Source of the DNA: Escherichia coli O127:H6 str. E2348/69
GTDB lineage: Bacteria; Pseudomonadota; Gammaproteobacteria; Enterobacterales; Enterobacteriaceae
Length of the DNA stretch: 64,000 bases
Assembly: GCF_000026545.1 (NCBI RefSeq)
Contig: NC_011601.1
Strand: one strand, 5' to 3'
Shown: positions 1 to 64,000 of the stretch, piece after piece
Layout: each line of letters begins with the position of its first letter
How positions within the stretch are numbered: the first letter of the stretch is position 1
The notes under the pieces: model-generated
What the model was told of the DNA's origin: nothing
Databases searched by the model: none
The model's input: the letters and a program-made list of their open reading frames with translations, nothing else
Translations under genes and position numbers: made by a program

Positions 1-159
1 CGAAAAACTACCGCGCACTGTCTCAGGTAAAATACAAAAGTTTTTGTTAAGGAAAGATATTATGCGGCGATTAACTCAGGATGTCTGTGAAGAGATTGAA
101 TAAGTTTCATCTTCGGGGATCACATAAACCCGGCGACAAAACGCCGCCGGGTATTTATT

Positions 160-2538
160 TTATTTCTTCAGTTCAGCCAGGCTTAACCAGGTTTGCACCA
201 CGGTGTCCGGGTTCAGAGACAGGCTATCGATCCCCTCTTCCATCAACCATGCAGCAAAGTCTTCGTGGTCGGATGGACCCTGACCGCAAATCCCGACATA
301 TTTGCCCTGTTTCTTCGCGGCACGAATCGCCATCGACAGCAGTGCTTTCACCGCATCGTTGCGCTCATCGAACAGTTCAGACACCACGCCGGAGTCACGA
401 TCCAGACCGAGCGCCAGCTGCGTCATGTCGTTTGAGCCAATTGAGAAGCCGTCGAAATATTCCAGGAACTGCTCTGCCAGCAAGGCGTTGGACGGAATTT
501 CACACATCATGATGATTTTCAGCCCGTTCTCGCCACGTTTCAGCCCCTGACGCGCCAGTTCCTCAACCACCGCTTTCGCCTGATCAACGGTACGCACGAA
601 CGGGATCATGATCTCAACGTTAGTCAGCCCCATGTCGTTGCGCACACGTTTCACTGCTTCACACTCCAGCGCGAAGCAGTCGCGGAAGCTGTCGGAAACA
701 TAGCGGCCCGCGCCACGGAAGCCGAGCATCGGGTTCTCTTCATCTGGCTCGTAACGCTCACCACCGACCAGATTGGCATATTCGTTCGATTTAAAATCAG
801 AGAGACGGACAATGACGCGCTTCGGATAAAACGCGGCACCCAGCGTCGCGATCCCTTCAGTCAAACGCCCAACGTAAAATTCACGCGGAGAATCAAAACC
901 TTTCATCATCTCGCGGATTTCGTTTTGCAACTGCGGTTCCTGATCGTCAAACTCAAGCAGTGCGCGTGGGTGGACGCCAATCATACGGTTGATGATAAAT
1001 TCCAGACGCGCAAGGCCCACGCCTTCGTTCGGCAGGCAGGCGAAGTCGAAAGCACGGTCCGGATTACCGACGTTCATCATCACCTTCAACGGCAGGTCCG
1101 GCATCGTTTCTACGCTGGAGCTTTTCACGCTAAATTCCAGCAACTCCGCATAGACGTAACCGGTATCACCTTCGGCACAAGAAACAGTGACGTTCTCGCC
1201 GTCTTTCATCCGTTCTGTTGCATCACCACAGCCCACTACCGCCGGAATGCCGAGTTCACGAGCGATGATCGCCGCGTGACAGGTACGACCGCCACGATTG
1301 GTGACGATGGCAGATGCTTTCTTCATGATCGGTTCCCAGTCCGGGTCGGTCATGTCAGTAACCAGCACGTCGCCAGGTTCGATGCGGTTCATTTCGCTGA
1401 TGTCATGGATGACTTTCACCGGACCCGCGCCGATGCGATGACCGATAGCACGGCCTTCGGCGATAATCTTACCCTGTGAATGCAGCGTATAACGCTCCAT
1501 GACCTGACCGCGTGAGCGCACGGTTTCCGGACGCGCCTGCACAATGAACAGTTTGCCGGTGTGGCCATCTTTCGCCCACTCAATATCCATCGGGCGACCG
1601 TAGTGTTTCTCAATTTGTACGGCCTGTTTTGCCAGTTCCTGCACTTCTTCGTTGGTCAGCGAGAAGATGTCACGCTGTTCCTGCGGTACGTCTTCGATTT
1701 TAACCTGCTTGCCGTGCTCCTGGGTCGGCGCGTAAACCATGCGGATTTTTTTCGACCCCATGGTGCGGCGCACGATAGCCGGGCGATTCGCCGCAAGTGT
1801 CGGTTTATGCACATAAAACTCATCCGGGTTAACCGCACCCTGCACGACCATTTCACCAAGGCCCCATGCGGAAGTGATAAACACCACCTGGTCAAAGCCG
1901 GATTCGGTATCAATGGAGAACATCACGCCAGAAGATGCGAGGTCGGAGCGCACCATCCGCTGAACACCGGCGGAGAGCGCTACGCCACGATGGTCGTAAC
2001 CCTGGTGCACACGATAAGAGATGGCGCGATCGTTAAACAGAGAAGCAAATACATGCTTCACTGCCACGAGAACGGCGTCAAAACCCTGAACGTTGAGGAA
2101 AGTTTCCTGCTGACCGGCAAAAGAAGCGTCCGGCATATCTTCTGCAGTAGCGGAGGAACGCACCGCAAACGAAGCGTTTTCGTCATCGGCGGAAAGCTGT
2201 GCATAGGCTTCGCGGATGGCGTTTTCCAGCTCAGGCTGGAAGGGAGTGTCGATAATCCACTGGCGGATTTGCGCGCCCGCTTTCGCAAGCTGGGTAACAT
2301 CGTCAATATCCGTTTTATCCAGCAGTTCATAAATGCGCTGGTTTACGCCGCTTTGGTCCAGAAACTGGTTAAACGCGTCGGCGGTTGTGGCGAAACCATT
2401 CGGAACGGAAACACCCATTCCGGAAAGGTTAGTAATCATTTCACCCAGGGAGGCATTTTTGCCCCCAACCCTGTCTACATCATTCATGCCGAGTTGGTTA
2501 TACCAAAGCACCAGCGGTGACGAGCCATTGTTGGACAT
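160..2538 (-). CDS. ppsA: phosphoenolpyruvate synthase
   Basis: 792-aa ORF; translation recognised as PpsA from N-terminus ([34 protein letters not shown]) through the PEP-utilising enzyme domains. Confidence 0.95.
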
Positions 2539-2870
2539 CGAACAATCCTTTTGTGATAAATGAACGGTTTGAGAAACACATTTCTGCGCATTTATCTTTG
2601 CATATTTAACCGGATGAAAAAAACGGTGAATCGTTCAAGCAAATATATTTTTTTACTTTTTAAGACTGATCCCAGCGTTGCGCAAATCTGCTCTCTTCGA
2701 CAATTTCCACATAAACCATCGGTATAAACGAAACCATAAAAATGAAATACTGTTTTCATAAAAAATAAAATTTAAGTTTCATTTTATAAACCAGACATAA
2801 CGTTCTACGCTTCTGTGCGTTTTTAATTTATGCTTTCATAGAATTATGTCTGCATCACGGGAAGAACAAA

Positions 2871-3704
2871 ATGGATAATGCTGTTGATCGCCACGTTTTT
2901 TATATTTCTGATGGTACGGCAATAACTGCGGAGGTATTAGGACACGCAGTAATGTCACAATTTCCCGTCACTATCAGCAGCATTACGCTGCCGTTTGTCG
3001 AAAATGAGAGCCGTGCACGGGCAGTGAAGGATCAGATTGACGCAATTTATCACCAGACAGGTGTGCGCCCGCTGGTCTTCTACTCCATCGTGTTGCCGGA
3101 GATTCGCGCTATCATCTTGCAAAGTGAAGGCTTTTGCCAGGATATCGTTCAGGCGCTGGTTGCCCCGCTACAACAAGAGATGAAACTGGATCCAACGCCG
3201 ATTGCTCATCGTACCCATGGCCTTAACCCTAATAATCTCAATAAATATGATGCGCGCATTGCGGCGATTGATTACACCCTTGCCCACGATGACGGTATTT
3301 CGTTGCGCAATCTGGACCAGGCTCAGGTGATCCTGCTCGGTGTTTCTCGCTGTGGTAAAACCCCCACCAGTCTGTATCTGGCAATGCAATTTGGTATCCG
3401 CGCGGCAAATTACCCCTTTATTGCCGACGATATGGATAATCTGGTGCTACCCGCGTCGCTCAAACCGCTTCAGCACAAATTGTTCGGCCTGACTATCGAC
3501 CCGGAACGTCTGGCGGCGATTCGCGAGGAACGTCGGGAGAACAGTCGCTATGCCTCGCTTCGTCAGTGCAGGATGGAAGTCGCGGAAGTGGAAGCGTTGT
3601 ACCGTAAAAATCAGATCCCGTGGATTAACAGTACCAATTATTCGGTAGAAGAGATTGCCACCAAGATCCTCGATATCATGGGCCTTAGCCGCCGAATGTA
3701 CTAG
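2871..3704 (+). CDS. ppsR: PEP synthase regulatory protein (bifunctional kinase/pyrophosphorylase)
   Basis: 277-aa ORF divergent from ppsA; P-loop GVSRCGKT; matches YdiA/PpsR length and sequence. Confidence 0.9.
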
Positions 3705-3860
3705 AGAACTAGTGCATTGGCTTGTTTTTTTGTTATCATGCTAACCACCCGGCGAGGTGTGACACACCTCGCACTTGAAATCAGCTGCGATTGGTTTATC
3801 GTGATGCGCATCACTTCCCGGTAGTCCTGCCGTAGAAGCAACAAATTTCTGAGACTTGTA

Positions 3861-4907
3861 ATGAACAGAACTGACGAACTCCGTACTGCGCGTATTGAGA
3901 GCCTGGTAACGCCCGCCGAACTCGCGCTACGGTATCCCGTAACGCCTGGCGTCGCCCCCCATGTCACCGACTCCCGCCGTAGAATTGAAAAAATACTGAA
4001 TGGTGAAGATAAGCGACTGTTGGTCATTATTGGCCCCTGCTCGATCCACGATCTCACCGCTGCGATGGAGTACGCCACCCGTCTGCAGTCGCTACGCAAC
4101 CAGTACCAGCCACGGCTGGAAATCGTAATGCGCACCTATTTTGAAAAACCACGAACGGTTGTCGGCTGGAAAGGACTCATCTCCGATCCAGATTTAAACG
4201 GTAGCTATCGGGTAAATCACGGTCTGGAGCTGGCGCGCAAATTACTTTTACAGGTAAATGAGCTGGGCGTCCCTACCGCGACTGAGTTCCTCGATATGGT
4301 GACCGGTCAGTTTATTGCTGATTTAATCAGTTGGGGCGCGATTGGCGCACGTACTACCGAAAGTCAGATCCACCGCGAAATGGCTTCGGCACTCTCCTGT
4401 CCGGTGGGTTTTAAAAATGGTACCGATGGCAACACGCGGATTGCCGTGGATGCTATCCGCGCAGCCCGCGCCAGCCATATGTTCCTCTCGCCAGACAAAA
4501 ATGGTCAGATGACCATCTATCAGACCAGCGGCAACCCGTATGGCCACATTATTATGCGTGGTGGCAAAAAACCGAATTATCATGCCGATGATATCGCCGC
4601 AGCCTGCGATACGCTGCACGAGTTTGATTTACCTGAACATCTGGTGGTGGATTTCAGCCACGGTAACTGCCAGAAGCAGCACCGTCGCCAGTTAGAAGTT
4701 TGTGAGGATATTTGTCAGCAAATCCGCAATGGTTCTACGGCGATTGCTGGAATTATGGCGGAAAGTTTCCTGCGCGAAGGAACGCAAAAAATCGTCGGCG
4801 GTCAGCCGCTCACTTACGGTCAATCCATTACCGACCCGTGTCTGGGCTGGGAAGATACCGAACGCCTGGTCGAAAAACTCGCCTCTGCGGTAGATACTCG
4901 CTTCTGA
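3861..4907 (+). CDS. aroH: Trp-sensitive DAHP synthase
   Basis: 348-aa ORF; class I DAHP synthase sequence (IGPCSIHD, KPRT motifs); position after ppsR as in E. coli. Confidence 0.93.
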   Translation: MNRTDELRTARIESLVTPAELALRYPVTPGVAPHVTDSRRRIEKILNGEDKRLLVIIGPCSIHDLTAAMEYATRLQSLRNQYQPRLEIVMRTYFEKPRTVVGWKGLISDPDLNGSYRVNHGLELARKLLLQVNELGVPTATEFLDMVTGQFIADLISWGAIGARTTESQIHREMASALSCPVGFKNGTDGNTRIAVDAIRAARASHMFLSPDKNGQMTIYQTSGNPYGHIIMRGGKKPNYHADDIAAACDTLHEFDLPEHLVVDFSHGNCQKQHRRQLEVCEDICQQIRNGSTAIAGIMAESFLREGTQKIVGGQPLTYGQSITDPCLGWEDTERLVEKLASAVDTRF

Positions 4908-5038
4908 ATGCGTGCCCATTCCTGACGGGATGGGCATTTCTGCGCAACTTGTTGTCTTCTCAACAAATTACTACTTGCTCTGGCTCGCCATAATATTGAT
5001 AATAAGAATCATTGTTATATAAATTATTATTAATTTTT

Positions 5039-5230
5039 ATGCGTTATACGGATAGCAGAAAACTCACGCCTGAAACGGATGCCAATCACAAGACCGCTTC
5101 CCCGCAGCCCATCCGGCGAATTACCAGCCAGACACTGTTAGGTCCGGATGGCAAACTGATTATCGATCATGACGGGCAAGAATATCTGCTCCGTAAAACT
5201 CAGGCTGGCAAGCTGCTGTTGACCAAGTAG
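5039..5230 (+). CDS. ydiE: HemP-like small protein
   Basis: 63-aa product starting [14 protein letters not shown] inside the listed 5012..5230 ORF; matches E. coli YdiE. Confidence 0.75.
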
Positions 5231-5233
5231 CCT

Positions 5234-6709
<1,476 letters not shown>

Positions 6710-6732
6710 CTAAACACCAGCAAACAGGAGGG

Positions 6733-7446
6733 TTATCGCTGAACTAACGTCGTTATCTGATTTATAGGAACCGCAGGCCACAGGCATCCCTGGAGAGCAT
6801 GGAAATCAAAGGGGATAATCTGTGCCAATATTTCTGGCGTATCAATGCCCCCCGCGATGATGCAATTGCAACAAGGGGAAATTTGCGCCTGGATCGCACG
6901 AATAAACGGTTCGAAGGAACGATGCGTGATTTGTTGCTGAATAAAACTTTTATCCAGCATGACGCGGGTGAAAAGACCATCAAAAACCGCTTTCATTGTG
7001 CTATTACCTGCTCCCAAATTACCTAACACAAGGGGATACATTTGCGATAAGGATAAAAGATCGCGATTATCTTTTCCTTCATTGAAATGCGGGTAATTCT
7101 CATTAATCAACAGTTCAATAAACGGATATTTTAATAGTTCGCCTGCGAAATTATCCCTGTCTAATAATAATGTAGCCACGTGTGGCGTTAAATTAAGCCA
7201 GGCAAAGAGTTTATGTTGAATAAAAAAGTGTTGGCATGATTTTAGTAATTCCAACTGCTCTGAAAATAATTGCCAATGTTGCTCCTCGGTAAGTTGCGCT
7301 ATAACCCGACTCGTCGGGATACGAACCGTACCATCTTCACTGGAGAAATGGGTAATTAACTCAACGCCGACAAGGTCTTGCTGGTTATCTCTTATCGGCA
7401 GGAAATAGCAATCAGAATGATAAAGATTCTCCAAAAAAATCTTCAT
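6733..7446 (-). CDS. ydiV: anti-FlhDC factor, degenerate EAL-domain protein
   Basis: 237-aa ORF; AT-rich; matches YdiV. Confidence 0.85.
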   Translation of the reverse strand: MKIFLENLYHSDCYFLPIRDNQQDLVGVELITHFSSEDGTVRIPTSRVIAQLTEEQHWQLFSEQLELLKSCQHFFIQHKLFAWLNLTPHVATLLLDRDNFAGELLKYPFIELLINENYPHFNEGKDNRDLLSLSQMYPLVLGNLGAGNSTMKAVFDGLFTRVMLDKSFIQQQITHRSFEPFIRAIQAQISPCCNCIIAGGIDTPEILAQIIPFDFHALQGCLWPAVPINQITTLVQR

Positions 7447-7692
7447 GGTAACCGTCCCTCTCGAAGGATGTTTTTCAGTATCCGGCTAAAAGGGATGAGG
7501 CCATAAGACATAACAATTACAGAAGGAGTAACTTTCATTTGTTCCATGTTAACCACTTTTTCAGGGGTCCTTTTTTTAGATTATCCTGATTATAAACGAA
7601 GAATCCATTTACGGAATTTTTGTCTGCAAAATACTACTGTATTCAGGAGTAAATGGACGGCGATGTATCATCGCCGTCCATTTTTCGACATA

Positions 7693-8157
7693 CTAGATTC
7701 GTCTCGCCTGCCAGAAATTTTTCTGCCAATAGACATTATCAAGTGAGGAACGCATCACTCCCTTGCTGGTAGAGGCGTGGATAAATTGGTTGTTGGTATC
7801 GTAAATACCTACATGCAAACCATTTTGTCCGGAACCCGTTTTGAAAAAGACCAGGTCACCTGGCAGCAACTCGTCTTTATCAATTTGCGTGCCAATAGCG
7901 GCTTGTTGTTTGGTTTCACGGGGCAGCTGCAAATCGAAACGATCACGCATCGTCACAACCACAAATCCCGAACAGTCCACACCGCGCCGCGTCATGCCAC
8001 CATAACGATACGGCGTGCCATGCCAGCTTTGTAGCTGGTCGTTCAAACCGGCAATAACGGTGATCGAATCAGAAAGTCTGGCATTTGGCGGCGGTGCTTT
8101 ATGGTGGCTACACCCGGCCAGAAACAGTGCTGTGATCAAAATAAGGCAGAAACGCAT
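7693..8157 (-). CDS. nlpC: NlpC/P60 family lipoprotein endopeptidase
   Basis: 154-aa ORF; lipobox LFLAGC at N-terminus; NlpC/P60 Cys-His core (DCSGF ... H). Confidence 0.85.
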   Translation of the reverse strand: MRFCLILITALFLAGCSHHKAPPPNARLSDSITVIAGLNDQLQSWHGTPYRYGGMTRRGVDCSGFVVVTMRDRFDLQLPRETKQQAAIGTQIDKDELLPGDLVFFKTGSGQNGLHVGIYDTNNQFIHASTSKGVMRSSLDNVYWQKNFWQARRI

Positions 8158-8234
8158 TCCGTACGGTTCCTCTGTTTTTTATTCTTGCATTAATTTAGCG
8201 TCGTAATTACCCGATTTTCAAGATACTAATGAAA

Positions 8235-8984
8235 TCAGATGGTCGAAATCAGCATTCTGTGACCTTCGATATCCAGACGGCGAAAATTCATCCCATAGGC
8301 CTGCGCCAGATTTGCCGGCGTGAGCACCTCTTCTCTGCGTCCACTGGCCAGCATTTTTCCACCTTTTAGCAACCACGCCCGATGCGCATGACGCAATGTG
8401 TGGTTGAGATCGTGACTGCTCATCACAATCGCCAGTCCTTGCTGACACAGCGCGCTCAGAATTTTGTCTAAGGCGCTTTGTTGCGCAACATCAAGACTGT
8501 TCATCGGCTCATCAAGAAGCAGCAATTGGCCTGCGGGATTGGCTTGTGGTGTGATTTGCAGCACCACCGCAGCAAGACGTACGCGTTGCCATTCACCGCC
8601 GGAAAGTTGATTGGTGCTACGTCCGAGTTTGTCATCAAGAGCCAGCGCCCCTGCGACATCATTCAGTAGTTCGGTACGCGTTTTATCGTGCTGATGCAGT
8701 GTCAGGTAGTGCCAGACCGGCATTGCAAACGGCGGCGTCTGCTGTTGTGAAAGATAGGCGCGATGCAGCGCGAGCTTTGTTGCAGACCATGCTTCCAGTG
8801 GTTGCCCCGCGAACTGAATGCTTCCCTTACCGCTGGTCATTCCGGCCATTCGCGCCAGTAAGGTACTCTTACCCGCGCCATTCGGCCCCACCAGGTGCAG
8901 GATCTCCCCAGCCCGAACCTCGCCAGAAAGCGGCCCCAGGCGGGTAGATTCCGCAACATCCTGTAACTGCATCACAATAGACAT
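8235..8984 (-). CDS. btuD: vitamin B12 ABC transporter ATP-binding protein
   Basis: 249-aa ORF; Walker [13 protein letters not shown] signature LSGGEWQR, Walker B LLLDEP. Confidence 0.92.
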
Positions 8985-9535
8985 TATTTTGCCAACGCCA
9001 GTTTAATGCTTTCCATCACAATGGGATCTTCCGGCGTCATATCCGGGGAAAAACGCTGGATGACCTTTCCGTCCCTGCCAACTAAAAATTTCTCAAAATT
9101 CCATAAAATATCATCAGGGTACAGCGGTGCACGACCTTTGCTGACCATTCGGGCATAGAATCCGCTCTCTTCCGGCGCGACTGCAGTCGGCGCTGCGGCA
9201 ATCAATTTTTGATACAGCGGATGACGTCCTTCGCCATTAACTTCAATCTTACTGAACATCGGGAACGTCACCCCCCATGTGGTGGTGCAATAAGTTTTAA
9301 TCTCTTCATCGCTACCCGGTTCTTGCTCCAGAAACTGGTTACACGGGAATCCCAGCACCACAAAACCACGATCAGCCCAAGCTTTCTGAATATTCTCCAA
9401 CTGCTCATATTGCGGCGTTAAGCCACACTTTGAGGCGACATTGACAATCAACAGCACATTACCGGCGTACTTCTCTAGCGTGGTCACTTCACCGTCGATA
9501 TCTTTCACTACGGTCGTCAGAATGGAATCTTGCAT
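8984..9535 (-). CDS. btuE: glutathione peroxidase-like protein
   Basis: 183-aa ORF; GPx family motifs ([18 protein letters not shown]). Confidence 0.9.
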
Positions 9536-9596
9536 CGTTTCTCCTGGGTGTGGTCAGTAAAAATCTTAGCTTTTAATCATAGACCGTCTTTTGCGG

Positions 9597-10577
9597 CTAA
9601 CGTCCTGCTTTTAACAATAACCAGATAAACACCGGCGCACCCAACGTTGCGGTGACCACGCCAATTGGCAGCTCTGCGGCAGCTAATGCCAGGCGCGCTA
9701 CAATATCGGCCAGCAGCAATGCGCTCGCCCCTGCCAGCGCGCAGCCGGGAAGTAATACGCGATGATCGGTTAAACCACACAGCCGGAGAATATGTGGGAT
9801 CACCAGACCAATAAAGCCGATAGCACCCGCCAGCGCCACACTGACGCCAACCATCCAGCCGGTCGCTGCCACCAGCACATTGCGCCAGAACCACAGGGGT
9901 AAACCCAGTTGCCGCGCCGAGATCTCGCCAAGTGCTAATATATTCATCGGCCTGGACTGACAACAGATCCACAACAACACGGGGATCAATGCCAGCATCA
10001 GCCAGCTTTGCCGCCAGTCTACGCCGCCAAAACCGCCCATCATCCAGTACATCAGCTGACGTAAATCAACAGAGGTGGAAAAGTAGATAGCCCACGTCAT
10101 TAGTGCGCTACAGATAATCCCTAATGCAACGCCAGCCAGCAATAACCGACTGGTCGAAAGATGACGACGGGCGAAACGTAAGAGTATTAAAGTGATGATA
10201 AGTGCGCCTGCAATCGCACACAGCCCTAGCGCCCAGTTGGGGAGTTGCCCTTGCCCAAGCAATACCGCGGCGATAAGCCCCACGCCTGCGCCGTTAGAGA
10301 CGCCAAGTAGTCCAGGTTCTGCCAGAGGATTTTCAAACAACGCCTGCATTACAGCGCCGGATATAGCCAGCGCCGCACCAACCAGCAATACAGCCAGCGT
10401 ACGTGGCAGGCGAATTTGCCAGACGAACAGTTCGCCACGAGGAGAAAACCAGTCACCTGGCAAAATCCATAGTTCACCGGCGCAAAGGCTTAAGAGAAGC
10501 GCCAGTAGCATCAAAACTGACAAGCATAATAACCAGCGAATATTTTGTCGCTGTTGTTGGCGGGCAAGTGTCAGCAT
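9597..10577 (-). CDS. btuC: vitamin B12 ABC transporter permease
   Basis: 326-aa polytopic membrane ORF; FecCD-type permease; operon with btuE and btuD. Confidence 0.9.
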
Positions 10578-10635
10578 GGTATCCGTTCTGCTGAAGTGTC
10601 ATGGCGTTGATTTTACGGTGACTCTTCGACAGTGA

Positions 10636-10660
10636 AAAGAAAAAAGGCCGCAGAGCGGCC
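10636..10660. repeat. attL core (direct repeat aaagaaaaaaggccgcagagcggcc)
   Basis: Identical 25-mer found again at 47095..47119; the hairpin ggccgcagagcggcc is the ihfA terminator stem. Confidence 0.85.
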
Positions 10661-10766
10661 ATAAACACAAACAAAAATCAATAAGTTAGATAATTATCAA
10701 AGACTTACAGACACACAAAAACACAGCCAACCACAACAAATAACAGGGATGTGGTCACTTTGTGGA

Positions 10767-11183
10767 TCATTCGCTCCCCTCTTTTTCCTTATTTCGTTGA
10801 ACGCCAATTGCGACACACGTACTAAGCAAATCTTTACATTTCTCTACATCTTCAGACTTACGCAATTTGATGCTTTTTACAGACTGCGGGCTACTGTCCG
10901 TAGCACGATACATCGTTATTTCAATATCATTTCGGTCTAAGAGTCCCATAATGGCTTTTGCAACCTCCACACCCTTCTTCGCGAAATCAAAGAACAGAGC
11001 AAGTTTATATGGATTTTCGACGGAAAAAACTTCAATTTTGCTAAAACCAACATCGTGTAGAGAAAAATATTGCTCAACCTCATCTCGAAGTTCTGGATCG
11101 CATACAATGTCTATTCTCCAGTACTGACCTAAATGCAAATCGCTATTAACTGTTTTTTCCACAACATCCTCCTTACCCAGCAA
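10767..11183 (-). CDS. hypothetical protein (cargo gene downstream of int, abutting attL)
   Basis: 138-aa ORF overlapping the int stop by 11 nt; acidic, no recognisable motif; no P2 counterpart at this position. Confidence 0.5.
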   Translation of the reverse strand: MLGKEDVVEKTVNSDLHLGQYWRIDIVCDPELRDEVEQYFSLHDVGFSKIEVFSVENPYKLALFFDFAKKGVEVAKAIMGLLDRNDIEITMYRATDSSPQSVKSIKLRKSEDVEKCKDLLSTCVAIGVQRNKEKEGSE

Positions 11184-12147
11184 TAGGATTAAATCTCACC
11201 GCATCCTGCAAGTAATCCGGCGCAAGATGGGCATAAATCATCGTTGTCTGAATCTTTGCGTGCCCCAGAATTTTCTGGAGCGTCAGAATATTGCCGCCGT
11301 TCATCATGAAATGACTGGCGAAGGTGTGGCGCAGCGCATGAACAGCCTGGCCGTCAGGAACATCAGGTGCGACCGTTTTGATGACATCGCGAACCAATGG
11401 ATAATCCAGCGTCGGAAACACCAGTTTCCCGCCCCGTTTTTTGATCTTTTCAAACAGGCTTTCAGAAATAGGAACGGTACGGTTTTTGCTGTTCTTCGTT
11501 TTTGAAAAAGTGATTCGACAATGAAGAACACGGCGCTGCTCCAGTGCCGCTACCTCGCCCCATCGCGCCCCGGTCGACAGAAGGATTTCGACAGCCAGCC
11601 GTTCATCGGGATTTTCAGCCAGTGCATCCAGCAACTGAACACATTCAGACTTACTCAGATATCCCATTTCGCGCTCGTTAACCTTCATTCCTTTAAGGCC
11701 TTGAACGGGGTTATCGTTAAGAAAATGGCCGGATGAGATGAGTGCGGTAAACATCGCGCTTAACGCCCCAATCTCTCGATTAATGGTGCTGGGCTGTATC
11801 CCCTGCTCTATCCTGGACACACGTAGCTCGGTGAGCATCGTTGTATTAAGTTTATGCACACACGGGTCATCCATTGCCTCACTCAAGCGCAGCAATTTAA
11901 GGCGCGTGTTATGCCCTGACTTCATTAGCTGGCCGTGGTATTTCCACCACAAGTCAATAAGCACCGACAGCGGACGGCGATCAATGGAGTTTCCTTTCCA
12001 CTCATTGTTATGCTGTTGCGCCAGCACCCACCGCTCATATAAAACTGCATCCGATTTCGTTTTAAATTTTTTGCGAATGCGTTTGCCTTTACGCCCCTCA
12101 GGGCGCATGTCAAGAAGATACCCTCCCGGAATTGATTTTATGCTCAT
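11173..12147 (-). CDS. int: P2-type tyrosine integrase
   Basis: Product from MSIKSIPGGYLLDMRPEGRKGKRIRKKF closely parallels P2 Int; C-terminal HALRHTFASHFMMNGG ... LGHAKIQTTMIYAHL catalytic motifs; the listed ORF extends upstream to 12297 but the P2-like start is the internal Met. Confidence 0.9.
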   Translation of the reverse strand: MSIKSIPGGYLLDMRPEGRKGKRIRKKFKTKSDAVLYERWVLAQQHNNEWKGNSIDRRPLSVLIDLWWKYHGQLMKSGHNTRLKLLRLSEAMDDPCVHKLNTTMLTELRVSRIEQGIQPSTINREIGALSAMFTALISSGHFLNDNPVQGLKGMKVNEREMGYLSKSECVQLLDALAENPDERLAVEILLSTGARWGEVAALEQRRVLHCRITFSKTKNSKNRTVPISESLFEKIKKRGGKLVFPTLDYPLVRDVIKTVAPDVPDGQAVHALRHTFASHFMMNGGNILTLQKILGHAKIQTTMIYAHLAPDYLQDAVRFNPIAG

Positions 12148-12196
12148 TCGTGAAACCCCAGCGTTACAAGACCACCATGCCCCCAGCGTTCCATGA

Positions 12197-12505
12197 TTAA
12201 CCGGGCTGTGTACCAGTCTTGCGGGATTTTTGAGAAGACGATGTGTTTTCTGGCCCATCAGGGGAGAGAGAGGGACTGATCTGCCCAGCAGCCTCATTTG
12301 TTTTTCCCGTCATAAGCCAATTCATGTACTTAAAAAAGCGAGGGTGATTAACAATCTTGATAAGCACTTCGCCCCCTATGTTTTCAATCCGCCCCGTTTC
12401 ATAACGACGCAAAGTGCCGATAGGCACATCAATCAGGCCGCAAAATTCTTCGCGCGTTAAATCCTCTGATTCACGAATCACTCTAATTTTTTCACCGATA
12501 AGCAT
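12197..12505 (-). CDS. C: immunity repressor C (HTH)
   Basis: 102-aa ORF; HTH segment and C-terminal GQISPSL ... SSSQKSRKTG resemble P2 C; divergent from the early operon. Confidence 0.8.
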   Translation of the reverse strand: MLIGEKIRVIRESEDLTREEFCGLIDVPIGTLRRYETGRIENIGGEVLIKIVNHPRFFKYMNWLMTGKTNEAAGQISPSLSPDGPENTSSSQKSRKTGTQPG

Positions 12506-12601
12506 TGACAGTGTTCCTATAAGTACACTAAGCTTGCGCGCAAGGTGTACTTATAAGTACACCAAGTCACAAACAACCACAGATAGCGCAGGTTATCACA
12601 C
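12506..12601. promoter_or_regulatory. immunity switch region with direct-repeat operators (Pe/Pc)
   Basis: Two copies of tataagtacac(t/c)aag about 33 bp apart, beside a ttgaca -35-like hexamer, between divergent C and cox-like genes. Confidence 0.6.
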
Positions 12602-12880
12602 ATGGCAAAAGTCCTGAACACACACGAACAGGCAGACTTTGAGCGTTTAGCAGCGTTCTATCCCTACCGCGATGAGCATGGGTTACCAGTACTTGAAGAA
12701 AGCCTGAAAGATTACGCAAAGCGTACCAACCAAGCTGTTAACACAGTGAAAAGACAGGCTGACAGAGGTTCAATTCCCATCAACCAGGATGAAAAGAACT
12801 CAAGACGCACAGTAAATCTCTTCGCTCTTTTCCTGAAAACAATCAGGAGCGCAGAAAAATACGTGCAGATGACAAAATAA
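12602..12880 (+). CDS. putative Cox/Apl-type early regulator and excisionase (positional call)
   Basis: 92-aa first ORF of the rightward early operon; no confident sequence similarity to P2 Cox. Confidence 0.45.
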   Translation: MAKVLNTHEQADFERLAAFYPYRDEHGLPVLEESLKDYAKRTNQAVNTVKRQADRGSIPINQDEKNSRRTVNLFALFLKTIRSAEKYVQMTK

Positions 12881-12894
12881 CGAGGTGTCATTTT

Positions 12895-13233
12895 ATGCTG
12901 AAGCAACGCCGTAATTTTCGTACCGGAACAGAACGCCACGCTAACCGTTTCACTACTAGTGCATCACGCAGCAACATCCGCTACAGCCTGAGTGATACAC
13001 ACGCAACGCCGGATGGCTACCCAGTAAAACAAATCGGCGAGCACGCCTGGCTGATTGAGAAAGCTGGAATCGTGATCCACAAATGCCCACGCAATCCGTT
13101 TACCGGAAACCGCATTTTTGCATTGAGCTGTGGTGACAATCAGTTCGGGCAGGATTTCACATTATACGAAGCACTTCGCACGGTTGATCGTCTGCTTCGC
13201 GGGCAAAGTTTTATTAAACAGGCTGATTTATAA
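12895..13233 (+). CDS. hypothetical early protein
   Basis: 112-aa ORF in early operon. Confidence 0.45.
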   Translation: MLKQRRNFRTGTERHANRFTTSASRSNIRYSLSDTHATPDGYPVKQIGEHAWLIEKAGIVIHKCPRNPFTGNRIFALSCGDNQFGQDFTLYEALRTVDRLLRGQSFIKQADL

Positions 13234-13243
13234 CAGGTGCTTT

Positions 13244-13531
13244 ATGACCAAAGACCATGCACAAGGTGTATTTATCCGTTTTATTGATTTTCGCGGTGAA
13301 CTGTTATTACGTGCATCCGCTATTGACGGAGTGACTCCGGCGGGTAAAAACGGAGCCGACGAAGCCACTTACGTTTATCTGAACGGCACGCGACTGCTTG
13401 CGGAACTTCCGTACCAGACCGTACGAGAAATCATTAGCGAAGCTGAAAAGGCACGCCAGGTTAATGGCGATGAACCCTATATCGAAATTATTTGTATGGA
13501 TTCAGAAGCTGAAATACAGAAAGCAGATTAA
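13244..13531 (+). CDS. hypothetical early protein
   Basis: 95-aa product from MTKDHAQGVF inside the listed 13130..13531 ORF. Confidence 0.45.
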   Translation: MTKDHAQGVFIRFIDFRGELLLRASAIDGVTPAGKNGADEATYVYLNGTRLLAELPYQTVREIISEAEKARQVNGDEPYIEIICMDSEAEIQKAD

Positions 13532-13539
13532 AGGGCGTT

Positions 13540-13785
13540 GTGATGGGCAAAGAATATAAAACTCTCATTAACAAAGCACTTGAGCGTTTTTATTTTCGCT
13601 TAAGTGCATCTGGCGCTCATGCTGAACGTGCGGCCCGTGACTCATTGACCAGAGCAATCCGAAGTCTGTATGACGTGGCTTTTTACGCTGATGATCTGGA
13701 TGCACTTAACGAACTTTCCGAGCTGATCTGTGCCGCAGAATGCGGGGAACATATTGAACCGTATAAGCTGGGAAATATCGCATGA
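13540..13785 (+). CDS. hypothetical early protein
   Basis: 81-aa ORF. Confidence 0.45.
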   Translation: MMGKEYKTLINKALERFYFRLSASGAHAERAARDSLTRAIRSLYDVAFYADDLDALNELSELICAAECGEHIEPYKLGNIA

Positions 13786-13895
13786 GTATATTTATCTCAT
13801 GGCTTGTTCTGATTATTTCGGTGGTCTGCGCCATTGGGATTATGCGAATTATTAATTCAGTAAAAAAGATTGAACGCTTTTTCACTGAAGAATAA
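13782..13895 (+). CDS. small hydrophobic protein (37 aa, one TM helix)
   Basis: ATGA-overlapped with the previous ORF; MSIFISWLVLIISVVCAIGIMRIINSVKKIERFFTEE; below the 60-aa track cutoff, found by eye. Confidence 0.35.
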   Translation: MSIFISWLVLIISVVCAIGIMRIINSVKKIERFFTEE

Positions 13896-13981
13896 CCGCG
13901 CAAATAAGCCCCCAGGTTAAATAAGAAAATGTGAAAACAATCCGCATTCGCGGAGGTATTCGCACACGCCAAGGAGGCGTA

Positions 13982-14185
13982 ATGGCAATTAAGCATTTTC
14001 CTGTCGTTCGTTTCACCTCCAGAGGACGTGAATACGAAGTTGACGAACGCCTGATTACCACAATCGACAAACACCGTTCAGAAAAGGATGCACATCACAT
14101 CTATCTCACTGACGGCACTTACTTCTGCGCCACCAACGTGGTGCAGGTGAATCTTATCAGACAGGTACAGGAGTCACGCAGATGA
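13982..14185 (+). CDS. hypothetical early protein
   Basis: 67-aa product from MAIKHFPVVRF inside the listed 13931..14185 ORF. Confidence 0.4.
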   Translation: MAIKHFPVVRFTSRGREYEVDERLITTIDKHRSEKDAHHIYLTDGTYFCATNVVQVNLIRQVQESRR

Positions 14186-14427
14186 CCATTCTGGACTACA
14201 TCGCTGCCAATCCGGGTTGTAGCGGTGGAGAAATCGCCGCAGCACTGAATACACCAACCACAACCATTAATGCGGAGCTACGCCGTCTCTGGCGCAGCGG
14301 TTCAGTCATAAGAAAAGAGCGCAAAACAGGCGGTCGCTTTTCTTATCAGGTAAACCCGATGCCGTTTGGGTGTAGCAACCCACTAACCCAGATGTTCAAC
14401 CAGCTACTGAGGGAAATCAGAGCATGA
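14182..14427 (+). CDS. hypothetical small protein, possible winged-helix DNA binder
   Basis: 81-aa ORF overlapping the previous stop. Confidence 0.4.
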   Translation: MTILDYIAANPGCSGGEIAAALNTPTTTINAELRRLWRSGSVIRKERKTGGRFSYQVNPMPFGCSNPLTQMFNQLLREIRA

Positions 14428-14568
14428 GCACCTCCAACTGCCGGAAACCACGTCGGGCTTCAGCAGCTCATCCGGCAGCAAAACAAACTCCATTAATTCC
14501 TGTTCCGGGCCTTTCCTGCACCTTGTGGCGGGAGGCCTTCGCACATCTGTAACAAGAGGATTGCCGCA

Positions 14569-14934
14569 ATGATTCTCGCCAACGACTTTCTTGAATACCT
14601 GCTCAACACAGAGCGTGATCTTGCCGTTCGCGTGCGTGAACGTTATGACATGTACCTGAAATCCCTGCCTGTACCGCAGCTCGCTGACGGAAAGATTGTT
14701 ATTGATGGTCGCTACATGATTGACAGCCACGAGGGAAATTACAGGCTTTACCGCATTGAAGGTGGCACCCCGTCCGTTATTGGCATTTACCAGCGCCCAT
14801 CCTCTGCAATCGTCGATGTGATTGCCGACAGCATCCGCATCACACATCGCCATGCCGACACAGAAGACACCGTGCTGGAAATTCAGCGGCTGGCTACAGT
14901 CTGCCGCGACACCCTGAATGGCATGACGAAGTAA
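14569..14934 (+). CDS. hypothetical early protein
   Basis: 121-aa ORF immediately upstream of gene A. Confidence 0.45.
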   Translation: MILANDFLEYLLNTERDLAVRVRERYDMYLKSLPVPQLADGKIVIDGRYMIDSHEGNYRLYRIEGGTPSVIGIYQRPSSAIVDVIADSIRITHRHADTEDTVLEIQRLATVCRDTLNGMTK

Positions 14935-14940
14935 ATCACT

Positions 14941-17763
14941 ATGACGGCAGAGTACATCAGGGACTGGCAACAACCGCGCCACGCAGTGGGGCGTGAAGGA
15001 ACGGGGATCCCCGCTCCTGAATCCGCGCTTTCCTCCTGGCTGGATGCCTACCGGGCAGAGAACGAGCACCGCCAGGAAATGGCTGATGCGGCGTTCTCCG
15101 CCACGCCGCTGGGCAACCTGATTAATAAAAGCCTGGACGCACAGGAAAAACAGGACAAAACCATCACACTGGCAGGAGACGCCAGAAAACAGGCACGCGG
15201 CGCGGTGGATGAAGCCATGGCCTCGCTGCGCCTGCTGCCGTCCTATCTGCGCGATCCGCTTATTCGCCACCTCTCCTTCCTGCGCAAAAAACAGGAAGCC
15301 GATCGTCAGAAAGGAAAAAACGCCAGGCAGGCAGAACGCTATGCGCGTGGGACCCTGCGCAAAATATTCGAACGTCTGGAGCGCACCGATCACCGCTGGC
15401 TGACACCGGGTTATCGCTCCCTTGCCGGACGCGAACGCCTGGACGATTTGCTTTACCTGCCGCAGCTCAACAAACACCAGATAAAGACGCTGGCAACCAT
15501 GACGGCGGCGATGTTCAGCAGCACCTTCGAAAAACTCTGCGATGGCTTTGGCGCGACCGATGGCGAGCTGACCATGGATGTAACCCTGAAGGCGTATCAG
15601 ATGCTGGCCCGCATGGCGTTACACCTGCACGCCATGCCTCCACATTATGACGCACTGACAACAGACAAAGACCGGAGGAACGAACCGGACACGGAGCTGC
15701 TGCCGGGCGCAATCCTTCGCCTGACCTGTGCGGAATGGTGGAAACGCAAACTGTGGCTGTTACGTTGCGAGTGGAGAGAAGAACAACTCCGCGCCGCCTG
15801 TCTGGTTTCCAGAAAAACATCGCCCTATCTGAGCCAGGACGCGTTAAGCGAGTTTCGCGCACAGCGCGAGAAAACACGCGATTTCCTGAAAAGTTTCATG
15901 CTGGAAAACGAAGACGGGTTCACGATTGATCTCGAGACAGTGTATTACGCGGGAGTAAGTAACCCGGTTCACCGTAAGGCAGAAATGATGGCCACCATGA
16001 AGGGACTGGAACTTCTGGCCGAAGCCCGTGGCGACAGAGCGGTGTTTCTGACTGTCACCTGCCCGTCAAAATACCACGCAACAACGGAGAACGGTCATCC
16101 GAACCCCAAATGGAACGGGGCCACCATGCGCGACTCCAGCGATTACCTGGTTAACACGTTTTTTGCGGCGGTCCGCAAAAAACTGAACCGCGACGGCCTG
16201 CGCTGGTATGGCATCCGCACGGTGGAGCCTCACCATGACGGCACCGTGCACTGGCATATGATGGTCTTTGCTCATCCGGAAGAAATCGACAGCATCGTGA
16301 CCATCACCCGCGATATTGCCATTCAGGAAGACCGCCACGAGCTGGGCAATGATATTACTCCGCGCTTTAAGGTGGAGTACGTCGACGGCACCAAAGGCAC
16401 GCCAACCAGCTACATCGCCACCTACATCGGAAAAAACCTGGACAGCCGCGCCGTGGATGGCATCGACCCGAAAACGGGCAAACCACGCGTTGACCACGAA
16501 ACCGGAAAATCAATGGCCGAGAGCGTGGAGCGCGCCATCGGTTGGGCACGCCTTCACCGGGTCCGCCAGTTCCAGTTCTTTGGCATCCCCTCCCGTCAGG
16601 TGTGGCGTGAACTCCGCCGCCTTGCCAGCCAGATGGCACGCAACCCGGAAGGCCCGCAACGGCTGAAGGATGACGCAATGGATGCGGTACTCGCTGCCGC
16701 TGATGCCGGATGTTTTGCCACCTACATAGAGAAACAGGGCGGTGTACTTGTTCCACGCAAAGACTACCTGATTCGCACCGCCTACGACCTCGCCGATGAG
16801 CTGAACGATTACGGCGAACAGAGTGTACAGATTTACGGGATCTGGTCACCACTCATCGGGGAATCCTCCCGTGTGTGCACGCACCCGGATAACTGGAAGC
16901 TGGTAAGACGTAAACCGGAACAGGAAGGCAGCGCCCACGAAAATGGTTTTGACCTTCAGGGCGGCCCTGCCGCCCCTTGGACTCGTGGCAATAACTGTCC
17001 CCGTGTACAGGAAACGGACAACAACGGGACAGAACAGCCGGAAGAACGGCCAGCACCGTGGCCGCAGCTCCCTGACGGCGTTGAAGTGAACGAATGGGTG
17101 CGCTCACTGAAACGGCACGAACGCCGGGCGCTGATGCGTTCGCTTCGTGACAAACAGGCAAAAAACAGCAGTGATGAAATGCAGAGCTGGACACAGAGCC
17201 GCAAACAGCAGCGGCCTTTGCCTGATAACCACGAATTACTCGCTAAAGAATGGCGGGAGTCTGCTGAATCTCTCGGCCTGCATATCGGTGAACAGCAGAT
17301 GCAGCACCTGTTACGGGGCGGCAGCCTGTACGTTGACGGCAGCATCATTGCACCGCAGGGATATGAAATTGTACGTAAACCGGATACCCGCCCGGACAGC
17401 CGAATCACGCAGCTCTGGCAACGCCTGAGCCGTAACCACGGCGTAAGCAGCACGGAGATCCGCCATAACCCGGTCGCCAGCTATCTGGAACAACTAGGGG
17501 CATCAGACCCTGAAGCCGCCGCACGCCTGGCATCCACACTTCAGCAAGACCAGAACACCATGAAAACACCCGTTACCGTACTTTCTGACATGCTGCGCGC
17601 CATCCGCGACGCAGAGCACGAACAGAGAATCAGTGAAACAACTGAACGCGCCCGCCGCAAAGCAGACCTGCTGCGGGGTGGCCTGACCAGTGGAAACAAA
17701 AAACAGACAAAAACGGGATTCACAAATCCCGTAAATGAGCAAAAAACGCGCCGCGATATATGA
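14941..17763 (+). CDS. A: replication initiation endonuclease, P2 gpA family (rolling-circle initiator)
   Basis: 940-aa ORF; HHDGTVHWHMMVF (HUH-type) and YIATYIGKN (catalytic Tyr) motifs; about 180 aa longer than P2 A. Confidence 0.85.
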   Translation: MTAEYIRDWQQPRHAVGREGTGIPAPESALSSWLDAYRAENEHRQEMADAAFSATPLGNLINKSLDAQEKQDKTITLAGDARKQARGAVDEAMASLRLLPSYLRDPLIRHLSFLRKKQEADRQKGKNARQAERYARGTLRKIFERLERTDHRWLTPGYRSLAGRERLDDLLYLPQLNKHQIKTLATMTAAMFSSTFEKLCDGFGATDGELTMDVTLKAYQMLARMALHLHAMPPHYDALTTDKDRRNEPDTELLPGAILRLTCAEWWKRKLWLLRCEWREEQLRAACLVSRKTSPYLSQDALSEFRAQREKTRDFLKSFMLENEDGFTIDLETVYYAGVSNPVHRKAEMMATMKGLELLAEARGDRAVFLTVTCPSKYHATTENGHPNPKWNGATMRDSSDYLVNTFFAAVRKKLNRDGLRWYGIRTVEPHHDGTVHWHMMVFAHPEEIDSIVTITRDIAIQEDRHELGNDITPRFKVEYVDGTKGTPTSYIATYIGKNLDSRAVDGIDPKTGKPRVDHETGKSMAESVERAIGWARLHRVRQFQFFGIPSRQVWRELRRLASQMARNPEGPQRLKDDAMDAVLAAADAGCFATYIEKQGGVLVPRKDYLIRTAYDLADELNDYGEQSVQIYGIWSPLIGESSRVCTHPDNWKLVRRKPEQEGSAHENGFDLQGGPAAPWTRGNNCPRVQETDNNGTEQPEERPAPWPQLPDGVEVNEWVRSLKRHERRALMRSLRDKQAKNSSDEMQSWTQSRKQQRPLPDNHELLAKEWRESAESLGLHIGEQQMQHLLRGGSLYVDGSIIAPQGYEIVRKPDTRPDSRITQLWQRLSRNHGVSSTEIRHNPVASYLEQLGASDPEAAARLASTLQQDQNTMKTPVTVLSDMLRAIRDAEHEQRISETTERARRKADLLRGGLTSGNKKQTKTGFTNPVNEQKTRRDI

Positions 17764-17808
17764 AGCGCGCACAAAACAGGCGAAAACGGGATTTAAAAAT
17801 CCTGTAAC
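17707..17808. repeat. two copies of a roughly 28-bp element, each with an internal hairpin (acgggatt-N-aatcccgt)
   Basis: acaaaaacgggattcacaaatcccgtaa at 17707..17734 and gcgaaaacgggatttaaaaatcctgtaa at 17781..17808, spanning the gene A stop and the parM-like start. Confidence 0.6.
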
Positions 17809-17839
17809 CGATTAATTAATCAACATAAGGAAAAGCGAC

Positions 17840-18799
17840 ATGAAAATTTGTATCGACGACGGCTCCACCAACATCAAGCTGGCATGGACTGAGAACGGCG
17901 AACACCGCAACGCCATCAGCCCGAACAGCTTCAAGTCGGAATGGTCTGCGCCGTTCGGTGGCACGCAGCCCGCGAACTACATGCTTGATGGCGTGCGCTA
18001 TGGTTTTGATCCGGTCAGCGATCGCTTTGTCCAGACGACCGACACGCAATACCAGTACAGCGATGTGAATGTCATTGCCATTCATCATGCGCTGGTCAAA
18101 TCAGGCATCACGCCACAGGAGGTGGATGTGGTTGTCACCCTGCCACTGAGCGAGTATTTCGACACAAACGCACAGCCGGACATGGCCAACATCAACCGCA
18201 AAAAAGCGAACGTTATGCGCCCGGTGGAGTACCAAAACGGCGAGGCATTCACTATCCGTAACGTGCGGGTTATGCCTGAATCCATTCCGGCTGGCTTTAA
18301 AGCACTGGCTGACATGAGTCCGTTTGAATCCCTGCTGATTGTGGATTTGGGCGGAACCACGCTGGATGTGGCAAAGGTTCAGGGGCAACTGGCAGGTATC
18401 AGCCAGGTGTTTTGCGATCCACACGTAGGCGTTTCTCTGATGGCCGATGCCGTGCTGTCGGTGATGGCCACCAACGGTATGCGCACCAGTCACCACATCG
18501 CCAATACCATTATCGAACATCGCCACGATGAAGCCTGGCTGCGCCAGCACATCCACAATGACGCGCATTACGCCAGCCTGATGGCAGTTATTCGTGAAAA
18601 GGAGGAAACACTGAAACAACGCGTGATCCGCGCGCTGGCGGTTTTTTCGGGTTACGGGCGGGTGATGGTTGTCGGTGGAGGGGCGGAGATTGTGGCACCC
18701 GCTATCCGCGAAGCCTGCGGAGTTAATGCGACTTTCATCGCGGACGGGGTGCCACAGTTTGCTCTGGTTAATGGGCTGTACGCAATGGACAAGGAGTAA
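17840..18799 (+). CDS. ParM/StbA-type actin-like segregation ATPase
   Basis: 319-aa ORF; N-terminus MKICIDDGSTNIKLAWTE and the segments YSDVNVIAIHHAL, VMPESIPAG, LLIVDLGGTTLD, VMVVGGGAE parallel plasmid R1 ParM (StbA) along the whole length. Confidence 0.8.
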   Translation: MKICIDDGSTNIKLAWTENGEHRNAISPNSFKSEWSAPFGGTQPANYMLDGVRYGFDPVSDRFVQTTDTQYQYSDVNVIAIHHALVKSGITPQEVDVVVTLPLSEYFDTNAQPDMANINRKKANVMRPVEYQNGEAFTIRNVRVMPESIPAGFKALADMSPFESLLIVDLGGTTLDVAKVQGQLAGISQVFCDPHVGVSLMADAVLSVMATNGMRTSHHIANTIIEHRHDEAWLRQHIHNDAHYASLMAVIREKEETLKQRVIRALAVFSGYGRVMVVGGGAEIVAPAIREACGVNATFIADGVPQFALVNGLYAMDKE

Positions 18800-18803
18800 A
18801 CCA

Positions 18804-19115
18804 ATGACGACTCCAACCAGACGGATAAGTTTCTATCTGAAGCCCACCGCCGTCAAGAACGAAGGAGAAGCATGCGCCTGGCTGGACAGCCTTACACCAG
18901 AAGCCCGCAAAAGCGGCCAACGCGTGGCTTTTCTGGCCGGGCTGGCACTTCTGAAAATGAATCCGGCAGAGGCTTACCGACTGGCTGCATGGGCTGATGA
19001 TGAGGTGTTATCAGTGACACAAACCAAGACAGAACGCCCCGCGTCACAGCCAGTATCAACCGCACAGATAACCAGTCAGATGGCCGGAAATATCCGGGCG
19101 TTATTTCCTGAATAA
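18804..19115 (+). CDS. ParR/StbB-like adaptor protein
   Basis: 103-aa product from MTTPTRRISFYLKP inside the listed 18669..19115 ORF; N-terminal region parallels R1 ParR (RRxIxFxLxP ... LDS ... AGLAL); follows the parM-like gene. Confidence 0.6.
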   Translation: MTTPTRRISFYLKPTAVKNEGEACAWLDSLTPEARKSGQRVAFLAGLALLKMNPAEAYRLAAWADDEVLSVTQTKTERPASQPVSTAQITSQMAGNIRALFPE

Positions 19116-19493
19116 CATCAGGGCGTATTCGCCCTGCCACCAATCCCATAACATAAAGAACGGGGTGCAAATCACTATACACCCCGTTCCAATACAAACC
19201 ATCAGAAGATCTACACATCTTTCTCAAATGGCCAAGTAATCGAGCTGGTTCAGGAATAAGCATGCTGCCAACACAAGTGAAGGAGATAAAACTGTAGAAC
19301 TGATCAATCGTTGGAAACAAGTATTGACAGTATGTTCGAGTAACCCAACTGGATAGATTTTATGCTGATTATCCATACAGTAAAAAAGTAAGGATACTCT
19401 TTGAATTACGCCAGCAAGAGTGGTAACATTAGTCAATGATTTTCATTAATGTAGTTACCAGCTTACACAAGCTGATGTTTTATTGGGGGTTTT

Positions 19494-20576
19494 ATGGTAA
19501 ACGTGAGGGAGGATGAACTTTTCAAACTCATCGAGCAAGGCATCAAAGGCAACGCAAATGCATTTACACTCCTATGCAGAAAGATGATTAACAACATCCG
19601 TAAAAATGATGAGGCTTTAGCTTCTAAGCTGGCTTCGTTAGTTGCTGAGGGAACAGTATTACGTGGGGCATCTAGTAAGGCTCCTATGCCTGTGGATGGA
19701 GACTCCAGACGAAACCTTTTGCAGGAAACATCTGTCAACGCAATTGTTGAAGAACCTGTATGGAATACGGATATCTCAAAGAAGCTGGAGTCAATTGTTA
19801 ACGAAAGAGAGAATGCGGTTTCTTTGTTCAAAGCTGGTCTTGAACCTGTGAAGACGGTTTTACTTTCTGGCCCGCCAGGCGTAGGCAAAACAATGTCCGC
19901 ACATTGGCTTGCTGCAAAGTTAAATTTACCTCTTTTAACATTGGATCTCTCATCTGTAATGAGTTCTCTTTTGGGAAAAACAGGTAATAATATTAAATCC
20001 GTTATGGATTATGCCAAAGAGAAACCATGTGTCCTTTTGCTTGATGAATTTGATGCTGTTGCAAAAAGACGTGATGATGACAGGGACGTTGGAGAATTAA
20101 AACGTTTAGTTACTGTACTCCTACAGACCATAGATGAGTGGCCAGCGACCTCGCTTCTTGTTGCTGCGACTAATCACCCTGATATCTTAGATCCGGCTGT
20201 TTGGCGTCGATTTGAGCACATCCTTAAATTTAATATGCCATCAGTAGAACTGATAGATAGATATTTAGTCAATCATAATATTGAACCTGAACTATCTAAA
20301 AAACTTGCACCATTATTAGATGGCATGTCCTTTGCCATCATTAACCGTATTTTGAATTTCTCCAAAAAGAATGAGGTACTTAGAAATATTCCATTTGAAA
20401 GCTCATTAATAGAAGCCGTAATTACGGAGAGGGTTTCATTGGATGAGTTTAGCGATAATGATCTCAATATAATTAAATATCATTTTGACGGTTTTTCAAA
20501 TAGGAAGATAGCTGAATTAGTTGGTGTTTCACATCCAACAATCGCGAATAAATTACAAAAGTGGGGGATTAAATGA
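19494..20576 (+). CDS. AAA+ ATPase with C-terminal HTH-like segment (candidate defence component A)
   Basis: 360-aa ORF; Walker A LLSGPPGVGKT, Walker B VLLLDEFDAV, sensor-1/Arg-finger ATNHPDILDPAVWRRF; C-terminal NRKIAELVGVSHPTIANKL; AT-rich codon usage. Confidence 0.8.
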   Translation: MVNVREDELFKLIEQGIKGNANAFTLLCRKMINNIRKNDEALASKLASLVAEGTVLRGASSKAPMPVDGDSRRNLLQETSVNAIVEEPVWNTDISKKLESIVNERENAVSLFKAGLEPVKTVLLSGPPGVGKTMSAHWLAAKLNLPLLTLDLSSVMSSLLGKTGNNIKSVMDYAKEKPCVLLLDEFDAVAKRRDDDRDVGELKRLVTVLLQTIDEWPATSLLVAATNHPDILDPAVWRRFEHILKFNMPSVELIDRYLVNHNIEPELSKKLAPLLDGMSFAIINRILNFSKKNEVLRNIPFESSLIEAVITERVSLDEFSDNDLNIIKYHFDGFSNRKIAELVGVSHPTIANKLQKWGIK

Positions 20577-22777
20577 TGGAAAGGAACTTACTTTTAGGTA
20601 ACGGTCATGTTCTGACAAAAAAGGAACCTTTGCCTAAAGGAAGGGATGGTAAGCGCTATCCCTATACTCTTGAAGAAGTAAGGGAGCATTTAAACCCAGA
20701 GATTGATACTTTACTCTCACGCTTTCGCAGTTTGGATGATGCGGCTAAGCCAAGGGGGGAGAGTGTATTCAATTTAACTTTACACCCAGCGTTTTTGGGT
20801 AAAAGCTACTTTCCGGAAGGATTGCTTAGAGCGACAGGTTTACGGGATGTCGGCAGCCGTCAGGTAATCATTCGCCCACGGAAAGCGGCACGTCAGTGCG
20901 ATCAGAATAAGGACTTAGTAACGGCGCAACTGTTTGTTAGCGGTGATGATGATGCCGTTATAAGATTTAAGGAAATTTTAAATTCCCCTACAGCTCCGAA
21001 GGGCGTACAAAAGGATTTGATCGAAATTGAAAGTGTTAGCTTTTTTGAAGGAAAAGAGAGAGCACGCAATTTTGAGCATGCGAAAAGTGATTTGATAAAA
21101 TTTGAAGTGGTTCTTCATGCTGGGGTTGAAGACGATGATATCGTTAAAGCCTATATTAGCTATGCGGCACAATATGATGTCTCTGTTGATTACAAAAGTA
21201 GAATCCAAGTTGGTGGGCTGACTTTCATCGTTGCACACGCGCGACCTGAAGATATGAAAAAAACACTCGATTTTTCATTAATCCGCGTTGTGCGGCCGAT
21301 GCCGTCTCTCAGGTGTACTCAGCCGAACATTGTCAGAAAGTTATCTAATATAGTTACACCGGAGCTCCCTAATTCTAAAGCTGTTCTTGAATCCGAACGT
21401 ATTGCCATTTTTGATGGTGGCTTGGGGACAGCTGACTTGAGTAATTGGGTTACGGAATACGTGTATCCAGACACCAAAGAAACAAGCGGATTATTATTGC
21501 AGCACGGTAATGAAGTGACATCCACTTTCTTATTCGGACGTGTCGAGGAAAATGCACCTTCTTTTAAAAGACCGTTTATGAATGTAGATCATTATAGAGT
21601 TCTTTCACCGACATCAGGTGACAATGGCAATTGGGATTTATTTGATGTCCTTAAGAAAATACAGTCCGTTCTTGATAGTGGTGACTATAAGTTCGCTAAT
21701 CTAAGTATTGGTCCTCATCTTCCAATTGGTGATGATGAGGTTCATGTATGGACTGCTGTTTTAGACCAAATCTGTGCTAAGCATGGGATATTACTTACTG
21801 TTGCTGTTGGGAATGATGGCAATGAGGACGGTGATGCAGCGAGAATACAACCTCCTTCCGATATGGTAAACGCGCTAGCGATTGGTGCTGCTGATCGTAG
21901 CGGTGAAAAATGGGGGCGGGCACCATATAGCTGTATTGGGCCAGGCAGAAGCCCCGGATTCGTTAAACCTGATGGTGTTATTTTTGGTGGAAGCGACGAC
22001 GAGCCTTTTTACACTTACAACCCTCTGCTTGGTTCTATAGTTGGAGTTCAAGGAACCAGTTATGCCTCTCCATTAGCATTGAGAACGGCCGCTGGAGTTG
22101 CGGCTCTATCAGGAACTCCATTGAACACCATTGCATTGAAAGCGTTGCTTGTTCATCATGCTGAAACATCAAGAAAATATTCGCGTGAACATATCGGTTG
22201 GGGACGGTTTAGTGAGGATCCTAACGTTTTAATCGATTGTCCAAATGATACTGCTACAGTAATTTACTATGGTTCATTAGCAAAAAATAAATATTTAAGG
22301 GCACCGATCCCATTCCCTGATGTTCCCTTTGACGAAGCATTTGAGCTTACCGCTACTTTATGCATTCAAACCCCAGTAGATCCTGAACATTCAGTAAACT
22401 ATACAAGGGCCGGTATGCAGGTAACTTTCCGCCCAAGATTCGGCCTTGACGATACCGATACAGATGATTTCTTTGGTCAAAAAAGCCAGTATAAGACTGA
22501 AAGGGAGTGTAGGAGTGAAGGTCATAAGTGGGAAACTTGTTTGCACAGAAGCAAAAAGTTCAGTGCTGATACATTATTAAGCGATCCAGTTTTTGATATA
22601 CGGTATCATGCCCGAGATTCTTCGCGCCATGTTAAGGGAGTTTCAGCCCCTGATATGCAATATGCGATGGTAATAAGCGTAAGGGTAAAAGACTTTGATT
22701 TATATAATGTTATTCGCCAGCGATATACAATTCTGAATCCTATTCAACTGCGCACACAAATTTCTCTCGACACGTAA
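20573..22777 (+). CDS. subtilisin-like S8 serine peptidase, large multidomain, no signal peptide (candidate defence component B)
   Basis: 734-aa ORF, ATGA-overlapped with the ATPase gene; S8 motifs in order: Asp IAIFDGGLG, His LLQHGNEV, Asn VAVGNDGNEDG, Ser GVQGTSYASPLAL; about 260-aa N-terminal and 200-aa C-terminal extra regions. Confidence 0.8.
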   Translation: MMERNLLLGNGHVLTKKEPLPKGRDGKRYPYTLEEVREHLNPEIDTLLSRFRSLDDAAKPRGESVFNLTLHPAFLGKSYFPEGLLRATGLRDVGSRQVIIRPRKAARQCDQNKDLVTAQLFVSGDDDAVIRFKEILNSPTAPKGVQKDLIEIESVSFFEGKERARNFEHAKSDLIKFEVVLHAGVEDDDIVKAYISYAAQYDVSVDYKSRIQVGGLTFIVAHARPEDMKKTLDFSLIRVVRPMPSLRCTQPNIVRKLSNIVTPELPNSKAVLESERIAIFDGGLGTADLSNWVTEYVYPDTKETSGLLLQHGNEVTSTFLFGRVEENAPSFKRPFMNVDHYRVLSPTSGDNGNWDLFDVLKKIQSVLDSGDYKFANLSIGPHLPIGDDEVHVWTAVLDQICAKHGILLTVAVGNDGNEDGDAARIQPPSDMVNALAIGAADRSGEKWGRAPYSCIGPGRSPGFVKPDGVIFGGSDDEPFYTYNPLLGSIVGVQGTSYASPLALRTAAGVAALSGTPLNTIALKALLVHHAETSRKYSREHIGWGRFSEDPNVLIDCPNDTATVIYYGSLAKNKYLRAPIPFPDVPFDEAFELTATLCIQTPVDPEHSVNYTRAGMQVTFRPRFGLDDTDTDDFFGQKSQYKTERECRSEGHKWETCLHRSKKFSADTLLSDPVFDIRYHARDSSRHVKGVSAPDMQYAMVISVRVKDFDLYNVIRQRYTILNPIQLRTQISLDT

Positions 22778-22782
22778 TTTTT

Positions 22783-22806
22783 ATGGCCGCGAAAGCGGCC
22801 TTTTTT
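22783..22806 (+). terminator. rho-independent terminator after the ATPase/S8 operon
   Basis: ggccgcgaaagcggcc stem followed by tttttt. Confidence 0.7.
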
Positions 22807-23281
22807 CTGTAATTTTTTTATGAATTTACATGCACGATAGTGCACAAATTTGCACAATTTTTTTGAACGAATTTTTGCCCTTCTGGCCCGCGTGGCGGCT
22901 GGATCCGTCAGGGATCCGTGCGTGCACAAAAAAACGCGCTTTTTCTGCGCGCAGGTGACGGGGGAACAGCCCGCGTTTCAGGGGGTAAATAGCATCCCCT
23001 GAACGATGTCGCAGCGACACAACAGAATGGCTGTATTTCTCACGCTGAGCGTGAAAAAGACGTGAGGGCTTTTGATTTGATGGGGTGACAGATAAGGCCG
23101 TCAAAATCGCACTGAGGCGGCGAGAACATGCAGTCAACGCGGTGGGATTGCGTAAGAGCCTGACCGTCGATGATGGCGATAAGCTGGAAGACGTCGTGAA
23201 ATTATCTGATTGATACAGGAGCTGGAGAGTCGGGGCATAAATTTTTTATGCCCCGACGAAGCAGCAGACAAGCGAAGCGCG

Positions 23282-24328
23282 TCAGGATGTGGGCTGGGTG
23301 TCTAACAGTGCGTAAGGGTTAAAGCGGATCACCTCTTCGCCAAGCCAGTCATTGATGTGCTTCATAGCCTCCATAACGGGCATCAGCTCGTTAATTGCAT
23401 AAACCCGCGCGGCCTTCTCCACATCACCAAACGCACTTTTTTCGCCCGGCATCGCCCCCATCAGTTGCGGCGGAACGCGGTGCGCAGCCAGTACATCATC
23501 ACGGGATGCCGCCTTAACATTCATGAACTCATCCTTTGCGGTGATCTGCTGGAACGGCAAAATTTGCACCCCCTCTTTGCCCCCGTTGGGCGCATGAATG
23601 AGCACGTTTTTAAATGCACCACCACCACGCGCACCCTGTAACGTTTCTTTCAGGGAGTCCATGCTTTCGCGGTTTACCTGCGCTGCACCGATGTAGATGA
23701 TGCACCCGGCGTGGGATCCGTTGTCGTAGTACAGTTTTCTGAACATGTCCGCCGAATGAGAAAGGCTGGCCGAGAGTAATGCGCCAAGATATTCCGGCAT
23801 GCCGTAGATTTCCTGGTTAATATCCGGATTCATCAGGTGGCATACTTTGCCAGGGCGAAACTGAAACGCGTCCTTACCATCCTGCACATACCACCATGAT
23901 TCAAGATCGCTTCCGCGTCGCATGTATTTCGCCAGGGCGTGCCGTAATTTAAGCGGTTCGCCGAGCATATTGCTTCGAAGCTCAAGGAATGCATTACCGA
24001 ACACAAACCAGTCCAGCGCCAGCGCCGAGAAATCCTGCCGGGAAAGCAGCGGGTGCGGGATGTAGCAACCGAGTAATACATTGCGCTTAAAGTAAAGCGC
24101 AGACTGATGCCAGGACGTTTGCCGGGCTGCTCTTGCCAGACCGTACCAGTCCACCGGGGTTTCATACCACCGCCCGTTATCAGCACAGTACATATTGTCC
24201 AGCAGGTCATGCCCGGTCAGGCGATAAGGACCATCAAATGTGAATGCACTGAGCGATGATTCTTTCCTGAGCGCATCAGCGAGATCAATGCGTGAACTCA
24301 TGCGCACTTTTTTGTTTTTTCTGCTCAT
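23282..24328 (-). CDS. Q: portal protein
   Basis: 348-aa ORF; P2 gpQ length and position; adjacent to and co-oriented with terminase. Confidence 0.85.
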   Translation of the reverse strand: MSRKNKKVRMSSRIDLADALRKESSLSAFTFDGPYRLTGHDLLDNMYCADNGRWYETPVDWYGLARAARQTSWHQSALYFKRNVLLGCYIPHPLLSRQDFSALALDWFVFGNAFLELRSNMLGEPLKLRHALAKYMRRGSDLESWWYVQDGKDAFQFRPGKVCHLMNPDINQEIYGMPEYLGALLSASLSHSADMFRKLYYDNGSHAGCIIYIGAAQVNRESMDSLKETLQGARGGGAFKNVLIHAPNGGKEGVQILPFQQITAKDEFMNVKAASRDDVLAAHRVPPQLMGAMPGEKSAFGDVEKAARVYAINELMPVMEAMKHINDWLGEEVIRFNPYALLDTQPTS

Positions 24329-26079
24329 CAGAACTCCATAACCGTGAAACGCTCGTTTTCTCCTTCGCCGCCAATCGGTTCGTTAATGACAGCAAGCATG
24401 GTTGCCCACGCAAGGTCGCCGTGGCTGATCCCCCTCGCGCGGTCCGTTTCGTAAGTGATAAAGCCGCCCGGTGTTTTCACCTTACGCACGGCGTTAAAGG
24501 CCGCGACCAGCTCGCGTTCGGCGCGATCGTATTCCCACCGCCCGGCACGCATTATGTGCAGCATTTTCAGTACCAGCGACCGTTTTGATGACAGCGTGAA
24601 GGTGTACGGAATAGCAGCAGGGAAAAACCGTTTCACTATCTGATAAACAGCCTCCCCGTTCCCGCCCGTCACATCAATGCCGATGTGTTCCACGTTGTAG
24701 CGATACGTGAACTCTTCAATGACTCTGGCCTGTTCTTCAAACTCCAGCCCTTGAACGCGTCGCGTCTCCACCGTTCGAAAACGGCCACCAGGAACAGCCG
24801 GAGGAACCACCACGGACACAGCGCCGCTGTCGCCGTTGCCACTACTGCCGTTTGCGTCATACCCAATCCATACCGGACGATTCCCCATCGGGCGGGGAGC
24901 AAAAGGTTTCCAGTCTTTCCAGTCGTCGTATCCGTCAACACCGCAGCCAATCAGGATATTCAGGTTAAATGCCGATTCCCCTTCGCGGACAAACTCACAC
25001 ATATAGAGATTGAGGAACTCGTCTTCGGTGTTTTCATCACGAATTTCGTCGATATCAGTGTGTTTCCAGCCGTGATTAACCACATCTTCCAGCGTGACAA
25101 TTTGCCGCCACGTCCGGTCAGGGCAGATAAGCCCGTTATGCAGCGTTTTCCAGTCCACAGAAAAACGCTGGCGTTTATGCGAGGCCTTTTTCTCATTCCA
25201 GCGGTCGCCGTTCCAGTAGGCGTATGCCTCGTGCGTTTCGGTGGATGGCGTGGAGAAGTAGGTGCGCCGCAGTCCGCTGAGGGTTGCCATAGCGCCAGCC
25301 ACCTTGCGCAGTTCAGCAAAGCGACTGACCCAGAAAAATTCATCAAAATAAAAATTGCCCGTATAGGACTGTGCCGACGCAGCAGAAGTGCCGAGAAAAT
25401 GCAGCTCTGCGCCGTTGGAGAGGATGATTTTATCGCCCCCTTTCAGCTCCACATCAACTTCAGCCGCGGCCTTCTGAATAATGCTTTTAAACTGGAACGC
25501 CTGACGACGCGACGCAGACAAAAAAATCTGGTTACGCTGGTAAGGTTGCGCCACATCGTCACGCAGCGCCATCAGCAGTGCTTCCTGTGCAAAATACCAG
25601 GTCGCCCCAATCTGTCGGGATTTCAGGATCATCCTGTTACGTATCCCGGCTTCCCTGCAAAGGGTCAGGGAGTCAAACCAGCCCCGCTGATGCCACTCCA
25701 GCCTGCTGATGATTTTTTCCCGCAGTGCGGCAATCTGTTCCGGCGTGAAATGATTTTTGAGTTTTTTCGCCCGGCCTTTCTTTCCTGCGGCCGTCGCATC
25801 CGGCTGGCCATCATGCAGCTTTTTAAGCTGCCGGGTCAGCAGGTCTATTTCCTTAAAGTCACCGCCTGTTTTATTCTGTTTTTCAGTAAGCTGGATGAGA
25901 CGCGCATCGATGGACTGCGTGACACGCTGCACGGGTGGCGTTTCATCCCACTGGTCACGTTTTTTCCACGCATAAATCGTGTTCGGGTTTATTCCCATCA
26001 GACGTGATATTTCTGCGGGCGGATAACCCTGCCAGTAAAGTTGCCGCGCACGCTGGCGCACAAAAGCGTCCTGAATCAT
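24328..26079 (-). CDS. P: terminase large (ATPase) subunit
   Basis: 583-aa ORF; P2 gpP length and position; overlaps the Q start. Confidence 0.88.
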   Translation of the reverse strand: MIQDAFVRQRARQLYWQGYPPAEISRLMGINPNTIYAWKKRDQWDETPPVQRVTQSIDARLIQLTEKQNKTGGDFKEIDLLTRQLKKLHDGQPDATAAGKKGRAKKLKNHFTPEQIAALREKIISRLEWHQRGWFDSLTLCREAGIRNRMILKSRQIGATWYFAQEALLMALRDDVAQPYQRNQIFLSASRRQAFQFKSIIQKAAAEVDVELKGGDKIILSNGAELHFLGTSAASAQSYTGNFYFDEFFWVSRFAELRKVAGAMATLSGLRRTYFSTPSTETHEAYAYWNGDRWNEKKASHKRQRFSVDWKTLHNGLICPDRTWRQIVTLEDVVNHGWKHTDIDEIRDENTEDEFLNLYMCEFVREGESAFNLNILIGCGVDGYDDWKDWKPFAPRPMGNRPVWIGYDANGSSGNGDSGAVSVVVPPAVPGGRFRTVETRRVQGLEFEEQARVIEEFTYRYNVEHIGIDVTGGNGEAVYQIVKRFFPAAIPYTFTLSSKRSLVLKMLHIMRAGRWEYDRAERELVAAFNAVRKVKTPGGFITYETDRARGISHGDLAWATMLAVINEPIGGEGENERFTVMEF

Positions 26080-26233
26080 TGCTCCCCCTGAGTAATTACA
26101 GGAAGATTACCCGCGCGCGAAACTGTTCTCCTTAACCCCCTGTTCTGGCCGTTTTCTTACAACAAAAGCCCTTTGTATCAGCCTGTTACGCTTTGCCATC
26201 ATGACTGAAGAACCAGTCAGAGGGGCAAAAACT

Positions 26234-27070
26234 ATGGCTAATGAAAAAAAGACATCCCGCAAAAAGTTTCGCGTGGCTGTCTCCGGATCAACTGTTGATG
26301 GCCGTGAAATCAGTCCGGTGCATCTGCGTGAAGCCGCCGAGAACTTCAACCCGGATGTTTACGCTGCCCGCGTGAACGTTGAGCACTATCTCTCGCCATG
26401 CCCGTCAAGCGAATTTTCCGCAATGGGCGATGTCACCGCACTGAGTACGGAAGACATTACGGAAGGTCCGCTGGCCGGACGTACTGCGCTGTATGCAGAA
26501 ATCGAACCGACCGAGCGCATGAAGCAGCTTGTCGCGGACGGCAAGAAAATCTATTCCAGTATCGAACTGCACCCGCAGTTCTCCGTTAACGGGCGCGCCT
26601 ATCTGGTCGGGCTGGCGATGACCGACACCCCGGCAAGCCTGGGCACTGAGCGCCTGAAATTCACGGCACAGCAACGTCAGGCGGTGATGACGTTCAACAG
26701 TATCCAGGGTGAAGCGCCGCTTATCTCCGAAGCCATCGAGTCTGAAATCATCGAAATGGCAGAACAACGCCAGGAAGAAGGCACCCAGTGGTTTAACCGC
26801 GTAATGGGGATTATTGGCCGTGGCCGCAAAGCGGATGACGCCAGTTTTTCCCGTATTCAGGAAGCGGTGGAAGGCGTCGCAACGTCACAGGCCGACATTA
26901 TCGACCGTTTTAATGTGCTGGAAACCCGCCATCAGCAGGACCGCCAGAAAATTACGTCACTGACCACAGAGCTGGCAGCACTGAAGGAAAAACTGCGCAC
27001 GCAGGACGGCGATCCGCAGAACCGGTTCACCGCAACAGGTGCAGCCTCCGACCAGCTGGCTGACTTCTGA
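26234..27070 (+). CDS. O: capsid scaffolding protein
   Basis: Product from MANEKKTSRKKFRVAVSGSTVDGREISPVHL parallels P2 gpO (FRIGVEGDTCDGRVISAQDI); divergent from P/Q. Confidence 0.85.
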   Translation: MANEKKTSRKKFRVAVSGSTVDGREISPVHLREAAENFNPDVYAARVNVEHYLSPCPSSEFSAMGDVTALSTEDITEGPLAGRTALYAEIEPTERMKQLVADGKKIYSSIELHPQFSVNGRAYLVGLAMTDTPASLGTERLKFTAQQRQAVMTFNSIQGEAPLISEAIESEIIEMAEQRQEEGTQWFNRVMGIIGRGRKADDASFSRIQEAVEGVATSQADIIDRFNVLETRHQQDRQKITSLTTELAALKEKLRTQDGDPQNRFTATGAASDQLADF

Positions 27071-27093
27071 TAAGACAAAGGAGCAAATTTTTT

Positions 27094-28146
27094 ATGAATC
27101 TGGTGATGTCAGATATTACCCGCAACAAGCTGGGTTGCTATATGGCGCAGCAGGCGTCGCTTAATAATATTCCGGTTTCCGCACTGGTATCGCGATTTAC
27201 CGTGGAACCCTCGGTGCAGCAGCGTTTTGAAAACGCCTCAAAGGAAAGCACCGAATTTACAAAAAGAATTAACGTGATCGGCGTGACCGACCAGAAAGGC
27301 GAAAAAATCCTCCTGGACACCACCGGGCCAATTGCACGCACGAATACCGGTTATGACGGCACAAAACGCCGTAACCCGAATAACGTGGTTGATCTGAAAA
27401 ACCGCAAATACCAGTGCGAACAGGTGAACTACGACACGTTTATTTCATATCCGCAGCTTGATGCCTGGGCGGCACATCCTGATTTTCAGTCCCGCATCAG
27501 CGCACAGATTGCCCGGCAGGTGGCGCTTGACCGCATCATGATCGGTTTCAACGGCACGTCTCACGCGGATGAGTCCAACTTCAGCACCAACAAGCTGCTT
27601 CAGGACGTTAACGTGGGATGGCTGGAGCACATCAGAACCGACGCCAGCGAACGCGTTATGAATGACGTGACGCTGACCTCCCGCAACATGGACAACACCG
27701 TGGCGCACGCGGGTAAGTATGCGAACGCTGATGCACTGGTACAGGACGCGCGTTCATCCCTGCTGGATGAATGGCACAAGGAAGCTGACGACCTTGTGGT
27801 GATTATGGGGCGCAACCTGTTTAACTCGCTGCGTCTGCCCGTGCTGAACAGCATCAGCGGCCAGAATCCCAATGCGGAATTACTTGCCGGGCAGCTCATC
27901 CTGTCATCGCGCACCATTGGCGGGCTGGGCGTGTTCCTTGCACCGTTCTTCCCGGATGCAACGATGCTGATCACCTCGTTCAACAACCTGTCGATTTACT
28001 GGCAGAAAGGTTCAATGCGTCGCCTGATGAAAGACGAGCCGGAATACAACCGCATCGCCACCTACCAGTCCATCAATGACGCTTATGTCGTTGAAGACTA
28101 TGGCAAGTGCGCGATGGTTACTGGCCTGAAGTTCGCCGACAGCTAA
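27094..28146 (+). CDS. N: major capsid protein
   Basis: 350-aa ORF; extensive similarity to P2 gpN (FTVEPSV, MIGFNG, DYVVEDY segments). Confidence 0.9.
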   Translation: MNLVMSDITRNKLGCYMAQQASLNNIPVSALVSRFTVEPSVQQRFENASKESTEFTKRINVIGVTDQKGEKILLDTTGPIARTNTGYDGTKRRNPNNVVDLKNRKYQCEQVNYDTFISYPQLDAWAAHPDFQSRISAQIARQVALDRIMIGFNGTSHADESNFSTNKLLQDVNVGWLEHIRTDASERVMNDVTLTSRNMDNTVAHAGKYANADALVQDARSSLLDEWHKEADDLVVIMGRNLFNSLRLPVLNSISGQNPNAELLAGQLILSSRTIGGLGVFLAPFFPDATMLITSFNNLSIYWQKGSMRRLMKDEPEYNRIATYQSINDAYVVEDYGKCAMVTGLKFADS

Positions 28147-28191
28147 TCAACTCACGGCGGGCATCATGCCCGCCTGTAACGGAGAGAAAAA

Positions 28192-28992
28192 ATGATTACT
28201 CCTGCACAGCAACACTGGCAGAACGTGATGGCACAGCGCGCAGGCCGGGCGAATGAAGGCGTGGACCACGCCGCGCGTACCGCGCATGAAGAGGTGCTGT
28301 ATCGTCTGCGTCTGGCACAGGCCCGGCTTAAGGGCGTACAGGCCAGAAGCGCGAAAGCCGCCATCAAAAAAGAGTTGTTGCCGGATTTTTCCGGCTGGAT
28401 TGAGGGAACGCTGGAGGCTGACGGCGGGCAGCAGGATGAAGTGATTGCCACGCTGATGGTGTGGGCGATTGACTGTGGCGATCTTCCGCTGGCGTTGCGT
28501 ATTGGTGCGTATGTGGTCCGTCACAACCTCATCATGCCGGATAACTTTGGCCGTACTGCTGCCACGGTACTGACCGAAGAAATCTGTAATCCGGTACTGA
28601 CGCAGGCCGGGACGGATGCCGACGCGGATTTGTCCGCCTTTATCGAACCACTGGACACCCTCCGGGAGATTGTCACCGACCAGGACATGCCGGACGAAGT
28701 GCGCGCCAAATTATGCAAAGCGTGCGCCTTTGCCCGCCGTGGCCTGAGTGATGCGGACAGCATGGCCCTGTCACTGAAGCTGCTGCGCGAAGCAATGCAC
28801 CTGAACCCGAACGCAGGTGTGAAACGCGAGATTGCAACCCTTTCCCGCGCCCTGAAAAAAGCCGATTCCGCAGCCGCACCAGAAGATGCCAGCACACCGC
28901 AGGCGCAGGACGAAAGCAGCAAAAGTAAAAAGACAACGCGGAAGCCTGCAACACGAAAAACCACCGCGACGCAGAAGGCGAAGCGCGGTTAA
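28192..28992 (+). CDS. M: terminase small/endonuclease subunit
   Basis: 266-aa ORF at the P2 gpM position; basic Lys/Arg-rich C-terminal tail. Confidence 0.7.
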   Translation: MITPAQQHWQNVMAQRAGRANEGVDHAARTAHEEVLYRLRLAQARLKGVQARSAKAAIKKELLPDFSGWIEGTLEADGGQQDEVIATLMVWAIDCGDLPLALRIGAYVVRHNLIMPDNFGRTAATVLTEEICNPVLTQAGTDADADLSAFIEPLDTLREIVTDQDMPDEVRAKLCKACAFARRGLSDADSMALSLKLLREAMHLNPNAGVKREIATLSRALKKADSAAAPEDASTPQAQDESSKSKKTTRKPATRKTTATQKAKRG

Positions 28993-29084
28993 CGACTGAC
29001 CCCGTCAGCGGGCGGCGTGCGCGGTGTTCCGGTTTGACTCCGTGACCGCTTACACCGCGCACCCACCGCCCGATTTTTTCAGGA

Positions 29085-29588
29085 GTGAACCCCATGAGTA
29101 TGGTTGCCAGAACCAACCCCGGACCCGCAGAGGACGACATCACCGATACCGATGATGGCGATACCCGCATTTCAGCGGGTGCATTCTGGCCGGATATTGT
29201 GCTGCGCGAGCTGCGTCTGGCGGTACGACTGCCGGGGCGCGTGACCACCTCCCGCCTGCTGCATACTGCCACCGGGGCTGTGGCACACGTTACCCGCGAG
29301 CTGGAAGCATGGCAGCAGGAACAGCAGGCAGCTGGCCATCAGACGCTGGCCGATGTTCCGGCACCCGTAATTAACGGAGAAAGCGTCAATCTCTGGCACT
29401 GGCGCAATGCTGTTTATACCGCCACGCGCGCCCTGATTCTGGAGCGTTATCGTGATGCAGACACTACGGACAAGGGCGACCGCCGGGCGGACGCTCTGGA
29501 TATACAGACATCGGATTTGTGGCGTGATGTGAGCTGGGCCATCTCTGACATTCTGTGCCGCCCGCGAATCTTTGCGGAGTTGTGCTGA
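29085..29588 (+). CDS. L: head completion/stabilisation protein
   Basis: 167-aa ORF; parallels P2 gpL (LADVPA ... GES ... LWRDVSWAI ... CRP). Confidence 0.8.
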   Translation: MNPMSMVARTNPGPAEDDITDTDDGDTRISAGAFWPDIVLRELRLAVRLPGRVTTSRLLHTATGAVAHVTRELEAWQQEQQAAGHQTLADVPAPVINGESVNLWHWRNAVYTATRALILERYRDADTTDKGDRRADALDIQTSDLWRDVSWAISDILCRPRIFAELC

Positions 29589-29788
29589 TGAAAGTGAAGG
29601 CACTGGAAGGCGACACCGTGGATTCGCTCTGTTTCCGGTACTACGGCACGACGCAGGGCGTCACCGAAAAGGTGCTGGATGCCAACCCCGGACTCTGTCA
29701 GCAGGTATTTCTGGACGCCGGGCAGGAAGTGGAGATGCCGGAGCCGGAGAAGAAGAAACGAGAAATGATTCAGTTGTGGGGGGAGTAG
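29588..29788 (+). CDS. X: small tail protein (P2 gpX-like)
   Basis: 67-aa product MKVKALEGDTVDSL...; ATGA overlap with the L stop; same length as P2 X. Confidence 0.7.
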   Translation: MKVKALEGDTVDSLCFRYYGTTQGVTEKVLDANPGLCQQVFLDAGQEVEMPEPEKKKREMIQLWGE

Positions 29789-29790
29789 CA

Positions 29791-30114
29791 GTGAGCACCA
29801 TTCAAACAGGGATCACAGAGCAGGTTATTGCGTGGCTCTTTGACCACCTGCCAACGGTGTATGCAGTAGGCGCGGCGGTCAGCATTTCCGCGCTGATGAG
29901 CCTTTATGACGGACGAACACTGGTTCAGACCGTAACGGGATCGCTGGCGTGCGGCGTTCTTGCCATGGCCGTGGCCGGGTCGTTGCGCTTCTTCGGGTTT
30001 CCTGAAGATGCCGTGACGTTTATCGGCGCATCAATCGGTTTTATGGGTGCAGAGAAAGCACGCGACAAGGTTATTGCGGCCTTTAATCGCAGGGTGAAGG
30101 AGAAGGACGAATGA
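29791..30114 (+). CDS. holin (P2 gpY position)
   Basis: GTG start after ggggggag RBS; 107 aa with hydrophobic TM segments and a charged C-terminus. Confidence 0.6.
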   Translation: MSTIQTGITEQVIAWLFDHLPTVYAVGAAVSISALMSLYDGRTLVQTVTGSLACGVLAMAVAGSLRFFGFPEDAVTFIGASIGFMGAEKARDKVIAAFNRRVKEKDE

Positions 30115-30503
30115 GCAACACATTTAAATTCAGCAGCCGGAGCGAAAAGAATTTGCAGGGCGTAAATCCTGATCTGGTGAAAGTGACCCGACGGGCACTG
30201 GAAATCTCGGAAGTGGATTTTGGTATCACCGAAGGGTTGCGCAGCCGTTACCGCCAGAAGCAACTGGTGGCCACGGGTAAGAGCCAGACCATGAACAGCC
30301 GCCACCTTACGGGGCATGCCGTGGATGTTGTGGCTTATATCGGCAGCCAGGTGTCATGGGAATGGCCGCTGTACGAAAAAATCGCAGCAGCATTCAGACA
30401 GGCCAGCCGGGAACTGAATATTCCGGTGGAATGGGGCGGCGACTGGAAGACCCTGAAAGACGGACCGCATTTTCAGTTACCACACGGAGCCTATCCGGCA
30501 TGA
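30111..30503 (+). CDS. endolysin, peptidase M15 (L-Ala-D-Glu / VanY-like) type
   Basis: 130-aa ORF; SRHLTGHAVDV and WGGDW zinc-peptidase motifs; replaces the lysozyme gene K of P2. Confidence 0.75.
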   Translation: MSNTFKFSSRSEKNLQGVNPDLVKVTRRALEISEVDFGITEGLRSRYRQKQLVATGKSQTMNSRHLTGHAVDVVAYIGSQVSWEWPLYEKIAAAFRQASRELNIPVEWGGDWKTLKDGPHFQLPHGAYPA

Positions 30504-30907
30504 AGCTCTGGCCCACGCTTGGCGTCGCTTTCCTTCTGACTGCCGGATGGGGAACATCCATGCGTCTGTCGTGGTCGCTGGGCCGGGAGAACGCCAGAAA
30601 CGAAGCGCAGGCCAGCACCCTGAAAAGTACCGCCGACACCCTGAATATCATCAGCGCCGGGGTACAGGATATGCAGCAGGTGCTGGCGCAACTCCGCGTG
30701 GAAAATCAGCAACGCAATCAGGACGGAGAGGTAAGACGTGAACAGCTACGCAACGATATTGCAAAAGATGAATGCGCCCACGCTTTGCCTGACGCTCGTT
30801 TTACTGACAGGCTGCGCAGGCACGCAGAACGCGCCACTGCCAGCGCCGTCAGTCCGGCTTATACCGCAGACGCTGACCATACCGGTAACGCCTCCCCCCT
30901 TCCCTGA
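30500..30907 (+). CDS. i-spanin (Rz/LysB-like)
   Basis: Product from MKLWPTLGVAFLLTAGWG has an N-terminal TM helix then a charged coiled region; ATGA overlap with the endolysin. Confidence 0.65.
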   Translation: MKLWPTLGVAFLLTAGWGTSMRLSWSLGRENARNEAQASTLKSTADTLNIISAGVQDMQQVLAQLRVENQQRNQDGEVRREQLRNDIAKDECAHALPDARFTDRLRRHAERATASAVSPAYTADADHTGNASPLP

Positions 30908-31058
30908 CACTCCCACATGGGGAAAACTCGGTATATGGGGCGACCACCTTCTGGATGCACTGGAAACCTGTAACGCGGATAAACGGGCCATTGAATTACT
31001 GGAACAGCGCAGGCTGCAACGACTGAACAACGAGGATAACAACCATGCTGAAAACTGA
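30768..31058 (+). CDS. o-spanin lipoprotein (Rz1/LysC-like), overlapping the i-spanin in another frame
   Basis: MNAPTLCLTLVLLTGCAG lipobox signal, proline-rich body. Confidence 0.6.
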   Translation: MNAPTLCLTLVLLTGCAGTQNAPLPAPSVRLIPQTLTIPVTPPPFPDTPTWGKLGIWGDHLLDALETCNADKRAIELLEQRRLQRLNNEDNNHAEN

Positions 31059-31512
31059 TTCCCTGCGTGAAGCCATGACCCGTTCATGCCGATGGTGTCA
31101 GGCCAACCCGGAAAAATTCACCATTTTCGTGGAGAGCGGCAACATTGAAACGACCGGAGAAACTCCCTCGTTTGTTTACCGCTATCAGATGGTGATGTTT
31201 GTCATGGATTACGCCGGAGAGCTGGACGACCTCACGCTGCCGCTGCTGGCCTGGTTATCCGAAAATCAGCCACAGTTGTTGCTCAATCCGGAGCGTAATC
31301 AGGACATCAAATTTTCTGCCGTTATCAATGACGATGACAGCGCCGATCTCCTGTTTACGCTCCCCCTGCGGGAACGCGTTCGCATCACGCGCAGCAGTCA
31401 GGGTACACCGCAGGCAGAACACCTGCCGGAGCCAAAACCCCGCCTGCCCTCTTCCGAAGGCGAATGGTCGCATGTATTCCAGGATGTGACGTGGGGTGAA
31501 AGCGATGGATAA
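31045..31512 (+). CDS. R: tail completion protein
   Basis: 155-aa ORF; parallels P2 gpR (MLKxDSLR ... LAWLxENQP). Confidence 0.85.
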   Translation: MLKTDSLREAMTRSCRWCQANPEKFTIFVESGNIETTGETPSFVYRYQMVMFVMDYAGELDDLTLPLLAWLSENQPQLLLNPERNQDIKFSAVINDDDSADLLFTLPLRERVRITRSSQGTPQAEHLPEPKPRLPSSEGEWSHVFQDVTWGESDG

Positions 31513-32140
31513 GGCATTCATCCGCGTGGATGAAACCCTTGAGGCCATCCGCGACAGCCTGAATCAGCAGGCCATCAATAACATCGCCAGAAAGCTGGCA
31601 CAGGATTTACGCCGCGCCCAGCAGGCGCGCATCCGGTCACAGAAAGCGCCGGACGGGACCGCGTGGACACCACGCAGACGCCGCGTAACCCGGATACAGG
31701 AGCGCATTCGCTTTATCTGGAATAACGAAGCACGCACGCTGAAAAACTGGCATCACGACACGGGGAAATACGGGCGAACCATTACCGGGTGGGATGAGGA
31801 TAAAAACAATATCCGCACGTTTTACCGGGATGACATCGACCGTTTTCTGGAAATACGCACCCGGCGCATCAACCAGGACAGTACAAAGCGCGTCCCCATG
31901 TTCGTAAAACTGCGCACCGCCCGCTACCTGAAAGCCCGTGCAGATGCTTCCGGTGTGACGGTGGGTTACAGCGGCGTGGCCGCACGTATTGCACGCGTTC
32001 ATCAGTTCGGTGAGCGCGATCAGGTTGCGCCGGGCATTTTCACCGATTACCCGGTACGTGAGCTGCTGGGTATCAGCCAGGCAGATGAGCGCCTGATTTA
32101 TAACACGGTGCTGGGCCGGATTGCGGAGGCTGTACGGTGA
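31496..32140 (+). CDS. S: tail completion / virion morphogenesis protein
   Basis: 214-aa ORF at the gpS position; longer than P2 S. Confidence 0.65.
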   Translation: MKAMDKAFIRVDETLEAIRDSLNQQAINNIARKLAQDLRRAQQARIRSQKAPDGTAWTPRRRRVTRIQERIRFIWNNEARTLKNWHHDTGKYGRTITGWDEDKNNIRTFYRDDIDRFLEIRTRRINQDSTKRVPMFVKLRTARYLKARADASGVTVGYSGVAARIARVHQFGERDQVAPGIFTDYPVRELLGISQADERLIYNTVLGRIAEAVR

Positions 32141-32718
32141 GCGCAGAACTCATGCGACTGCTGAGCAACATCATTCGCACCGGGATCATCTCTGAAGTTG
32201 ATGAGAAGTCCTGGCGCGTGCGCGTTCGCAGCGGCGAACTGGAAACAGGCTGGCTGCGCTGGAACACCACGCGCGCGGGAGCCTTCAATGTGTGGCTGCC
32301 GCCATCACCAGGCGAACAGGTGGTAATTGCCTGCATTGGCGGCAACCCGGAAACCGCCATGATAATTGGCAGCCTGTGGAGTGATGCTATTCCGGCCCCC
32401 GGCAAAAGCCTGAAAGAAATCGTGGTCAGCGCGCCGGATGGCGCGGTGTTCCGCTACGACGCGGACGCAGGCGCACTGAGCGCCAGCGGCATGAAAACAG
32501 CCACCCTGCAGGCATCCGTCAGCGTGACACTGGATACGCCCGTCGTGGAATGCACAGACCTTCTGAGAACGGCGACGCTTGACGTCACAAAAGGGGGAAA
32601 GATGAGCGGCAATATCACGCACAGCGGCGGCAATTTCACCTCAAACGGCATCACAGTGCATACGCATAAACACGGTGGCGTTAAAGGTGGCAGCTATTCG
32701 ACAGGAGGCCCGCAGTGA
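32137..32718 (+). CDS. V: baseplate spike/assembly protein
   Basis: 193-aa ORF; gpV-like with C-terminal HxH motif (HTHKHGG). Confidence 0.8.
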   Translation: MSAELMRLLSNIIRTGIISEVDEKSWRVRVRSGELETGWLRWNTTRAGAFNVWLPPSPGEQVVIACIGGNPETAMIIGSLWSDAIPAPGKSLKEIVVSAPDGAVFRYDADAGALSASGMKTATLQASVSVTLDTPVVECTDLLRTATLDVTKGGKMSGNITHSGGNFTSNGITVHTHKHGGVKGGSYSTGGPQ

Positions 32719-33065
32719 CAACCCGCTACACAGGAATGAACCCGGACGGAACGGGAAACCTGAACGATATGGAGCACCTGAAACAGTCAGTCAGGGACAT
32801 CCTGACCACCCCGCTGGCAAGCCGGGTTATGCGACGGGAATATGGCAGCCTTGTGCCTGATTTGATTGACGAACCCATGAATAACACCACGCGTCTGCAA
32901 TGCATGAGTGCTGCCGTGATTGCGCTGACACGATGGGAACCCCGCATTGCCCTGGACGCTATCGACGTTGTCTGGAAGGCAGGAGGCCGCGCCGGGGTGA
33001 CGCTGTCGGGCACTGTCATGCAGACCATGCAGAATGTTGAATTAACCATCACGCTGAGAGAGTAA
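32715..33065 (+). CDS. W: baseplate wedge protein (GPW/gp25 family)
   Basis: 116-aa ORF; same size and position as P2 gpW. Confidence 0.8.
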   Translation: MTTRYTGMNPDGTGNLNDMEHLKQSVRDILTTPLASRVMRREYGSLVPDLIDEPMNNTTRLQCMSAAVIALTRWEPRIALDAIDVVWKAGGRAGVTLSGTVMQTMQNVELTITLRE

Positions 33066-33068
33066 ATC

Positions 33069-33965
33069 ATGCCTGCTGTTGACCTTTCCCAGTTACCGGA
33101 ACCCGCCATCATCGCGGAGCCTGATTTTGAGGCAATTCTGGCTGACACAAAGGCCATGATGATTGCGTCCTATCCTGCCGAACAGCGTGAAGCCGTCTCC
33201 GCCGCGCTGGAGCTGGAATCGGAACCCCTGAACGTTATCGCTCAAACCATGTCTTTTCGTGAAATGCTGTTACGCCAGCGGGTTAACGAGGGCGCTCGCG
33301 CCTGCATGTTAAGCCACGGTTCAGGGACAAACCTGGACAACCTCGCGGGCAATATGAACACAAAGCGCCTGGTTATCACTCCGGCAACGGATACCACCGA
33401 CGCGGTGATGGAGAGTGACACCTCGCTGAGATTGCGGGCGCAACGGGCGTATGACGGCCTGAGTGTTGCTGGTCCGTCAGGTGCATACGAGTATTTTGCA
33501 CGCAGCGCCAGCGGTCTGGTGCGTGATGCGCGGGCCATCAGCCCGTCTCCGGCCTGTGTGACGGTTTCCATCCTGTCCACTGAAGGCGACGGCACAGCAA
33601 CGGAGGCGTTGCTTAATACCGTTCGCGCCGTTCTGAATGCAGAGGATACCCGCCCGGTGGCCGACCGCCTGACCGTACAGAGCGCCAGAATCGTGACATG
33701 GCGGCTGAATGCAAAACTGTACTTTTACCCCGGCCCGGAATCCGAACCTATTCTGGCCGCGGCTGAATCGTCGTTCAGGAAGTGGCTGGCTGAGCAGGGG
33801 CTTATCGGTCAGGACGTGGCGTTGTCCGCCATTGCTGCCGCACTGCATGTGCACGGTGTGCAACGCGTGGAGATAATCGAACCCACACAGAATATGGCCA
33901 TCAGCGACATACAGGCGGCGCGCTGTGAGTCATTCACCATCAGCGAAGGTGGACGCAATGAGTAA
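33069..33965 (+). CDS. J: baseplate protein J
   Basis: 298-aa ORF; same size and position as P2 gpJ. Confidence 0.8.
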   Translation: MPAVDLSQLPEPAIIAEPDFEAILADTKAMMIASYPAEQREAVSAALELESEPLNVIAQTMSFREMLLRQRVNEGARACMLSHGSGTNLDNLAGNMNTKRLVITPATDTTDAVMESDTSLRLRAQRAYDGLSVAGPSGAYEYFARSASGLVRDARAISPSPACVTVSILSTEGDGTATEALLNTVRAVLNAEDTRPVADRLTVQSARIVTWRLNAKLYFYPGPESEPILAAAESSFRKWLAEQGLIGQDVALSAIAAALHVHGVQRVEIIEPTQNMAISDIQAARCESFTISEGGRNE

Positions 33966-34566
33966 TTCGTTGTTACCACCATCAGCCAGCAATTTCATGC
34001 GTTGTGCCGAAGCCGTCGGAACACGCATTACAGACATTCCGGTAGACCTCAACACGCTGTGGTCGCCGGACACCTGCCCGGTGCATCTGCTGCCTTATCT
34101 CGCCTGGGCATTTTCCGTTGACCGCTGGGATCGCAACTGGCCGGAAGAGACAAAGCGACAGGTGATTCGTGATGCATGGCTGATACACCGACACAAAGGG
34201 ACCATCAGCGCACTGCGAAGAGCCGTGGAGCCTCTCGGCTACCTGATTGAAGTAAAGGAGTGGTGGCAACTCAACGAGGAACCGGGAACATTTCGCATTG
34301 TTGTCGGAGTACTTGATCAGGGCATCACCGATGAAATGTATCAGGAACTTGAGCGCCTTATTGCGGATGCAAAACCAGTAAGTCGCCATCTGACGGGGCT
34401 GGCGATCAGCCTGAGTGTGAACGGAAAGATTTTCGTTGGTACGGGATGCTATCACGGCGATGCCCTGACGGTTTATCCCTACACCCCGGAGTCCATTATT
34501 GTCGAAGGGGATTATTTCCCTGCCCCAGCCATTCATTTAATTGATAATCTGAGAGTAAACGCATGA
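33958..34566 (+). CDS. I: baseplate protein I
   Basis: 202-aa product from MSNSLLPP inside the listed 33925..34566 ORF; overlaps the J stop. Confidence 0.75.
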   Translation: MSNSLLPPSASNFMRCAEAVGTRITDIPVDLNTLWSPDTCPVHLLPYLAWAFSVDRWDRNWPEETKRQVIRDAWLIHRHKGTISALRRAVEPLGYLIEVKEWWQLNEEPGTFRIVVGVLDQGITDEMYQELERLIADAKPVSRHLTGLAISLSVNGKIFVGTGCYHGDALTVYPYTPESIIVEGDYFPAPAIHLIDNLRVNA

Positions 34567-36128
34567 CAGTGAAATACTACGCCATTCTGACTAATCAGGG
34601 CGCGGCACGACTGGCTAACGCGACGATGCTCGGCAGTAAGCTGAATCTGACGCAAATGGCCGTTGGTGATGCAAATGGTGTGTTACCAACACCAGACCCT
34701 GCACAAACAAAACTGATTAACCAGAAACGCATTGCACCGCTGAATCTTCTGAGTGTTGACCCTAACAATCAGAGCCAGATTATTGCGGAGCAAATCATCC
34801 CTGAAAACGAGGGAGGATTCTGGATCCGTGAGATTGGTCTTTATGATGATGAAGGTGTACTCATTGCGGTGGCAAACTGCCCGGAAACGTACAAACCGCA
34901 GTTGCAGGAAGGCAGTGGACGCACCCAGACTATCCGCATGATTCTGGTTGTCACGAACACCGAAGCCATCACGCTGAAAATCGACCCGTCTGTGGTTCTG
35001 GCAACCCGCAAATATGTGGATGATAAAATCTCAGAGCACGAACAGTCACGACGTCACCCGGACGCCTCGCTGACCGTAAAAGGTTTTACTCAGTTAAGCA
35101 GTGCAATTAACAGTGAATCAGAAACACTGGCCGCAACACCGAAAGCGGTTAAGGCTGCATATGACCTGGCTAACGGGAAATATACCGCCCAGAACGCCAC
35201 CACTACACAAAAAGGAATTGTTCAGCTCAGTAGCGCCACGAACAGCACGTCTGAAACGCTGGCAGCGACACCAAAAGCTGTTAAGGCGGTAATGGATGAA
35301 ACGAACAAGAAAGCACCATTAAACAGCCCGGCACTGACCGGAACGCCAACAACACCAACAGCGCCACAGGGGACTAATAGTACCCAGATCGCAAGCACGG
35401 CTTTCGTTATGGCCGCGATTGCCGCACTTGTAGATTCGTCACCTGATGCACTGAACACGCTGAACGAACTGGCTGCGGCGCTGGGCAATGACCCGAATTT
35501 TGCGACCACCATGACTAACGCGCTTGCGGGTAAGCAACCGAAGGATGCCACCCTGACGGCGCTGGCAGAGCTTGCTACATCAGCAGATAAACTCCCATAT
35601 TTTACAGGGGCAGATCGTGCCGCGTTAACCGCGTTGACAAGTGTTGGACGTGCCATTCTTGGTAAAACCAGCACTCAGGGAGTTCTTGATTACCTTGGTT
35701 TGGGGGAAGGCTCTGCACTGCCCGTTGGTGTGCCCGTTCCGTGGTCCTCAGCAACACCACCAACGGGCTGGCTGAAATGTAACGGTGCAGCATTTTCTTC
35801 TGAAATGTATCCCAGACTGGCAAGGGCTTATCCCACCAATAAATTACCGGATTTACGCGGTGAATTTATCCGTGGCTGGGATGATGGGCGCGGGATTGAT
35901 GCGGGACGTACCCTGCTTTCAGGGCAGGATGGTACAAGTTTTTCTCATTACGGAGGTAATTTCGACATTGGGTCTGGTCATTCAATCAATAACTATGACC
36001 AAATTGTTTCTAACCAACCAGGCTTTTCCCGTTTTTCATTTGCAGGGCCTTCACGAGGTGATGGGGTTAATTATGTAACCATTCGTCCTCGTAATATTAC
36101 GTTTAATTACATCGTAAGGGCAGCATGA
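34563..36128 (+). CDS. H: tail fibre protein, constant N-terminal part fused to C-terminal cassette 1
   Basis: 521-aa ORF; N-terminus MTVKYYAILTNQGAARLANA typical of P2 H; internal TLAATPKAVKA repeats; C-terminal 150 aa is one of three alternative cassettes. Confidence 0.85.
   Translation: MTVKYYAILTNQGAARLANATMLGSKLNLTQMAVGDANGVLPTPDPAQTKLINQKRIAPLNLLSVDPNNQSQIIAEQIIPENEGGFWIREIGLYDDEGVLIAVANCPETYKPQLQEGSGRTQTIRMILVVTNTEAITLKIDPSVVLATRKYVDDKISEHEQSRRHPDASLTVKGFTQLSSAINSESETLAATPKAVKAAYDLANGKYTAQNATTTQKGIVQLSSATNSTSETLAATPKAVKAVMDETNKKAPLNSPALTGTPTTPTAPQGTNSTQIASTAFVMAAIAALVDSSPDALNTLNELAAALGNDPNFATTMTNALAGKQPKDATLTALAELATSADKLPYFTGADRAALTALTSVGRAILGKTSTQGVLDYLGLGEGSALPVGVPVPWSSATPPTGWLKCNGAAFSSEMYPRLARAYPTNKLPDLRGEFIRGWDDGRGIDAGRTLLSGQDGTSFSHYGGNFDIGSGHSINNYDQIVSNQPGFSRFSFAGPSRGDGVNYVTIRPRNITFNYIVRAA
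35684..35709. repeat. candidate invertase crossover site A (hix/gix/cix-like)
   Basis: ttcttgattaccttggtttgggggaa at the constant/variable junction of H; related copies at 36125.. and, inverted, at 37683.. Confidence 0.5.
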
Positions 36129-36150
36129 AAACGTTGGTTTGGGGGAAGGC
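36125..36150. repeat. candidate crossover site B (direct orientation)
   Basis: aaaacgttggtttgggggaagg at the start of cassette 2. Confidence 0.45.
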
Positions 36151-36615
36151 TCTGCACTGCCCGTTGGTGTGCCCGTTCCATGGCCCTCAGCCACGCCGCC
36201 AACGGGATGGCTGAAATGTAACGGCGCAGCATTTTCTTCTGAAAAGTACCCAAAACTGGCAAGGGCTTACCCCACCAATAAATTACCAGACTTACGCGGT
36301 GAATTTATCCGTGGCTGGGATGATGGGCGAGGAATTGATGCGGCACGCGCTTTATTGAGCATTCAAAACGGGATGTTGGAAAAACACCGCCATATTGTTG
36401 TAGCTAACGATGGATATGACACAAAGGATGAATGGGAGTTGGCCACGATTTTCAAAAAAACATATACGCAAGGCAGGGGGCTTGATGCCACAAATACAGG
36501 AGGGAGTTTGATTCCATCACCAACGCTTCATTCACGAGGAAGTATTGGTAACACAGGTGGTAGTGAAACCCGCCCCCGCAATATTGCATTTAACTATATC
36601 GTGAGGGCGGCTTAG
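36139..36615 (+). other. promoterless alternative tail-fibre C-terminal cassette 2 (direct orientation)
   Basis: The ORF begins exactly at the shared GEGSALPVGVPVPW block and ends with the shared PRNIAFNYIVRAA tail; central 70 aa differs from cassette 1. Confidence 0.7.
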
Positions 36616-36621
36616 TTATAT

Positions 36622-37233
36622 TCAACTGGCTGCTGCCAGTGGTATTTCCGGCAAGTTGATATCTGGTGCCATGTTTATATCCATTGCGTTCAGCGCGTCT
36701 ATATAATCCAGCACGGCATTAAGCCGGGTGGTTTCTGCCTGCGTCAACTTCCGCCCGGCCTGCAACTTCAACTGAATCAGACTTATGGAAGCCATTGCCG
36801 CATCAGCCAGTGACTGGCGCTTGGTTTCTGCCGCTTCTACTGCAGCACGATGTTGTGCCTCAGTATCTGTCACCCATTTTTCACCATCCCATTTATCGTA
36901 TGGTGTTAACGGGGCGATAGTGGTTGTATTTTTCGGGTAGTCACCCAGCGCCGTGATTTCTTCGGTGTTTCCCGTGTCAGTGCTATAGACGGTTTCACCA
37001 CGATGGTCTGGCGCATACTCCCATGAGCTTAAATTCTCCGAACGGCGGATAGCATAGCCCGCTTTATGTGCGCCCGGGGCATCTAAACAGGAATTTGCCG
37101 GAATACCGACACCCACAGCAAGATATTCAGTTGATTCGGAAATATATTCCCGTGTCTCACCATCATAGTTATAAACGACGATGTTTCCTGCCTGTACGGC
37201 AATAAGGTCATCATTTAATATCGCGTTATTCAT
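36622..37233 (-). CDS. tail fibre assembly chaperone (Tfa/gpG-like)
   Basis: 203-aa ORF immediately downstream of, and co-oriented with, cassette 3; phage Tfa-like N-terminus. Confidence 0.75.
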   Translation of the reverse strand: MNNAILNDDLIAVQAGNIVVYNYDGETREYISESTEYLAVGVGIPANSCLDAPGAHKAGYAIRRSENLSSWEYAPDHRGETVYSTDTGNTEEITALGDYPKNTTTIAPLTPYDKWDGEKWVTDTEAQHRAAVEAAETKRQSLADAAMASISLIQLKLQAGRKLTQAETTRLNAVLDYIDALNAMDINMAPDINLPEIPLAAAS

Positions 37234-37700
37234 TATGCGGTTCTCACAATATAATTGAAGGCAATATTGCGTGGGTGGGTTTCATTCCCCTCTGAGGATT
37301 CCGTTCTGTATTGACTGGTAAATCTACCGTTAATTGCACCTTGCCGGACGGCGTTATCTGTCGACAACAGACTATCCCCTCCTTTGTCATTTGGCACCAA
37401 CACCGTGTTATCCCACGCATCCCATGACCGAATATTATGATAATGACTTCCTGTTAACCACCCCTGCATGCTTAAGATGCCCCTTCCGGCATCCACCCCG
37501 CGCCCATCATCCCAGCCACGGATAAATTCACCGCGTAAATCCGGTAATTTATTGGTGGGGTAGGCCTTTGCCAGTTTTGGGTACATTTCAGAAGAAAATG
37601 CTGCACCGTTACATTTCAGCCACCCTGCTGGCGGTGTGGCTGAGGGCCACGGAACAGGTACACCAACGGGCAGTGCAGAGCCTTCCCCCAAACCAACGTT
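37233..37700 (-). other. alternative tail-fibre C-terminal cassette 3 (inverted orientation)
   Basis: Minus-strand ORF (listed 37233..37748) encodes the same GEGSALPVGVPVPW ... PRNIAFNYIVRTA frame with a distinct central segment. Confidence 0.7.
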
Positions 37701-37708
37701 TTCGTTTT
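37683..37708. repeat. candidate crossover site C (inverted orientation)
   Basis: Reverse complement reads aaaacgaaaacgttggtttgggggaa. Confidence 0.45.
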
Positions 37709-37762
37709 TATCCCTACCTATACCAACTCTGTATTTTTCACGAAACAAAGAGGATGTTTTTT

Positions 37763-38362
37763 ATGCAAATTGGCTATATTCGTGTGTCAACAAATGACCA
37801 GAACACGGATTTACAACGCAATGCACTGAACTGCGCAGGATGTGAACTGATTTTTGAAGATAAAATCAGCGGAACGAAATCAGCCAGACCGGGATTGAAA
37901 AAACTGCTCAGAACGCTATCAGAAGGAGATACGCTGGTTGTCTGGAAGCTGGACAGACTGGGCAGAAGTATGAAACACCTGATCACGCTTATTGAGGAAT
38001 TGCGGGAAAAAGGTGTTAATTTCCGTAGTCTGACGGACAGCATTGACACATCAACACCCATGGGGCGTTTCTTTTTTCACGTCATGGGGGCTTTAGCCGA
38101 AATGGAACGTGAATTAATTGTAGAGCGTACACTGGCCGGGCTGGCAGCAGCACGCGCACAAGGACGCATTGGCGGACGTCGCCCGAAGTTGACAAAAGAA
38201 CAACACGAGCAAATAGCGAGGCTGATTAAAAACGGTCATGACAGGAAACAACTGGCGATCATTTACGACATCGGCATATCGACGATTTATCGTTATCACC
38301 CTGTAGGCGATATACAGGCTGAAGAAACAACCAGGCAGACTCAGGAAAATAAAAACCGCTAA
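37763..38362 (+). CDS. serine recombinase DNA invertase (Gin/Cin/Pin/Hin family)
   Basis: 199-aa product MQIGYIRVSTNDQNTDLQRNAL ... LVVWKLDRLGRSMKHL ... GRIGGRRPKLT, near-colinear with Mu Gin; the listed ORF 37568..38362 includes a spurious upstream extension. Confidence 0.92.
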   Translation: MQIGYIRVSTNDQNTDLQRNALNCAGCELIFEDKISGTKSARPGLKKLLRTLSEGDTLVVWKLDRLGRSMKHLITLIEELREKGVNFRSLTDSIDTSTPMGRFFFHVMGALAEMERELIVERTLAGLAAARAQGRIGGRRPKLTKEQHEQIARLIKNGHDRKQLAIIYDIGISTIYRYHPVGDIQAEETTRQTQENKNR

Positions 38363-38381
38363 TCTGACCATTAGCGGTTTT
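38354..38381. terminator. bidirectional hairpin between the convergent invertase and U genes
   Basis: aaccgctaat-ctgacc-attagcggtt inverted repeat flanked by A/T runs. Confidence 0.55.
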
Positions 38382-38388
38382 GCGTTAA

Positions 38389-38883
38389 TCAAAACAGCCC
38401 TTTAACGGAGCTGGCCGCGCTGTTAAGGGATGATGTGACCTTATCTTTGAAGCCGGACAGCATATCACTGAACGATGAGGATTGCAGGCGCTCCCGCAAA
38501 TCCTCATCACAGCGTTCAAGAGTCAGTGAAAATTCTATCTTTTTCGCCTTACCGTAGCGATCAAACTCGGAACGGGTCGTATTCGTTTCAGTCAGTACAT
38601 ACATGCCGTAAATCTGCCCGACACCATCAATCAGAGGCCAGGGGCGTCCTGTATATGCCTGCGTGGTCAGCAACGAAAGCGACACTTCGCCACCTGTAAT
38701 TTCAGGATAAAGCACGCCGGAAAGCACGATGCGATCATCACCTGCGCCGATATACTGCCAGCTTGCTGAACGGTTAACGCGTTCATTTTTCACATGCCGC
38801 CAGCTTTTGTTTTGCTGTAACTGCTGATGCGGCAATGTGCGCAGCTCAAAAACAAACATGCCGTAGATCATCATCATGGCCAT
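38389..38883 (-). CDS. U: tail protein U
   Basis: 164-aa ORF; strong parallel to P2 gpU (MMM..G.FVF ... LSGVLYPE.TGG ... AWPLI.G.G.IYGM.V ... IDFSLTL.R.DE). Confidence 0.88.
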   Translation of the reverse strand: MAMMMIYGMFVFELRTLPHQQLQQNKSWRHVKNERVNRSASWQYIGAGDDRIVLSGVLYPEITGGEVSLSLLTTQAYTGRPWPLIDGVGQIYGMYVLTETNTTRSEFDRYGKAKKIEFSLTLERCDEDLRERLQSSSFSDMLSGFKDKVTSSLNSAASSVKGLF

Positions 38884-38889
38884 GACTCC

Positions 38890-41733
38890 TCAATCTTTAT
38901 CGTAAAAACTGCCACGTCCGGCACGGTCGCGTCGTTCCAATTCTGCCCTGACCATTTCACCGACCAGTTTCGCCAGTTTGCGGGGATTCTGCGTAACAAC
39001 GTTATGCAGATGAACATGAATTTCACCGCCAAATCCGGAGACAACAGGCTCCCGGTTACGGGAAGTTGCAGGAACTGATGCCACTGGCGATCGTATGGCC
39101 TCCGCCACCGGGCGGGAGCTGGCCGCAACAACAGGGACCAGCGCCGGAGGCAGAGGAGTCGGGACCACGGGTGTGATGTTGATTGCGGAAGCAGGCTTAC
39201 TGACCTGCGCAATCTTCCGCTCCTGCCACTCCCCACGAACAGCAAGTGCGCGGGGCAGATTCTTAAAGACAATATCGCCGGGGCCAATGCGTTTTTTCGT
39301 CTCATCAACCAGCTTACCTGTGTTATCAGCAATTTTGCTGAGTCTGCGTAGCGTACCGGTATTGCTGTCTGTGAGCGGTTTGTTGTCTTTGGGTTTATCA
39401 CCTCCGGTGCCATTGCCATTTTCCACAGGCTTCGGCGGATTGATTTTCGCCAGGTCCCCCTGAAGCAAGGCAACCTTGTCCTGAAGAATGGCCGCACGCT
39501 GTGCGTCTTCGATTTTCTTGCGCGCCCTTTCCGCTTCATCCGGAAGGACGCCAAGTTTTTCAAGTATCCACGCCAGCGTATCCAGTAGCATTTTTGCAGG
39601 CGTCAGAACAAGTTGTAACGCACCGCCAAGAACGTTACCGAATATCTCGCCAGCACTGGTACATTTATCCAGCGTTTCCTTGCTGGACTCCATCGGTGAC
39701 AGCAGCGATTTAAACCAGTTAAACACCTGGCTGATCCCGCTTCCGATTGCGTCAAAAACAGGACCAAACCGTTCAAAGGTTTCGCGCAACGGGGCCAGCC
39801 TTTCCATAATCCCGCTGAACACCCCGGCAAAAAATGCCCTGATGGGATCCCAGTATTTCCAGATAAGAACGGCAGCTCCGGCAAGTGCAGCCACGATAAG
39901 ACCAACCGGACTGAACAGCGCCCCGATAGCGCCTCCCAGTAAAGAAACGGAACCCGTCACCATTCCCCATAGTGCTGGCAGGACCCTGACAGCATTCATT
40001 GATCCGGTCAGGAGAGAAAAACCAAGACGCAGTTTTGCCAGCGGACCAGCAAGCACACCAATAGCCAGCGACAACGAGCCAACCGTTGCAGTCATTGCCA
40101 GCAACGCACCGCCTGCTATCAGTAGCTGGCGCGTCAGTGCCGGATGGGCCTGCGCCAGCGCCGTCACCCTTGATACCACCCGCGTGAGCCACTGCGTGAC
40201 AGAACGCAGCGGACCGTCAATCAGATCTGCAATGCGGATGCGCAACCCTTCCCATGCACTGCCGAGTGATTTCAGATCGCCGTCAAGGTTGTTGGCCATA
40301 ACCTTTGCTGTGCGTTCAGCCTCACCGCGCGCGCCTTCAAGTTCTTTTCTCAGTTTGGGTAAGGAACCGTCACCCGCTGCATCAACGAGCGCCATAAACG
40401 ATGTGAAAGCCTCTTCTCCGGCAATGTCCTTAAAGAACGATACCCGGTCAACTTCCCCGTATTTGCGGGTGGCTTTATAAAGGTCGGCCAGCACATCCTC
40501 CATCGGGCGCATTTTGCCCCCGGCATCCGAGACGGACACGCCCAGCTCTTTCAGAGCTTCTGCCGCCGCCTTTGGCGGTGATGCCAGACGAGCCAGGCTG
40601 GCACGCATTGCCGTCCCGGCATCACTCCCTCTGATGCCCATATTCGCCAGCACGCCAGCCATCGCTGCGGCCTGCTCCAGCGATATTCCCAGCTTACCCG
40701 CCACCGGACCTGCATATTTCATGGTTTCGCCCAGTGCGCGAAGGTCAGTGTTGGTACGGGTAAACGCTGCGGTGAGTGTGTCACCGACCCGGTCCATCTG
40801 GTCAGCAGAAAGGCCGAACTGCGTCAGGATATTTGAGCCAATATCTGCCGTCTCGCCGAGATCCATACCGCCAGCCGTTGCCATGCTCAGCACTCCGGGA
40901 AGCGCAGCCTGAATGGCCTGCGGTGTGAAGCCAGCCATTGCAAGAAATGCCTGCCCACTGGCGGCATCGCCTGCGGTGAACTGCGTTTCAGAGCCAAGTT
41001 TTAACGCCTGCTCACGCAGCGCCTTAAACTGCGGGCTGTTCTGGTCGATTCGCGTCAGCGCCTGAACGCGGGACATCTCTTTGCCGAACCCGATCGCGGG
41101 CTGCAAAAAACGCCCGGCAGCATAGCCGCCCGCCGCTGCCGCACCAATTGCCAGCGCACCACCTGTTTTCAGTTTTCCCGCGGTTTCCTGCGCGCGCGAA
41201 TACCGCTCACGCGCCCGCGTTACACGCGCAAGCGCCTGCCGTTCGCGTTCAAGCTGGTTGTTGTACTGTTCGGTGCGTCTGATGGCCTGCTGGATGGTGT
41301 TATCGCTGCCTGTCAGGGAAATGCCGTGGCGTTTCAGCTCTCCGCCAAGTTCCCGCATTTTCTGAATTTCCCGTGTGCGCGATTCATTCAGGCGTTCAAG
41401 CCGGGTGCTTAACTGCTGCATCAGCTTTTGTTGTTTTTCGCTGAGCACTGTACCCGTGCGTTGTAACTGATTAAGAGCGTTAAGCTGGCGTCGTGCTTTC
41501 AATATGCCAGCATCCGCTTTACTGACAGCGTCACGGGCGCGCTCAAATGAACGCGCCTGACGCTCGAGATTTTTGATCGCCCCCTGCGTTCGCTGGATGG
41601 AGTCACCAAACTGCCCCATCAGGCGGCGGGCGTTTTCGGCAGGCCGGGTCAGCCTGTCAACGGCGCTGAAAGCGACCCGGATATCAAGAGTCTTCATTGT
41701 CTGTATTCCCGCTGCGAAGTGCCGCCCGCTCAC
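38890..41733 (-). CDS. T: tail tape measure protein
   Basis: 947-aa Ala/Gly/Leu-rich ORF with coiled N-terminal region; position after E/E'. Confidence 0.85.
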   Translation of the reverse strand: MSGRHFAAGIQTMKTLDIRVAFSAVDRLTRPAENARRLMGQFGDSIQRTQGAIKNLERQARSFERARDAVSKADAGILKARRQLNALNQLQRTGTVLSEKQQKLMQQLSTRLERLNESRTREIQKMRELGGELKRHGISLTGSDNTIQQAIRRTEQYNNQLERERQALARVTRARERYSRAQETAGKLKTGGALAIGAAAAGGYAAGRFLQPAIGFGKEMSRVQALTRIDQNSPQFKALREQALKLGSETQFTAGDAASGQAFLAMAGFTPQAIQAALPGVLSMATAGGMDLGETADIGSNILTQFGLSADQMDRVGDTLTAAFTRTNTDLRALGETMKYAGPVAGKLGISLEQAAAMAGVLANMGIRGSDAGTAMRASLARLASPPKAAAEALKELGVSVSDAGGKMRPMEDVLADLYKATRKYGEVDRVSFFKDIAGEEAFTSFMALVDAAGDGSLPKLRKELEGARGEAERTAKVMANNLDGDLKSLGSAWEGLRIRIADLIDGPLRSVTQWLTRVVSRVTALAQAHPALTRQLLIAGGALLAMTATVGSLSLAIGVLAGPLAKLRLGFSLLTGSMNAVRVLPALWGMVTGSVSLLGGAIGALFSPVGLIVAALAGAAVLIWKYWDPIRAFFAGVFSGIMERLAPLRETFERFGPVFDAIGSGISQVFNWFKSLLSPMESSKETLDKCTSAGEIFGNVLGGALQLVLTPAKMLLDTLAWILEKLGVLPDEAERARKKIEDAQRAAILQDKVALLQGDLAKINPPKPVENGNGTGGDKPKDNKPLTDSNTGTLRRLSKIADNTGKLVDETKKRIGPGDIVFKNLPRALAVRGEWQERKIAQVSKPASAINITPVVPTPLPPALVPVVAASSRPVAEAIRSPVASVPATSRNREPVVSGFGGEIHVHLHNVVTQNPRKLAKLVGEMVRAELERRDRAGRGSFYDKD

Positions 41734-41920
41734 GCCAGCTAACCACTTCGCCGGGAGTCATCATGAAGATTTCGGCGGGCGACCAGTTAAAAATGGTGGC
41801 AATATCCGCCACCAGATCTTCGATGTGCTCAAAGCACACCAGGGTGATTACGCTGCCGTCTCCTGCACGCTCTTCGCGCCAGAGTCTGGCTCGCTCATAA
41901 AATTTACAGCCACAGCGCAC
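41684..41920 (-). other. E' extension frame (read via -1 frameshift from E)
   Basis: ORF in the -1 frame overlapping the 3' end of E and the start of T, as in P2 E+E'. Confidence 0.6.
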
Positions 41921-42222
41921 AACTGAATAAAATCGCGTGACGACATTTTTTTAATCATCACTTCATCCAGTTGTGGCGAGGTCACGCGAGGCAACAGCGT
42001 GAACATGGTATCCGCTTTCAGATTCAGCACATCAGACAGCGACAGACCACGCAGGGATCCCGCCTGCTCAATAGCCCCGGTGATCTCCACATATGTGATT
42101 TTTTCGGCACCACGCTCAATTGGCCGGGAAAGTTTTACACCACGTTCGACAGCCATATCCTCACCTGCCGTCACATCATCCGCTACGGTGTTATTCCGGG
42201 TTTCAGTATCGATATTTTTCAT
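41848..42222 (-). CDS. E: tail assembly chaperone E
   Basis: Parallels P2 gpE (LRGxSL ... LLPRxTxPxL); the true start may be the internal Met about 22 codons in. Confidence 0.75.
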   Translation of the reverse strand: MKNIDTETRNNTVADDVTAGEDMAVERGVKLSRPIERGAEKITYVEITGAIEQAGSLRGLSLSDVLNLKADTMFTLLPRVTSPQLDEVMIKKMSSRDFIQLCAVAVNFMSEPDSGAKSVQETAA

Positions 42223-42277
42223 CAGTTGTCTCCTTTTCAGTCAGAGGCGACGCACTGCGCCGCCTGCATATTACTTA

Positions 42278-42790
42278 TCAGCCAAGCCCGAGCGCGGAAC
42301 GGATGCGATCGGGCACAATGTCCTTGCCGTCCTTCCGGTAAATGAAGTTCAGCAGGTCAATCTCCCACAACGGACGATCGTTAACACTCAGCTTGTAGTA
42401 GGTGTTTTTAATGGCGTAAGTGTGTGATGTGGCTTCGCCCTGTTTGGCTTCCCCCATATCAATTTCCGTCACACGTCCGCGCATTTCGACTTCATACAGG
42501 TCGCTTTCTGCATCGGTGTAATATTCACCCGCAAAACGCAGCAGCGTGCCGTCAATCGTGCCGCCATACTTAAGGAACAGCTCACGAACTGCGCCCCCCA
42601 TGACAAAGCTCGCATCAAGCGCGGAGTCGTCCAGACCGAGATCAATACTTACCGCCCCCATCATGCCACCACCCCGGTAGCTGTCGGTTTTGCGCGTCAG
42701 CTTAGGCAGGGTGACGGACGTCACCTTACCCACTTCGTTTTCACCATCCACAAACAGCGTAAAAAAGCGAAGATGTTTTGGCACAGCCAT
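42278..42790 (-). CDS. FII: tail tube protein
   Basis: 170-aa ORF; same size and position as P2 FII. Confidence 0.85.
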   Translation of the reverse strand: MAVPKHLRFFTLFVDGENEVGKVTSVTLPKLTRKTDSYRGGGMMGAVSIDLGLDDSALDASFVMGGAVRELFLKYGGTIDGTLLRFAGEYYTDAESDLYEVEMRGRVTEIDMGEAKQGEATSHTYAIKNTYYKLSVNDRPLWEIDLLNFIYRKDGKDIVPDRIRSALGLG

Positions 42791-43974
42791 CAGGCACCTC
42801 CCAGCACCGCAAATGCGGGTTCAAAGTATTCATCAGTAAACGTCTGGTAAAGCTCCATGTCTTCCAGTGGCGGAACGGGCGTATATTTGTAGCGAATACG
42901 CACACGCCCCTGACGTAAATCCGTGGTGCTGTTATCCACCACGTCATACCAGCACTCCGCGCCAATCAGTTTCCCGGCAGTCACCAGTGAATCCAGTTTT
43001 GCCCTGATGGCACTGATAACATCCTTCACGTTCGCAGGCGTCAGTGGACTGTCGATGGTTTCAAACTGCGCTTCCGCAATTGAATCAGCCAGCACCTGTG
43101 CGGTTCGGGTATACACCTCAAAGATGTAGGCGTTCGTTTCCGGTGTGCGGTTGCCCCAGAAGCGGAACCCGTTGCGACGAATAATGGTCGTGATTTCTTT
43201 GTTGTTGAGGCTGTTGGCATCGCTGTCTTCGGCCTGCAACGACCAGAACACATGCCTCGACATCCCCAGCACATTTTTAACCGGAACGTTGGACAGTGAT
43301 TTGTGCCAGCCCTGCTCATGGTCAATGTACGCACGAAGGCCGCACGCATAGGCAGGCGCGGGGAACGTTTCGTTTTTGCCACTTTTCGGGTTGTAGGCGA
43401 TGAAGTCCGGCCATAAGAGCATCACCTCACGTTCGTTGAATTTCTGGCGGTAGGTAATCGCATCAGCCATCGTGTCACAGCCATGACATGAGGCATACAC
43501 AAACGCGCGCAGTTTACCCGCAATCACGCACAGGGATTTTGTCACCGCCTCCGTGTCCAGCTCCGGCGCGGCCAGAATACGCGGACGGTATCCGATGCTT
43601 TCATCCTGCTCTGCAACAAGCAGCGCATACATCCCCGTATAGCTGCCGTCAGATTCAGAACCACCGATAACCAGTTGATCCTGCGTCTTTCCGTCTTCTT
43701 CTTTGTGTTCAGCCACGCGAACGACGATCACCTTTGTGCTCACCTGGTCTGCGATAGCCTTAAGCGCACGATAAAGCGTCCCCGTTGTCCCGCATTTTCC
43801 CAGCACGTCATTGACGCGGGTCAGCAGTGTGGGCTTGTTCAGCGGGAACAGCTTCGCGTCCGCATCATCCGCCGTTGCCACGATACCGATAACACTGGAA
43901 TCAACATCATTAATCGCTGTTACCAGGTCGGTATTTTCCGTAACACGGGCACCATGAAAACGAGTTTCACTCAT
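42790..43974 (-). CDS. FI: contractile tail sheath protein
   Basis: 394-aa product from MSETRFHGARV inside the listed 42790..44148 ORF; colinear with P2 FI (KLRAF.Y.S..GC, GWHK.LSNV, RR.GFRFWGNRT, YTRTAQV.AD, YTPVPPLE). Confidence 0.9.
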   Translation of the reverse strand: MSETRFHGARVTENTDLVTAINDVDSSVIGIVATADDADAKLFPLNKPTLLTRVNDVLGKCGTTGTLYRALKAIADQVSTKVIVVRVAEHKEEDGKTQDQLVIGGSESDGSYTGMYALLVAEQDESIGYRPRILAAPELDTEAVTKSLCVIAGKLRAFVYASCHGCDTMADAITYRQKFNEREVMLLWPDFIAYNPKSGKNETFPAPAYACGLRAYIDHEQGWHKSLSNVPVKNVLGMSRHVFWSLQAEDSDANSLNNKEITTIIRRNGFRFWGNRTPETNAYIFEVYTRTAQVLADSIAEAQFETIDSPLTPANVKDVISAIRAKLDSLVTAGKLIGAECWYDVVDNSTTDLRQGRVRIRYKYTPVPPLEDMELYQTFTDEYFEPAFAVLGGA

Positions 43975-44131
43975 AGCTTCAGCCCCTTGTATCCGTAAAA
44001 TGATTCGGCAACAATCATCACCCACCACGCGCGTAATCTCACCCCTGCGCCGTTCTCCCGACCCGGCGACAACAAAAAGCAGTAACCCCCTCCGCACGCA
44101 CATGCGACCATGCCGCACAGGGAGGGAACAG

Positions 44132-45232
44132 ATGACCGATACCACCATGCAATTGCTCAGTCAGGGCACAGACCCCGTGAAAATGCCGGATTTTGATATT
44201 CTCGCGGAGGGTAAAACGCTGTCAGGCGTGGCAGAGCGCCTGATGAGCCTGTCACTGACCGACAACCGGGGATTTGAGGCGGACCAGCTCACCATCACGC
44301 TGGATGATGCGGATGGTCAGTTGCAGCTACCGCCACGGGGCGCGCGCCTGACGGTTCTCATTGGCTGGAAAGGAGAACCGCTGACAGAAAAAGGCACTTA
44401 CATTGTTGATGAAATCGCTCACGAAGGACCGCCGGACAGGCTGACTGTTTCAGCCAGAAGCGCAGATTTTCGGGATGAATTTAACGTTAAACGTGAGGTG
44501 TCCTGGCATGATGTGACCGTTGAGCGCGTGGTATCTGCCATCGCTCATCGGTACGGTCTGAAACCGCAAATCAGCGAAATACTGATGGATATCGAAATCG
44601 ACCACGCCGACCAGACCGAAGAAAGCGACATGTCCTTCCTTACGCGCATGGCGGAAATGCTGGGCGCAATCACCACGGTAAAAAGCGGTAATCTGTTATT
44701 CATCATGCCAGGCGGTCGCGTGAACGCACTGGGCCAGCCGTTGCCATCGTTCGCCATCACACGCAGCAGCGGCGATCGCCATCAGTTCCGCATTGCTGAC
44801 CGCGAGGCGTATACGGGTGTACGCGCCTACTGGCTTGATCTTAATTACGGGAAAAAGAAAAAAGTCAGCGTGAAACGCCGCAAACCGAAAAAAGAGAAAA
44901 GCAGCAGCCGTGAAGGTGACTATATGGAAGGTGCGGAAGGCAACGTGTTTGTGTTACGCAAAACTTATCAGAACGAGCAGGCAGCAAGACGCGCAGCGGC
45001 GGCAAAATGGCAGCAGCTACAACGCGGAGCCGCATCATTTTCCATCACGCTGGCACGTGGACGAGCAGAACTCTACCCCGAAATGCATGGCACGGTAACA
45101 GGATTTAAAAGCGAGATTGATAATCAGGACTGGATCATTGCAAAAGCCGAGCACACCATTGATAACAGTGGCTTTACCACGCAGCTTGAGCTTGAAGCCA
45201 AAATCCCGGAATGGATAGCAGAAACAGAGTAA
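44132..45232 (+). CDS. D: tail protein D (late control D / baseplate hub family)
   Basis: 366-aa product from MTDTTMQLLSQG with gggaggga RBS, inside the listed 44000..45232 ORF; position before ogr. Confidence 0.75.
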   Translation: MTDTTMQLLSQGTDPVKMPDFDILAEGKTLSGVAERLMSLSLTDNRGFEADQLTITLDDADGQLQLPPRGARLTVLIGWKGEPLTEKGTYIVDEIAHEGPPDRLTVSARSADFRDEFNVKREVSWHDVTVERVVSAIAHRYGLKPQISEILMDIEIDHADQTEESDMSFLTRMAEMLGAITTVKSGNLLFIMPGGRVNALGQPLPSFAITRSSGDRHQFRIADREAYTGVRAYWLDLNYGKKKKVSVKRRKPKKEKSSSREGDYMEGAEGNVFVLRKTYQNEQAARRAAAAKWQQLQRGAASFSITLARGRAELYPEMHGTVTGFKSEIDNQDWIIAKAEHTIDNSGFTTQLELEAKIPEWIAETE

Positions 45233-45402
45233 ACAACTTAGATGCATTAGCCCTGACATTTGCTAACGCGCTTACAGCAAGAATCATAACCAATCTGACA
45301 GCCTACCCGGTGTCAAAATCAGAAGAGCCTTACATTAGAATATGTTAATTTGTAGCAAACAAATTTACACACAAATGATTACTGCTGAAATAGCCCCCAT
45401 AA

Positions 45403-46092
45403 ATGCCATGTCAAAGGATCCATGTTATGAATATGCAAATTTTTATCGCACCAGCAGCCACAGTTGCTGCAGTCTGCCTTGCTGCATATTTTGCTTTACG
45501 AAATGAACGTAAAAAGAAAGCACTTGAGATTAGAACAACTCAACTAGATCGAATATCTGAGCTAGTAAACCGAGCATCTACCAATTTGATGCAATATACA
45601 GGTACTCTTGCCTCTATACTGGAAGCGCACGCCAAAGATAATTATCTACCGAACAAAAAATTTGACATTAATGTAATTAGCAAATGGAAAGATTGCCTCG
45701 ATGAGAGTGAGGTCTGGGCGATTGATATACAGCAACTAAGAACATGTCAGCACAGTCTGGAGTTTCATCGTGAAAAAGAATGGGCTGAATGGAAAAAAAT
45801 AATTCCACCATTACTTGATAAAATTAACCAATTTTTTCTCATATCTAAGCCAGGGCAACCTGTTACGTTTATAAATGGCCAAAACAAAACAGCTGATGAA
45901 CTACTTGTTTTCTCAAGATATTTGAGAAAACAAACAGCAGAAATTGAATCAGTACGTCAGCTGTTACTTTCTCAAATGAGAGAGGAATTCATCGAGTTAA
46001 CTAGCTTTGAACCTGTCACAATGTTTAGCTTATTTAAATCAATAAAGAAAAATGTCATGCAATTTTTCTGTATCAGTGCTCTTAAAAATTGA
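45403..46092 (+). CDS. hypothetical membrane-anchored protein (AT-rich moron between D and ogr)
   Basis: 229-aa ORF; one N-terminal TM helix (IFIAPAATVAAVCLAAYFAL) followed by a Lys/Glu-rich soluble domain; strongly AT-rich codons; the start may be an internal Met (MNMQ). Confidence 0.55.
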   Translation: MPCQRIHVMNMQIFIAPAATVAAVCLAAYFALRNERKKKALEIRTTQLDRISELVNRASTNLMQYTGTLASILEAHAKDNYLPNKKFDINVISKWKDCLDESEVWAIDIQQLRTCQHSLEFHREKEWAEWKKIIPPLLDKINQFFLISKPGQPVTFINGQNKTADELLVFSRYLRKQTAEIESVRQLLLSQMREEFIELTSFEPVTMFSLFKSIKKNVMQFFCISALKN

Positions 46093-46241
46093 CGCTCTGT
46101 TGCAAGCAACCCCAGTGTTAAACTGGGGTTATTCTTGCTAAGAGACCTTTCTACGGCATCAGTAAACAAAACGAACTATCAGTTGGAGTCTGAGCAAGTT
46201 CAGCCTAAACTAGCGACAGCACTACGTTAAGGGAGGTCGCT

Positions 46242-46502
46242 ATGTTCCGTTGTCCGCTTTGTGGCGCATCTGCCCGTATCCGCACCAGTCGTCCGGAAAA
46301 TGATTCAAACACCGTGCGGCAAAAGTATTACCAGTGTAACAACCTGGAATGCGGCGTATGCTTCTCAACACTGGAAGCTTTCCATAAATTCACATCGAAA
46401 CACGCCTCCGGCATCCACTCTTCAGAAGGTATCCCGTGGCATGAGCTGCCAGCTTCACACAGGGGAAACAATCAGATGAGCTTGCCTTTACCTCAGAATT
46501 AA
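46242..46502 (+). CDS. ogr: late gene activator, Ogr/Delta zinc-finger family
   Basis: MFRCPLCGASARIRTSR ... YYQCNNLECGVCFSTLE matches the P2 Ogr CxxC-N-CxxxxC pattern. Confidence 0.85.
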   Translation: MFRCPLCGASARIRTSRPENDSNTVRQKYYQCNNLECGVCFSTLEAFHKFTSKHASGIHSSEGIPWHELPASHRGNNQMSLPLPQN

Positions 46503-46562
46503 CAGGCAGAATTGCCGGAGTAACAAAAACGCGATAGATTACGCGCGGGTGCCTTTCGGCTG

Positions 46563-46775
46563 ATGGTCGGAGGGAATACCCGAAGGCCAGATGTGGAAAG
46601 GCCCCGGAAAACATCTCTGTTTAACCGAGGCCCTAACCGCATTACCTTGACAAGTGAAAGGTTAGCGCCTCTCCGGAAAAGGAGCAAGTGCTATGTCGCA
46701 AAAATCGCTTACGGCCATCACGTTCTGCGTGACGGCAATCCTCATCATCTGGATGTTGCACGGTTCGCTGTGTGA
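46563..46775 (+). CDS. mok-like overlapping leader reading frame of the hok-type locus
   Basis: 70-aa ORF overlapping the hok-like gene in another frame, as in hok/mok/sok loci. Confidence 0.4.
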   Translation: MVGGNTRRPDVERPRKTSLFNRGPNRITLTSERLAPLRKRSKCYVAKIAYGHHVLRDGNPHHLDVARFAV

Positions 46776-46833
46776 AATACGGATGAGCTTCTGGGGAGCG
46801 GAGTTTGCGGCGTTCTTACAGTGTAAGCAGTAA
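46693..46833 (+). CDS. Hok/Gef-family type I toxin (small membrane protein)
   Basis: 46-aa ORF MSQKSLTAITFCVTAILIIWMLHGSLCEIRMSFWGAEFAAFLQCKQ: one TM helix, then the Hok-family SLCEIR and AAF motifs; ggag RBS upstream; not in the ORF track (under 60 aa). Confidence 0.7.
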   Translation: MSQKSLTAITFCVTAILIIWMLHGSLCEIRMSFWGAEFAAFLQCKQ

Positions 46834-46922
46834 GGAAACCGCGACGGGGGAGCAATCCCCCGTCAATCGGTTGCCAGGGTAAGGTCGATAAGGCACCCTA
46901 TCTCACAGACATGAACAACAAA

Positions 46923-46954
46923 CCCGCAGCATAAAAACTGCGGGTTTTCTTTTT
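46923..46954 (+). terminator. rho-independent terminator near the prophage right end
   Basis: cccgcag-cataaaaa-ctgcggg followed by ttttcttttt. Confidence 0.65.
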
Positions 46955-47094
46955 GGTGTCCTCACCGACTTGAAACAGTGATCAGACTATAAGACAAAGC
47001 CCACAATGTAGCGGGCTTACTCCCCTCCCCCCACTAAATGTGGACGCATCGTGGAACGAAGAGATATAAAACATTATAAATCAATTAGTTATTG

Positions 47095-47119
47095 AAAGAA
47101 AAAAGGCCGCAGAGCGGCC
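47095..47119. repeat. attR core (direct repeat) overlapping the ihfA terminator
   Basis: Same 25-mer as at 10636..10660; on the minus strand it gives the ggccgctctgcggcc hairpin plus T-tract just downstream of ihfA. Confidence 0.85.
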
Positions 47120-47136
47120 TTTTTAGTTAGATCAGA

Positions 47137-47436
47137 TTACTCGTCTTTGGGCGAAGCGTTTTCGACCCGGCTTTTTAACTTCTGCCCGGGTCTGAAGGTC
47201 ACCACGCGCCGTGCTGTAATGGGAATATCCTCGCCCGTTTTCGGGTTACGTCCCGGGCGTTGATTCTTATCACGCAGATCGAAGTTACCAAAACCAGAGA
47301 GTTTCACCTGTTCGCCGTTTTCCAGAGCGCGACGGATCTCTTCGAAAAACAGTTCAACCAGTTCTTTGGCATCCCGCTTGCTAAGCCCAAGCTTATCAAA
47401 CAGATATTCTGACATTTCAGCTTTTGTAAGCGCCAT
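47137..47436 (-). CDS. ihfA: integration host factor alpha subunit
   Basis: 99-aa [41 protein letters not shown]... recognised as IHF-alpha. Confidence 0.95.
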
Positions 47437-47440
47437 AGGT

Positions 47441-49831
<2,391 letters not shown>

Positions 49832-49842
49832 CTATTCCTGCC

Positions 49843-50868
<1,026 letters not shown>

Positions 50869-51033
50869 TTAGAGCCCATCCCATCAGGCTATTTTACTTG
50901 CCATTTTGGTCCCGGGCAGTGCTCGAAATCCTCACGTACTTAAGTACGCTCCGGTTTCTCCGCGCTGGCCGTGTCCAGACTGGCTGCGACAATTACGCCT
51001 GATGAGACAGGCTTTTTATTTTTCAAAACGCGC

Positions 51034-51060
51034 ATACAAAAAAAGCCTCCACTGGGAGGC
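51034..51060 (-). terminator. pheST attenuator terminator
   Basis: Minus-strand gcctcccagtggaggc hairpin followed by a T-run, between the pheM leader and pheS. Confidence 0.7.
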
Positions 51061-51109
51061 TTTCAGGCGCTGTTTTCCGTTTCTCTTCTCACGCGCTAGC
51101 CTCCTGGAG

Positions 51110-51154
51110 TCAGGTGCTAAAGTAAAAAAAGAAGCGGAAAATAGCAGCATTCAT
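51110..51154 (-). CDS. pheM: pheST operon leader peptide
   Basis: 14-codon Phe-rich [17 protein letters not shown] found by eye on the minus strand upstream of pheS. Confidence 0.8.
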
Positions 51155-51276
51155 TGCTTGCGTTACCTTTTGGTACTCTTCAAAAGACCTTTATTGAAAA
51201 GGCTACGGCGATAAAAGTCAATGTTTTGATGGCGTTGAAACGAAAAGAGGGAGACTAGCTCCCTCTTTCAACTGGC

Positions 51277-51660
<384 letters not shown>

Positions 51661-51685
51661 TTAAAAAGTTAAAAACGTTAACGGC

Positions 51686-51907
<222 letters not shown>

Positions 51908-51979
51908 TTAATAAACGAAACAAAGGCGAACAATGCCTGTGAAGCCCAAAGGCTCCACAGACAGTGCTACTTGAAGGCC

Positions 51980-52525
<546 letters not shown>

Positions 52526-54454
52526 TTATTCCTCCAATTGTTTAAGACTGCGGCTGCGAATCTCTTGTTGCAGCTTCTCGATCACTTCATTTACGTCCAT
52601 GCTTCCCAGGTCTTTACCACGGCGGGTGCGAACGGCAACTTTGCCTGATTCCACCTCTTTATCACCACAGACCAGCATATATGGGACGCGACGCAAAGTG
52701 TGCTCGCGGATTTTAAAGCCAATCTTCTCATTTCTCAAGTCTGCTTTAACACGAATGCCCGCATTTGATAGTTTTTGCGTCAGTTCGTTAACGTATTCAG
52801 ACTGAGAATCGGTAATATTCATGATAACAACCTGAACTGGCGCAAGCCAGGTCGGGAAGAAACCAGCAAATTCTTCGGTCAGGATACCGATGAAACGTTC
52901 CATCGACCCCAGAATTGCGCGGTGAATCATTACCGGTACTTTACGTTCATTGTCTTCGCCTACATAAGAAGCGCTCAGACGAGAAGGCAAAGAGAAGTCC
53001 AGCTGTACTGTACCGCACTGCCATGCACGATCGAGGCAGTCATACAGGGTAAATTCAATTTTCGGACCGTAGAAAGCGCCTTCACCCAGTTGATATTCAA
53101 ACGGGATGTTGTTTTCTTCCAGCGCAACCGCCAGGTCCGCCTCAGCACGATCCCACATTTCGTCGCTGCCAATACGTTTTTCAGGACGAGTGGAGAGTTT
53201 GACGACGATCTTCTCGAAGCCAAAAGTGCTGTACATATCATAGACTAAACGGATACATCCGTTAACTTCATCGCGAATTTGTTCTTCAGTACAGAAGATA
53301 TGCGCGTCATCCTGGGTAAAACCACGCACGCGCATCAGGCCATGCAGCGAACCTGACGGCTCGTTACGGTGGCAGCTACCAAACTCGGCCATACGCAGCG
53401 GCAGATCGCGATAAGACTTCAGCCCCTGGTTGAAAATTTGTACGTGCCCCGGGCAGTTCATCGGCTTAATGCAGTATTCACGGTTCTCAGAAGACGTGGT
53501 GAACATTGCATCTTTATAGTTGTCCCAGTGACCGGTTTTTTCCCACAGGACACGGTCCATCATGAACGGACCTTTAACTTCCTGATACTGGTACTCTTTC
53601 AGTTTAGAACGAACAAACACTTCCAGTTCACGGAAGATGGTCCAGCCGTCGTTGTGCCAGAATACCATACCCGGCGCTTCTTCCTGCATATGGTACAGGT
53701 CGAGCTGTTTACCGATTTTACGGTGGTCGCGTTTCGCGGCTTCTTCCAGGCGTTGCAGGTAAGCGTTAAGCGCTTTTTTGTCTGCCCACGCCGTACCGTA
53801 AATACGTTGCAACATTTTGTTATTGCTGTCGCCACGCCAGTAAGCCCCTGCCGTTTTCATTAGTTTGAAATGATGGCAGAAACGCATGTTCGGTACGTGC
53901 GGACCGCGGCACATATCGACATATTCTTCATGGAAGTACAGACCTGGCTTGTCATCATGGGCGATGTTTTCGTCAAGAATGGAGACTTTGTAGCTCTCCC
54001 CACGGTTGGCGAAAGTTTCACGCGCTTCGTGCCAGCTGACTTTCTTCTTAATGACGTCGTAGTTTTTCTCAGCAAGCTCATGCATCCGCTTCTCGAGTGC
54101 TTCGACATCTTCCTGGGTTAACGTGCGGTCAAGATCAACGTCGTAATAAAAACCGTTGTCAATAACCGGGCCGATTGCCATTTTGGTATGCGGCCAAAGT
54201 TGTTTAATCGCGTGCCCTAACAGGTGCGCACAGGAGTGACGAATGATCTCCAGACCTTCTTCGTCTTTGGCGGTAATGATCGACAGTTGTGCATCGTTTT
54301 CAATCAGATCGCAAGCATCAACCAGTTCACCATTAACGCGCCCTGCGATACAGGCTTTCGCCAGACCTGGACCAATGTCCAGCGCAACATCCATGGGGCT
54401 TACAGCGTGGTCGTAATGGCGTTGGCTGCCATCAGGAAGAGTTATAACAGGCAT
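52526..54454 (-). CDS. thrS: threonine--tRNA ligase
   Basis: 642-aa ORF; class II aaRS motifs; ThrRS sequence. Confidence 0.95.
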
Positions 54455-54640
54455 TTTATATCCTTATTTGCAGTGGTGACCCACACGAAAGATCACATAC
54501 AAAGAAAAATTTGTTTATTAACAGTTCATTGCGAAACCATCTAGCCAACAAATGCTAAATTGGTTCGCAATCAGGTACACAAATGAAAGACATTAACCTC
54601 TCACCTTCCACCCGGTTGAACGATGTTAACACTAAAAAAA
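54455..54640 (-). promoter_or_regulatory. thrS 5' leader/operator region (approximate bounds)
   Basis: Untranslated region upstream of thrS; in E. coli this leader is the translational autoregulation operator (established knowledge, structure not mapped here). Confidence 0.45.
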
Positions 54641-54977
54641 GGGAGATTGTACCTTTCCGTTTCACATTGATTCGATTCGCAATTCGTTTGTAGTGAGTAC
54701 ACCAGCAAAACGCTTAAAGAACCACTGATAACATCACAGATGTGTCTGAAAGGTTTACTACGAGCGGATTTACAGCAGCATAAACTGAATCCAGCAAAGT
54801 TCGTTGCGTGATTTGGCGGTGGTATTTAAACGATCATGAGATTAATGACGAAGTAGTCATATCGCAATGATAAAAGTGACATAATTCTTATAGCAATTTT
54901 TCGTGCGCATTTCGTTCTGGCGATAATAATCAATCATCATCCTCAAAATCTCCAGACATATATAAGGCGAATAGATT

Positions 54978-55412
54978 ATGAGTAAAAACGATATCATTAT
55001 CAGAACTCATTATGAGTCTCCTCTTAGAATGCACATCGATAGCGACATACTAACGCCTTCATCAGAGCCTATTAATCAATTTGCGCGCCAGCTCATCACC
55101 CTACTTGATACCTCTGATTTAAGTTCGATGCTGTCATACTGTGTTACTCAGGAATTTACCGCAAGCTGTCGAAAAATATCACACAATTGTTATTCCACTG
55201 CCCTTTTTATCATTAGCTTTACCACTTCACCCATCCATGCAGAAAATACACTCATTACATTACACTATAAAAAAGAAATCATTTCCTTATTTCTGGAAAC
55301 CACGCCTATTAAAGCTAACCATTTGCGAAGCATACTGGATTATATTGAACAGGAACAGTTAACTGCCGAAAAACGTAACCATTGCATGAAACTGTCCAAA
55401 AAAAATTCATAG
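54978..55412 (+). CDS. hypothetical protein in AT-rich island downstream of thrS (possibly a pseudogene fragment)
   Basis: 144-aa ORF in a strongly AT-rich stretch, followed by short overlapping ORFs (55461..55763, 55693..55887) that look like gene remnants. Confidence 0.35.

Positions 55413-64000: not shown

Follow-up and report, generated by a model that had tools for sequence, protein, structure and literature searches.

The lysis cassette in the window (i.e., the whole 64,000-nucleotide stretch of contig NC_011601.1 from Escherichia coli O127:H6 str. E2348/69 that was analyzed) occupies 29791-31058 on the + strand and consists of four genes, which encode a holin, an endolysin, an i-spanin and an o-spanin. 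The upstream edge of the slot is the P2-type tail gene X (29588..29788, +; PF05489 Phage_tail_X, E=8e-21), and the downstream edge is the P2-type tail completion gene R (31045..31512, +; PF06891 P2_Phage_GpR, E=4.6e-40). Neighbouring reading frames overlap: ATGA overlaps were found at 30111-30114 (holin/endolysin) and 30500-30503 (endolysin/i-spanin), the two spanin genes share 170 nt, and the 3' end of the o-spanin gene overlaps gene R by 14 nt. The cassette belongs to a prophage of ~36.5 kb, which is bounded by 25-bp att repeats at 10636 and 47095 and in which all genes are open and the overall gene order is P2-like. Its gene content includes an integrase, repressor-region genes, a replication gene, terminase, portal and ogr (Ogr/Delta-like), and every gene of the late operon from O to S is open, without a pseudogene. 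Rfam and tRNA scans of the cassette region returned no match.

The holin gene (29791..30114, +; 107 aa) has a GTG start with GGGGAG ahead of it, and its product belongs to the lambda-S family: it matched PF05106 at 71.1 bits (cut-off 23.8) across positions 5-99 of the 99-position profile and PHROG 126 at E=1.7e-35, and it reached 54.5 bits against the stricter NCBIfam equivalog TIGR01594, just under the cut-off of 55.05. Two hydrophobic segments were clear (residues 20-39 and 44-70), while a third (residues ~73-88) was weak and stayed below the hydropathy threshold of 1.5. The Met-Lys-Met dual-start motif is absent from the holin: translation begins at one GTG only, the protein starts with MSTIQTG, and its second Met (residue 36) already lies within TMD1. 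Moreover, no antiholin, whether as a dual start or as a lysA equivalent, was identified in the cassette. The features described in the earlier note were all confirmed at their coordinates, with profile matches well above chance; the holin gene was missing from that description, although it lies in the same cassette and likewise differs from P2.

The endolysin gene (30111..30503, +; ATG to TGA) encodes a 130-aa protein for which the earlier note had claimed zinc-peptidase M15 motifs rather than the lysozyme of P2 gene K, and had proposed a profile search to see whether it falls into a non-lytic family. That search led to M15 endolysins: the protein scored 46.0 bits against PF13539 Peptidase_M15_4 (cut-off 25), matched PHROG 465 "endolysin" at E=5e-77, and carries the motifs H65-x6-D72 and D117-x2-H120. 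In the PDB search only M15 structures were matched, namely Serratia marcescens ChiX (5OPZ, E=2.5e-48), LysECD7 (8Q2G, E=2.7e-46) and the 2MXZ peptidase (E=8.8e-23). Residues R44, H65, D72, D117 and H120 correspond to R47, H68, D75, D120 and H123 of ChiX, i.e., the Zn ligands, the catalytic Asp and the substrate Arg are all kept, and the Zn ligands H65, D72 and H120 also align with H62, D69 and H117 of LysECD7. ChiX is an L-Ala-D-Glu endopeptidase in vitro, an activity that the D120A substitution abolishes (PMC5778951); with 62% identity to ChiX, the window protein is probably a LAS-type zinc L-alanyl-D-glutamate endopeptidase that would cleave the same L-Ala-D-Glu bond. Neither a signal sequence nor a SAR sequence was found in the endolysin, as the peak 15-residue hydropathy is 0.74 and there is no hydrophobic segment; therefore the enzyme is predicted to be holin-dependent. 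Base composition of the gene (GC 54.7%, GC3 62.6%) resembles that of the neighbouring genes, and thus does not suggest that the gene was recently acquired from elsewhere.

The i-spanin gene (30500..30907, +; ATG to TGA) encodes an Rz-like protein of 135 aa, which matched PHROG 214 "Rz-like spanin" over its full length, N-terminus included (E=2e-41). The N-terminal transmembrane segment expected from the earlier note would be residues 3-21, LWPTLGVAFLLTAGWGTSM, whose hydrophobicity is moderate, with a mean Kyte-Doolittle value of only 1.35 over residues 3-17. Alignment with relatives revealed one conserved Cys (Cys92) in the predicted periplasmic domain, and the score against DUF2570 was below the cut-off (19.5 versus 26.6 bits). 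The o-spanin gene (30738..31058, +) encodes an Rz1/LysC-like outer-membrane lipoprotein of 106 aa when read from GTG, and the lipoprotein gene that the earlier note saw beginning within the i-spanin gene, in a different frame, was thereby recovered: the product matched Pfam PF23793 LysC at 46.4 bits (cut-off 27), PHROG 3001 at E=1e-24 and PHROG 456 at E=6e-15, and homologues occur in phages 3LV2017 and phiT5282H. Its frame is +1 relative to that of the i-spanin ((30738-30500) mod 3 = 1), and it continues for 151 nt beyond the i-spanin stop; the pair thus has the "overlapped" and not the "embedded" architecture (Kongari et al. 2018, PMC6139136). The lipobox is LTGC (consensus [LVI][ASTVI][GAS]C; Kongari et al. 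2018, PMC6139136), the lipidated Cys being residue 26 counted from GTG 30738, followed at +2 by Ala and not Asp. Of the 81 residues of the mature o-spanin, 10 are Pro, and Cys78 is conserved.

Besides GTG 30738, two further candidate starts of the o-spanin were found, ATG 30768 and CTG 30789, the latter being the choice of RefSeq. A Shine-Dalgarno-like GGAGAGG (30725..30731, +) lies 6 nt ahead of GTG 30738 and is kept in phages P88, Chuche and 705R2; the true start is most likely GTG 30738 rather than CTG 30789. The o-spanin is without annotation in the phage records of P88 and Chuche, and P88 is absent from the SpaninDB supplements of Kongari et al. 2018 (PMC6139136).

In P2, the lysis genes Y, K, lysA, lysB and lysC likewise occupy the X-to-R slot of the late O operon, and the order of holin, endolysin, i-spanin and overlapped +1-frame o-spanin is common to both phages. 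Amino-acid identities of the flanking genes to their P2 homologues were 38% for L, 48% for X, 40% for R and 26% for S. By blastn (E<=1e-3), no DNA similarity was detected between the cassette and the P2 late region, and the comparison was therefore made on proteins and profiles. The holin differs from that of P2 (PF05106 here, PF04550 for P2 Y) and has no similarity to Y. The endolysins also differ in type: an M15 peptidase is encoded here, while P2 K is a lambda-R-type muramidase (E=4e-44 to lambda lysozyme, PDB 1AM7), and BLASTP of the endolysin against K gave no significant match. Furthermore, lysA has no equivalent in the cassette.

On the other hand, the alignment of the spanins with P2 LysB and LysC that the earlier note had suggested revealed residual kinship. 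The o-spanin aligned to P2 LysC by BLASTP at 28% identity (E=0.008), falls into the same Pfam family (PF23793) and keeps the single periplasmic Cys of LysC, but gave no match at E<=0.01 to the narrow P2_Rz1 equivalog NF038368. The i-spanin had no BLASTP match to LysB and scored 16.2 bits against the LysB equivalog TIGR03495 (cut-off 92.75; P2 LysB itself 174.5), yet weak reciprocal PHROG cross-matches link the two proteins (E=2e-4). Given the shared Pfam family of the o-spanin and LysC and the PHROG cross-matches between the i-spanin and LysB, the spanins here are distant, diverged relatives of P2 LysB and LysC rather than unrelated replacements. The modular replacement proposed earlier for this P2-like late operon is thus supported, by the M15 endolysin amid P2-homologous L, X, R and S and by the endolysin exchange in phage Shae_phiSM (see below), but with qualifications: the holin too is of another family, lysA is absent, and the spanins have diverged instead of being exchanged for unrelated genes; moreover, as P2 is not an ancestor, the word "replacement" carries no direction. 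Within the genus Xuanwuvirus such a cassette is the usual arrangement and no oddity of the E2348/69 locus.

From X to the o-spanin, DNA identity was 100% to another record of E2348/69 (NZ_CP059840.2; H4J01_RS11390 to RS11380 plus lysC) and 99.0% to Escherichia phage P88 (Xuanwuvirus P88, Peduoviridae; NC_026014). At the protein level, identity to P88 was 98.1% for the holin, 100% for the endolysin, 98.5% for the i-spanin and 95.3% for the o-spanin. Annotations in P88 and RefSeq are alike (holin, M15 family metallopeptidase/endolysin, DUF2570 protein and LysC) and essentially do not differ except for the o-spanin, which is unannotated in P88 and started at CTG 30789 in RefSeq. P88 was induced by mitomycin C and produced infectious phage (PMC5285337). 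Phage Chuche, deposited as a complete phage genome with mud as its source, has an identical endolysin, and the cassette was present in ~1007 of 5426 complete E. coli genomes. Given the gene content and these near-identities, it is very likely (probability roughly 93%) that the host element is an intact P88-like prophage (genus Xuanwuvirus, family Peduoviridae), integrated in E2348/69 between ihfA and btuC, and that the cassette is its working lysis set.

Modularity was demonstrated directly by a natural swap in Citrobacter phage Shae_phiSM, as judged from sequence comparison. Shae_phiSM likewise has a Xuanwuvirus backbone, with amino-acid identities of 90% (holin), 91% (i-spanin) and 96% (o-spanin), but encodes a 181-aa GH108 + PG_binding_3 muramidase (Pfam) and not an M15 peptidase. 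By blastn, it matched the window at 96.9% identity up to 30091 and at 97.3% from 30521, with no match in between: the exchangeable endolysin segment thus covers 30092..30520, in place of which Shae_phiSM has 640 bp with the GH108 + PG_binding_3 endolysin. The GH108 allele was also found in 32 E. coli prophages (complete genomes) with the same backbone and flanking lysis genes.

Outside Xuanwuvirus, the nearest biochemically proven relative of the endolysin is ChiX, with which it has in common the Zn ligands and catalytic Asp, the lack of a signal peptide and holin-dependent export. The chiWXYZ genes of S. marcescens are also alike in make-up, with a holin that is a single-start member of the lambda-S family, an M15 endopeptidase that lacks a signal peptide and two spanin-like genes after it (the likeness rests on sequence for ChiX and on description for the other parts), but they are chromosomal, lie outside a prophage and serve chitinase secretion. 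LysECD7, the 2MXZ peptidase and the endolysin of PY100 (64% identity to the window endolysin) are likewise single-domain zinc L-alanyl-D-glutamate peptidases of ~130 aa, but they come from virulent phages with unrelated backbones (myoviruses, T5-like) and with other holins and spanins.

Three other readings of the locus were weighed. A scarcely credible one would make the 130-aa M15 protein a wall enzyme without a lytic role (e.g., a VanY-like D-Ala-D-Ala carboxypeptidase), with the endolysin coming from another gene: PF13539 is indeed described as "D-alanyl-D-alanine carboxypeptidase", but the nearest characterized relatives (ChiX, LysECD7 and 2MXZ) are L-Ala-D-Glu endopeptidases or endolysins, the PHROG 465 match is to endolysins, the gene is flanked by a holin and spanins, no muralytic gene other than the M15 endolysin was found in the slot from X to R, and the same slot of the sister phage is occupied by the GH108 muramidase. 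Very improbable too is the proposal that the set of holin, M15 peptidase and spanins is a domesticated protein-release device like chiWXYZ and not a phage lysis module, which would account for the shared four-part make-up; against it, the cassette is embedded among head and tail genes, with X and R on either side, in a prophage that is complete, and is translationally coupled, identical genes occur in free phages, and chiWXYZ has no adjacent phage genes (PMC4259817).

Somewhat less remote, but still unlikely, is the reading in which the prophage is cryptic or non-inducible in E2348/69, so that the cassette would be intact but unused save for rare spontaneous lysis. P2-like prophages often resist induction by DNA damage, which is in keeping with this reading; on the other side stand the open late genes from O to S, the presence of the integrase, repressor-region, replication, terminase, portal and ogr genes, the intact att repeats, and the mitomycin inducibility of the near-identical P88. 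The preferred reading remains that of a working lysis set in an intact prophage. A broader proposal, for which the odds are low, is that Xuanwuvirus prophages may repeatedly swap endolysins of differing chemistry at one place, the short stretch that runs from the holin 3' end into the initial ~20 nt of the i-spanin gene, and that cassettes of the lambda-S-holin/ChiX-like-peptidase/spanin type may represent the phage lineage behind domesticated secretion cassettes such as chiWXYZ.

For the working lysis set, a pathway can be sketched by combining the gene identities, conserved catalytic residues, architecture, near-identity to inducible phages and natural endolysin exchange observed here with established knowledge of lambda, P2 and ChiX, from which the lysis timing, the bond cleaved, the membrane fusion and the Ogr control are drawn. 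The four genes would be transcribed late within the long operon for capsid and tail, in the order O N M L X - holin - endolysin - i-spanin/o-spanin - R S, with the Ogr-like activator of the prophage as the presumed regulator, and translation of the cassette genes would be coupled via the ATGA overlaps. The lambda-S-type holin would then build up in the inner membrane and form large holes at a set time; the M15 zinc peptidase, which has no signal sequence and would fold in the cytoplasm, would exit through them and cut L-Ala-D-Glu in the stem peptides of peptidoglycan. After loss of the wall, the i-spanin in the inner membrane and the o-spanin in the outer membrane, pre-joined across the periplasm, would fuse the two membranes and the cell would burst.

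As for the late promoter, the P/O intergenic region (26080-26233) contained no Ogr-type TGT-N12-ACA, and late-promoter control was therefore assumed; present in this region are a TGT-N15-ACA and two CTGTTCT repeats. TGT-N12-ACA occurred 11 times in the whole window versus 16 expected, a count that is uninformative. A simple scan of 25800-33000 found no promoter-like or terminator-like sites on the + strand, and no counterpart of the lysC attenuator of P2.

RefSeq and phage records already name these functions, and cassettes of this type are widespread and have been well worked out. It is textbook knowledge that lysis cassettes of tailed phages are mosaic, and crystal structures and biochemistry are in hand for the M15 endolysin family. 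Hence the weight of the locus as a discovery is small, these being annotated genes and a characterized enzyme family. What it offers is a clean, natural example of one endolysin gene exchanged for another (M15 for GH108), the breakpoints being mapped in 97%-identical phages, and a reminder that o-spanin genes are still absent or mis-started in phage and genome records. Moreover, an endolysin that is identical to that of an inducible coliphage and this close to ChiX may interest engineers of M15 lysins.

Two minus-strand ORFs lie beneath the cassette (29925-30317 and 30746-31087). Since each of the + strand genes has a strong profile match, they were read as by-products of the G+C-rich coding strand.

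An ORF listing and a direct reading of window positions 29400-31500 revealed gene X, four lysis genes and gene R closely packed on the + strand: gene X (29588-29788; PF05489), preceded by a gene matching PF05926 (GPL); a 107-aa holin (29791-30114; GTG start at 29791 with GGGGAG ahead of it); a 130-aa endolysin (30111-30503); a 135-aa i-spanin (30500-30907); an o-spanin ORF (30738-31058), which starts within the 135-aa ORF in the +1 frame and overlaps gene R at its end; and gene R (31045-31512; PF06891). ATGA stop/start overlaps, the usual mark of translational coupling, occur at both the holin/endolysin and endolysin/i-spanin junctions.

Families were assigned via Pfam and PHROG searches: the holin to PF05106 (lambda S family; 71.1 bits, cut-off 23.8) and PHROG 126; the 130-aa protein to PF13539 Peptidase_M15_4 (46.0 bits, cut-off 25) and PHROG 465 “endolysin” (E=5e-77); the 135-aa protein to PHROG 214 “Rz-like spanin” (E=2e-41), its DUF2570 match falling under the Pfam cut-off; and the o-spanin ORF to PF23793 “Rz1-like lysis system protein LysC” (46.4 bits, cut-off 27). 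In BLASTP against the annotated P2 record, complemented by profile models, the endolysin had no similarity to P2 K, which itself matches the lambda lysozyme 1AM7 (E=4e-44). Thus the endolysin is of M15 type and not a P2 K lysozyme, as the earlier note had proposed from the sequence; the profile search assigned the 130-aa protein to no non-lytic family, the outcome that the note had named as refuting its claim.

Among solved structures, the endolysin matched Serratia marcescens ChiX (5OPZ; 62% identity across 126 residues, E=2.5e-48), the M15C-domain protein 23RI (63% identity), LysECD7 (8Q2G, E=2.7e-46; PMC11267749 confirms what this entry is), the L-alanyl-D-glutamate peptidase 2MXZ (E=8.8e-23) and Listeria Ply500 (2VO9). 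ChiX is a zinc enzyme (ligands His68, Asp75 and His123) with an essential catalytic Asp120 (D120A is inactive), and in vitro it cuts the L-Ala-D-Glu bond of peptidoglycan (PMC5778951); H65, D72, H120, D117 and R44 of the endolysin stand at the corresponding positions of the alignment with ChiX. The endolysin is without a hydrophobic stretch (maximum 15-residue hydropathy 0.74), and is therefore a cytoplasmic, holin-dependent enzyme and not a SAR endolysin. Phage records with homologues number 1326 and span many genera, and the base composition of the M15 gene is like that of its neighbours.

The P2 genes L, X, R and S all have homologues here (38, 48, 40 and 26% identity respectively). Between these flanks, the holin showed no BLASTP similarity to P2 Y (PF04550), and P2 lysA is without a counterpart. 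The i-spanin had no BLASTP match to P2 LysB and fell short of the LysB equivalog (16.2 vs 92.75 bits), the two being linked by reciprocal weak PHROG cross-hits only (E=2e-4). The o-spanin shares the Pfam LysC family with P2 LysC (28% identity, E=0.008) and did not match the narrow P2_Rz1 equivalog model. Judged gene by gene, therefore, the entire cassette, beyond the endolysin alone, differs from that of P2; the spanins are distant kin of the P2 spanins and not unrelated genes. Still other parts fill the X to R slot in other Peduoviridae genera: Reginaelenavirus 3LV2017 and Novemvirus phiT5282H carry a PF00959 lysozyme instead, with a weakly HP1-like holin (under the Pfam cut-off).

The DNA of Citrobacter phage Shae_phiSM (Xuanwuvirus) matches the window at 96.9% identity as far as 30091 and again, at 97.3%, from 30521. 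Between these points, where the window has 429 bp with the M15 gene, the phage has 640 bp that code for a GH108 + PG_binding_3 endolysin. This swap is direct evidence of modular exchange. Among complete E. coli genomes (query coverage at least 80%), the M15 version was present in 1007 of 5426, and 32 had the GH108 version, in which holin and spanins are unchanged. Modular replacement within a P2-like operon, the interpretation put forward earlier, is supported with qualifications: the Shae_phiSM swap and the P2-like L, X, R and S speak for it, while the spanins are distant kin, the holin is also different and lysA is missing.

The o-spanin has a lipobox (L-T-G-C). Its gene begins in the +1 frame, 238 nt downstream of the i-spanin start, shares 170 nt with the i-spanin gene and extends 151 nt past that gene's end. 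In the scheme of Kongari et al. (PMC6139136) the pair is therefore “overlapped”, as is P2 lysB/lysC. Ala at residue +2 is compatible with outer-membrane sorting, and the mature o-spanin (81 residues) contains 10 prolines and a single Cys. The i-spanin has one periplasmic Cys; its identity as an i-spanin-like protein held up via PHROG 214, while the N-terminal transmembrane segment claimed for it is only moderately hydrophobic (mean KD 1.35). When the spanins were aligned with those of Klebsiella phage 3LV2017, Enterobacter phage phiT5282H and P2 (LysB/LysC), o-spanin Cys78 was invariant in 4/4 sequences, LysC included, inside a conserved TWG...LLDAL.TCNADK block, and i-spanin Cys92 was also present in the two non-P2 relatives.

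The RefSeq lysC start, CTG 30789 (30789-31058), leaves just 8 residues ahead of the lipidated Cys. GTG 30738 appears the more plausible start, because GGAGAGG sits 6 nt upstream, the resulting 25-residue signal peptide has Lys in its N-region, and the homologue in 3LV2017 also begins at GTG, has a signal peptide of equal length and contains no internal Met. The o-spanin CDS is absent from the record annotations of phages P88 (NC_026014) and Chuche (PP925824). In vB_EcoM-705R2, 569R5 and the PV468777 prophage record, homology ends inside the o-spanin 3' end (window ~30993 onward), and 705R2 has a small “peptidase” ORF and a CP-933V-like gene in place of gene R (ON470623.1, 1868-3285). Because ON470623 is only part of a genome, the break may reflect either the coordinates of the record or a recombination junction.

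The account with most support follows the three steps by which Gram-negative hosts are usually lysed: the holin would make holes in the inner membrane, the M15 endopeptidase would be let out and degrade the wall, and the spanins would fuse the inner membrane with the outer. The cassette would be transcribed as part of the late operon, its regulation by an Ogr-like protein being our assumption; a search for a P2-type dyad gave nothing useful, and a simple scan of 25800-33000 turned up neither an internal promoter nor an internal terminator on the + strand.

In E. coli E2348/69, to which the cassette is 100% identical, its four genes bear the annotations “phage holin family protein”, “M15 family metallopeptidase”, “DUF2570 domain-containing protein” and “Rz1-like lysis system protein LysC”. 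Its DNA is 99.0% identical to phage P88, with an identical endolysin protein. P88 is induced by mitomycin C to yield infectious particles (PMC5285337); the same paper noted that the P88 “lysin” stands phylogenetically apart from its counterparts in other P2-like phages. The earlier observation of the cassette is confirmed, and the finding is an ordinary, already known one.

By its surrounding annotation the prophage is complete and P2-like: it has an integrase, repressor-region genes, replication endonuclease, portal and terminase, the late gene order O N M L X - lysis - R S V W J I H G, an invertase, tail genes FI, FII, E, T, U, D, and ogr. It spans ~36.5 kb between btuC and ihfA, with a 25-bp direct repeat, AAAGAAAAAAGGCCGCAGAGCGGCC, at 10636-10660 and 47095-47119, probably the att core. 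This repeat contains the hairpin-like GGCCGCAGAGCGGCC, and its right copy overlaps a minus-strand match to the Rfam sRNA STnc540 (47051-47195). ParM-like segregation and “plasmid partitioning/stability” genes (17840-19115), unusual cargo for an integrated P2-like phage, adjoin the replication endonuclease gene. Between these and the portal gene lie an AAA ATPase and an S8 peptidase (19494-22777, + strand), which in PADLOC match IetA (E=3.6e-89) and IetS (E=6.6e-41) of the IetAS anti-phage system, i.e., defence cargo in a variable region. At 37263-38362, a recombinase (invertase) gene beside a truncated tail-protein pseudogene and alternative tail-fibre/assembly genes has the look of an inversion switch for tail fibres. 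At the prophage right end, past the Ogr/Delta-like gene (46242-46502), the annotation has a Hok/Gef family toxin gene (46693-46833). In the chromosomal flank, an annotated type III effector pseudogene of the ShET2/EspL2 family, frameshifted and truncated (54978-55758), adjoins thrS.

Follow-up and report, generated by a model that had tools for sequence, protein, structure and literature searches.

Analysis of a 64,000-nt window of Escherichia coli O127:H6 E2348/69 (NC_011601.1; all coordinates refer to this window unless stated otherwise) placed a tail-fibre gene, two additional collar-domain cassettes, one tail-fibre assembly gene and a serine DNA invertase gene side by side in a P2-family prophage (Table 1). 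The fibre gene, cassettes, tfa and invertase were assigned by PHROGs, Pfam and PDB sequence searches. NCBIfam profiles assigned no family to the fibre, to tfa or to any cassette, and the invertase stayed below the cut-off of every NCBIfam family it matched. All sequence features described in the initial annotation of this DNA were recovered at their positions by repeat search, cassette protein alignment and junction comparison.

Table 1 Features of the tail-fibre switch of E2348/69 in window coordinates.
Feature	Coordinates	Strand	Description
Tail-fibre gene H	34563-36128	+	3' end is a collar-domain cassette
H constant part (P2 gpH-like)	34563-35694	+	Outside the invertible DNA; same in all isomers
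Crossover site A	35683-35708	+	TTCTTGATTACC TT GGTTTGGGGGAA; within H
Cassette 0	35697-36128	+	H-fused tip in the window; 142 aa; no HxH motif
Crossover site B	36122-36147	+	AGCATGAAAACG TT GGTTTGGGGGAA; H stop codon in left half
Cassette 2	36136-36615	+	Unfused collar-domain tip; 158 aa; HxH motif
tfa	36622-37233	-	Only tail-fibre assembly (chaperone) gene; PHROG 105, E 4e-91; PGAP annotation
Cassette 3	37233-37694	-	Inverted collar-domain tip; 152 aa; HxH motif
Crossover site C	37683-37708	-	AAAACGAAAACG TT GGTTTGGGGGAA, minus-strand reading
Serine DNA invertase (Gin/Pin/Hin/Cin group)	37763-38362	+	199 aa; catalytic Ser in VSTNDQ
Candidate Fis-dependent recombinational enhancer	37784-37847		5' end of the invertase gene; two G-N13-C 15-mers
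Hairpin	38352-38381		12-bp stem; between the invertase gene and the convergent tail gene U

In the constant part of H, Pfam identifies PF12571 (residues 1-150) and two repeats of PF03406; this part also matches PHROG tail-fibre families and is 88% identical to P2 gene H at the DNA level. In cassette 0, the Pfam Collar domain (PF07484) occupies H residues 389-436. Cassette 2 matches PHROG 523 (tail collar fibre, E 2e-74), and its PDB matches are the collar domains of T4 gp37 and gp12. Protein alignment of cassettes 0, 2 and 3 (A, B and C of the initial annotation) showed near-invariant residues 1-66, a conserved PRNIxFNYIVRxA tail and unrelated middles of different lengths, confirming what had been noted about their shared and differing parts. 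The conserved block itself needs to be reinterpreted, as it corresponds to the tail-collar domain, and each cassette is thus a complete collar-type tip and more than a variable tail. The locus is organized as a tail-fibre switching segment, which excludes the constant 5' part of H and contains alternative 3' parts that face opposite ways.

The cassettes are connected by a direct repeat (35687-35908/36126-36347, 222 nt, 91% identity) and two inverted repeats (36127-36365/37465-37703, 239 nt, 89%; 35692-35906/37485-37699, 215 nt, 92%), and cassette ends form a further inverted repeat (36554-36614/37234-37294, 61 nt, 77%). Each cassette starts with a 26-bp gix/pix-like site whose right half, GGTTTGGGGGAA, and TT core are common to sites A, B and C, and homology among the three copies begins precisely at the central TT. 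The left half of site A fits the hix/gix half-site pattern, and the left halves of sites B and C are poor matches to it. The sites resemble Mu gix (TTATCCAAAACC TC GGTTTACAGGAA) as well as the e14 repeat AAACCTTGGTTTGGGAGAAGG, to which their right half is nearly identical. Site C faces the opposite way to A and B. Sites of this make-up, with two imperfect inverted 12-bp halves flanking a 2-bp core and with identical cores in inverted orientation, are those of the Hin/Gin/Cin/Pin group. At all sites in 13 loci, the centre is TT and has one and the same orientation with respect to the cassette. Junction alignment thereby defines the related hix/gix/cix-like 26-bp junctions recognized initially as sites A, B and C, each centred on TT.

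The gene following the cassettes encodes a serine invertase, as first annotated and with the correct end. The protein has the ~190-aa architecture of Hin/Gin/Cin/Pin enzymes, with an N-terminal catalytic serine and a C-terminal helix-turn-helix. Residues 1-185 of 199 align with the Mu Gin structures 4m6f and 3uj3 (E 3e-91), residues 139-185 match the Hin DNA-binding domain (1hcr), and the protein matches PHROG 125 (DNA invertase, E 1e-98). The VSTNDQ serine aligns with Mu Gin Ser9, the residue mutated to Ala in 3uj3; a mutated catalytic serine, which would have spoken against an active switch, is thus not what the gene encodes. The two 15-mers of the candidate enhancer, located at gene nt 22-36 and 71-85 and ~49 bp apart, may be Fis sites, by analogy with the enhancers of Hin and Gin. 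The blocks at gene nt 25-41 and 73-85, where the Gin enhancer sits, are invariant against Mu gin and the P88 invertase even at wobble positions, which is explained in part by coding constraint. We infer that the inversions depend on the adjacent invertase and on Fis. It should be noted that E2348/69 also has Gin-like invertases in its Mu prophage and in a second P2-like prophage.

The switch is already known. Goldberg, Fridman, Ronin and Balaban (Genome Medicine 6:112, 2014) described a P2-like prophage "shufflon" of EPEC E2348/69 with three 215-bp repeats and four variants leading to three alternative C-termini, detected by whole-genome sequencing and validated by PCR. A big inversion (A x C; NC_011601 1891695-1893703, 90 +/- 3% forward) and a small inversion (B x C; 1892127-1893703, 49 +/- 37% forward) were both present in E2348/69 colonies. 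The repeat printed in that paper matches window positions 35692-35906 at 215 of 215 nucleotides in a scripted comparison, and the published coordinates 1891695, 1892127 and 1893703 convert to 35692, 36124 and 37700, placing the left end of the big inversion at site A, the left end of the small one at site B and the right end of both at site C. The DNA is therefore identical, as are the repeats, the two inversions, the four variants and the three C-termini. The 26-bp site definition, the invertase family, the identification of the cassettes as collar domains, the observation of a single tfa and the survey of relatives are supplied by the present analysis. Both the proposal of a multi-site tail-fibre switch with a Gin/Pin-family invertase and the orientation heterogeneity on which it hinged are thus backed by published sequencing and PCR. 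The stable 90:10 bias of the big inversion is unexplained by the sites, because their sequences are identical before and after a flip. The B x C reaction is expected to be the slower one, both of its sites having poor left halves.

Public assemblies allow the exchange to be mapped. In the E2348/69 assembly CP059840.2, H is fused to cassette 3, followed by tfa in forward orientation and reversed cassettes 2 and 0. Flipping window positions 35695-37696 in silico reproduces CP059840.2 with 0 mismatches over 9471 bp, whereas 34 mismatches remain when the flip is made at the inner repeat edges, so that the exchange must have occurred within 35695-35731, an interval that includes the site core. The two assemblies thus differ by one inversion between the cores of sites A and C. 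Among related E. coli prophages, 2-5 cassettes surround the same core module in permuted order, including relatives with 4-5 sites. Two of these loci, L003 and L009, differ by three inversions at site centres; flipping reduces their mismatches from 1620 to 55, of which 5 lie in the switch region and 50 reflect unrelated divergence of the tape-measure gene. Locus L005 corresponds to L010 and L012 after a flip. Across complete E. coli genomes, H is followed by cassette 3 and forward tfa in 54 and by cassette 2 with reversed tfa in 20. Frameshifted or fragmented genes in several related records (L006, L008, L015) might suggest that such arrangements are mis-assemblies of a repeat-rich region. However, the isomers are exact reciprocal inversions with zero mismatches, the same pattern recurs across many independent complete genomes and the variants were validated by PCR in the source strain (Goldberg 2014), leaving this explanation with practically no weight.

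Inversions could also arise through RecA-dependent homologous recombination between the ~215-bp repeats (89-92% identical), with the invertase irrelevant or inactive. The length of the repeats suffices for RecA. Comparison of strains shows that polymorphisms immediately to the right of the site have been reshuffled among cassettes, and pS is 0.19 in the conserved 5' block compared with 0.04 in the variable parts; the shuffling and the elevated pS suggest a degree of homologous exchange or gene conversion. However, the single mappable within-strain event has its crossover at the site, within the outermost 37 bp, and not in the remaining ~175 bp of homology, the homology stops right at the central dinucleotide of the gix/pix-like 26-bp site, and the invertase is intact. 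Variant frequencies of 10-50% far exceed typical rates of RecA-mediated inversion for diverged 200-bp repeats. Frequencies in this range were found in single colonies (Goldberg 2014). RecA as the agent of switching is therefore very improbable, and the locus is almost certainly a three-site DNA inversion switch with a Gin/Pin-type serine invertase in a P88/Xuanwuvirus-like prophage of the P2 family.

In the mechanism that we propose for this three-site switch, the fixed 5' part of H ends in a 26-bp crossover site, followed by three promoterless collar cassettes that share the right half-site and TT, two of them oriented like H and one opposite to it. The invertase would pair the lone inverted site C with forward site A or B and, judging from its enzyme family, cut at the central TT and rotate the intervening segment. 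State 1, as in the window, consists of H-0 and forward 2, followed by reversed tfa and 3; state 2 of H-3 and forward tfa, followed by reversed 2 and 0; state 3 of H-0 and forward 3 and tfa, followed by reversed 2; and state 4 of H-2, followed by tfa, 3 and 0, all reversed. Together these four states yield three fibre tips, with the sites, the enzyme family, both inversions and all four states being matters of observation. The three tips presumably represent three receptor specificities, and switching would then change host range. Invertases of the Hin/Gin type act on sites in inverted orientation and use sites in direct repeat very poorly. Of the outcomes envisaged initially, the A x C and B x C inversions do occur (Goldberg 2014), whereas an A-by-B deletion, absent from that paper, would be unlikely given the general behaviour of such enzymes. 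The two-cassette loci L005, L010 and L012 have the structure that an A-by-B deletion would leave; they could equally be ancestral and are no evidence either way.

The tfa start overlaps the cassette 3 stop codon (ATGA), and tfa is translationally coupled to cassette 3, in agreement with the initial pairing of the lone tfa with the inverted cassette only. A co-oriented tfa is absent for tip 0 in the window state and for tip 2 always, cassette 2 being convergent with tfa in every arrangement. With two of three tips lacking a co-oriented tfa, some states may give no working fibre. A promoter scan of 35400-39000 found one weak minus-strand site within H and none to drive tfa or the orphan cassettes. 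The hairpin downstream of the invertase gene scored as a terminator on the minus strand only, and a second minus-strand hairpin lies at 38413-38395, both following gene U. A perfect minus-strand TTGACA in the invertase gene (~37785-37790) was rejected as a promoter since no acceptable -10 element lies at 16-18 nt. The Ogr-type late-promoter dyad TGT-N12-ACA was uninformative, with 11 matches in the window against 16 expected by chance, including 37385 and 37730 and none where prophage late promoters should lie.

These features raise the question of whether the switch flips DNA with little or no biological effect, either because the prophage is non-infectious or because only tip 3, which is followed by tfa, works and the others are passengers or off states. 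That the three cassettes have a single tfa, which runs antisense to H in the window, would fit such a reading, as would the two terminator-like hairpins, the outcome of the promoter scan for tfa and the fact that no phenotype has been reported for the locus. However, the prophage gene set appears complete, gpD is full length and 99% identical to P88 gpD, and 11 copies of cassette 2 in related loci are intact, with a variable-part pN/pS of 0.13 compared with 0.33 for cassette 3. From these ratios, the variable part of cassette 2 is constrained at least as strongly as that of cassette 3 and is under purifying selection. Further, a similar Gin switch with three cassettes operates in an Enterobacter phage, whose locked isoforms are not equally infective (PMC13418256). 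We thus consider a switch devoid of biological effect unlikely, though less so than the two alternatives discussed above.

This prophage family might have departed from the customary pairing of each fibre tip with its own chaperone and share one central tfa among 2-5 collar tips, with tips 0 and 2 working in the absence of a co-oriented tfa, a possibility that we advance tentatively and hold to be doubtful. Tips 0 and 2 might fold unaided, or tfa might be expressed from the other strand, for instance through read-through of the convergent late tail operon; alternatively, tfa-reversed states might be deliberate "fibre-off" states. A single tfa is likewise found in relatives with 2-5 cassettes, and two tfa genes each are present in Mu, P88 and L013. 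The E2348/69 tfa is 78% identical to the one partnering a different collar cassette in L013. Hints at a shared tfa are this pairing of the same tfa type with a quite different collar cassette and the purifying selection on cassette 2 despite its head-on tfa. Read-through of the convergent tail operon as a source of tfa transcripts is unsupported, given the two terminator-like hairpins after gene U.

The discovery value of the locus is small, as its repeats, variants and fibre ends were published in 2014 and the mechanism is the textbook one of Gin, Pin, Cin and Min. It does serve as an annotation example: its orphan "phage tail protein" genes are cassettes of a switch, two assemblies of the same strain can disagree here without either being wrong, and a reference genome captures a single state of a mixed population.

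Similar to the Mu G/Gin, e14 P/Pin and P1 C/Cin systems, 26-bp sites lie at the junction between constant and variable parts of a fibre gene, and the enzyme gene adjoins the segment. Unlike those systems, the E2348/69 locus has three sites instead of two and short collar tips of 142-158 aa, and unlike Mu (U and U') and P88, it has one tfa for three cassettes instead of one for each variable 3' part. The R64 shufflon is driven by the tyrosine recombinase Rci at 19-bp sfx sites and acts on the pilus gene pilV. As in R64, multiple inversions select alternative C-termini of one adhesin-like protein in E2348/69; however, the adjacent recombinase is a serine invertase, and the prophage gene survey identified no tyrosine recombinase next to the switch segment, making this a "shufflon" by analogy only. 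The Min multiple-inversion system of plasmid p15B was reportedly described by Sandmeier, Iida and Arber in the early 1990s. Like p15B Min and P1-like phage-plasmids, the E2348/69 switch combines a serine invertase with more than two crossover sites and alternative 3' cassettes fused to one fibre gene, and its three sites in both orientations and four published variants make it a multiple-inversion system of the Min type. By description, it differs from p15B Min in residing in a chromosomal P2-family prophage and in having fewer sites (3; 2-5 in relatives). In the P1-like phage vB_EcoM-673R5, these same sites occur at least five times, together with close relatives of cassettes 3 and 6. Cassettes in tandem direct orientation, initially judged unusual, are already found in the literature for the E2348/69 locus itself, for p15B Min and for an Enterobacter phage. 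The latter, a temperate phage with the FRphi tail-fibre shufflon (Nat Microbiol 2026, PMC13418256), produces three C-terminal isoforms through a gin-encoded recombinase; the isoforms were quantified by long reads, locked variants were tested and FhuA is the known receptor of one isoform. FRphi belongs to a different phage and host, and its likeness to the E2348/69 switch is seen in the three-isoform Gin-type arrangement.

The fibre switch of E. coli E2348/69 is of a textbook type, and the same locus has already been described and experimentally verified. By sequencing individual colonies of this strain, Goldberg, Fridman, Ronin and Balaban (Genome Medicine 2014, 6:112) found "two interlaced funnels" in its P2-like prophage, and they validated all four variants by PCR, so the orientation heterogeneity that the initial annotation proposed to look for has already been found. 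Their Table S1 lists a big inversion (NC_011601 1891695-1893703, forward 90 +/- 3%) and a small one (NC_011601 1892127-1893703, forward 49 +/- 37%). The leftmost 215-bp repeat printed there exactly matches window 35692-35906, and by the offset of this match the published coordinates fall at window 35692, 36124 and 37700, corresponding to crossover sites A, B and C at the starts of cassettes 0, 2 and 3. The B-by-C inversion, suggested earlier from the arrangement of the cassettes, is thus real and identical to the published small inversion. On the basis of sequence checks and the published variants, both the description and the interpretation of the switch in the initial annotation were correct.

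Features of the tail-fibre switch (window coordinates)
Feature	Coordinates	Size	Strand or position	Details
Direct repeat	35687-35908 / 36126-36347	222 nt		91% identity, repeat finder
Inverted repeat	36127-36365 / 37465-37703	239 nt		89% identity, repeat finder
Inverted repeat	35692-35906 / 37485-37699	215 nt		92% identity, repeat finder
Site A	35683-35708		within H	left 12 nt TTCTTGATTACC
Site B	36122-36147		past H stop codon	left 12 nt AGCATGAAAACG
Site C	37683-37708		minus strand, adjoins invertase gene	left 12 nt AAAACGAAAACG
tfa	36622-37233		minus	PHROG 105, E 4e-91
Invertase gene	37763-38362	199 aa		residues 1-185 align with Mu Gin (PDB 4m6f, 3uj3), E 3e-91

Two complete assemblies of enteropathogenic E. 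coli O127:H6 E2348/69 match the window at 100% identity. In a third E2348/69 assembly (CP059840.2), H is fused to cassette 3, followed by tfa in sense orientation and cassettes 2 and 0 reversed. In silico inversion of window 35695-37696, from central dinucleotide to central dinucleotide, reproduces CP059840.2 with 0 mismatches over 9471 bp; the count rises to 2 when the breakpoints are shifted 3 nt outward and to 34 when they are set at the inner edges of the repeats. These counts place the exchange at the site, in the interval from 35695 up to the first polymorphism of the repeat (35732). Plain homologous recombination between the repeats is argued against as the cause of this inversion, given that the crossover lies at the site and not in the remaining ~175 bp of homology.

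All cassettes share their first 14 nt, TT GGTTTGGGGGAA, with the central TT marking the exact start of homology between copies, while the left 12 nt of the site vary by position and are not common to A, B and C. In gene orientation, Mu gix reads TTATCCAAAACC TC GGTTTACAGGAA, with a TC instead of a TT centre, and the e14 repeat was published as AAACCTTGGTTTGGGAGAAGG (Goldberg et al., Genome Medicine 2014, 6:112). Based on this resemblance, the related 26-bp junctions, initially likened to hix/gix/cix sites, are ordinary gix/pix-type sites consisting of one good and one variable half. The TT centre is found in the same orientation relative to the cassette in 13/13 related loci examined.

Protein alignment of the three cassettes shows that residues 1-66 are almost invariant and the final 13 conserved, as noted initially, with middle parts that are unrelated to each other and differ in length. 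The conserved block represents a phage tail-collar domain (Pfam PF07484 at H residues 389-436; PHROG 523) and, among solved structures, matches the collar regions of T4 gp37 and gp12; this makes every cassette a complete, if small, fibre tip of the collar type. When alleles of a given cassette type are compared (the window and loci L002-L012, related prophages), synonymous divergence (pS) is ~0.19 in the conserved 5' block against ~0.04 in the variable part, a roughly fivefold difference, and SNPs immediately right of the crossover sites are shuffled between cassette types. This pattern points to gene conversion among the repeats in addition to site-specific inversion. Upstream of site C, the frame of the inverted cassette (37233-37748, minus strand) runs on without a stop for 19 codons, as far as a TTG, and this short leader would be gained by whichever cassette adjoins the invertase gene. 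A promoter scan of 35400-39000 found none for the cassette in that position, leaving expression of a free collar-domain protein from this frame unsupported.

Alignment to solved structures identified the catalytic serine and a recognisable Hin-type DNA-binding domain in the invertase, consistent with its first assignment to the Gin/Pin family of serine invertases. Its 5' coding region contains two G-N13-C 15-mers (gene nt 22-36 and 71-85), located at the positions that Fis sites occupy in the Hin and Gin enhancers, and gene nt 25-41 and 73-85 show no change relative to the Mu gin and P88 invertase genes, even at wobble positions. These features are suggestive of a candidate enhancer, which would be positioned outside the invertible segment.

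Hin/Gin-type invertases build a topologically defined synapse with the enhancer, and directly repeated sites lead to knotting, not deletion. Given this established behavior, A x B deletion would not be expected at the E2348/69 switch, and none was reported for the locus by Goldberg et al. (Genome Medicine 2014, 6:112). Because the left halves of both B and C are poor, B x C inversion probably proceeds more slowly than A x C. A slower reaction would be in line with how widely the small inversion varies between colonies, which its authors read as a sign that steady state had not been reached (Genome Medicine 2014, 6:112). The A x C big inversion (window 35683-37708) holds a reproducible 90:10 ratio in the published data. 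Inversion leaves the sequences of the 26-bp sites unchanged, and the candidate enhancer is not part of the segment. The bias has no explanation in the sites themselves; the ratio may reflect slow kinetics from forward-state founder cells and not an equilibrium.

The sole tfa is, as first described, inverted relative to the current H fusion and, in the state captured by the window, runs antisense to H. At its start it overlaps the stop codon of inverted cassette 3; at its other end, 6 bp separate it from the end of cassette 2, the second forward cassette, to which it is physically fixed head-on in every state. The scan of 35400-39000 found no promoter for tfa, and two terminator-like hairpins follow the end of the convergent gene U. 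Eleven intact copies of cassette 2 are present in related loci, and pN/pS in its variable part is 0.13. In another prophage (L013), a 78%-identical tfa is paired with a quite different collar cassette and a non-collar tip has an unrelated partner tfa, suggesting that the collar scaffold common to the cassettes is what tfa recognises and that one tfa could serve them all. Either tfa would be expressed while reversed, or some tips may dispense with it.

In related E. coli prophages the number of cassettes is 2, 3, 4 or 5. Typing of the variable parts revealed a core module that stays constant, made up of forward cassette 2 followed by tfa and cassette 3, both reversed, with accessory cassettes (types 0, 1, 4, 5 and 6) located outside of it. 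The same cassette sets recur in permuted orders: locus L005 is a flip of L010 and L012, and three inversions at site centres convert L003 into L009, reducing mismatches from 1620 to 55, only 5 of which fall in the switch region, the rest being unrelated tape-measure gene divergence. A survey of 5426 complete E. coli genomes turned up 54 in which cassette 3 and a sense-oriented tfa come after H, and 20 in which H leads into cassette 2 and tfa is reversed. The P1-like phage-plasmid vB_EcoM-673R5 (L015, 3565-6544) contains at least 5 of the same crossover sites and collar cassettes related to types 3 and 6, which connects the array with Min-type regions in relatives of P1 and p15B. Several of its cassettes and its invertase gene ('Hin1/Hin2') are broken, apparently by homopolymer sequencing errors. 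A functionally dissected Gin "shufflon" with three isoforms also exists in an Enterobacter phage (FRphi, PMC13418256).

The switch resides in a P2-family prophage of ~36 kb (window ~10.8-46.8 kb) inserted between btuC and ihfA and encoding an integrase, a gpA-type replication endonuclease, head and lysis proteins, baseplate V-W-J-I, fibre H, ogr and a hok/gef toxin. The sheath-to-U tail block (FI, FII, E, E', T, U; window 38389-45232) is located on the strand opposite to H, gpD and ogr, an inversion relative to P2 gene order, so that the fibre switch and invertase sit between convergent gene blocks. Phage P88 (Xuanwuvirus) has the same layout, making this a lineage trait. The gpD-like gene is annotated by PGAP from 44441 (263 aa), with a small pseudogene called close by; an ORF from 44132 (window 44132-45232) encodes 366 aa with 99% identity to the full-length P88 protein, and the annotated start is thus probably too far downstream. 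Two cargo genes between the replication/partition genes and the portal gene (window 19494-22777), annotated as AAA ATPase and S8 peptidase, match the models for the anti-phage defence system IetAS (IetA, E 4e-89; IetS, E 7e-41). The prophage further carries ParM-type segregation genes (17840-19115) and a Hok/Gef toxin gene (46693-46833), plasmid-like maintenance functions within an integrated P2-family element.

Follow-up and report, generated by a model that had tools for sequence, protein, structure and literature searches.

In the record of bacteriophage P2, FI, FII, E, E', T, U, D and ogr lie co-directionally in that order, with one start site (PF) for the F operon, which runs with V..G, ends in D and carries an annotated -1 frameshift in E+E'. 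A preliminary description of the locus examined here had used this order as its reference, and the P2 record agreed. The packaging and capsid genes of P2 are driven by the divergent pair PP/PO, for which the record gives a single activator site serving both pO and pP; the centre of its TGT-N12-CCA core is 55.5 bp away from both annotated starts. The published consensus of P2 late promoters is TGT-N12-ACA (PMC3931495). In Stenotrophomonas phage Smp131, tail genes were shuffled between late operons, and the TGT-N12-ACA promoters and a shared PP'/PO' site were kept (PMC3931495). Smp131 is a precedent for rearranged late operons in P2-like phages; however, it swaps members of the V and F operons, and no inversion of FI..U against D has been reported for it.

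Closer to the present locus are P88, which is plaque-forming, has a burst size of about 65 and has been imaged by electron microscopy (PMC5285337), and phiSM, which is released spontaneously, forms plaques and lysogenises (PMC6456863). The late tail layout described below was already known from these and other sequenced phages. The inversion was not mentioned in the papers on P88, phiSM, SEN4 and Serratia PP4/KSP20, although an earlier description in print may exist, and the literature searched contained no description of a bidirectional-promoter architecture between FI and D. What is modestly new in our study is an in-silico case that the FI/D gap may reuse the one-site, two-direction design of P/O.

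Gene content and orientation of the late tail region

The window analysed, a 64-kb stretch of the E. coli E2348/69 chromosome, contained a P88-like prophage of the genus Xuanwuvirus. Membership in this genus followed from 94.7-96% DNA identity to P88 over 74% of a 10.6-kb query, a figure that refers to that query rather than to the full prophage, together with equal gene order and strands. The identities and strands of the genes were taken from PHROG matches and from the RefSeq annotation of a 100%-identical record, NZ_LT903847.1.

The genes V-W-J-I-H were annotated in RefSeq on the plus strand at 32152-36128, ending with the tail fibre gene H (34563..36128; PHROG tail fibre families and RefSeq), the final plus-strand late gene ahead of an invertible segment. 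A plus-strand serine DNA invertase gene of the Hin/Gin/Cin/Pin type followed at 37763..38362 (phrog_125 DNA invertase, E = 5e-100; annotated as a recombinase family protein). The next block, all on the minus strand, consisted of the tail gene U (38389..38877; phrog_76 tail protein, E = 5e-75), the tape measure gene T (38890..41697; phrog_28, E = 8.5e-217), the tail assembly chaperone gene E (41848..42222; phrog_103, E = 3e-36), the tail tube gene FII (42278..42790; phrog_55, E = 8e-60; annotated as phage major tail tube protein) and the tail sheath gene FI (42790..43974; phrog_23 tail sheath, E = 3e-128), and the annotation concurred for each of them. The E' extension was read from the sequence in the -1 frame at 41684..41905 on the minus strand, where a GpE family protein was annotated at 41684-41839. 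The true start of FI was at 43974 rather than at the start of the longer open reading frame, 44148, and its product was 99% identical to the P88 sheath. On the plus strand followed D, the tail/baseplate hub protein also called 'late control D' (44132..45232; phrog_52, E = 2e-164; 366 aa, intact), and ogr (46242..46502), annotated as a zinc-finger late activator of the Ogr/Delta family.

PHROG, RefSeq and BLASTP to P2 gpD and Ogr gave a complete tail set of the P2 type (FI, FII, E/E', T, U, D) and an Ogr-family activator, in an order that departed from the canonical P2 map. The FI-U block (38389-43974) sat between the invertase gene and D on the minus strand, and V..H and D-ogr were on the plus strand. 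That FI..U diverges from D, as the preliminary description had read from the letters, was borne out by both sources of annotation. The P2 F operon has these genes too, in an identical internal order and with a -1 frameshift arrangement of E/E'; unlike in P2, FI..U was inverted, D was separate and the terminator was probably common to the invertase gene. The divergent FI/D region spanned 43975..44131 as described earlier, but its length was 157 bp, not 158 bp.

Over invertase-U-T-E-FII-FI-D, P88 (NC_026014) and phiSM were 94.7-96% identical to the window in DNA, with the same order and strands, and their 157-bp FI/D gap was nearly identical. They differed from the window prophage in the tail-fibre/invertible segment and in integration context, which for the window prophage adjoins ihfA/pheT. 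A moron between D and ogr (45427-46092) was absent from P88.

From its sequence, the F operon looked intact. The sequence A_AAT_TTT at 41905-41899 is a candidate -1 slippery heptamer, and no stop interrupted the -1 frame across the GpE domain up to the T start; a programmed frameshift at the heptamer would yield E+E', as in P2. The D product was full length and 49% identical to P2 gpD across residues 19-366, and it was also annotated with 366 aa in a second assembly of the strain, NZ_CP059840.2.

Distribution and origin of the inverted block

The inverted layout was found in the plaque-forming phages P88 and phiSM, in four Peduoviridae genera beyond Xuanwuvirus (Novemvirus, Reipivirus, Reginaelenavirus and Senquatrovirus) and in Serratia phage KSP20. 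The arrangement was identical in P88, phiSM, P884B11, 500465-2, PhiR44_2 and Chuche, with 92-96% DNA identity, and was also present in SEN4, KSP20, Kp4848-1, phiT5282H, 3LV2017 and ST16-OXA48phi5.4. A 1.5-kb query spanning the FI/D junction was intact in 1115 of 5426 complete E. coli genomes, roughly one in five. In the tblastn lists, about 47 phage records had sheath identities of 55% or more, and in all of them D was adjacent, on the opposite strand and 150-220 bp away. CP052639.1 was considered as an exception and rejected, as its FI-N/D junction was kept and the break was a secondary one inside the sheath gene. The canonical order was found in the nearest of the other phages checked, namely YenM_42.18 and ENT90 (both with about 50% sheath identity), Kp4845-2 and P2.

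The inverted block is an old lineage trait of a group of sequenced, working P2-like phages and not a recent rearrangement, because all checked sheaths at least 55% identical have the layout, while the checked canonical phages reach at most 50.5%. This settled a choice that the preliminary description had left between an inversion ancestral to a sub-lineage, with which the five ICTV genera, KSP20 and the E. coli genomes agreed, and a product of recombination; the same distribution spoke against a rearrangement peculiar to this genome. Close relatives with the same orientation that are demonstrably active phages, named there as evidence against a rearrangement, exist in P88 and phiSM. In a neighbour-joining tree of sheaths, the inverted group formed a single branch; the SEN4 sheath was 55-59% identical to the inverted group, nearly as distant from it as from canonical phages (53-55%). 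By parsimony on this small tree, we infer one single inversion event. The ancestor of a Peduoviridae clade comprising Xuanwuvirus, Novemvirus, Reipivirus, Reginaelenavirus, Senquatrovirus and KSP20 would have inverted exactly the FI-FII-E/E'-T-U block, and every descendant would have kept the inversion.

The block could instead have been gained by recombination from another contractile-tail element, landing in the opposite orientation by chance, with no inversion in place. Mosaic exchange is common among phages, and identity between the sheath of the clade and the sheaths of P2, ENT90 and YenM_42.18 was just 45-50%. However, D, which lies outside the block, showed the same divergence step (62-76% identity within the clade, at most 52% outside) as the sheath (55-76% within, at most 50.5% outside). 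Because these identity steps match, the block and its neighbour D appear to have diverged together. The gene content and internal order of the block were also exactly those of P2, and we regard acquisition of the module as quite unlikely.

The only argument for a mis-orientation of the block during assembly was the difference from the P2 map. Complete E2348/69 assemblies made independently of one another agreed on the orientation, and so did over 1000 further complete E. coli genomes and phage genomes whose DNA came from virions, leaving an artefact with a negligible probability. Annotation of P2-like prophages should allow for late tail regions of two kinds, of which the inverted one is normal in P88-like phages and their relatives and does not indicate decay, misassembly or invertase activity.

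The adjacent invertase and the shared hairpin

The invertible tail-fibre segment (36127..37703) was bounded by crossover sites TTCCCCCAAACCAACGTTTTC at 36127-36147 (minus strand) and 37683-37703 (plus strand), which formed inverted repeats. A third, diverged site lay within H at 35688-35708. These were the only real sites in the window (at 35688, 36127 and 37683), three matches against an expectation of 0.02. The invertase is active in E2348/69, because the tail-fibre segment was in opposite orientations in two assemblies of this same strain.

This activity, and the position of the invertase gene directly against the left end of FI..U, would be in keeping with a recent strain- or prophage-specific inversion, perhaps by the invertase at secondary crossover sites flanking the block, as had been proposed from the sequence. 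The orientation of the F block, however, was the same in both strain assemblies and throughout the five genera and the 1115 E. coli genomes, and SEN4, phiT5282H and 3LV2017 had the block inverted but no adjacent invertase gene. At the invertase/U and FI/D junctions, a search for crossover-like sites returned only chance-level matches, the best with 11-12 of 21 bp, a score that more than 800 window positions equalled. The proposal of a secondary site thus failed at both junctions and in the relatives lacking the invertase, and we consider a recent inversion, by the invertase or otherwise, highly improbable relative to the ancestral one.

Between the invertase gene and U, a terminator scan and RNA folding identified a hairpin with a 12-bp stem at 38352..38381 (-15.7 kcal/mol, z = -3.8; none of 200 shuffles was as good), with the A-run AAUAAAAA upstream and a T-run (UUUUG) downstream. 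It is likely a bidirectional intrinsic terminator common to the invertase gene and the F operon. The preliminary description had the F operon converge on the invertase gene behind a shared hairpin, and the hairpin proved real and stably folded.

The FI/D gap as a candidate divergent late promoter

It had also been proposed that D needs a promoter of its own. D must have one because no upstream plus-strand operon reaches it, and the motifs described next support this in silico. Across the five genera, the FI/D gap was 151-157 bp long, and its conservation in the alignment was concentrated in three blocks. One of them held a candidate Ogr-type activator site, TGT-N12-AGA, at 44054..44071 on the minus strand (centre 44062.5), inside GCTTTTTGTTGT-N12-AGAAC. 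The site was one base from the consensus. Perfect TGT-N12-ACA occurred 11 times in the whole window against 16 expected, with none in any late-promoter region, and the FI/D motif surfaced only on allowing one mismatch and on comparing the P/O gap and the relatives. No comparable late-promoter dyad was found upstream of V. The prophage ogr product was 42% identical to P2 Ogr by BLASTP, with the CX2C...CX4C motif kept.

Each of the seven genomes compared had the dyad as TGT-N12-A(C/G)A, and in KSP20, 3LV2017 and SEN4 it was the perfect TGT-N12-ACA. Its position was fixed while the flanks had diverged: the distance was 68.5-76.5 bp to the D ATG and 81.5-88.5 bp to the FI ATG. Because these genomes are related, conservation alone could overstate function. 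Starts were placed 55.5 bp to each side of the dyad centre, and the -12..-7 hexamers were read from there. On the FI side, this gave a predicted -10 hexamer GATGAT (44014..44019, minus strand), with a predicted start near 44007 and a 33-nt leader; the hexamer was GATGAT, GATTAT, GAATAT or AATGAT in 6/7 genomes, and in 3LV2017 the -12..-7 positions read CGATGA, which is GATGAT shifted by one base. On the D side, the predicted hexamer was GACCAT (44106..44111, plus strand), with a predicted start near 44118 and a 14-nt leader containing a GGGAGGG ribosome-binding site; GACCAT, AACCAT, AATCAT, GATCCT or GACGAT occupied this position in every genome, and the predicted leader was short throughout (13-21 nt).

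As in the P2 F operon, the FI start, where predicted, was preceded at about 55 bp by an Ogr-type dyad, here a candidate one; as in P2 PP/PO, the two divergent late operons lay about 150 bp apart with one dyad midway. The P2 PP/PO core is TGT-N12-CCA and that of FI/D is TGT-N12-AGA, and the P2 site and starts were annotated from experiments, whereas those of FI/D are sequence predictions. We infer Ogr binding, the two start sites and the service of both directions by one site. The 157-bp gap would then be a bidirectional Ogr-dependent late promoter of a design like P2 P/O, with a single dyad-symmetric activator site (centre 44062.5) about 55 bp from two starts. The leftward start would read FI..U and end at the bidirectional hairpin beside the invertase gene, and the rightward start would read into D. 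FI/D would drive tail genes, in contrast to the packaging and capsid genes driven by PP/PO.

The layout could also be a lineage trait in which FI and D have no common activator site but separate ones, or promoters of another kind, for example an Ogr-independent sigma-70 promoter for D. The dyad was asymmetric, its two sides reading TTTTTGTTGT and AGAAC, the predicted D leader was very short, and a second, imperfect inverted repeat, TTGTATCCG-N10-CGGCAACAA, was noted by eye closer to FI, at 43987-44014. That repeat, however, was unconserved outside Xuanwuvirus, and the sole TGT-N12-ACA-like element in the gap, with one mismatch allowed, was the conserved block. A sigma-70 consensus scan of 37500-46700 gave four matches against 7.7 expected, none of them inside the gap, and the -10-like hexamers were symmetric about the single dyad, as at P2 P/O. 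We judge separate control of FI and D to be unlikely. An ancestral clade-wide inversion joined to a bidirectional Ogr-dependent FI/D promoter is, as one joint explanation, probable. On balance, we also lean towards the fuller proposal that the ancestral F-operon inversion in five Peduoviridae genera may have made a second bidirectional late promoter, at which one dyad would drive both sheath-to-U and a monocistronic D. If borne out, the proposal would illustrate how a 5.6-kb late operon can be inverted in a phage while staying under Ogr control, and D, the last F-operon gene in P2, would here have been placed under its own promoter.

Comparison with the P/O gap

The reference bidirectional late promoter of the prophage, in the divergent terminase (P)/scaffold (O) gap, contained the extended motif GCTTTTGTTGT-N12-AGAAC at 26144..26161 on the minus strand. 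GCTTTT(T)GTTGT-N12-AGAAC had only two copies in the window, one in the FI/D gap and one in the P/O gap. The P/O and FI/D sites matched within a given phage, and in 3LV2017 both were TTGTGGCA-N6-TCACAAC.

Descent of the FI/D gap from the P/O gap by duplication was considered and set aside. The alignment of the two gaps was colinear in 3LV2017, pairing P with D and O with FI (z = 7.5). In the window, the two orientations were nearly equal (z = 4.3 and 4.4), and the dyad aligned in the pairing opposite to that of 3LV2017 (P~FI, O~D). The resemblance between FI/D and P/O is read as a probable shared promoter architecture rather than as proven common descent.

Orientation of the F block

The window contains a P2-family prophage, a member of the P88-like phage group, whose right end adjoins ihfA/pheT. 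The window comes from the E2348/69 chromosome (enteropathogenic E. coli O127:H6). Positions 36000-50000 were 100% identical to NZ_LT903847.1, and the gene map was based on PHROG profile matches and the RefSeq annotation transferred from that identical record. V-W-J-I-H (32152-36128, plus strand) is followed by an invertible tail-fibre segment (about 36127-37703) and a serine invertase gene (37763-38362, plus strand). The F block lies on the minus strand, comprising U (38389-38877), T (38890-41697), the E' extension (41684-41839), E (41848-42222), FII (42278-42790) and FI (42790-43974), while D (44132-45232), a low-GC moron (45427-46092), ogr (46242-46502) and hok (46693-46833) return to the plus strand. 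In the P2 record, by contrast, the genes FI FII E E' T U D ogr run in the same direction as V..G, with one F-operon start site upstream of FI. The PHROG matches, the RefSeq annotation and the P2 record thus confirmed the preliminary description, in which the block ran opposite to the P2 order; the divergent FI/D gap was also present, with a length of 157 bp instead of the 158 claimed.

The moron between D and ogr (GC 0.40) encodes a 221-aa hypothetical protein with no PADLOC match, carries a terminator-like hairpin of its own (46108-46130), and is lacking in P88. A low-GC gene pair (19494-22777) adjoining the portal gene matched the anti-phage defence proteins IetA (E = 4e-89) and IetS (E = 7e-41), and occupies the cargo position, where accessory genes sit in P2-like prophages.

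Distribution and age of the inverted layout

A megablast search of phage genomes with positions 36000-46600 recovered the same stretch at 92-96% identity in Escherichia phage P88 (type of the genus Xuanwuvirus), Xuanwuvirus P884B11 and Citrobacter phage phiSM, among others; further matches were phages 520873, 500465-2, 503458, PhiR44_2 and Chuche. P88 and phiSM are annotated with an arrangement identical to that of the window here: the invertase on the plus strand, U, T, E', E, FII and FI on the minus strand and D on the plus strand. The two are active as phages. For P88, induction, plaque formation, a burst of about 65 and EM images are on record (PMC5285337), and phiSM is released spontaneously, forms plaques and lysogenises K-12 (PMC6456863). 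When phage records were searched by tblastn with the sheath and D, every record with a sheath of at least 55% identity (n = about 47) carried D on the opposite strand, 150-220 bp off, and D was at least 62% identical in those records. Annotated maps of a further five phages confirmed the layout, with D diverging from FI FII E E' T U; these are Salmonella phage SEN4 (Senquatrovirus), Serratia phage KSP20, Enterobacter phage phiT5282H (Novemvirus), Klebsiella phage 3LV2017 (Reginaelenavirus) and Klebsiella phage ST16-OXA48phi5.4 (Reipivirus). The closest other phages checked had the canonical order: Yersinia vB_YenM_42.18 (Firavirus) and Erwinia ENT90, both with a sheath identity of about 50%, Kp4845-2 and P2. 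A small neighbour-joining tree of sheath proteins placed the inverted genomes on a single branch, with SEN4 deepest.

The occurrence of the layout in the reference genomes of five ICTV genera and in KSP20 supported a trait ancestral to a sub-lineage, one of two origins that had been proposed, and much older than the genus. The synteny comparison with P2-like relatives, in which the active phages P88 and phiSM share the orientation, likewise indicated a lineage trait. A rearrangement peculiar to this genome was not supported, as close relatives and 1115 of 5426 complete E. coli genomes carry the same layout. In those 1115 genomes a 1.5-kb query spanning the FI/D junction was intact at 95% identity or more, and therefore both an assembly error and a strain-specific rearrangement were ruled out.

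The layout has been in public genomes since 2009 (KSP20, E2348/69) and 2014 (P88), P2-like phages with rearranged late operons and conserved Ogr-type promoters are documented, e.g., Smp131 (PMC3931495), and in P2 the annotation of the P/O gap, between the terminase (P) and scaffold (O) genes, already gives the divergent late promoters a common site. The inverted layout is therefore classed as already known. No remark on the inversion of FI..U was found in the literature searched, which did not reach the likeliest source, Casjens & Grose 2016. The sole increment of this study is the argument, drawn from sequence, for a second late promoter that would serve both directions from a shared site.

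Some deposited records showed irregularities. CP052639.1 (Klebsiella, labelled plasmid; 7509-10854) holds a relative with a split sheath gene, the N-terminal part still divergent from D and the C-terminal part lying with FII..U beyond ogr, as a result of a secondary rearrangement or else of misassembly. IS100/IS21-family genes are annotated inside the matched tail region of NC_049344.1 (520873) and NC_049341.1 (503458); the sheath match was partial in 520873 (83% coverage, two sheath annotations) and in four pieces in 503458, and these deposited "phages" may be defective. GenBank product names in the phiSM record (OR565851.1, 14024-16475) are seemingly shifted by one gene, such that "late control gene D protein" stands against the sheath and "ogr/Delta-like zinc finger" against D. 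A long, non-contractile tail was described for phiSM, though the genome encodes a sheath (PMC6456863).

The invertase and its crossover sites

Crossover sites of the invertase, TTCCCCCAAACCAACGTTTTC, were located in the window at 35688 (three mismatches), 36127 and 37683, where 0.02 such matches were expected by chance. Two of these sites share one orientation and the third is opposite, forming a tail-fibre shufflon (35688-37703). The tail-fibre segment was opposite in two E2348/69 assemblies, fusing H to different C-termini and assembly proteins, and therefore the invertase is active in E2348/69; the F block had the same orientation in both assemblies. An invertase-mediated inversion at a secondary site, as had been suggested, was not supported: a search for crossover-like sites covering the invertase/U junction and the FI/D gap gave a best match of only 11-12 of 21 bases, a level equalled at more than 800 window positions. 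SEN4, phiT5282H and 3LV2017 carry the inverted block without an adjoining invertase. The invertase was rejected as the cause of the inversion. In ENT90 (2133-3754), a DNA invertase gene fragment lies directly upstream of the sheath gene of a canonical F operon; an invertase beside the F operon is thus no mark of the inverted layout.

Integrity of the F block, D and the probable terminator

By its sequence, the F block appears functional. A candidate slippery heptamer, A_AAT_TTT, lies at 41905-41899, and from it the -1 frame stays free of stops across the GpE domain as far as the start of T. The D ORF (44132-45232) is intact, encoding 366 aa as annotated in NZ_CP059840.2, and aligned over its full length with P2 gpD (residues 19-366, 49% identity). 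NZ_LT903847.1 annotates D shortened to 44441-45232, plus a spurious antisense pseudogene. Between the invertase gene and U lies a strong hairpin (38352-38381; 12-bp stem, -15.7 kcal/mol, z = -3.8) with an A-run on one flank and a T-run on the other, as expected of a bidirectional terminator, in agreement with the proposal that the F operon and the invertase gene converge on a shared hairpin.

A putative bidirectional late promoter

No plus-strand gene lies within 5.7 kb upstream of D, and D therefore needs its own promoter, as the preliminary description held. The published consensus of P2 Ogr-dependent late promoters is TGT-N12-ACA (PMC3931495); neither a perfect copy of it nor a sigma-70 consensus was found in the FI/D gap (43975-44131), and a one-mismatch search gave a single candidate dyad at 44054-44071, reading GCTTTTTGTTGT-N12-AGAAC on the minus strand. 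The prophage's own P/O gap carries GCTTTTGTTGT-N12-AGAAC at 26144-26161, and the extended motif occurs nowhere else in the 64 kb. In the P2 record, a single "activator binding site; pO, pP promoters" lies between the divergent P and O starts, with a TGT-N12-CCA core centred at 3071.5, 55.5 bp from each start (3016, 3127).

A comparison across the FI/D gap took in KSP20 and members of the five genera, seven genomes in all; the gap length was steady at 151-157 bp. All seven had a TGT-N12-A(C/G)A dyad (perfect TGT-N12-ACA in KSP20, 3LV2017 and SEN4) at a constant position, the distance to the ATG being 68.5-76.5 bp for D and 81.5-88.5 bp for FI. Invariant alignment columns formed three clusters: a GC-rich one towards D, the dyad, and GA(T/A)(G/T)AT...GAACTCA towards FI. 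The P/O and FI/D sites of one phage were more alike than the sites of different phages; in 3LV2017 the two share the sequence TTGTGGCA-N6-TCACAAC, and the whole gaps aligned colinearly (z = 7.5).

When starts were placed 55.5 bp from the dyad centre, after P2, the -12..-7 windows of both directions met conserved -10-like hexamers. For FI these were GATGAT, GATTAT, GAATAT or AATGAT in six of seven genomes, the 3LV2017 window being CGATGA, which is GATGAT displaced by one base; on the D side, GACCAT, AACCAT, AATCAT, GATCCT or GACGAT occurred in all seven. The main rival explanation is that the FI and D directions use separate elements. We infer instead a late promoter that serves both directions through a single activator site, because of the conserved dyad, the symmetric hexamers, the likeness to P/O and the prophage's Ogr homologue, which is 42% identical to P2 Ogr and retains the cysteine motif. 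From such a promoter, transcription would start leftward near 44007 into FI..U and rightward near 44118 into D. Over the seven genomes, the FI leader is predicted at 26-33 nt and the D leader at 13-21 nt.

At the S-V position, P2 has a terminator, orf30 and the promoter PV, whereas the window has a spacing of only 11 nt (32140-32152), and no Ogr-type dyad was found there upstream of V. In this lineage, the O operon may simply continue through V..G.

What the first reader, a model, noticed from the sequence alone, without database searches (positions are those of the whole stretch)
41848..41945. Programmed -1 frameshift window for the E/E' tail chaperone
Seen in sequence: a -1 frame ORF (41684..41920) opens just after a taa at 41939..41941 (minus strand) and overlaps the last roughly 25 codons of E and the first codons of T. 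The E reading frame crosses an A7 run (plus-strand T7 at 41934..41940) and a gattttatt stretch inside the overlap. Established knowledge: P2 makes E+E' by -1 frameshifting, analogous to lambda G/GT. Inference: the shift occurs on one of these slippery stretches; the exact heptamer is not resolved by eye.
Basis: partly seen in the sequence, partly recalled or inferred. Interest (0 to 1): 0.4.

Follow-up and report, generated by a model that had tools for sequence, protein, structure and literature searches.

The report
Tail-chaperone E/E' frameshift, slip site relocated

Summary
The E / -1 ORF / T overlap is real. The window is 100% identical to the E. coli E2348/69 chromosome, in a P88-like (Xuanwuvirus) prophage. 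Gene E (41848-42222, minus) is followed by a -1 frame open from 41950 to 41684. That frame has no ribosome-binding site, encodes the Pfam GpE domain, and overlaps the tape-measure start at 41697.

The A7 run is at 41946-41952 and the -1 frame TAA at 41951-41953.

The only canonical in-frame heptamer is A_AAT_TTT (41905-41899). Its Phe codon aligns with the Phe codon of P2's annotated T_TTT_TTG.

- In 122 distinct relatives a heptamer sits at exactly this codon, and the -1 frame always runs on past the E stop.
- In P88-type relatives a -1 stop follows the A7 run, and gattttatt is gactttatt.
- Protein conservation switches from the 0 frame to the -1 frame at this codon.

This lineage has TTG changed to ATG, so P2's own heptamer is lost and the overlapping upstream one remains. 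Plaque-forming phage phiSM carries the identical allele.

Predicted product: a 179-aa E+E' with junction ...AVNF|YER.... This is a known mechanism in a new, unannotated member with a variant heptamer. Interest is low.

The parts
41848..42222 (-). Gene E, the tail assembly chaperone (124 aa, 13.5 kDa). ATG at 42222, TAA at 41850-41848, and an AAGGAG Shine-Dalgarno at 42235-42230.
   Evidence: phrog_103 at 3e-36. Pfam Phage_TAC_7 at 18 bits, below the 25-bit cut-off. RefSeq calls it 'tail protein'.
41899..41905 (-). Proposed slippery heptamer A_AAT_TTT in the E frame (codons GTA AAT TTT = V106 N107 F108). After the -1 shift the next codon read is TAT (41899-41897).
   Evidence: Only canonical heptamer in the overlap. 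Invariant in 78 of 78 close relatives. Its Phe codon is homologous to the Phe codon of P2's T_TTT_TTG.
41684..41950 (-). Open -1 frame (E'), 88 codons after the TAA at 41953-41951, with stop TGA at 41686-41684. The part translated after the shift is 41899-41687 (71 codons).
   Evidence: Pfam Phage_P2_GpE at 1.2e-12 on residues 47-82, which is 41812-41705. phrog_1756 at 2.5e-38 covers the fusion from residue 104.
41946..41952 (-). Judged not to be the site.
   Evidence: Position. Phased AAA_AAA_A, so it is not X_XXY_YYZ. A -1 stop lies downstream of it in P88-type and in 3 IMG/VR relatives.
Judged not to be the site.
   Evidence: Reads GAC TTT ATT in P88-type relatives and GAC TTT ATC in one close relative. 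Shifting here would replace the conserved E residues 99-108.
41855..41890 (-). Imperfect hairpin starting 8 nt after the heptamer (-15.2 kcal/mol). A possible stimulator, not established.
   Evidence: z = -1.9 against shuffles. Within the top 7.4% of same-length segments in the tail operon. Absent from the P88-type allele.
38890..41697 (-). Gene T, the tape measure. Its ATG at 41697 overlaps the end of E' by 14 nt.
   Evidence: Pfam PhageMin_Tail at 3.6e-58. RefSeq start.
42278..42790 (-). Gene FII, the tail tube, immediately upstream of E.
   Evidence: Pfam Phage_tube at 7.5e-47.

Best explanation
Most ribosomes translating E terminate at TAA 41850-41848 and make the 124-aa chaperone. A minority slip back one nucleotide at A_AAU_UUU (41905-41899).

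In the slip, tRNA-Asn on AAU re-pairs with AAA, and tRNA-Phe on UUU re-pairs with UUU. Alternatively tRNA-Phe slips alone on U_UUU. Both routes give the same protein. The ribosome then reads UAU GAG CGA... in the -1 frame down to TGA 41686-41684.

The product is a 179-aa, 20-kDa E+E' protein with junction ...CAVAVNF|YERARLW.... It carries the GpE domain at its C-terminus.

By analogy with P2 E/E+E' and lambda G/GT, both forms would coat the tape-measure protein, and the E' extension would recruit tube subunits. The roughly fixed E:E+E' ratio would be set by the slip frequency.

Shown here: the ORF geometry, the homology, the conserved position of the heptamer, and dual-frame conservation. Inferred: that the shift happens, which tRNAs slip, its frequency, and the function of the two proteins.
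For: 1. Geometry and homology.
- FII-E-(-1 ORF)-T order.
- GpE domain in the -1 frame.
- The fusion aligns over its full length with P2 E+E', with the junctions in the same column.

2. A_AAT_TTT is the only canonical heptamer in the 33-codon overlap.

3. Comparative position.
- In 122 distinct loci the site was located from an E-protein motif alone. A canonical heptamer starts exactly 31-32 codons after the motif in all 122, placing the Phe codon at offset 32.
- The -1 frame from that point runs past the E stop in all 122.
- In 28 loci the -1 frame opens only 0-4 codons before that Phe codon.

4. Conservation switch at that codon (253 pairs).
- Upstream: 0 frame 0.57, -1 frame 0.35.
- Downstream: 0 frame 0.49, -1 frame 0.61.
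- Window against P88 downstream: 0.50 against 0.75.

5. The -1 frame carries stops at 0.052 per codon upstream of the site.

6. The allele is fit.
- The exact 70-nt sequence is in 524 E. coli records.
- E' is full length in 70 of 78 IMG/VR relatives.
- The phage record Shae_phiSM has the identical overlap. phiSM forms plaques and lysogenises (PMC6456863).

7. A_AAU_UUU belongs to the H_HHU_UUY class, ranked among the best -1 motifs in E. coli. It reaches 11.4% with a pseudoknot, against 0.77% for U_UUU_UUG (PMC4066793).

8. There is no SD before either GTG in the -1 frame. GTG 41839 lies inside a predicted stem.
Against: - There is no protein-level evidence for this element.
- Without a stimulator, A_AAU_UUU gave only 0.07% in the reporter, near the 0.055% background.
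- No significant or conserved downstream structure and no upstream SD-like sequence was found.
- The P2 heptamer itself (T_TTT_TTG) is destroyed here by TTG to ATG. A reduced or lost shift cannot be excluded from sequence alone.
- Close relatives are nearly identical around the site, so within-clade conservation carries little weight.
Confidence: 0.8

Rival explanations
1. The shift occurs on the A7 run (41952-41946). This could be an A-site slip of tRNA-Lys on A_AAA, or RNA polymerase adding an extra A, which also puts downstream codons in the -1 frame.
For: - The -1 frame opens exactly at this run in the window.
- The A_AAA tetramer is weakly shifty in E. coli: 0.26% with a pseudoknot.
- A7 runs are under-represented in E. 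coli genes, attributed partly to transcriptional slippage.
Against: - The run is phased AAA_AAA_A, so the P-site tRNA would re-pair on UAA.
- P88-type relatives and 3 closer IMG/VR loci have a -1 TGA downstream of the run yet keep an intact E'.
- The run is absent in Klebsiella, Enterobacter, Fels-2 and P2 homologues.
- The product would replace E residues 94-108, which are conserved in the 0 frame.
Confidence: 0.04
2. The shift occurs on GAT TTT ATT (41934-41926), by tRNA-Phe slipping on the U_UUU tetramer.
For: U_UUU is the third most shift-prone tetramer in E. coli, at 0.80% with a pseudoknot. It lies inside the open -1 window.
Against: - It is not a heptamer. The P-site GAU would re-pair on CGA.
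- P88-type relatives read GAC TTT, so the slip would land on CUU. One close relative reads GAC TTT ATC.
- It is not conserved in other genera.
- The -1 frame is poorly conserved between this site and the heptamer, at 0.35.
Confidence: 0.05
3. E' is made as a separate small protein, as RefSeq annotates it (GTG 41839 to 41684, 51 aa). Expression would be by reinitiation after the E stop 9 nt upstream, with no frameshift.
For: - RefSeq and several phage records annotate it this way.
- GTG 41839 lies 9 nt after the E stop, a geometry that permits termination-reinitiation.
- The P2 heptamer is lost in this lineage.
Against: - There is no SD upstream, and the GTG is inside a predicted 9-bp stem.
- The -1 frame is more conserved than the 0 frame across the 17 codons upstream of that GTG. 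It has no stops there in any of 122 distinct loci.
- The GTG is not conserved in Klebsiella or Enterobacter relatives.
- In P2 the frame is translated as an extension of E (P2 record annotation; PMC3091744).
Confidence: 0.05
4. The TTG to ATG change disabled the frameshift, and E' is a decaying remnant in a defective prophage.
For: - T_TTT_TTN is present in 66 of 76 distinct contexts but not here.
- Naked A_AAU_UUU is near background in reporters.
- A few IMG/VR relatives have a truncated E'.
Against: - The identical allele is in phiSM, a plaque-forming phage.
- E' is intact in 70 of 78 relatives, and the allele occurs in 524 E. coli records.
- The Klebsiella Reipivirus lineage independently keeps only the upstream heptamer, C_CCT_TTC.
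Confidence: 0.05

Closest known systems
Bacteriophage P2 E / E+E' programmed -1 frameshift (Christie et al. 2002, J Bacteriol 184:6522; NC_001895 features P2p25/P2p26)
   Same: - Same gene order (FI, FII, E, E', T, U).
- Homologous proteins: 33% identity over the whole fusion, 9e-30.
- The -1 ORF has no initiation site, overlaps the end of E and the start of T, and carries the GpE domain.
- The slip falls at the same aligned Phe codon.
- No evident stimulatory structure.
   Different: - The heptamer is A_AAT_TTT, with the Phe codon in the A site. P2 has T_TTT_TTG, with the Phe codon in the P site.
- P2's heptamer is broken here by TTG to ATG.
- E is 124 aa against 91 aa in P2.
- The slip lies 17 codons before the E stop, against 7 in P2.
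- gpD is not downstream of U, and an invertase follows U instead.
Escherichia phage P88 and other Xuanwuvirus (Peduoviridae), including Citrobacter phage phiSM
   Same: - 84-97% nucleotide identity across E/E'/T.
- phiSM has an identical overlap region.
- None of these records annotates the join.
   Different: P88-type alleles read GTA AAT TTT TTG, which holds both heptamers overlapping. They also have a -1 stop after the A7 run. The window/phiSM-type keeps only A_AAT_TTT.
Phage lambda G/GT tail assembly chaperone frameshift (Levin 1993; Xu, Hendrix and Duda 2004, 2013, 2014)
   Same: - Two overlapping ORFs lie between the major tail gene and the tape-measure gene.
- A low-level -1 shift near the end of the first ORF sets a fixed ratio.
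- The products are not in virions.
   Different: - No sequence similarity.
- The lambda heptamer is G_GGA_AAG, with tRNA-Lys in the A site.
- Lambda has a siphovirus tail, not a contractile one.
Klebsiella Reipivirus-type E genes (e.g. phage ST16-OXA48phi5.4)
   Same: A second lineage that lacks T_TTT_TTN and keeps only the heptamer one codon upstream, C_CCT_TTC.
   Different: Different P-site codon (CCT, Pro). About 50% protein identity. The -1 frame is open much further upstream.

Membership tests
P2-type E/E+E' -1 frameshift cassette | Located between the tail tube gene (FII) and the tape-measure gene (T) | tested here: met
   Pfam Phage_tube, PhageMin_Tail and GpU on the neighbouring genes. 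RefSeq annotation agrees.
P2-type E/E+E' -1 frameshift cassette | The upstream ORF is homologous to gpE | tested here: met
   BLASTP of the fusion against P2 E+E' gives 9e-30, including the E part. phrog_103 at 3e-36. Pfam Phage_TAC_7 reaches only 18 bits against a cut-off of 25.
P2-type E/E+E' -1 frameshift cassette | A -1 frame ORF encodes the GpE (PF06528) domain, has no initiation signal of its own, and overlaps the E 3' end and the T 5' end | tested here: met
   47.5 bits against a cut-off of 23. No SD visible in the sequence. Overlaps of 100 nt with E and 14 nt with T.
P2-type E/E+E' -1 frameshift cassette | T_TTT_TTG heptamer in the E frame | tested here: not met
   The window reads AAT TTT ATG. 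66 of 76 distinct contexts elsewhere have T_TTT_TTN.
P2-type E/E+E' -1 frameshift cassette | A canonical X_XXY_YYZ heptamer at the conserved Phe codon, with the -1 frame open from there | tested here: met
   A_AAT_TTT at 41905-41899. The same codon position holds a heptamer in 122 of 122 distinct loci.
P2-type E/E+E' -1 frameshift cassette | The fusion protein is actually produced (about 10% in P2) and E' is essential | not testable with these tools
   Only indirect support: plaque-forming phiSM has the identical allele.
Stimulated bacterial -1 PRF (dnaX / IS3 / IS911 type) | A downstream hairpin or pseudoknot 5-9 nt after the heptamer, and/or an SD-like sequence 6-17 nt upstream | tested here: inconclusive
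   A hairpin starts 8 nt downstream (-15.2 kcal/mol). It is not significant (z -1.9, top 7.4%) and is not shared with P88. No SD-like sequence is visible upstream. No Rfam match.
Transcriptional slippage recoding | A long homopolymer (typically 9 or more A/T) at the frame junction, conserved among relatives | tested here: not met
   The only run is A7. It is followed by a -1 stop in relatives. The conserved site has only A3T4.

The most novel reading that the evidence does not exclude
In the P2 family the conserved slip element may not be the textbook T_TTT_TTG heptamer. It may instead be tRNA-Phe slipping on the invariant U_UUY Phe codon.

The window/phiSM lineage (AAT TTT ATG) and the Reipivirus lineage (CCT TTC TTG) act as natural mutants showing that the 3' TTG is dispensable. 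The window-type allele may also have become dependent on a newly acquired hairpin 8 nt downstream (41890-41855). That would fit A_AAU_UUU being near-silent alone (0.07%) but strongly stimulator-responsive (11.4%). If so, it would point to the still-unknown feature that lifts P2-family frameshifting far above reporter values for the naked heptamers.
Probability: 0.2. Interest if true: 0.35.

Novelty: new member of a known kind. Interest (0 to 1): 0.2.

Why it matters
- Annotation. RefSeq and all seven related phage records checked list E' as a free-standing 51-aa ORF or omit it. The same allele is in about 10% of complete E. coli genomes, and the P88-type allele in about 13-15%. A joined CDS with the slip at 41899-41905 would correct hundreds of records.
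- Frameshift-prediction tools. This shows that homologous tail-chaperone genes can move the functional heptamer by one codon while keeping the same slipping tRNA. Searching for the family's textbook heptamer would therefore miss such cases.
- It does not change understanding of tail assembly or recoding.

Tried and rejected
- A7 run and gattttatt as slip sites. Rejected on phasing, on -1 stops in relatives, and on lack of conservation.
- Independent initiation of E'. Rejected: no SD, the GTG lies in a stem, and the -1 frame is conserved upstream of it.
- Downstream stimulatory structure.
  - 60-nt folds are not different from shuffles for the window (z -0.46), P88 (+0.30) and P2 (-0.01).
  - A 51-nt fold gives z -1.9 and falls in the empirical top 7.4%. 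This was left as inconclusive.
- Rfam: no relevant family.
- NCBIfam: no hit for E or for the fusion.
- PDB sequence search with the E+E' profile: no hit.
- Literature search for AAATTTT with frameshift and tail: only an irrelevant Wolbachia hydrolase case.
- Christie 2002 (PMC135442) is not held. P2 facts come from the GenBank features, from PMC3091744, from PMC5009743, and from my own recollection of the abstract (about 10% efficiency; E' essential).
- The first version of the -1 stop count was partly circular, because the site was chosen inside the open frame. It was redone from an E-protein motif.

Full report
**What is in the sequence**

On the minus strand the window carries a P2-type tail operon.

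| Gene | Coordinates |
|---|---|
| sheath | 42790-44148 |
| tube FII | 42278-42790 |
| 124-aa ORF (E) | 41848-42222 |
| tape measure T | 38890-41697 |
| gpU | 38389-38883 |

The 124-aa ORF has a strong AAGGAG ribosome-binding site. It matches phrog_103 (3e-36) and, below threshold, Pfam Phage_TAC_7.

In the -1 frame relative to E, the sequence is open from 41950 to the TGA at 41686-41684. 41950 is the first codon after a TAA at 41953-41951. This frame encodes the Pfam GpE domain (1.2e-12, 47.5 bits against a cut-off of 23). It overlaps the last 33 codons of E and 14 nt of T.

The region is 100% identical to the E. coli E2348/69 chromosome. There RefSeq lists E as 'tail protein' and a separate 51-aa 'GpE family phage tail protein' starting at GTG 41839. 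The nearest phages are Xuanwuvirus (P884B11, phiSM, P88) at 84-98% identity. None of their records joins the two ORFs.

**Check of the observation**

- The A7 run is at 41946-41952.
- The -1 frame TAA is at 41951-41953.

The A7 run therefore lies outside the stated span. gattttatt is at 41934-41926.

**Where the shift most likely occurs**

A codon-by-codon listing and a heptamer scan show a single canonical X_XXY_YYZ motif in the E frame within the overlap. It is GT**A AAT TTT** ATG, at 41905-41899.

In P2, the annotated frameshift site is GG**T TTT TTG**. Protein alignment places P2 ...VVGFL... over the window's ...AVNFM... with no gap. The same Phe codon is therefore the P-site codon of P2's heptamer and the A-site codon of the window's heptamer.

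**Comparative test**

I collected 78 usable close relatives from IMG/VR. I also collected 80 loci from one-genome-per-species bacterial assemblies, plus P2, Fels-2, P88, Chuche, a Klebsiella Reipivirus and an Enterobacter Novemvirus.

First, I located the site from an E-protein motif only (LLPRVTSP-like), which is independent of the -1 frame.
- All 122 distinct loci have a canonical heptamer starting 31 or 32 codons after the motif, which puts the Phe codon at offset 32.
- In all 122 the -1 frame from that point runs past the E stop, with a median extension of 64.5 codons.

The -1 frame opens only 0-4 codons before the Phe codon in 28 loci. That leaves essentially no other place to shift in those genomes.

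The codon triplet at the site, among 76 distinct contexts:

| Context | Count |
|---|---|
| NNT TTT TTG/A/C | 66 |
| AAT TTT ATG (window type) | 7 |
| CCT TTC TTG (Klebsiella type) | 2 |

P88-type relatives read GTA AAT TTT TTG, which holds both heptamers overlapping. The window lineage has kept only the upstream one.

- P88-type genomes and three closer relatives have a -1 TGA downstream of the A7 run.
- gattttatt reads GAC TTT ATT or GAC TTT ATC in relatives.
- Neither stretch exists in other genera.

**Dual-coding signature**

I compared 23 loci sharing the window's architecture, giving 253 pairs.

| Region | 0 frame identity | -1 frame identity |
|---|---|---|
| 15 codons up to and including the Phe codon | 0.57 | 0.35 |
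| Phe codon to E stop | 0.49 | 0.61 |
| Phe codon to E stop, window against P88 | 0.50 | 0.75 |

Upstream of the site the -1 frame also contains stops in several relatives. Overall, -1 frame stops occur at 0.052 per codon upstream of the site. The switch in conservation at the Phe codon is what translation of the -1 frame from that point predicts. It argues against E' starting at GTG 41839.

**Is the variant allele functional?**

- The exact 70-nt allele occurs in 524 records, covering 598 of 5,426 complete E. coli genomes at 95% identity or better.
- The P88-type allele occurs exactly in 698 records.
- E' is full length in 70 of 78 IMG/VR relatives.
- The phage record Shae_phiSM from C. rodentium DBS100 has an identical overlap region.
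- phiSM is a spontaneously released, plaque-forming, lysogenising phage (PMC6456863).

In P2, E' is essential (my recollection of the Christie 2002 abstract; the paper is not held).

**Mechanism and efficiency**

Sharma et al. 2014 (PMC4066793) rank H_HHU_UUY heptamers among the most efficient -1 motifs in E. coli. Their Table S3 gives these frameshift percentages:

| Motif | No stimulator | IS911 stimulators | IS3 pseudoknot |
|---|---|---|---|
| AAAUUUU | 0.070 | 0.355 | 11.4 |
| UUUUUUG | 0.118 | 0.247 | 0.77 |
| CCCUUUC | 0.193 | 1.39 | 23.2 |

A_AAU_UUU is therefore at least as competent as P2's motif once stimulated, but nearly silent alone.

I found no convincing stimulator.
- 60-nt downstream folds do not differ from shuffles in the window, P88 or P2. 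This agrees with the literature statement that P2-type sites lack hairpins (PMC3091744).
- The window-type allele does have an imperfect hairpin starting 8 nt after the heptamer (41890-41855, -15.2 kcal/mol). It is only marginal (z -1.9; top 7.4% of operon segments) and is absent from P88-type alleles.
- No Rfam family matches.

What boosts shifting in this family remains unexplained.

**Predicted products**

- E: 124 aa, 13.5 kDa.
- E+E': 179 aa, 20.0 kDa, junction ...CAVAVNF|YERARLWREERAGDGSVITL....
- Diagnostic tryptic peptide: DFIQLCAVAVNFYER.

Tandem slippage of tRNA-Asn and tRNA-Phe, or a lone tRNA-Phe slip on U_UUU, would give the same protein. I cannot distinguish the two from sequence.

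**Comparison with what is known, and verdict**

This is the P2 E/E+E' recoding cassette. It is the counterpart of lambda G/GT (PMC5009743) in a P88-like prophage. All structural criteria for membership are met except the literal T_TTT_TTG heptamer. That is replaced by the overlapping A_AAT_TTT, one codon upstream.

Its coordinates for two features are wrong, and the two slip sites it named are not supported. The finding is a correct recognition of a known mechanism in an unannotated member. It is useful for annotation but of low novelty.

Noticed in passing
window 37763-38362 (+) and downstream to about 36000: A DNA invertase (RefSeq 'recombinase family protein', Hin/Gin/Pin type) sits directly after gpU. 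It is followed by a partial tail-fibre gene and oppositely oriented tail-fibre and fibre-assembly genes. This looks like an invertible host-range segment, which P2 lacks.
   Followed up: no
window 44132-45232 (+): The gpD (late control D) homologue is divergently transcribed upstream of the sheath gene. In P2's FETUD operon it follows U instead.
   Followed up: no
window 41684-41839 (-): RefSeq annotates E' as a free-standing 51-aa CDS from a GTG with no Shine-Dalgarno. None of the related phage records checked joins E and E'. This is a systematic annotation gap affecting hundreds of E. coli genomes.
   Followed up: yes
window about 41841-41821 and 41814-41794 (-): Two strong hairpins lie inside the E' coding region: GGUGUGCUUUGAGCACAUC and GGUGGCGGAUAUUGCCACC. 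They drive z = -3.5 for the 120-nt fold. The first buries GTG 41839. They are 57 nt or more from the heptamer, so they are not classical stimulators.
   Followed up: partly
L087 (IMGVR_UViG_2534681835_000034), around position 1494: A P88-type sequence background carrying the same TTG to ATG change as the window, without the window-type hairpin. No exact copy exists among 5,426 complete E. coli genomes. It may be an independent occurrence of the change or a recombinant.
   Followed up: partly
L091, L150 (MAG labelled Collinsella sp.) and L131 (labelled Chryseobacterium sp.): Contigs assigned to non-enterobacterial genomes carry enterobacterial P2-like E/E' genes, 74% identical to the query in L091. 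This is probably mis-binning or contamination.
   Followed up: no
L092, L093 (Candidatus Symbiopectobacterium): The E/E' cassette is degraded in these symbiont genomes. E is truncated in one, and an upstream frameshift mutation fuses the frames in the other. These are pseudogenised prophage tails.
   Followed up: partly
window 46693-46833 (+), 46242-46502 (+), 47137-47436 (-): A Hok/Gef toxin gene and an Ogr/Delta zinc-finger late activator lie at the prophage end, next to ihfA and pheT. This marks the prophage boundary and integration region.
   Followed up: no

Follow-up and report, generated by a model that had tools for sequence, protein, structure and literature searches.

A horizontally acquired single-gene cassette between D and ogr of a P2-like prophage has fun(Z)-type boundaries and may encode a membrane-tethered anti-phage factor

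The interval between the tail gene D and the late activator gene ogr in a P2-like prophage of Escherichia coli E2348/69 is a single-gene cassette that, on strong evidence, was acquired horizontally and is probably self-contained. It occupies positions 45233-46241 of the window, by which we mean the whole stretch of 64,000 nucleotides that was analysed. The cassette appears to belong to a class bounded by ~90-nt inverted repeats, of which fun(Z) of phage P2 is the classical example. Its gene encodes a 221-aa protein whose most likely role, to which we would give about an even chance, lies in conflict between mobile elements, as an anti-phage factor. The features of the locus are collected in Table 1.

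Table 1. Features of the D-ogr interval and its flanking backbone genes (window positions)
Feature	Coordinates	Strand	Basis
Tail gene D (late control D / VgrG-like), left backbone gene	44132-45232	+	PHROG 52 tail protein, E 1.7e-164; WP_000132806.1
Left cassette-boundary element, ~90-92 nt	45234-45325	+	nhmmer profile; recurrence in occupied alleles
Candidate sigma-70 promoter of the cargo gene	45364-45391	+	TTTACA (45364-45369), 16-nt spacer, TGAAAT (45386-45391); read from sequence
Cargo gene, 221 aa	45427-46092	+	RefSeq CDS, ribosome-binding site, family alignment, AlphaFold2, hydropathy, dN/dS
Terminator-like hairpin	46108-46130	+	AACCCCAGT-GTTAA-ACTGGGGTT then ATTCTT; consensus match only
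Truncated right cassette-boundary element	46167-46215	+	CAAAACGAACTATCAGTTGGAGTCTGAGCAAGT...; right-element profile
ogr (Ogr/Delta zinc-finger late activator), right backbone gene	46242-46502	+	PHROG 603, E 4e-15; WP_000488101.1

The host prophage is P88-like (Xuanwuvirus-type) and also carries IetA/IetS, in the classical gpA-gpQ hotspot; a tail-fibre invertase is encoded at 37568-38362. Its D-ogr spacer measures 1,009 bp, contains one gene and has a GC content of 0.38 (0.36-0.39 over 45250-46150), whereas D and the tail genes reach 0.52-0.56 and ogr ~0.50, in agreement with the strongly AT-rich block described in an earlier note on this DNA. That note also held that D and ogr are normally adjacent, and this proved correct. 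The two genes are separated by 40-42 nt in two empty alleles (L011 and L013) and by 81 nt in phage P2; among 36 related prophages sampled at even spacing, the site is empty in 22 and holds other cargos in 14. Comparison of the D/ogr junction in related prophages thus revealed either an empty site or different cargos, at least 11 other AT-rich ones being documented. These include GmrSD, PIN and DUF3800 genes as well as two non-defence cargos, which encode a ParA-family and a YecA-like protein; nearly all of the alternative cargos went unrecognised by PADLOC. The gene studied here is found in 56-57 of the ~1,650 E. coli genomes with the same prophage backbone, and in 56-57 of 5,426 complete E. 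coli genomes (~1%). In position and base composition it is a dispensable moron between adjacent conserved phage genes, and this distribution, together with the copies in Kluyvera and on an integrase island, strongly supports the horizontal acquisition that the note had proposed.

The flanks of the gene, described previously only as AT-rich, are indeed so, but they contain conserved boundary elements that had been overlooked and that correspond to the inverted repeats of P2 fun(Z). The left element opens with CAACTTAGA (45234-45242), which recurs at the right end in other occupied alleles. Every occupied D|ogr allele has a homologous element after the D stop codon, independently of the cargo. 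Elements in phage genomes were located by a degenerate-pattern scan followed by nhmmer, a 'distant' blastn search being too insensitive. With a leave-one-out nhmmer profile, the left element scored 43.3 bits (E 1.4e-12, 45234-45323) and was the sole match in the window. The left-element profile also matched phage P2 at 15274-15362, where the element starts right behind the stop codon of G (38.8 bits, E 1e-11), and the left element accompanies the 78%-identical copy of the gene in Kluyvera as well (59 bits, leave-one-out). In P2, the right copy of the element lies at 17428-17494 (16.5 bits) and is inverted relative to the left one.

In the window, the right element is a remnant of 33-49 nt; a right-element profile built without the window matched it at 46167-46199 (20.5 bits, E 1.5e-5). 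Since this profile also matches the left element of a Kluyvera locus (L003) on the opposite strand, the right element is approximately the reverse complement of the left. Direct alignment of the window's left end with the reverse complement of its right end was not significant (z 0.8). Full inverted pairs are significant in three other loci (L014, with z 9.5, L015 and L018), and such pairs likewise occur in P2 and in many IMG/VR loci. Cargos that differ from one another, and that lie at separate sites, were seen to have flanks in common. The right element also contains a promoter-like arrangement read from the sequence, TTGGAG (46183-46188), a 17-nt spacer and TAAACT (46206-46211), which would be placed to serve ogr; P2 has an annotated ogr promoter at the equivalent place. 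A structured RNA was considered for the left element and rejected, as RNAalifold gave only -1.4 and -1.8 kcal/mol on the two strands with essentially no covariation, and Rfam found nothing there. We therefore prefer an element acting at the DNA level. The inverted repeats around fun have been proposed, as the work of Nilsson et al. 2004 is cited in PMC8987985, to take part in site-specific exchange.

The cargos of cassettes with the same boundaries include Shedu, AbiG and PD-T7-1. PADLOC matched 9 of 20 representative proteins from such cassettes, among them SduA (775 bits), AbiGi, PD-T7-1 and the Aga nuclease.

The 229-aa open reading frame on which the earlier note was based is present (45403-46092, + strand), although the 221-aa version, which begins eight codons further on, is the likelier product. 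Its ATG at 45427 is preceded by an AAGGA ribosome-binding site (45414-45418), corresponds to the RefSeq start of WP_001057121.1 and is likely the start codon. Comparison with a Kluyvera homologue (74% identity) yielded a dN/dS of 0.25, which indicates purifying selection. Because of this ratio, and because full-length homologues reach down to ~19% identity, we regard the ORF as a genuine gene rather than a chance one. Upstream of it, the region 45330-45395 is conserved with the Kluyvera copies, and GAATATGTTAATTTGT is invariant there. The candidate promoter within this region, TTTACA-N16-TGAAAT, is a moderate match to consensus that was not called in a strict consensus promoter scan, and may serve the cargo gene. 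Downstream, the hairpin starts 16 nt past the stop codon and is followed by a weak T-tract. The gene seems to be equipped with a conserved upstream region of its own and with a terminator-like hairpin.

The single N-terminal transmembrane helix claimed for the protein was upheld: the 19-residue Kyte-Doolittle mean reaches 2.1 at residues 5-23 and exceeds 0.93 nowhere else. The helix (~5-24) is followed by a conserved juxtamembrane motif, RNERKKK. Across the family, the net charge is 0 to -2 before the hydrophobic segment and +1 to +4 after it. As positive charges follow the only hydrophobic segment, the domain behind it is predicted to be cytoplasmic, with the short N-terminus outside. This domain had been called Lys/Glu-rich, which holds mildly (K 8.6% and E 7.7%; 30 K+R against 25 D+E in the soluble part) but not strongly. 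Structure prediction with AlphaFold2 and an 18-sequence alignment of the family gave a four-helix bundle (~25-192) and a C-terminal helix (199-219), with a pLDDT of 87.4 and a pTM of 0.73; a poor earlier run with five close sequences (pLDDT 62) was superseded by this deeper alignment. Conservation is highest in the juxtamembrane stretch (R25-N26-E27 and K30-K31), in the F113-H114-R115 turn and at W122, with H114 and W122 invariant in the family alignment. If the model is right, these residues would lie at the membrane-proximal end of the bundle, beside the C-terminal helix.

The earlier reader recognised no family by eye, and profile searches led to the same result. Pfam returned nothing below E 0.003 for the protein and all 18 aligned members, and PHROGs returned no family for the protein and noise only for 10 relatives. 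In PADLOC-DB v2.0.0 (to 2023), the best match was REase_II (E 0.024 over 33 residues), and ten diverse family members gave none better than E 0.006. An NCBIfam search with the protein produced noise only. Searching the PDB by sequence and profile retrieved no solved structure, the best match being Cog7 (E 0.015), which we judged to be due to chance. By tblastn against phage records including P2 (E <= 1), the protein has no homology to Fun(Z), Tin or Old, and a literature search with the accession and the E2348/69 prophage names found no mention of it. Two candidate assignments were rejected. A HEPN domain does not fit the surroundings of the invariant H114, which has R115 as its next residue and lacks an Arg at a distance of 4-6 residues on the N-terminal side (R105, the closest, is 9 away); the conserved R25-N26-E27 precedes K30/K31 and not a His, and a Pfam HEPN match is absent. 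For a 4HB_MCP or NarX-type sensor domain, there is no Pfam match, and the protein has a single hydrophobic segment and a domain predicted to be cytoplasmic.

The family (represented by WP_001057121.1 / UniProt A0A705JQF0) is rare and confined to Enterobacterales. Among 1.84 billion proteins we found 23 representative relatives, 17 of them with E <= 1e-10 and all of similar length; matches are full-length (~215-235 aa), and every member is annotated as 'hypothetical' or 'uncharacterized'. The family motifs are TM-RNExxKK, L-x-F-H-R...W and FF(M/L)I(T/S)xPG, and Foldseek recovers members at TM-scores of 0.72-0.87. With few exceptions, the gene is carried by a prophage, an integrative conjugative element, a plasmid or an integrase island. 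A copy with 78% identity, together with ~100-140 nt from upstream of the gene, was located in the nin region of a lambdoid prophage of Kluyvera and also on an integrase island, showing that the gene has moved between unrelated elements. Against 50,697 phage genomes, tblastn with the protein (E <= 1) matched only phage 520873, in which the gene is truncated; in two strains it is interrupted by IS1.

Family members lie within three genes of known or defence-associated genes in six of the nine other settings examined. The neighbours comprise a retron-type reverse transcriptase, a TIR gene and a 1,207-aa helicase (L005); DUF4238, which has been validated against T7 (PMC9122126), together with DUF4145 (L009); a SNIPE/T5orf172 gene adjoining an integrase (L023); Gabija-like OLD-TOPRIM and UvrD genes (L024); and, on integrative conjugative elements, an nSTAND NTPase (L025) and a SEFIR/TIR gene (L007). 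One further copy stands directly after parAB on a plasmid (L008), and another in an ordinary chromosomal neighbourhood (L027). A conserved partner gene was sought and rejected: the neighbours on both sides differ in every context, which argues that the cargo gene is a single-gene unit. It should be borne in mind that the company a gene keeps is weak evidence where single genes are concerned, and that hotspots hold non-defence cargo too, such as partition systems and toxins (PMC9122126).

Our best reading, based on the defence-gene company and on the defence-rich type of cassette, is that the protein is probably, not demonstrably, an anti-phage factor. The same associations give better support to a possible part in superinfection exclusion or abortive infection, which the note had raised. 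The protein would be tethered to the inner membrane by its N-terminal helix, with its bulk in the cytoplasm as an elongated four-helix bundle. Produced by the prophage, it would act on the cytoplasmic side of the inner membrane and shield the lysogen from other phages. It might hinder the entry of their genomes (superinfection exclusion), or it might sense a cue of infection and then compromise the membrane (abortive infection). A wider proposal is put forward more tentatively, namely that the protein founds a new one-gene family of anti-phage factors tethered to the inner membrane and that the cassettes with ~90-nt repeats form an integron-like system mobilised in trans. As part of the same joint proposal, this system would move defence genes (Shedu, AbiG, PD-T7-1, GmrSD, fun(Z) and the 221-aa gene) among at least two P2-like sites, several other prophage positions, lambdoid prophages and genomic islands.

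Several other explanations have to be weighed. The protein could serve lysogenic conversion or host fitness and have nothing to do with phage defence, for example as a membrane-tethered adaptor sequestering or modulating some host protein in envelope stress, cell division, signalling or virulence regulation. The four-helix bundle is generic and common in signalling and adaptor proteins, one homologue (L027) sits among ordinary chromosomal genes, and non-defence cargo is found both in hotspots (PMC9122126) and, with the ParA-family and YecA-like genes, at D|ogr. We nevertheless consider this role unlikely, as the family is almost restricted to mobile elements, usually near defence genes, and its distribution is patchy (1% of E. 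coli genomes).

Less probable still is an accessory role in counter-defence or in the phage life cycle, in which the protein, made along with the products of the late operon, would neutralise a membrane-associated host defence or tune lysis or entry for the carrier phage. Late read-through is possible, since the cargo gene is read in the direction of D and ogr, and a few anti-defence genes do occur in P2-like phages; however, such genes are rare (28 of 1,511; bioRxiv 10.64898/2026.02.27.708500). Moreover, elements without a lytic cycle (plasmids, integrative conjugative elements and islands) carry the gene as well, and its apparent own upstream region and terminator-like hairpin count against this reading.

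An immunity or accessory function in a bacteriocin module is suggested by a pore-forming colicin-like gene (PF01024) ~700 nt from the homologue in two Kluyvera loci (L003 and L004). This is very improbable, because a separate candidate immunity gene (100 aa, opposite strand) accompanies the colicin gene, the sequence shared with the window begins past the colicin module (L003 7856), and no colicin gene stands beside the family in any other context. Finally, a spurious or decaying ORF in AT-rich junk DNA, to which the want of a known domain, the truncation in phage 520873 and the two IS1 interruptions might point, is effectively refuted by the dN/dS, the full-length homologues with their invariant residues kept and the confident structure prediction.

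If the 221-aa protein is an anti-phage factor, it would constitute a compact one-gene system of unusual predicted architecture and without an enzymatic domain. A single membrane anchor with a cytoplasmic four-helix bundle would suggest sensing or exclusion at the level of the membrane, and the mechanism could be dissected with few point mutants (H114, W122, K30/K31). Whatever the function of the cargo, the boundaries are common to the fun(Z), Shedu, AbiG and PD-T7-1 cassettes, and the ~90-nt profile offers a handle for finding prophage cargo cassettes regardless of their anchor genes. The idea put forward in 2004, of site-specific exchange mediated by the repeats, is reopened as well, with many more examples for the recombinase hunt.

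HK97 gp15, T4 Imm and P22 SieA are examples of single-gene, membrane-anchored superinfection-exclusion proteins, a class of small inner-membrane proteins that are encoded by prophages and expressed in the lysogen as morons. The 221-aa protein would resemble them in these respects, but no sequence or fold relationship was detected. Its similarity to the sensor domains of chemoreceptors and histidine kinases (4HB_MCP, NarX/NarQ, QseE) is one of generic fold. The closest parallel for the cassette is P2 fun(Z), annotated as a lysogenic-conversion gene blocking T5. Each is a non-essential, AT-rich cargo that separates conserved late genes in a P2-like phage and has the ~90-nt element on its left; the inverted copy on the right is full in P2 and appears as a truncated remnant in E2348/69. 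However, fun(Z) lies between the tail-fibre gene G and the sheath gene FI and not at D|ogr, the E2348/69 cassette is in a P88-like lineage with an inverted FI-U block, and Fun(Z), of 528 aa and encoded on the opposite strand, is unrelated to the 221-aa protein. Two defence hotspots of P2-like phages have been characterised, gpA-gpQ (with old/tin) and Z/fun (Rousset et al. 2022, PMC9122126; Vassallo et al. 2022, PMC9519451). The D|ogr site coincides with neither and the cargo family is absent from the PADLOC-DB v2.0.0 catalogue, but the site resembles them in being a variable locus between conserved anchors with many small alternative systems, a large share of which are anti-phage.

The junction between tail gene D and ogr is a genuine variable site, and the 221-aa gene studied here is cargo at it. 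The region matches the E. coli E2348/69 (EPEC O127:H6) chromosome at 100% identity; among sequenced phages, Escherichia phage 520873 (Xuanwuvirus, Peduoviridae; 94% identity) comes closest. In the RefSeq annotation, tape measure, gpE, a tail protein, tube and sheath follow one another on the minus strand. Next come D, a hypothetical protein, Ogr/Delta and Hok/Gef on the plus strand, and finally ihfA and pheT. Together with the closest phage, this gene order places the cassette near the right end of a P88-like P2-type prophage integrated beside ihfA. The cassette was confirmed as the earlier note had observed it: the block is AT-rich (GC 0.36-0.39 versus 0.52-0.56 in the neighbouring tail genes), and the protein has a single N-terminal transmembrane helix, its sole strongly hydrophobic segment (Kyte-Doolittle 19-residue mean 2.1, next best 0.93). 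Two details are qualified. The 229-aa ORF exists as a mechanical reading frame, but the RefSeq start codon gives 221 aa; and the protein described as Lys/Glu-rich is only mildly so (K 8.6%, E 7.7%). All features are located in the table.

Location of the cassette and of other features discussed in the text
Feature	Sequence	Coordinates	Strand	Remarks
D-ogr spacer (cassette)	window	45233-46241		1,009 bp, GC 0.38
Left element, complete	window	45234-45325		45234-45323: 43.3 bits, E 1.4e-12
Mechanical ORF	window	45403-46092	+	229 aa
AAGGA	window	45414-45418		precedes ATG 45427
Cargo gene	window	45427-46092	+	221 aa, WP_001057121.1
Right element, truncated	window	46167-46215		46167-46199: 20.5 bits, E 1.5e-5
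Second hexamer, TAAACT	window	46206-46211
hok/sok-type locus	window	46547-46706; 46693-46833	+	Rfam sok, 48.4 bits, E 3e-9
STnc540 match	window	47051-47195	-	Rfam, 41.3 bits (gathering score 38)
ORF plus IetA/IetS	window	17840-22777	+	gpA-gpQ hotspot
319-aa ORF	window	17840-18799	+	unrecognised
IetA	window	19494-20576	+	298 bits
IetS	window	20573-22777	+	138 bits
Tail-fibre region	window	36139-38362		contains G (+)
Two ORFs after G	window	36622-37233; 37233-37748	-
Serine recombinase/invertase	window	37568-38362		matches XisF/Mpi-type models
Truncated/frameshifted cargo region	L002 (phage 520873)	5171-5569
Colicin-domain gene and 100-aa gene	L003/L004 (Kluyvera)	6077-7652		408 aa; 100-aa gene on the opposite strand
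Left element	P2, NC_001895	15274-15362		38.8 bits, E 1e-11
Inverted right copy	P2, NC_001895	17428-17494		16.5 bits, E 9e-5

The 3' end of D is present in 1,137 of the 5,426 complete genomes of E. coli searched, and 56 of the 1,645 genomes matched by a 3.9-kb sheath-to-hok query carry the cargo (57 in another search). Among 36 evenly spaced matches, each with both D and ogr, the junction was empty in 22 and held inserts of other kinds, of 1.3-2.0 kb, in 14. Related prophages thus carry different genes here, as the earlier note had proposed checking. The ORF is clearly not conserved at this position in all P2-like phages, the outcome that the earlier note had named as refuting its reading. Empty alleles (loci L011 and L013) have a D-ogr gap of 40-42 nt; in phage P2 the gap is 81 nt and includes the annotated ogr promoter. 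Annotated alternative cargos include a DUF3800 protein (L012), a YecA-family protein (L014), GmrSD (L015), hypothetical proteins of 384, 340 and 487 aa (L016, L020, L022), a PIN-domain protein of 500 aa (L017), a 185-aa protein paired with a ComF-family phosphoribosyltransferase (L018), a ParA-family protein (L019) and a pair of hypotheticals (L021). All inserts are AT-rich (GC 0.33-0.42). PADLOC returned almost nothing for the ten D-ogr cargos tested, just weak PsyrT and PDC-M28B matches, and none for the protein that RefSeq names GmrSD. The site has barely been described before. A 2024 preprint mentions a third hotspot, 'between a tail protein and CI', in P2-like elements, and a 2026 preprint (bioRxiv 10.64898/2026.02.27.708500) mentions minor ones 'within the late genes'. 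We also noted that IS1A interrupts the cargo region in E. coli AR_0128 and AR_0118. In the deposited phage 520873 genome the region is truncated or frameshifted; D is split into three CDSs there too, so sequence quality may be the cause.

Several other features of the prophage were recorded. A hok/sok-type type I toxin-antitoxin locus with a 46-aa Hok/Gef ORF lies directly 3' of ogr at the prophage end; its sok match is under the Rfam gathering score of 59, and the locus is kept in all related prophages examined (annotated Hok/Gef, or 'MokW-like' in phage 520873). An IetA/IetS defence pair, with an ORF upstream, occupies the classical gpA-gpQ hotspot, so the prophage has at least one known defence system besides the cargo at D-ogr. 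The tail-fibre region resembles an invertible segment, with G followed by two minus-strand ORFs and an invertase, and the FI-FII-E-T-U block is opposite in strand to H/G and D, relative to P2. A match to the enterobacterial sRNA STnc540 lies directly downstream of ihfA, at the prophage-chromosome junction. Near-identical D-ogr-hok right ends adjoin ihfA/pheT in the window, L012, L015 and L016, serS in L013, the T6SS-associated tagO/flk region in L011 and tRNA-Leu in L014; this phage group therefore integrates at several sites.

As the earlier note had found by eye, the protein belongs to no recognisable family, with no match in Pfam, PHROGs, PADLOC, NCBIfam or PDB sequences. At word-index sensitivity its own family amounts to 7 clusters in 5.8 billion proteins, and a full HMMER profile scan of 1.84 billion representatives gave 23 relatives, 17 of them with E <= 1e-10. 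All are ~215-235 aa long and unannotated, and those named come from Escherichia, Salmonella, Kluyvera, Citrobacter, Yersinia, Pantoea and Erwinia. In an 18-sequence alignment H114 and W122 are invariant, P9, A20, L24, K30, K31 and F113 are nearly so, and the motifs TP..T...VWLAA.F.LRNE..KK.LEI, L.FHR...W and FF(M/L)I(T/S).PG recur. AlphaFold2 gave a poor model from five close sequences (pLDDT 62) and reached pLDDT 87.4 and pTM 0.73 with the 18-sequence alignment. In this model a long helix (4-71) forms the membrane segment and the first helix of an antiparallel bundle completed by helices 81-93, 101-114, 116-136 and 156-192, with two short strands (78-80, 153-155) and a last helix, 199-219, of lower confidence. 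Provided that this helix arrangement is right, the order of the secondary structure would bring R25-N26-E27, K30-K31, the F113-H114-R115 turn and W122 all close to the membrane. Net charge across the family is 0 to -2 before the hydrophobic segment and +1 to +4 after it, which by the positive-inside rule would make the bundle cytoplasmic.

Besides the P2-like D-ogr junction, nine settings of the family were examined. A 74%-identical copy from Kluyvera is found in a lambdoid prophage, with the replication genes on one side and the Q antiterminator on the other (L003, L004). It is also found in an integrase island (L005), where it comes after a retron-type reverse transcriptase, a TIR-domain gene, an integrase and a 1,207-aa helicase. 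Relatives (P numbers) are found in integrative conjugative element cargo with ParA, DnaB, TraR and TopoIII genes and a DUF4145 or SEFIR/TIR gene some genes off (P0029; L006, L007), on a Rep3 plasmid directly downstream of parAB (P0031; L008), between a DUF4238 and a DUF4145 gene (P0034; L009, L010), beside an integrase fragment and a SNIPE/T5orf172 gene (P0009; L023), 0.8 kb from an OLD-TOPRIM ATPase and UvrD helicase, a Gabija-like pair (P0010; L024), directly after a 1,292-aa nSTAND NTPase in an integrative conjugative element (P0013; L025), and in an ordinary chromosomal neighbourhood (P0017; L027). A DUF4238 protein has been shown experimentally to protect against T7 (PMC9122126). In the Kluyvera lambdoid prophage, a colicin-like gene of the nin region adjoins the homologous cassette just upstream; its product has a pore-forming colicin domain, and a 100-aa gene on the opposite strand is its candidate immunity gene.

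No neighbour gene is conserved across the nine settings, so the cargo gene would act by itself or together with host factors. In six of the nine, a known or defence-associated gene is at most three genes away, an association that is suggestive of a defence link, not proof of one; the other three settings are the plasmid, the chromosomal locus and the lambdoid prophage. The best-supported reading is a stand-alone cassette gene whose product would be placed on the cytoplasmic side of the inner membrane and take part in conflict between mobile elements. We give anti-phage defence of some kind about an even chance, divided roughly equally between a block to genome entry and membrane damage triggered by infection. 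Of the alternatives, a role as host-fitness or regulatory adaptor is the likeliest, if still unlikely. A counter-defence or lifecycle accessory is less probable still, and a bacteriocin-related role would be surprising. A non-functional ORF is effectively excluded: comparison with the 74%-identical Kluyvera gene (dS 0.65, dN 0.16, dN/dS 0.25) indicates purifying selection and therefore a real protein. The gene is thereby a candidate, clean and open to testing, for a new defence that needs one gene and acts at the membrane level.

The cassette boundaries are themselves conserved. In every occupied D-ogr allele, whatever the cargo and its orientation, RCAACTTAGA follows the D stop codon and a conserved left element of ~90 nt comes after it. 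In most, the right element reads ...CAAAGCGGACTGTCAG...CAGTTGGAGTCTGAGC.AGTACAACTTAGA|ATAG.GGCAGCAC, followed by the ogr ribosome-binding site; this end is visibly degenerate in L021 and L022. The 9-10 bp CAACTTAGA is found at both cassette ends and only once in the empty allele; its right copy is degenerate in the window. The flanking elements are ~60-75% identical between cargo types (alignments judged by eye) versus ~95-97% for D and ogr, and therefore diverge with the cargo, not with the phage backbone. From the alignments, the right element appears to be an inverted copy of the left: the left end aligns locally with the reverse complement of the right in L014 (z = 9.5) and in L015 and L018 (z ~3.5), and the right-element profile matches the L003 left element on the opposite strand (21.5 bits). 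The window's own left-right alignment is not significant (z 0.8). Its left element was scored with a leave-one-out profile, as the sole match in 64 kb, and its right element with a profile built without the window. The right element carries a promoter-like TTGGAG-N17-TAGAAT just upstream of ogr, with a variant second hexamer in the window; it would replace the ogr promoter, annotated at the equivalent place in P2, that insertion splits. The element has no conserved RNA structure and no Rfam match. The Kluyvera lambdoid copy has a left element (59 bits, leave-one-out) and, 1.7 kb downstream, a weak right element (12.5 bits, E 0.005), so the cargo gene appears to travel with its boundaries.

A degenerate 18-mer of the element core matched 96 IMG/VR stretches, and ~49 (L042-L119) of the 80 loci fetched fit a 97-column profile nearly full length (38-91 bits). 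Only seven lie at D-ogr. Most of the others with identifiable flanks have the element at the classical Z/fun hotspot, with tail-fibre genes H and G on one side and, on the other, a sheath gene FI that shares 40-47% identity with the FI of the window. A few adjoin integrases, an immunity-region metalloprotease, a UmuD-like gene or a tail-fibre gene of other prophages. The element flanks cassettes at three kinds of site: D-ogr, G-FI and various further positions in prophages. In many loci a partial copy in inverted orientation follows 1-6 kb downstream; in those of P2 type that have one, it is ~235 nt before FI. The 37 loci with definable cassettes hold 65 cargo ORFs in 47 clusters, and nine of 20 representative proteins match PADLOC profiles (E <= 1e-6): SduA/Shedu (775 bits), AbiGi, PD-T7-1, Aga nuclease, PDC-S31, PDC-S33, PDC-M68A/HNH effector and a protein with a Lamassu/Hachiman-like domain. 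Cassette cargo varies greatly and in many cases is defensive (Shedu, AbiG, PD-T7-1), and the boundary element offers a practical handle on this defence-rich class.

Morons, the inverted repeats of fun(Z) and accessory hotspots in prophages of the P2 type are already known, and within this framework our gene is an uncharacterised cargo family. In P2, which was excluded from profile building, fun(Z) is enclosed by a left element, which follows the G stop codon, and an inverted copy just ahead of the PF promoter region. The pair matches the statement in PMC8987985, which credits repeats around fun to Nilsson et al. (2004), so on that statement the repeats were already known for Z/fun. What is added, as far as checked, is that the same repeats bound a second hotspot, D-ogr, in another P2-like lineage (P88-like), that they bound cassettes at other prophage positions, and that they accompany the 221-aa cargo gene into a lambdoid prophage.

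What the first reader, a model, noticed from the sequence alone, without database searches (positions are those of the whole stretch)
46500..46960. hok/mok/sok-type type I toxin locus beside attR
Seen in sequence: a 46-codon ORF (46693..46833), missed by the ORF track, encodes a single-TM peptide with the Hok/Gef signature SLCEIR ... AAF. It is overlapped by a longer out-of-frame ORF (46563..46775), as mok overlaps hok, and followed by two hairpins (46841..46862 and the terminator at 46923..46954). Established knowledge: hok/sok loci act in post-segregational killing and can confer phage exclusion; an antisense sok RNA would be expected opposite the mok start. Inference: a functional or decaying type I TA carried at the prophage right end.
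Basis: partly seen in the sequence, partly recalled or inferred. Interest (0 to 1): 0.5.

Follow-up and report, generated by a model that had tools for sequence, protein, structure and literature searches.

The report
Known Hok toxin locus in prophage

Summary
ORF 46693..46833 encodes a 46-aa Hok/Gef peptide (Pfam PF01848 E 4.8e-7; PHROG 251 E 1.3e-22). It sits in a ~410-nt hok-type mRNA (46547..~46957). The 5' end pairs with the 3' fbi element, and the two stated hairpins are the 3' stem-loop and the terminator.

The window is E. coli E2348/69. The locus lies between ogr and attR (core 47095..47119) of a P2-like prophage inserted in the ihfA terminator.

It is not new. RefSeq annotates it as a Hok/Gef family protein. 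Related DNA occurs in 1548 of 5426 complete E. coli genomes. The identical peptide is entry 72_1621 in a 2025-26 preprint, where it was cloned and falls among the 42 of 45 homologs reported toxic.

A comparison of 31 diverged relatives supports the closed mRNA fold (89% of cells paired, against about 42% for slid controls). A Sok-type promoter (TTGCTC-17-TAACCT, minus strand) sits at the position of the annotated sokW.

Of 63 variants, 36 have no canonical start codon in any frame that stays open to the hok ATG. Its proposed Sok promoter site (46560..46640) is also wrong.

Verdict: an ordinary, already-known kind of locus, probably functional, possibly regulated without mok.

The parts
46512..46540 (+). 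Putative hok promoter: -35 TTGCCG (46512..46517), 17-nt spacer, -10 TAGATT (46535..46540); +1 G at 46547
   Evidence: Read from the sequence. The -35 TTGCC/TTGCG/TTGAAA and the -10 TAnAnT keep their positions in different genomic contexts. Only 8 of 12 consensus matches, so it falls below the scan threshold. Weak hok promoters are expected from the R1 paradigm.
46547..46957 (+). Full-length hok-type mRNA (about 410 nt)
   Evidence: The Rfam sok model starts at 46547. The MFE closes the 5' end on the 3' end, z = -7.6. Conservation with Stx-phage copies runs 46524..46898.
46547..46561 (+). tac element (GGGUGCCUUUCGGCU). It pairs with fbi in the closed form and with ucb in the open form.
   Evidence: Its invariance in my sample is partly by construction, because it was the search pattern.
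46593..46605 (+). ucb / anti-tac (GUGGAAAGGCCCC)
   Evidence: RNAalifold pairs columns 1-14 with 47-59 in all 31 sequences. In the closed form GGCCCC pairs with GAGGCC (helix 5).
46627..46637 (+). GAGGCCCUAAC, at the position of the mok Shine-Dalgarno in R1 and hokW. No start codon follows it here.
   Evidence: Alignment to hokW/mokW. It pairs with ucb (closed form) or with dcb (open form).
46638..46655 (+). Hypervariable loop of the Sok-target hairpin, complementary to the 5' tail of the predicted Sok
   Evidence: Mean column entropy 0.81, against 0.13-0.17 for the flanks and 0.71 for third codon positions. Two tandem copies in L090 differ only here and in the interior of the Sok hairpin.
46660..46671 (+). 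dcb-like box GGUUAGCGCCUC. It overlaps the 5' arm of the helix that sequesters the hok SD.
   Evidence: (helix 7).
46681..46685 (+). hok Shine-Dalgarno (GGAGC; listed as the SD of 72_1621 in the preprint's Table S2)
   Evidence: Predicted paired in the full-length form, P(unpaired) about 0.
46693..46833 (+). hok toxin gene, 46 aa
   Evidence: dN/dS about 0.24 across relatives. The identical peptide was cloned for the preprint's toxicity assay.
46837..46872 (+). It corresponds to the terminal stem-loop that stabilises the truncated hok mRNA in R1.
   Evidence: 100% of cells paired, and 4 of 9 pairs carry compensatory changes (helix 16). The role is inferred from PMC9841398.
46882..46898 (+). 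fbi element (AGGUCGAUAAGGCACCC), complementary to tac
   Evidence: Helix 1: 15 pairs, 95% of cells paired. Six pairs vary on the fbi side only and stay paired through G-C/G-U or U-A/U-G changes.
46920..46957 (+).
   Evidence: It travels with the hok module in most contexts, with sequence variants.
46659..46687 (-). Putative Sok promoter: -35 TTGCTC (46687..46682), 17 nt, -10 TAACCT (46664..46659)
   Evidence: The arrangement TTGNNN-17/18-TAACCT is present in all 64 unique variants. The -10 lies at the same aligned position as in the annotated sokW of 933W, and the sokW probe in PMC8621323 contains GAGGCTAACC. Only 6 of 12 consensus matches, so the scan does not find it. The conservation is confounded with the hok SD and with dcb.
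46595..46651 (-). Predicted Sok antisense RNA (about 57 nt): variable 5' tail, hairpin GGGCCUCGG...CCGGGGCCU, 3' UUUCC
   Evidence: Fold -34.4 kcal/mol, z = -4.05. Six invariant G-C pairs, and the hairpin interior occurs in two alternative forms. The ends are inferred from sokW. No RNA data.
46563..46775 (+).
   Evidence: 36 of 63 variants have no canonical start in any frame open to the hok ATG. A start placed like the window's TTG at -46 occurs in 8 of them, 16 nt after GAGG, which is too far for SD function. The hokW control is recovered.
46242..46502 (+). ogr (P2 late-gene activator), the upstream neighbour
47095..47119 (.). attR core. The attL copy is at 10636..10660. It equals the ihfA terminator.
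   Evidence: The empty site in K-12 is seen.

Best explanation
The locus is an intact hok/Sok-family type I toxin-antitoxin module, carried as a self-contained cargo gene ('moron', promoter to terminator, 46512..46957). It lies between ogr and attR of a ~36-kb P2-like prophage integrated in the ihfA terminator of E. coli E2348/69.

Shown:
- The 46-aa product is a Hok/Gef-family peptide under purifying selection.
- It is identical to a peptide reported toxic on induction.
- The mRNA has the family's hallmark architecture: a long leader, 5' tac paired to 3' fbi, an alternative tac/ucb stem, a target hairpin with a variable loop, a covarying 3' stem-loop, and a terminator.

Inferred by homology with R1 hok/sok and 933W hokW/sokW:
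- The full-length mRNA is stable and translationally silent.
- Slow 3' trimming removes fbi and refolds the leader.
- A short unstable antisense RNA (Sok, minus strand, about 46651 to about 46595, promoter TTGCTC-17-TAACCT) pairs with the target loop and keeps the processed mRNA off and/or has it cleaved.
- Cells that stop making Sok (loss of the element, or a block of host transcription) are killed by membrane damage.

The overlapping ORF 46563..46775 is not a conserved mok. In this Hok cluster, control of the hok SD is probably exerted directly by RNA structure. The GAGGCCCUAAC/dcb stem competes with the dcb/hok-SD helix, and Sok binding would restore the latter.

The biological role (prophage retention, exclusion of other phages, or help with lysis) is not determined.
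For: Identity and context:
- 100% match to E2348/69, where the ORF is annotated as a Hok/Gef family protein next to Ogr.
- att core and K-12 empty site.

Toxin:
- Pfam, NCBIfam and PHROG matches.
- dN/dS about 0.24 over 351 pairs.
- The ORF length of 45-47 aa is kept in nearly all relatives.
- The identical peptide 72_1621 was cloned as pAZ3-72_1621. Only 19_179, 60_1482 and 69_1540 of the 45 tested were non-toxic.

mRNA:
- Rfam sok model E 1.1e-9 on the plus strand from +1 to the hok ATG.
- MFE with 5'-3' closure, z = -7.6.
- Consensus fold with 12 compensatory pairs.
- Closed structure 89.4% paired against 37-43% for slid controls, with 0 of 500 shuffles reaching the observed covariation score.

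Sok:
- Promoter arrangement present in 64 of 64 variants, at the position of the annotated sokW.
- Stable hairpin.
- Tandem copies identical everywhere except in the Sok region.

mok absent.

Structural switch: P(unpaired) of the hok SD is 0.00-0.02 in the full-length form, 0.02-0.31 in the truncated form, and 0.00-0.02 when the Sok-covered region is blocked. This holds in 7 of 7 variants.
Against: - No transcript data for this locus. The Sok ends and promoter rest on homology, and the promoter matches only 6 of 12 consensus positions (one search finds none).
- The Rfam hit is below its gathering score (48.4 against 59).
- NCBIfam hits are far below the curated cut-offs.
- Conservation of the Sok -35 and -10 is confounded by the hok SD and the dcb stem on the other strand.
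- The 5' 17 nt were my search pattern, so their invariance is uninformative.
- The predicted opening of the SD in the truncated form is small, and the AUG stays paired with the coding region.
- Toxicity comes from a preprint that used an artificial SD and an arabinose promoter, not the native locus.
- In R1, translation of mok is required. A non-canonical or very short upstream ORF here cannot be excluded.
Confidence: 0.8

Rival explanations
1. Canonical three-gene hok/mok/sok locus. ORF 46563..46775 (or its in-frame TTG at 46647) is a functional mok. Its translation is needed to open the hok ribosome-binding site, and Sok blocks it.
For: - The ORF exists and overlaps hok out of frame.
- GAGG sits where the mok SD sits in hokW and R1.
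- R1 genetics show that mok translation up to the hok SD is required (PMC9841398).
- 8 of the 63 variants share the window's ORF layout.
Against: - ATG 46563 lies 17 nt from the 5' end, inside the tac stem, with no SD.
- TTG 46647 is 16 nt after GAGG.
- The ORF is broken by frame-shifting indels or stop codons in P88, 933W and most relatives.
- 36 of 63 variants have no ATG, GTG or TTG in any frame open to the hok ATG, while the toxin ORF and the RNA elements stay intact.
- The same test finds mokW.
Confidence: 0.1
2. Decaying, non-functional remnant, like several hok loci of E. coli K-12. The toxin ORF is readable but is not expressed or not regulated.
For: - Chromosomal hok loci are often inactivated (Pedersen and Gerdes 1999, as cited).
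- Some relatives in my sample are disrupted: L013 has a deletion and a stop at codon 2, L066 an insertion at the hok start, L111 an insertion in the 3' UTR.
- Both promoters are weak by consensus.
- There is no mok.
Against: - This allele carries every conserved element intact and is identical or near-identical in many genomes and in P2-like phage genome records in GenBank (P88, Chuche, PhiR44_2).
- Purifying selection on the ORF.
- Compensatory changes in the RNA helices.
- The peptide is toxic.
Confidence: 0.07
3. Functional alternative: the module serves the phage's lytic cycle rather than prophage retention, as proposed for hokW-sokW of Sp5. Read-through from the late D-ogr transcript, or loss of Sok during induction, yields Hok. 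Hok damages the inner membrane and advances lysis.
For: - hokW-sokW roughly doubles Sp5 release after mitomycin C (PMC8621323).
- No plus-strand terminator is predicted between ogr (stop at 46502) and the hok terminator, so late transcripts could run through hok.
Against: - hokW is a different paralog (51 aa, with mokW).
- Nothing here tests expression during induction.
- This alternative is not exclusive of the type I TA mechanism.
Confidence: 0.25

Closest known systems
Hok cluster 72, entry 72_1621, in Escalera-Maurer et al., bioRxiv 10.1101/2025.08.07.668861 (also RefSeq WP_000078916.1 and PHROG 251)
   Same: The 46-aa peptide is identical. It is listed as a member of a high-abundance cluster, was cloned and falls among the toxic homologs. 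Prophage enrichment of hok is described there.
   Different: That work analysed coding sequences only and states that Mok and Sok were not analysed. The mRNA anatomy, the Sok prediction, the lack of mok and the ogr-attR position are worked out here.
hok/mok/sok (parB) of plasmid R1
   Same: - A single-TM toxin with the LCE motif.
- A roughly 400-nt mRNA with tac-fbi end pairing, ucb and dcb boxes, a target hairpin, a 3' stem-loop and a terminator.
- An antisense promoter at the homologous place.

   Different: - Protein similarity is low (Pfam E 4.8e-7; 46 aa against 52).
- No conserved mok.
- The Rfam model scores below its gathering threshold.
- Carried by a prophage rather than a plasmid.
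hokW/mokW/sokW of Stx2 phages 933W and Sp5 (Takada et al. 2021, PMC8621323)
   Same: - A prophage-borne hok module.
- Alignable promoter, 5' end, ucb, GAGG, the AGGTTAGC box (Sok -10 TAACCT) and 3' stem-loop.
   Different: - A different paralog: HokW has 51 aa (MKQQKAM...) and an in-frame mokW with ATG 8 nt after GAGG.
- The same phages carry a second, cluster-72 copy next to lom (L003 1671..1811), which is the true relative of the window locus (81% DNA identity).
HokA of E. coli K-12 (NCBIfam NF007290)
   Same: Best-scoring named Hok subfamily, matching residues 6-45. Similar N-terminus MxQK and a C-terminal AAFLxCK (the HokA sequence is recalled from memory).
   Different: 34 bits against a cut-off of 89, so it is not HokA.

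Membership tests
Hok/Gef toxin family (Pfam PF01848) | Peptide of about 50 aa with one TM helix that matches the family profile | tested here: met
   PF01848 E 4.8e-7 over residues 7-44. PHROG 251 E 1.3e-22 over the full length. NCBIfam HokA E 2.2e-8 and Hok family E 1.4e-4, both below the curated cut-offs. RefSeq name: Hok/Gef family protein.
Hok/Gef toxin family (Pfam PF01848) | Toxic when expressed | not testable with these tools
   Literature only. The identical peptide 72_1621 was cloned under an arabinose promoter, and it is not among the 3 non-toxic homologs of the 45 tested (preprint).
hok/sok type I TA (R1 paradigm) | Long mRNA whose 5' end (tac) pairs with its 3' end (fbi) | tested here: met
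   The MFE closes nt 1-15 on 46882..46898, z = -7.6. 15 pairs, 95% of cells paired in 31 relatives, and changes on the fbi side keep the pairing.
hok/sok type I TA (R1 paradigm) | Alternative leader folds: tac/ucb stem, and the SD-like box pairing with either ucb or dcb | tested here: met
   The RNAalifold consensus gives tac/ucb and GAGGCCCUAAC/GGUUAGCGCCUC. The closed form gives GGCCCC/GAGGCC (helix 5). These pairs are mostly invariant, so the support is conservation rather than covariation.
hok/sok type I TA (R1 paradigm) | Stable 3' stem-loop upstream of fbi, then a terminator | tested here: met
   Helix 16: 9 pairs, 100% paired, 4 compensatory. Terminator at 46920..46957.
hok/sok type I TA (R1 paradigm) | cis-encoded antisense Sok RNA made from a promoter inside the leader | tested here: inconclusive
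   TTGNNN-17/18-TAACCT is present in 64 of 64 variants, at the position of the annotated sokW. The hairpin is stable. The Sok region alone differs between tandem copies. But the consensus promoter scan is negative and there are no RNA data.
hok/sok type I TA (R1 paradigm) | Overlapping mok reading frame with its own SD and start, translationally coupled to hok | tested here: not met
   36 of 63 variants have no canonical start in any frame open to the hok ATG. No variant has a start 5-12 nt after GAGG. The mokW control is recovered.
Rfam RF01794 (sok) | Score at or above the gathering threshold (59 bits) | tested here: not met
   48.4 bits, E 1.1e-9, full model 1-157, on the plus strand 46547..46706.

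The most novel reading that the evidence does not exclude
In this widespread Hok cluster the circuit may work without mok.

- The 'mok SD' box GAGGCCCUAAC would not be a ribosome-binding site but an RNA switch arm.
- In the 3'-processed mRNA it would pair with the dcb box and so strip the helix that hides the hok SD.
- Sok, by pairing with the hypervariable loop and this arm, would return dcb to the hok SD, acting as an anti-anti-SD, and would also trigger cleavage.
- The hypervariable loop would give co-resident copies private Sok specificities.
Probability: 0.4. Interest if true: 0.4.

Novelty: already known. Interest (0 to 1): 0.2.

Why it matters
As a finding it matters little. The gene is annotated and catalogued, and its product has been tested.

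Two points could interest type I TA specialists:
- One of the commonest Hok clusters in E. coli prophages appears to lack mok, the element held to be obligatory in the R1 paradigm. That makes the cluster a natural test case for mok-independent control.
- Tandem copies differ only in the Sok/target region, which suggests selection for private antitoxin specificity.

For prophage biology, the position of the module (a complete unit inserted between ogr and attP of P2-like phages) marks that junction as a cargo site.

Tried and rejected
- The Rfam search at gathering threshold found no hok or sok family. The hit appeared only with the E-value threshold.
- The consensus promoter scan found no sigma-70 site for either hok or Sok. 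Both putative promoters are sub-consensus, like that of R1 Sok (recalled from memory).
- A first 12-mer search for att repeats failed because the search range stopped short of the core. This was solved by comparison with the K-12 empty site.
- I first assumed the locus was the hokW-sokW of Takada et al. 2021, because phage records label it 'MokW-like'. I rejected this once the primers and the HokW length showed a different paralog.
- The search for related loci on genome contigs returned only 5 loci, some from evidently contaminated MAGs, so it gave little cross-species diversity.
- I considered a 3-codon upstream ORF, GUG-NNN-GGU-UAG (46654..46665), as a mok substitute. It has no SD, and the GUG is GUA or GUC in several variants, so I left it as unsupported.
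- PADLOC has no model that matches the toxin or the two neighbouring hypothetical proteins.
- Steif and Meyer 2012 ('The hok mRNA family') is not in the library. I could not check whether mok-less hok loci were already described there.

Full report
**What is there**

The window is E. coli E2348/69. The 471-bp query 46500..46970 matches that genome at 100%, and RefSeq annotates the ORF as WP_000078916.1, 'Hok/Gef family protein', directly after an Ogr/Delta zinc-finger gene.

The 46-aa peptide matches three profile libraries:
- Pfam HOK_GEF, E 4.8e-7.
- PHROG 251 'MokW-like host killing', E 1.3e-22.
- NCBIfam HokA, E 2.2e-8, well below the curated cut-off.

Both hairpins exist:
- A stem-loop at 46837..46872, with its core at 46843..46864.
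- A terminator at 46920..46947 followed by a T-run.

**Context**

The locus lies in a P2-like prophage: tail sheath, tail tube, gpD and ogr on one side, integrase and a repressor-like gene on the other. The prophage sits between btuC and ihfA.

Comparison with the empty site in K-12 and with the left junction gives a 25-bp att core, AAAGAAAAAAGGCCGCAGAGCGGCC, at 10636..10660 and 47095..47119. This core is the ihfA terminator. The hok terminator ends about 140 bp inside attR, so 'beside attR' is right.

The same module sits after ogr in phage genome records such as P88, Chuche and PhiR44_2. At 81% identity it also lies next to lom in Stx phages such as 933W, and it occurs on some plasmids. Related DNA is present in 1548 of 5426 complete E. 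coli genomes, with up to 7 copies per genome.

**The mRNA**

The Rfam 'sok' model (RF01794) matches end to end at 46547..46706, with E 1.1e-9 but 48.4 bits against a gathering score of 59. The match is on the plus strand. What it recognises here is therefore the hok leader, from +1 to the hok start.

The 412-nt transcript 46547..46958 folds to -178.9 kcal/mol (z = -7.6). Its first 15 nt (GGGUGCCUUUCGGCU) are closed on AGGUCGAUAAGGCACCC at 46882..46898, which is the tac-fbi end-pairing that defines hok mRNAs (background in PMC9841398).

To test the fold I collected relatives with the 17-mer at the 5' end. IMG/VR gave at least 120 loci and 64 unique mRNAs. I aligned 31 of them that are less than 97% identical to each other, with median identity 79%.

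RNAalifold returns the open form:
- The tac/ucb stem.
- A target hairpin, GAGGCCCUAAC/GGUUAGCGCCUC, with a variable loop.
- A helix between the hok start region and UUUGCGGCGU in the coding region.
- The 3' stem-loop.
- Twelve pairs carry compensatory changes.

The closed form taken from the window's MFE does well on the same alignment:
- 89.4% of cells are paired, against 37-43% when the partners are slid.
- None of 500 shuffles reaches the observed covariation score.
- The tac-fbi helix is 95% paired.
- The 3' stem-loop is 100% paired, with 4 compensatory pairs.

One caveat applies. The 5' 17 nt were my search pattern, so their invariance carries no information.

**The toxin**

Across relatives the ORF keeps 45-47 codons, and dN/dS is about 0.24.

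The identical peptide is entry 72_1621 in bioRxiv 10.1101/2025.08.07.668861. It was cloned as pAZ3-72_1621 for the toxicity assay. Only 19_179, 60_1482 and 69_1540 of the 45 tested homologs were non-toxic.

**Sok**

On the minus strand, TTGCTC (46687..46682), a 17-nt spacer and TAACCT (46664..46659) form a promoter-like arrangement. All 64 unique variants have it, as TTGNNN-17/18-TAACCT.

In the alignment with the annotated hokW/mokW/sokW of 933W, the TAACCT box falls at the same place, and the sokW 5' end lies 7 nt downstream of it. This puts the Sok start near 46651.

The predicted RNA of about 57 nt has three parts:
- A variable 5' tail.
- A hairpin with six invariant G-C pairs.
- A 3' UUUCC.

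The evidence has limits. The promoter matches only 6 of 12 consensus positions, and the scan finds nothing. Its conservation is confounded with the hok SD and with dcb on the other strand. I have no RNA data.

The best indirect evidence comes from variation. The target loop is the most variable segment, with entropy 0.81 against 0.13-0.17 for its flanks and 0.71 for third codon positions. Two tandem copies in L090 are identical in the CDS (141 of 141), SD, 3' stem-loop and fbi. They differ only in the loop (8 of 17 identical) and in the hairpin interior (14 of 21 identical).

**mok**

The ORF 46563..46775 is not conserved:
- In P88 the frame closes after 31 codons, and in 933W it is absent.
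- Of 63 cluster-72 variants, 36 have no ATG, GTG or TTG in any of the three frames that stays open to the hok ATG.
- Eight variants have the window's TTG at -46, 16 nt after GAGG, which is too far for SD function.
- The same script recovers mokW, an ATG 8 nt after GAGG.

The GAGG box itself is conserved. Here it may act as an RNA switch arm rather than a ribosome-binding site. The dcb box overlaps the 5' arm of the helix that hides the hok SD.

ViennaRNA gives the following P(unpaired) for the hok SD, in 7 of 7 variants:
- 0.00-0.02 in the full-length form.
- 0.02-0.31 after removing the 3' end.
- 0.00-0.02 again when the Sok-covered region is blocked.

The effect is small, and the AUG stays paired, so this is a hypothesis. 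The preprint states that Mok and Sok were not analysed. I could not read Steif and Meyer 2012.

**Comparison and verdict**

The locus works like R1 hok/sok and is a member of the Hok/Gef family. It is not hokW, which is a different paralog in the same Stx phages. It does not meet the 'overlapping mok' criterion or the Rfam gathering score.

Its biological role is open. Candidates are prophage retention by post-segregational killing, exclusion of other phages, and help with lysis as shown for hokW-sokW. No plus-strand terminator is predicted between ogr and hok, so late read-through into hok is possible.

The finding is real but already known. Interest is low, with a modest unresolved point about regulation without mok.

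Noticed in passing
L090 4318..4668 and 5040..5392 (IMG/VR UViG_3300021279_000032): Two tandem cluster-72 hok loci. They are identical in the CDS, SD, 3' stem-loop and fbi, and differ only in the Sok hairpin interior and the target loop. This suggests selection or recombination for private Sok specificity.
   Followed up: partly
L003 1671..1811 and L137 653..927 (phage 933W, AF125520): 933W carries two hok modules. One is the annotated hokW/mokW/sokW. The other is a cluster-72 copy next to lom, unannotated in the original record, whose fbi overlaps the start of ORF L0129.
   Followed up: partly
window 46529..46546, minus strand: A terminator-like hairpin (GCGCGTAATCTATCGCGT followed by TTTTTGTTACT) lies between the ogr stop and the hok +1, overlapping the hok -10. 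It occurs only in the P2-like context and could stop antisense read-through into ogr.
   Followed up: no
window 47051..47195, minus strand: The Rfam STnc540 hit (41.3 bits, above gathering) spans the ihfA 3' end, its terminator and the attR core. The prophage integrated in this terminator, and the distal part of the model aligns poorly with the phage DNA.
   Followed up: partly
window 45427..46092 (+) and 10767..11162 (-): Two prophage cargo ORFs of unknown function. One is a 221-aa protein between gpD and ogr with no PHROG or PADLOC match. The other is a 131-aa protein between the integrase and attL that matches only PHROG 14142 (unknown function).
   Followed up: partly
L066 (about 4501 onwards), L111, L013 401..685: Some relatives are inactivated: an insertion right at the hok start (L066), foreign DNA in the 3' UTR (L111), and a deletion plus a stop at codon 2 (L013). 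This echoes the decay reported for K-12 hok loci.
   Followed up: no
L027, L034, L063, L114, L134 (fbi region): Their fbi reads GGCATCC instead of GGCACCC. This turns one tac-fbi G-C pair into G-U rather than breaking it.
   Followed up: no
window 51036..51160, minus strand: The Phe leader (pheST attenuator) is found by Rfam at 74.4 bits. This is ordinary host sequence downstream of ihfA.
   Followed up: no
PLSDB records CP061270.1, CP061233.1, CP061244.1, NZ_CP124742.1: Records labelled as plasmids, three of 1.0-1.4 Mb and one of 212 kb. Two of them carry chromosomal genes (serS, ykgM-type L31) next to hok copies. They look like chromosomal pieces, so 'plasmid' counts for this hok cluster are inflated.
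   Followed up: no
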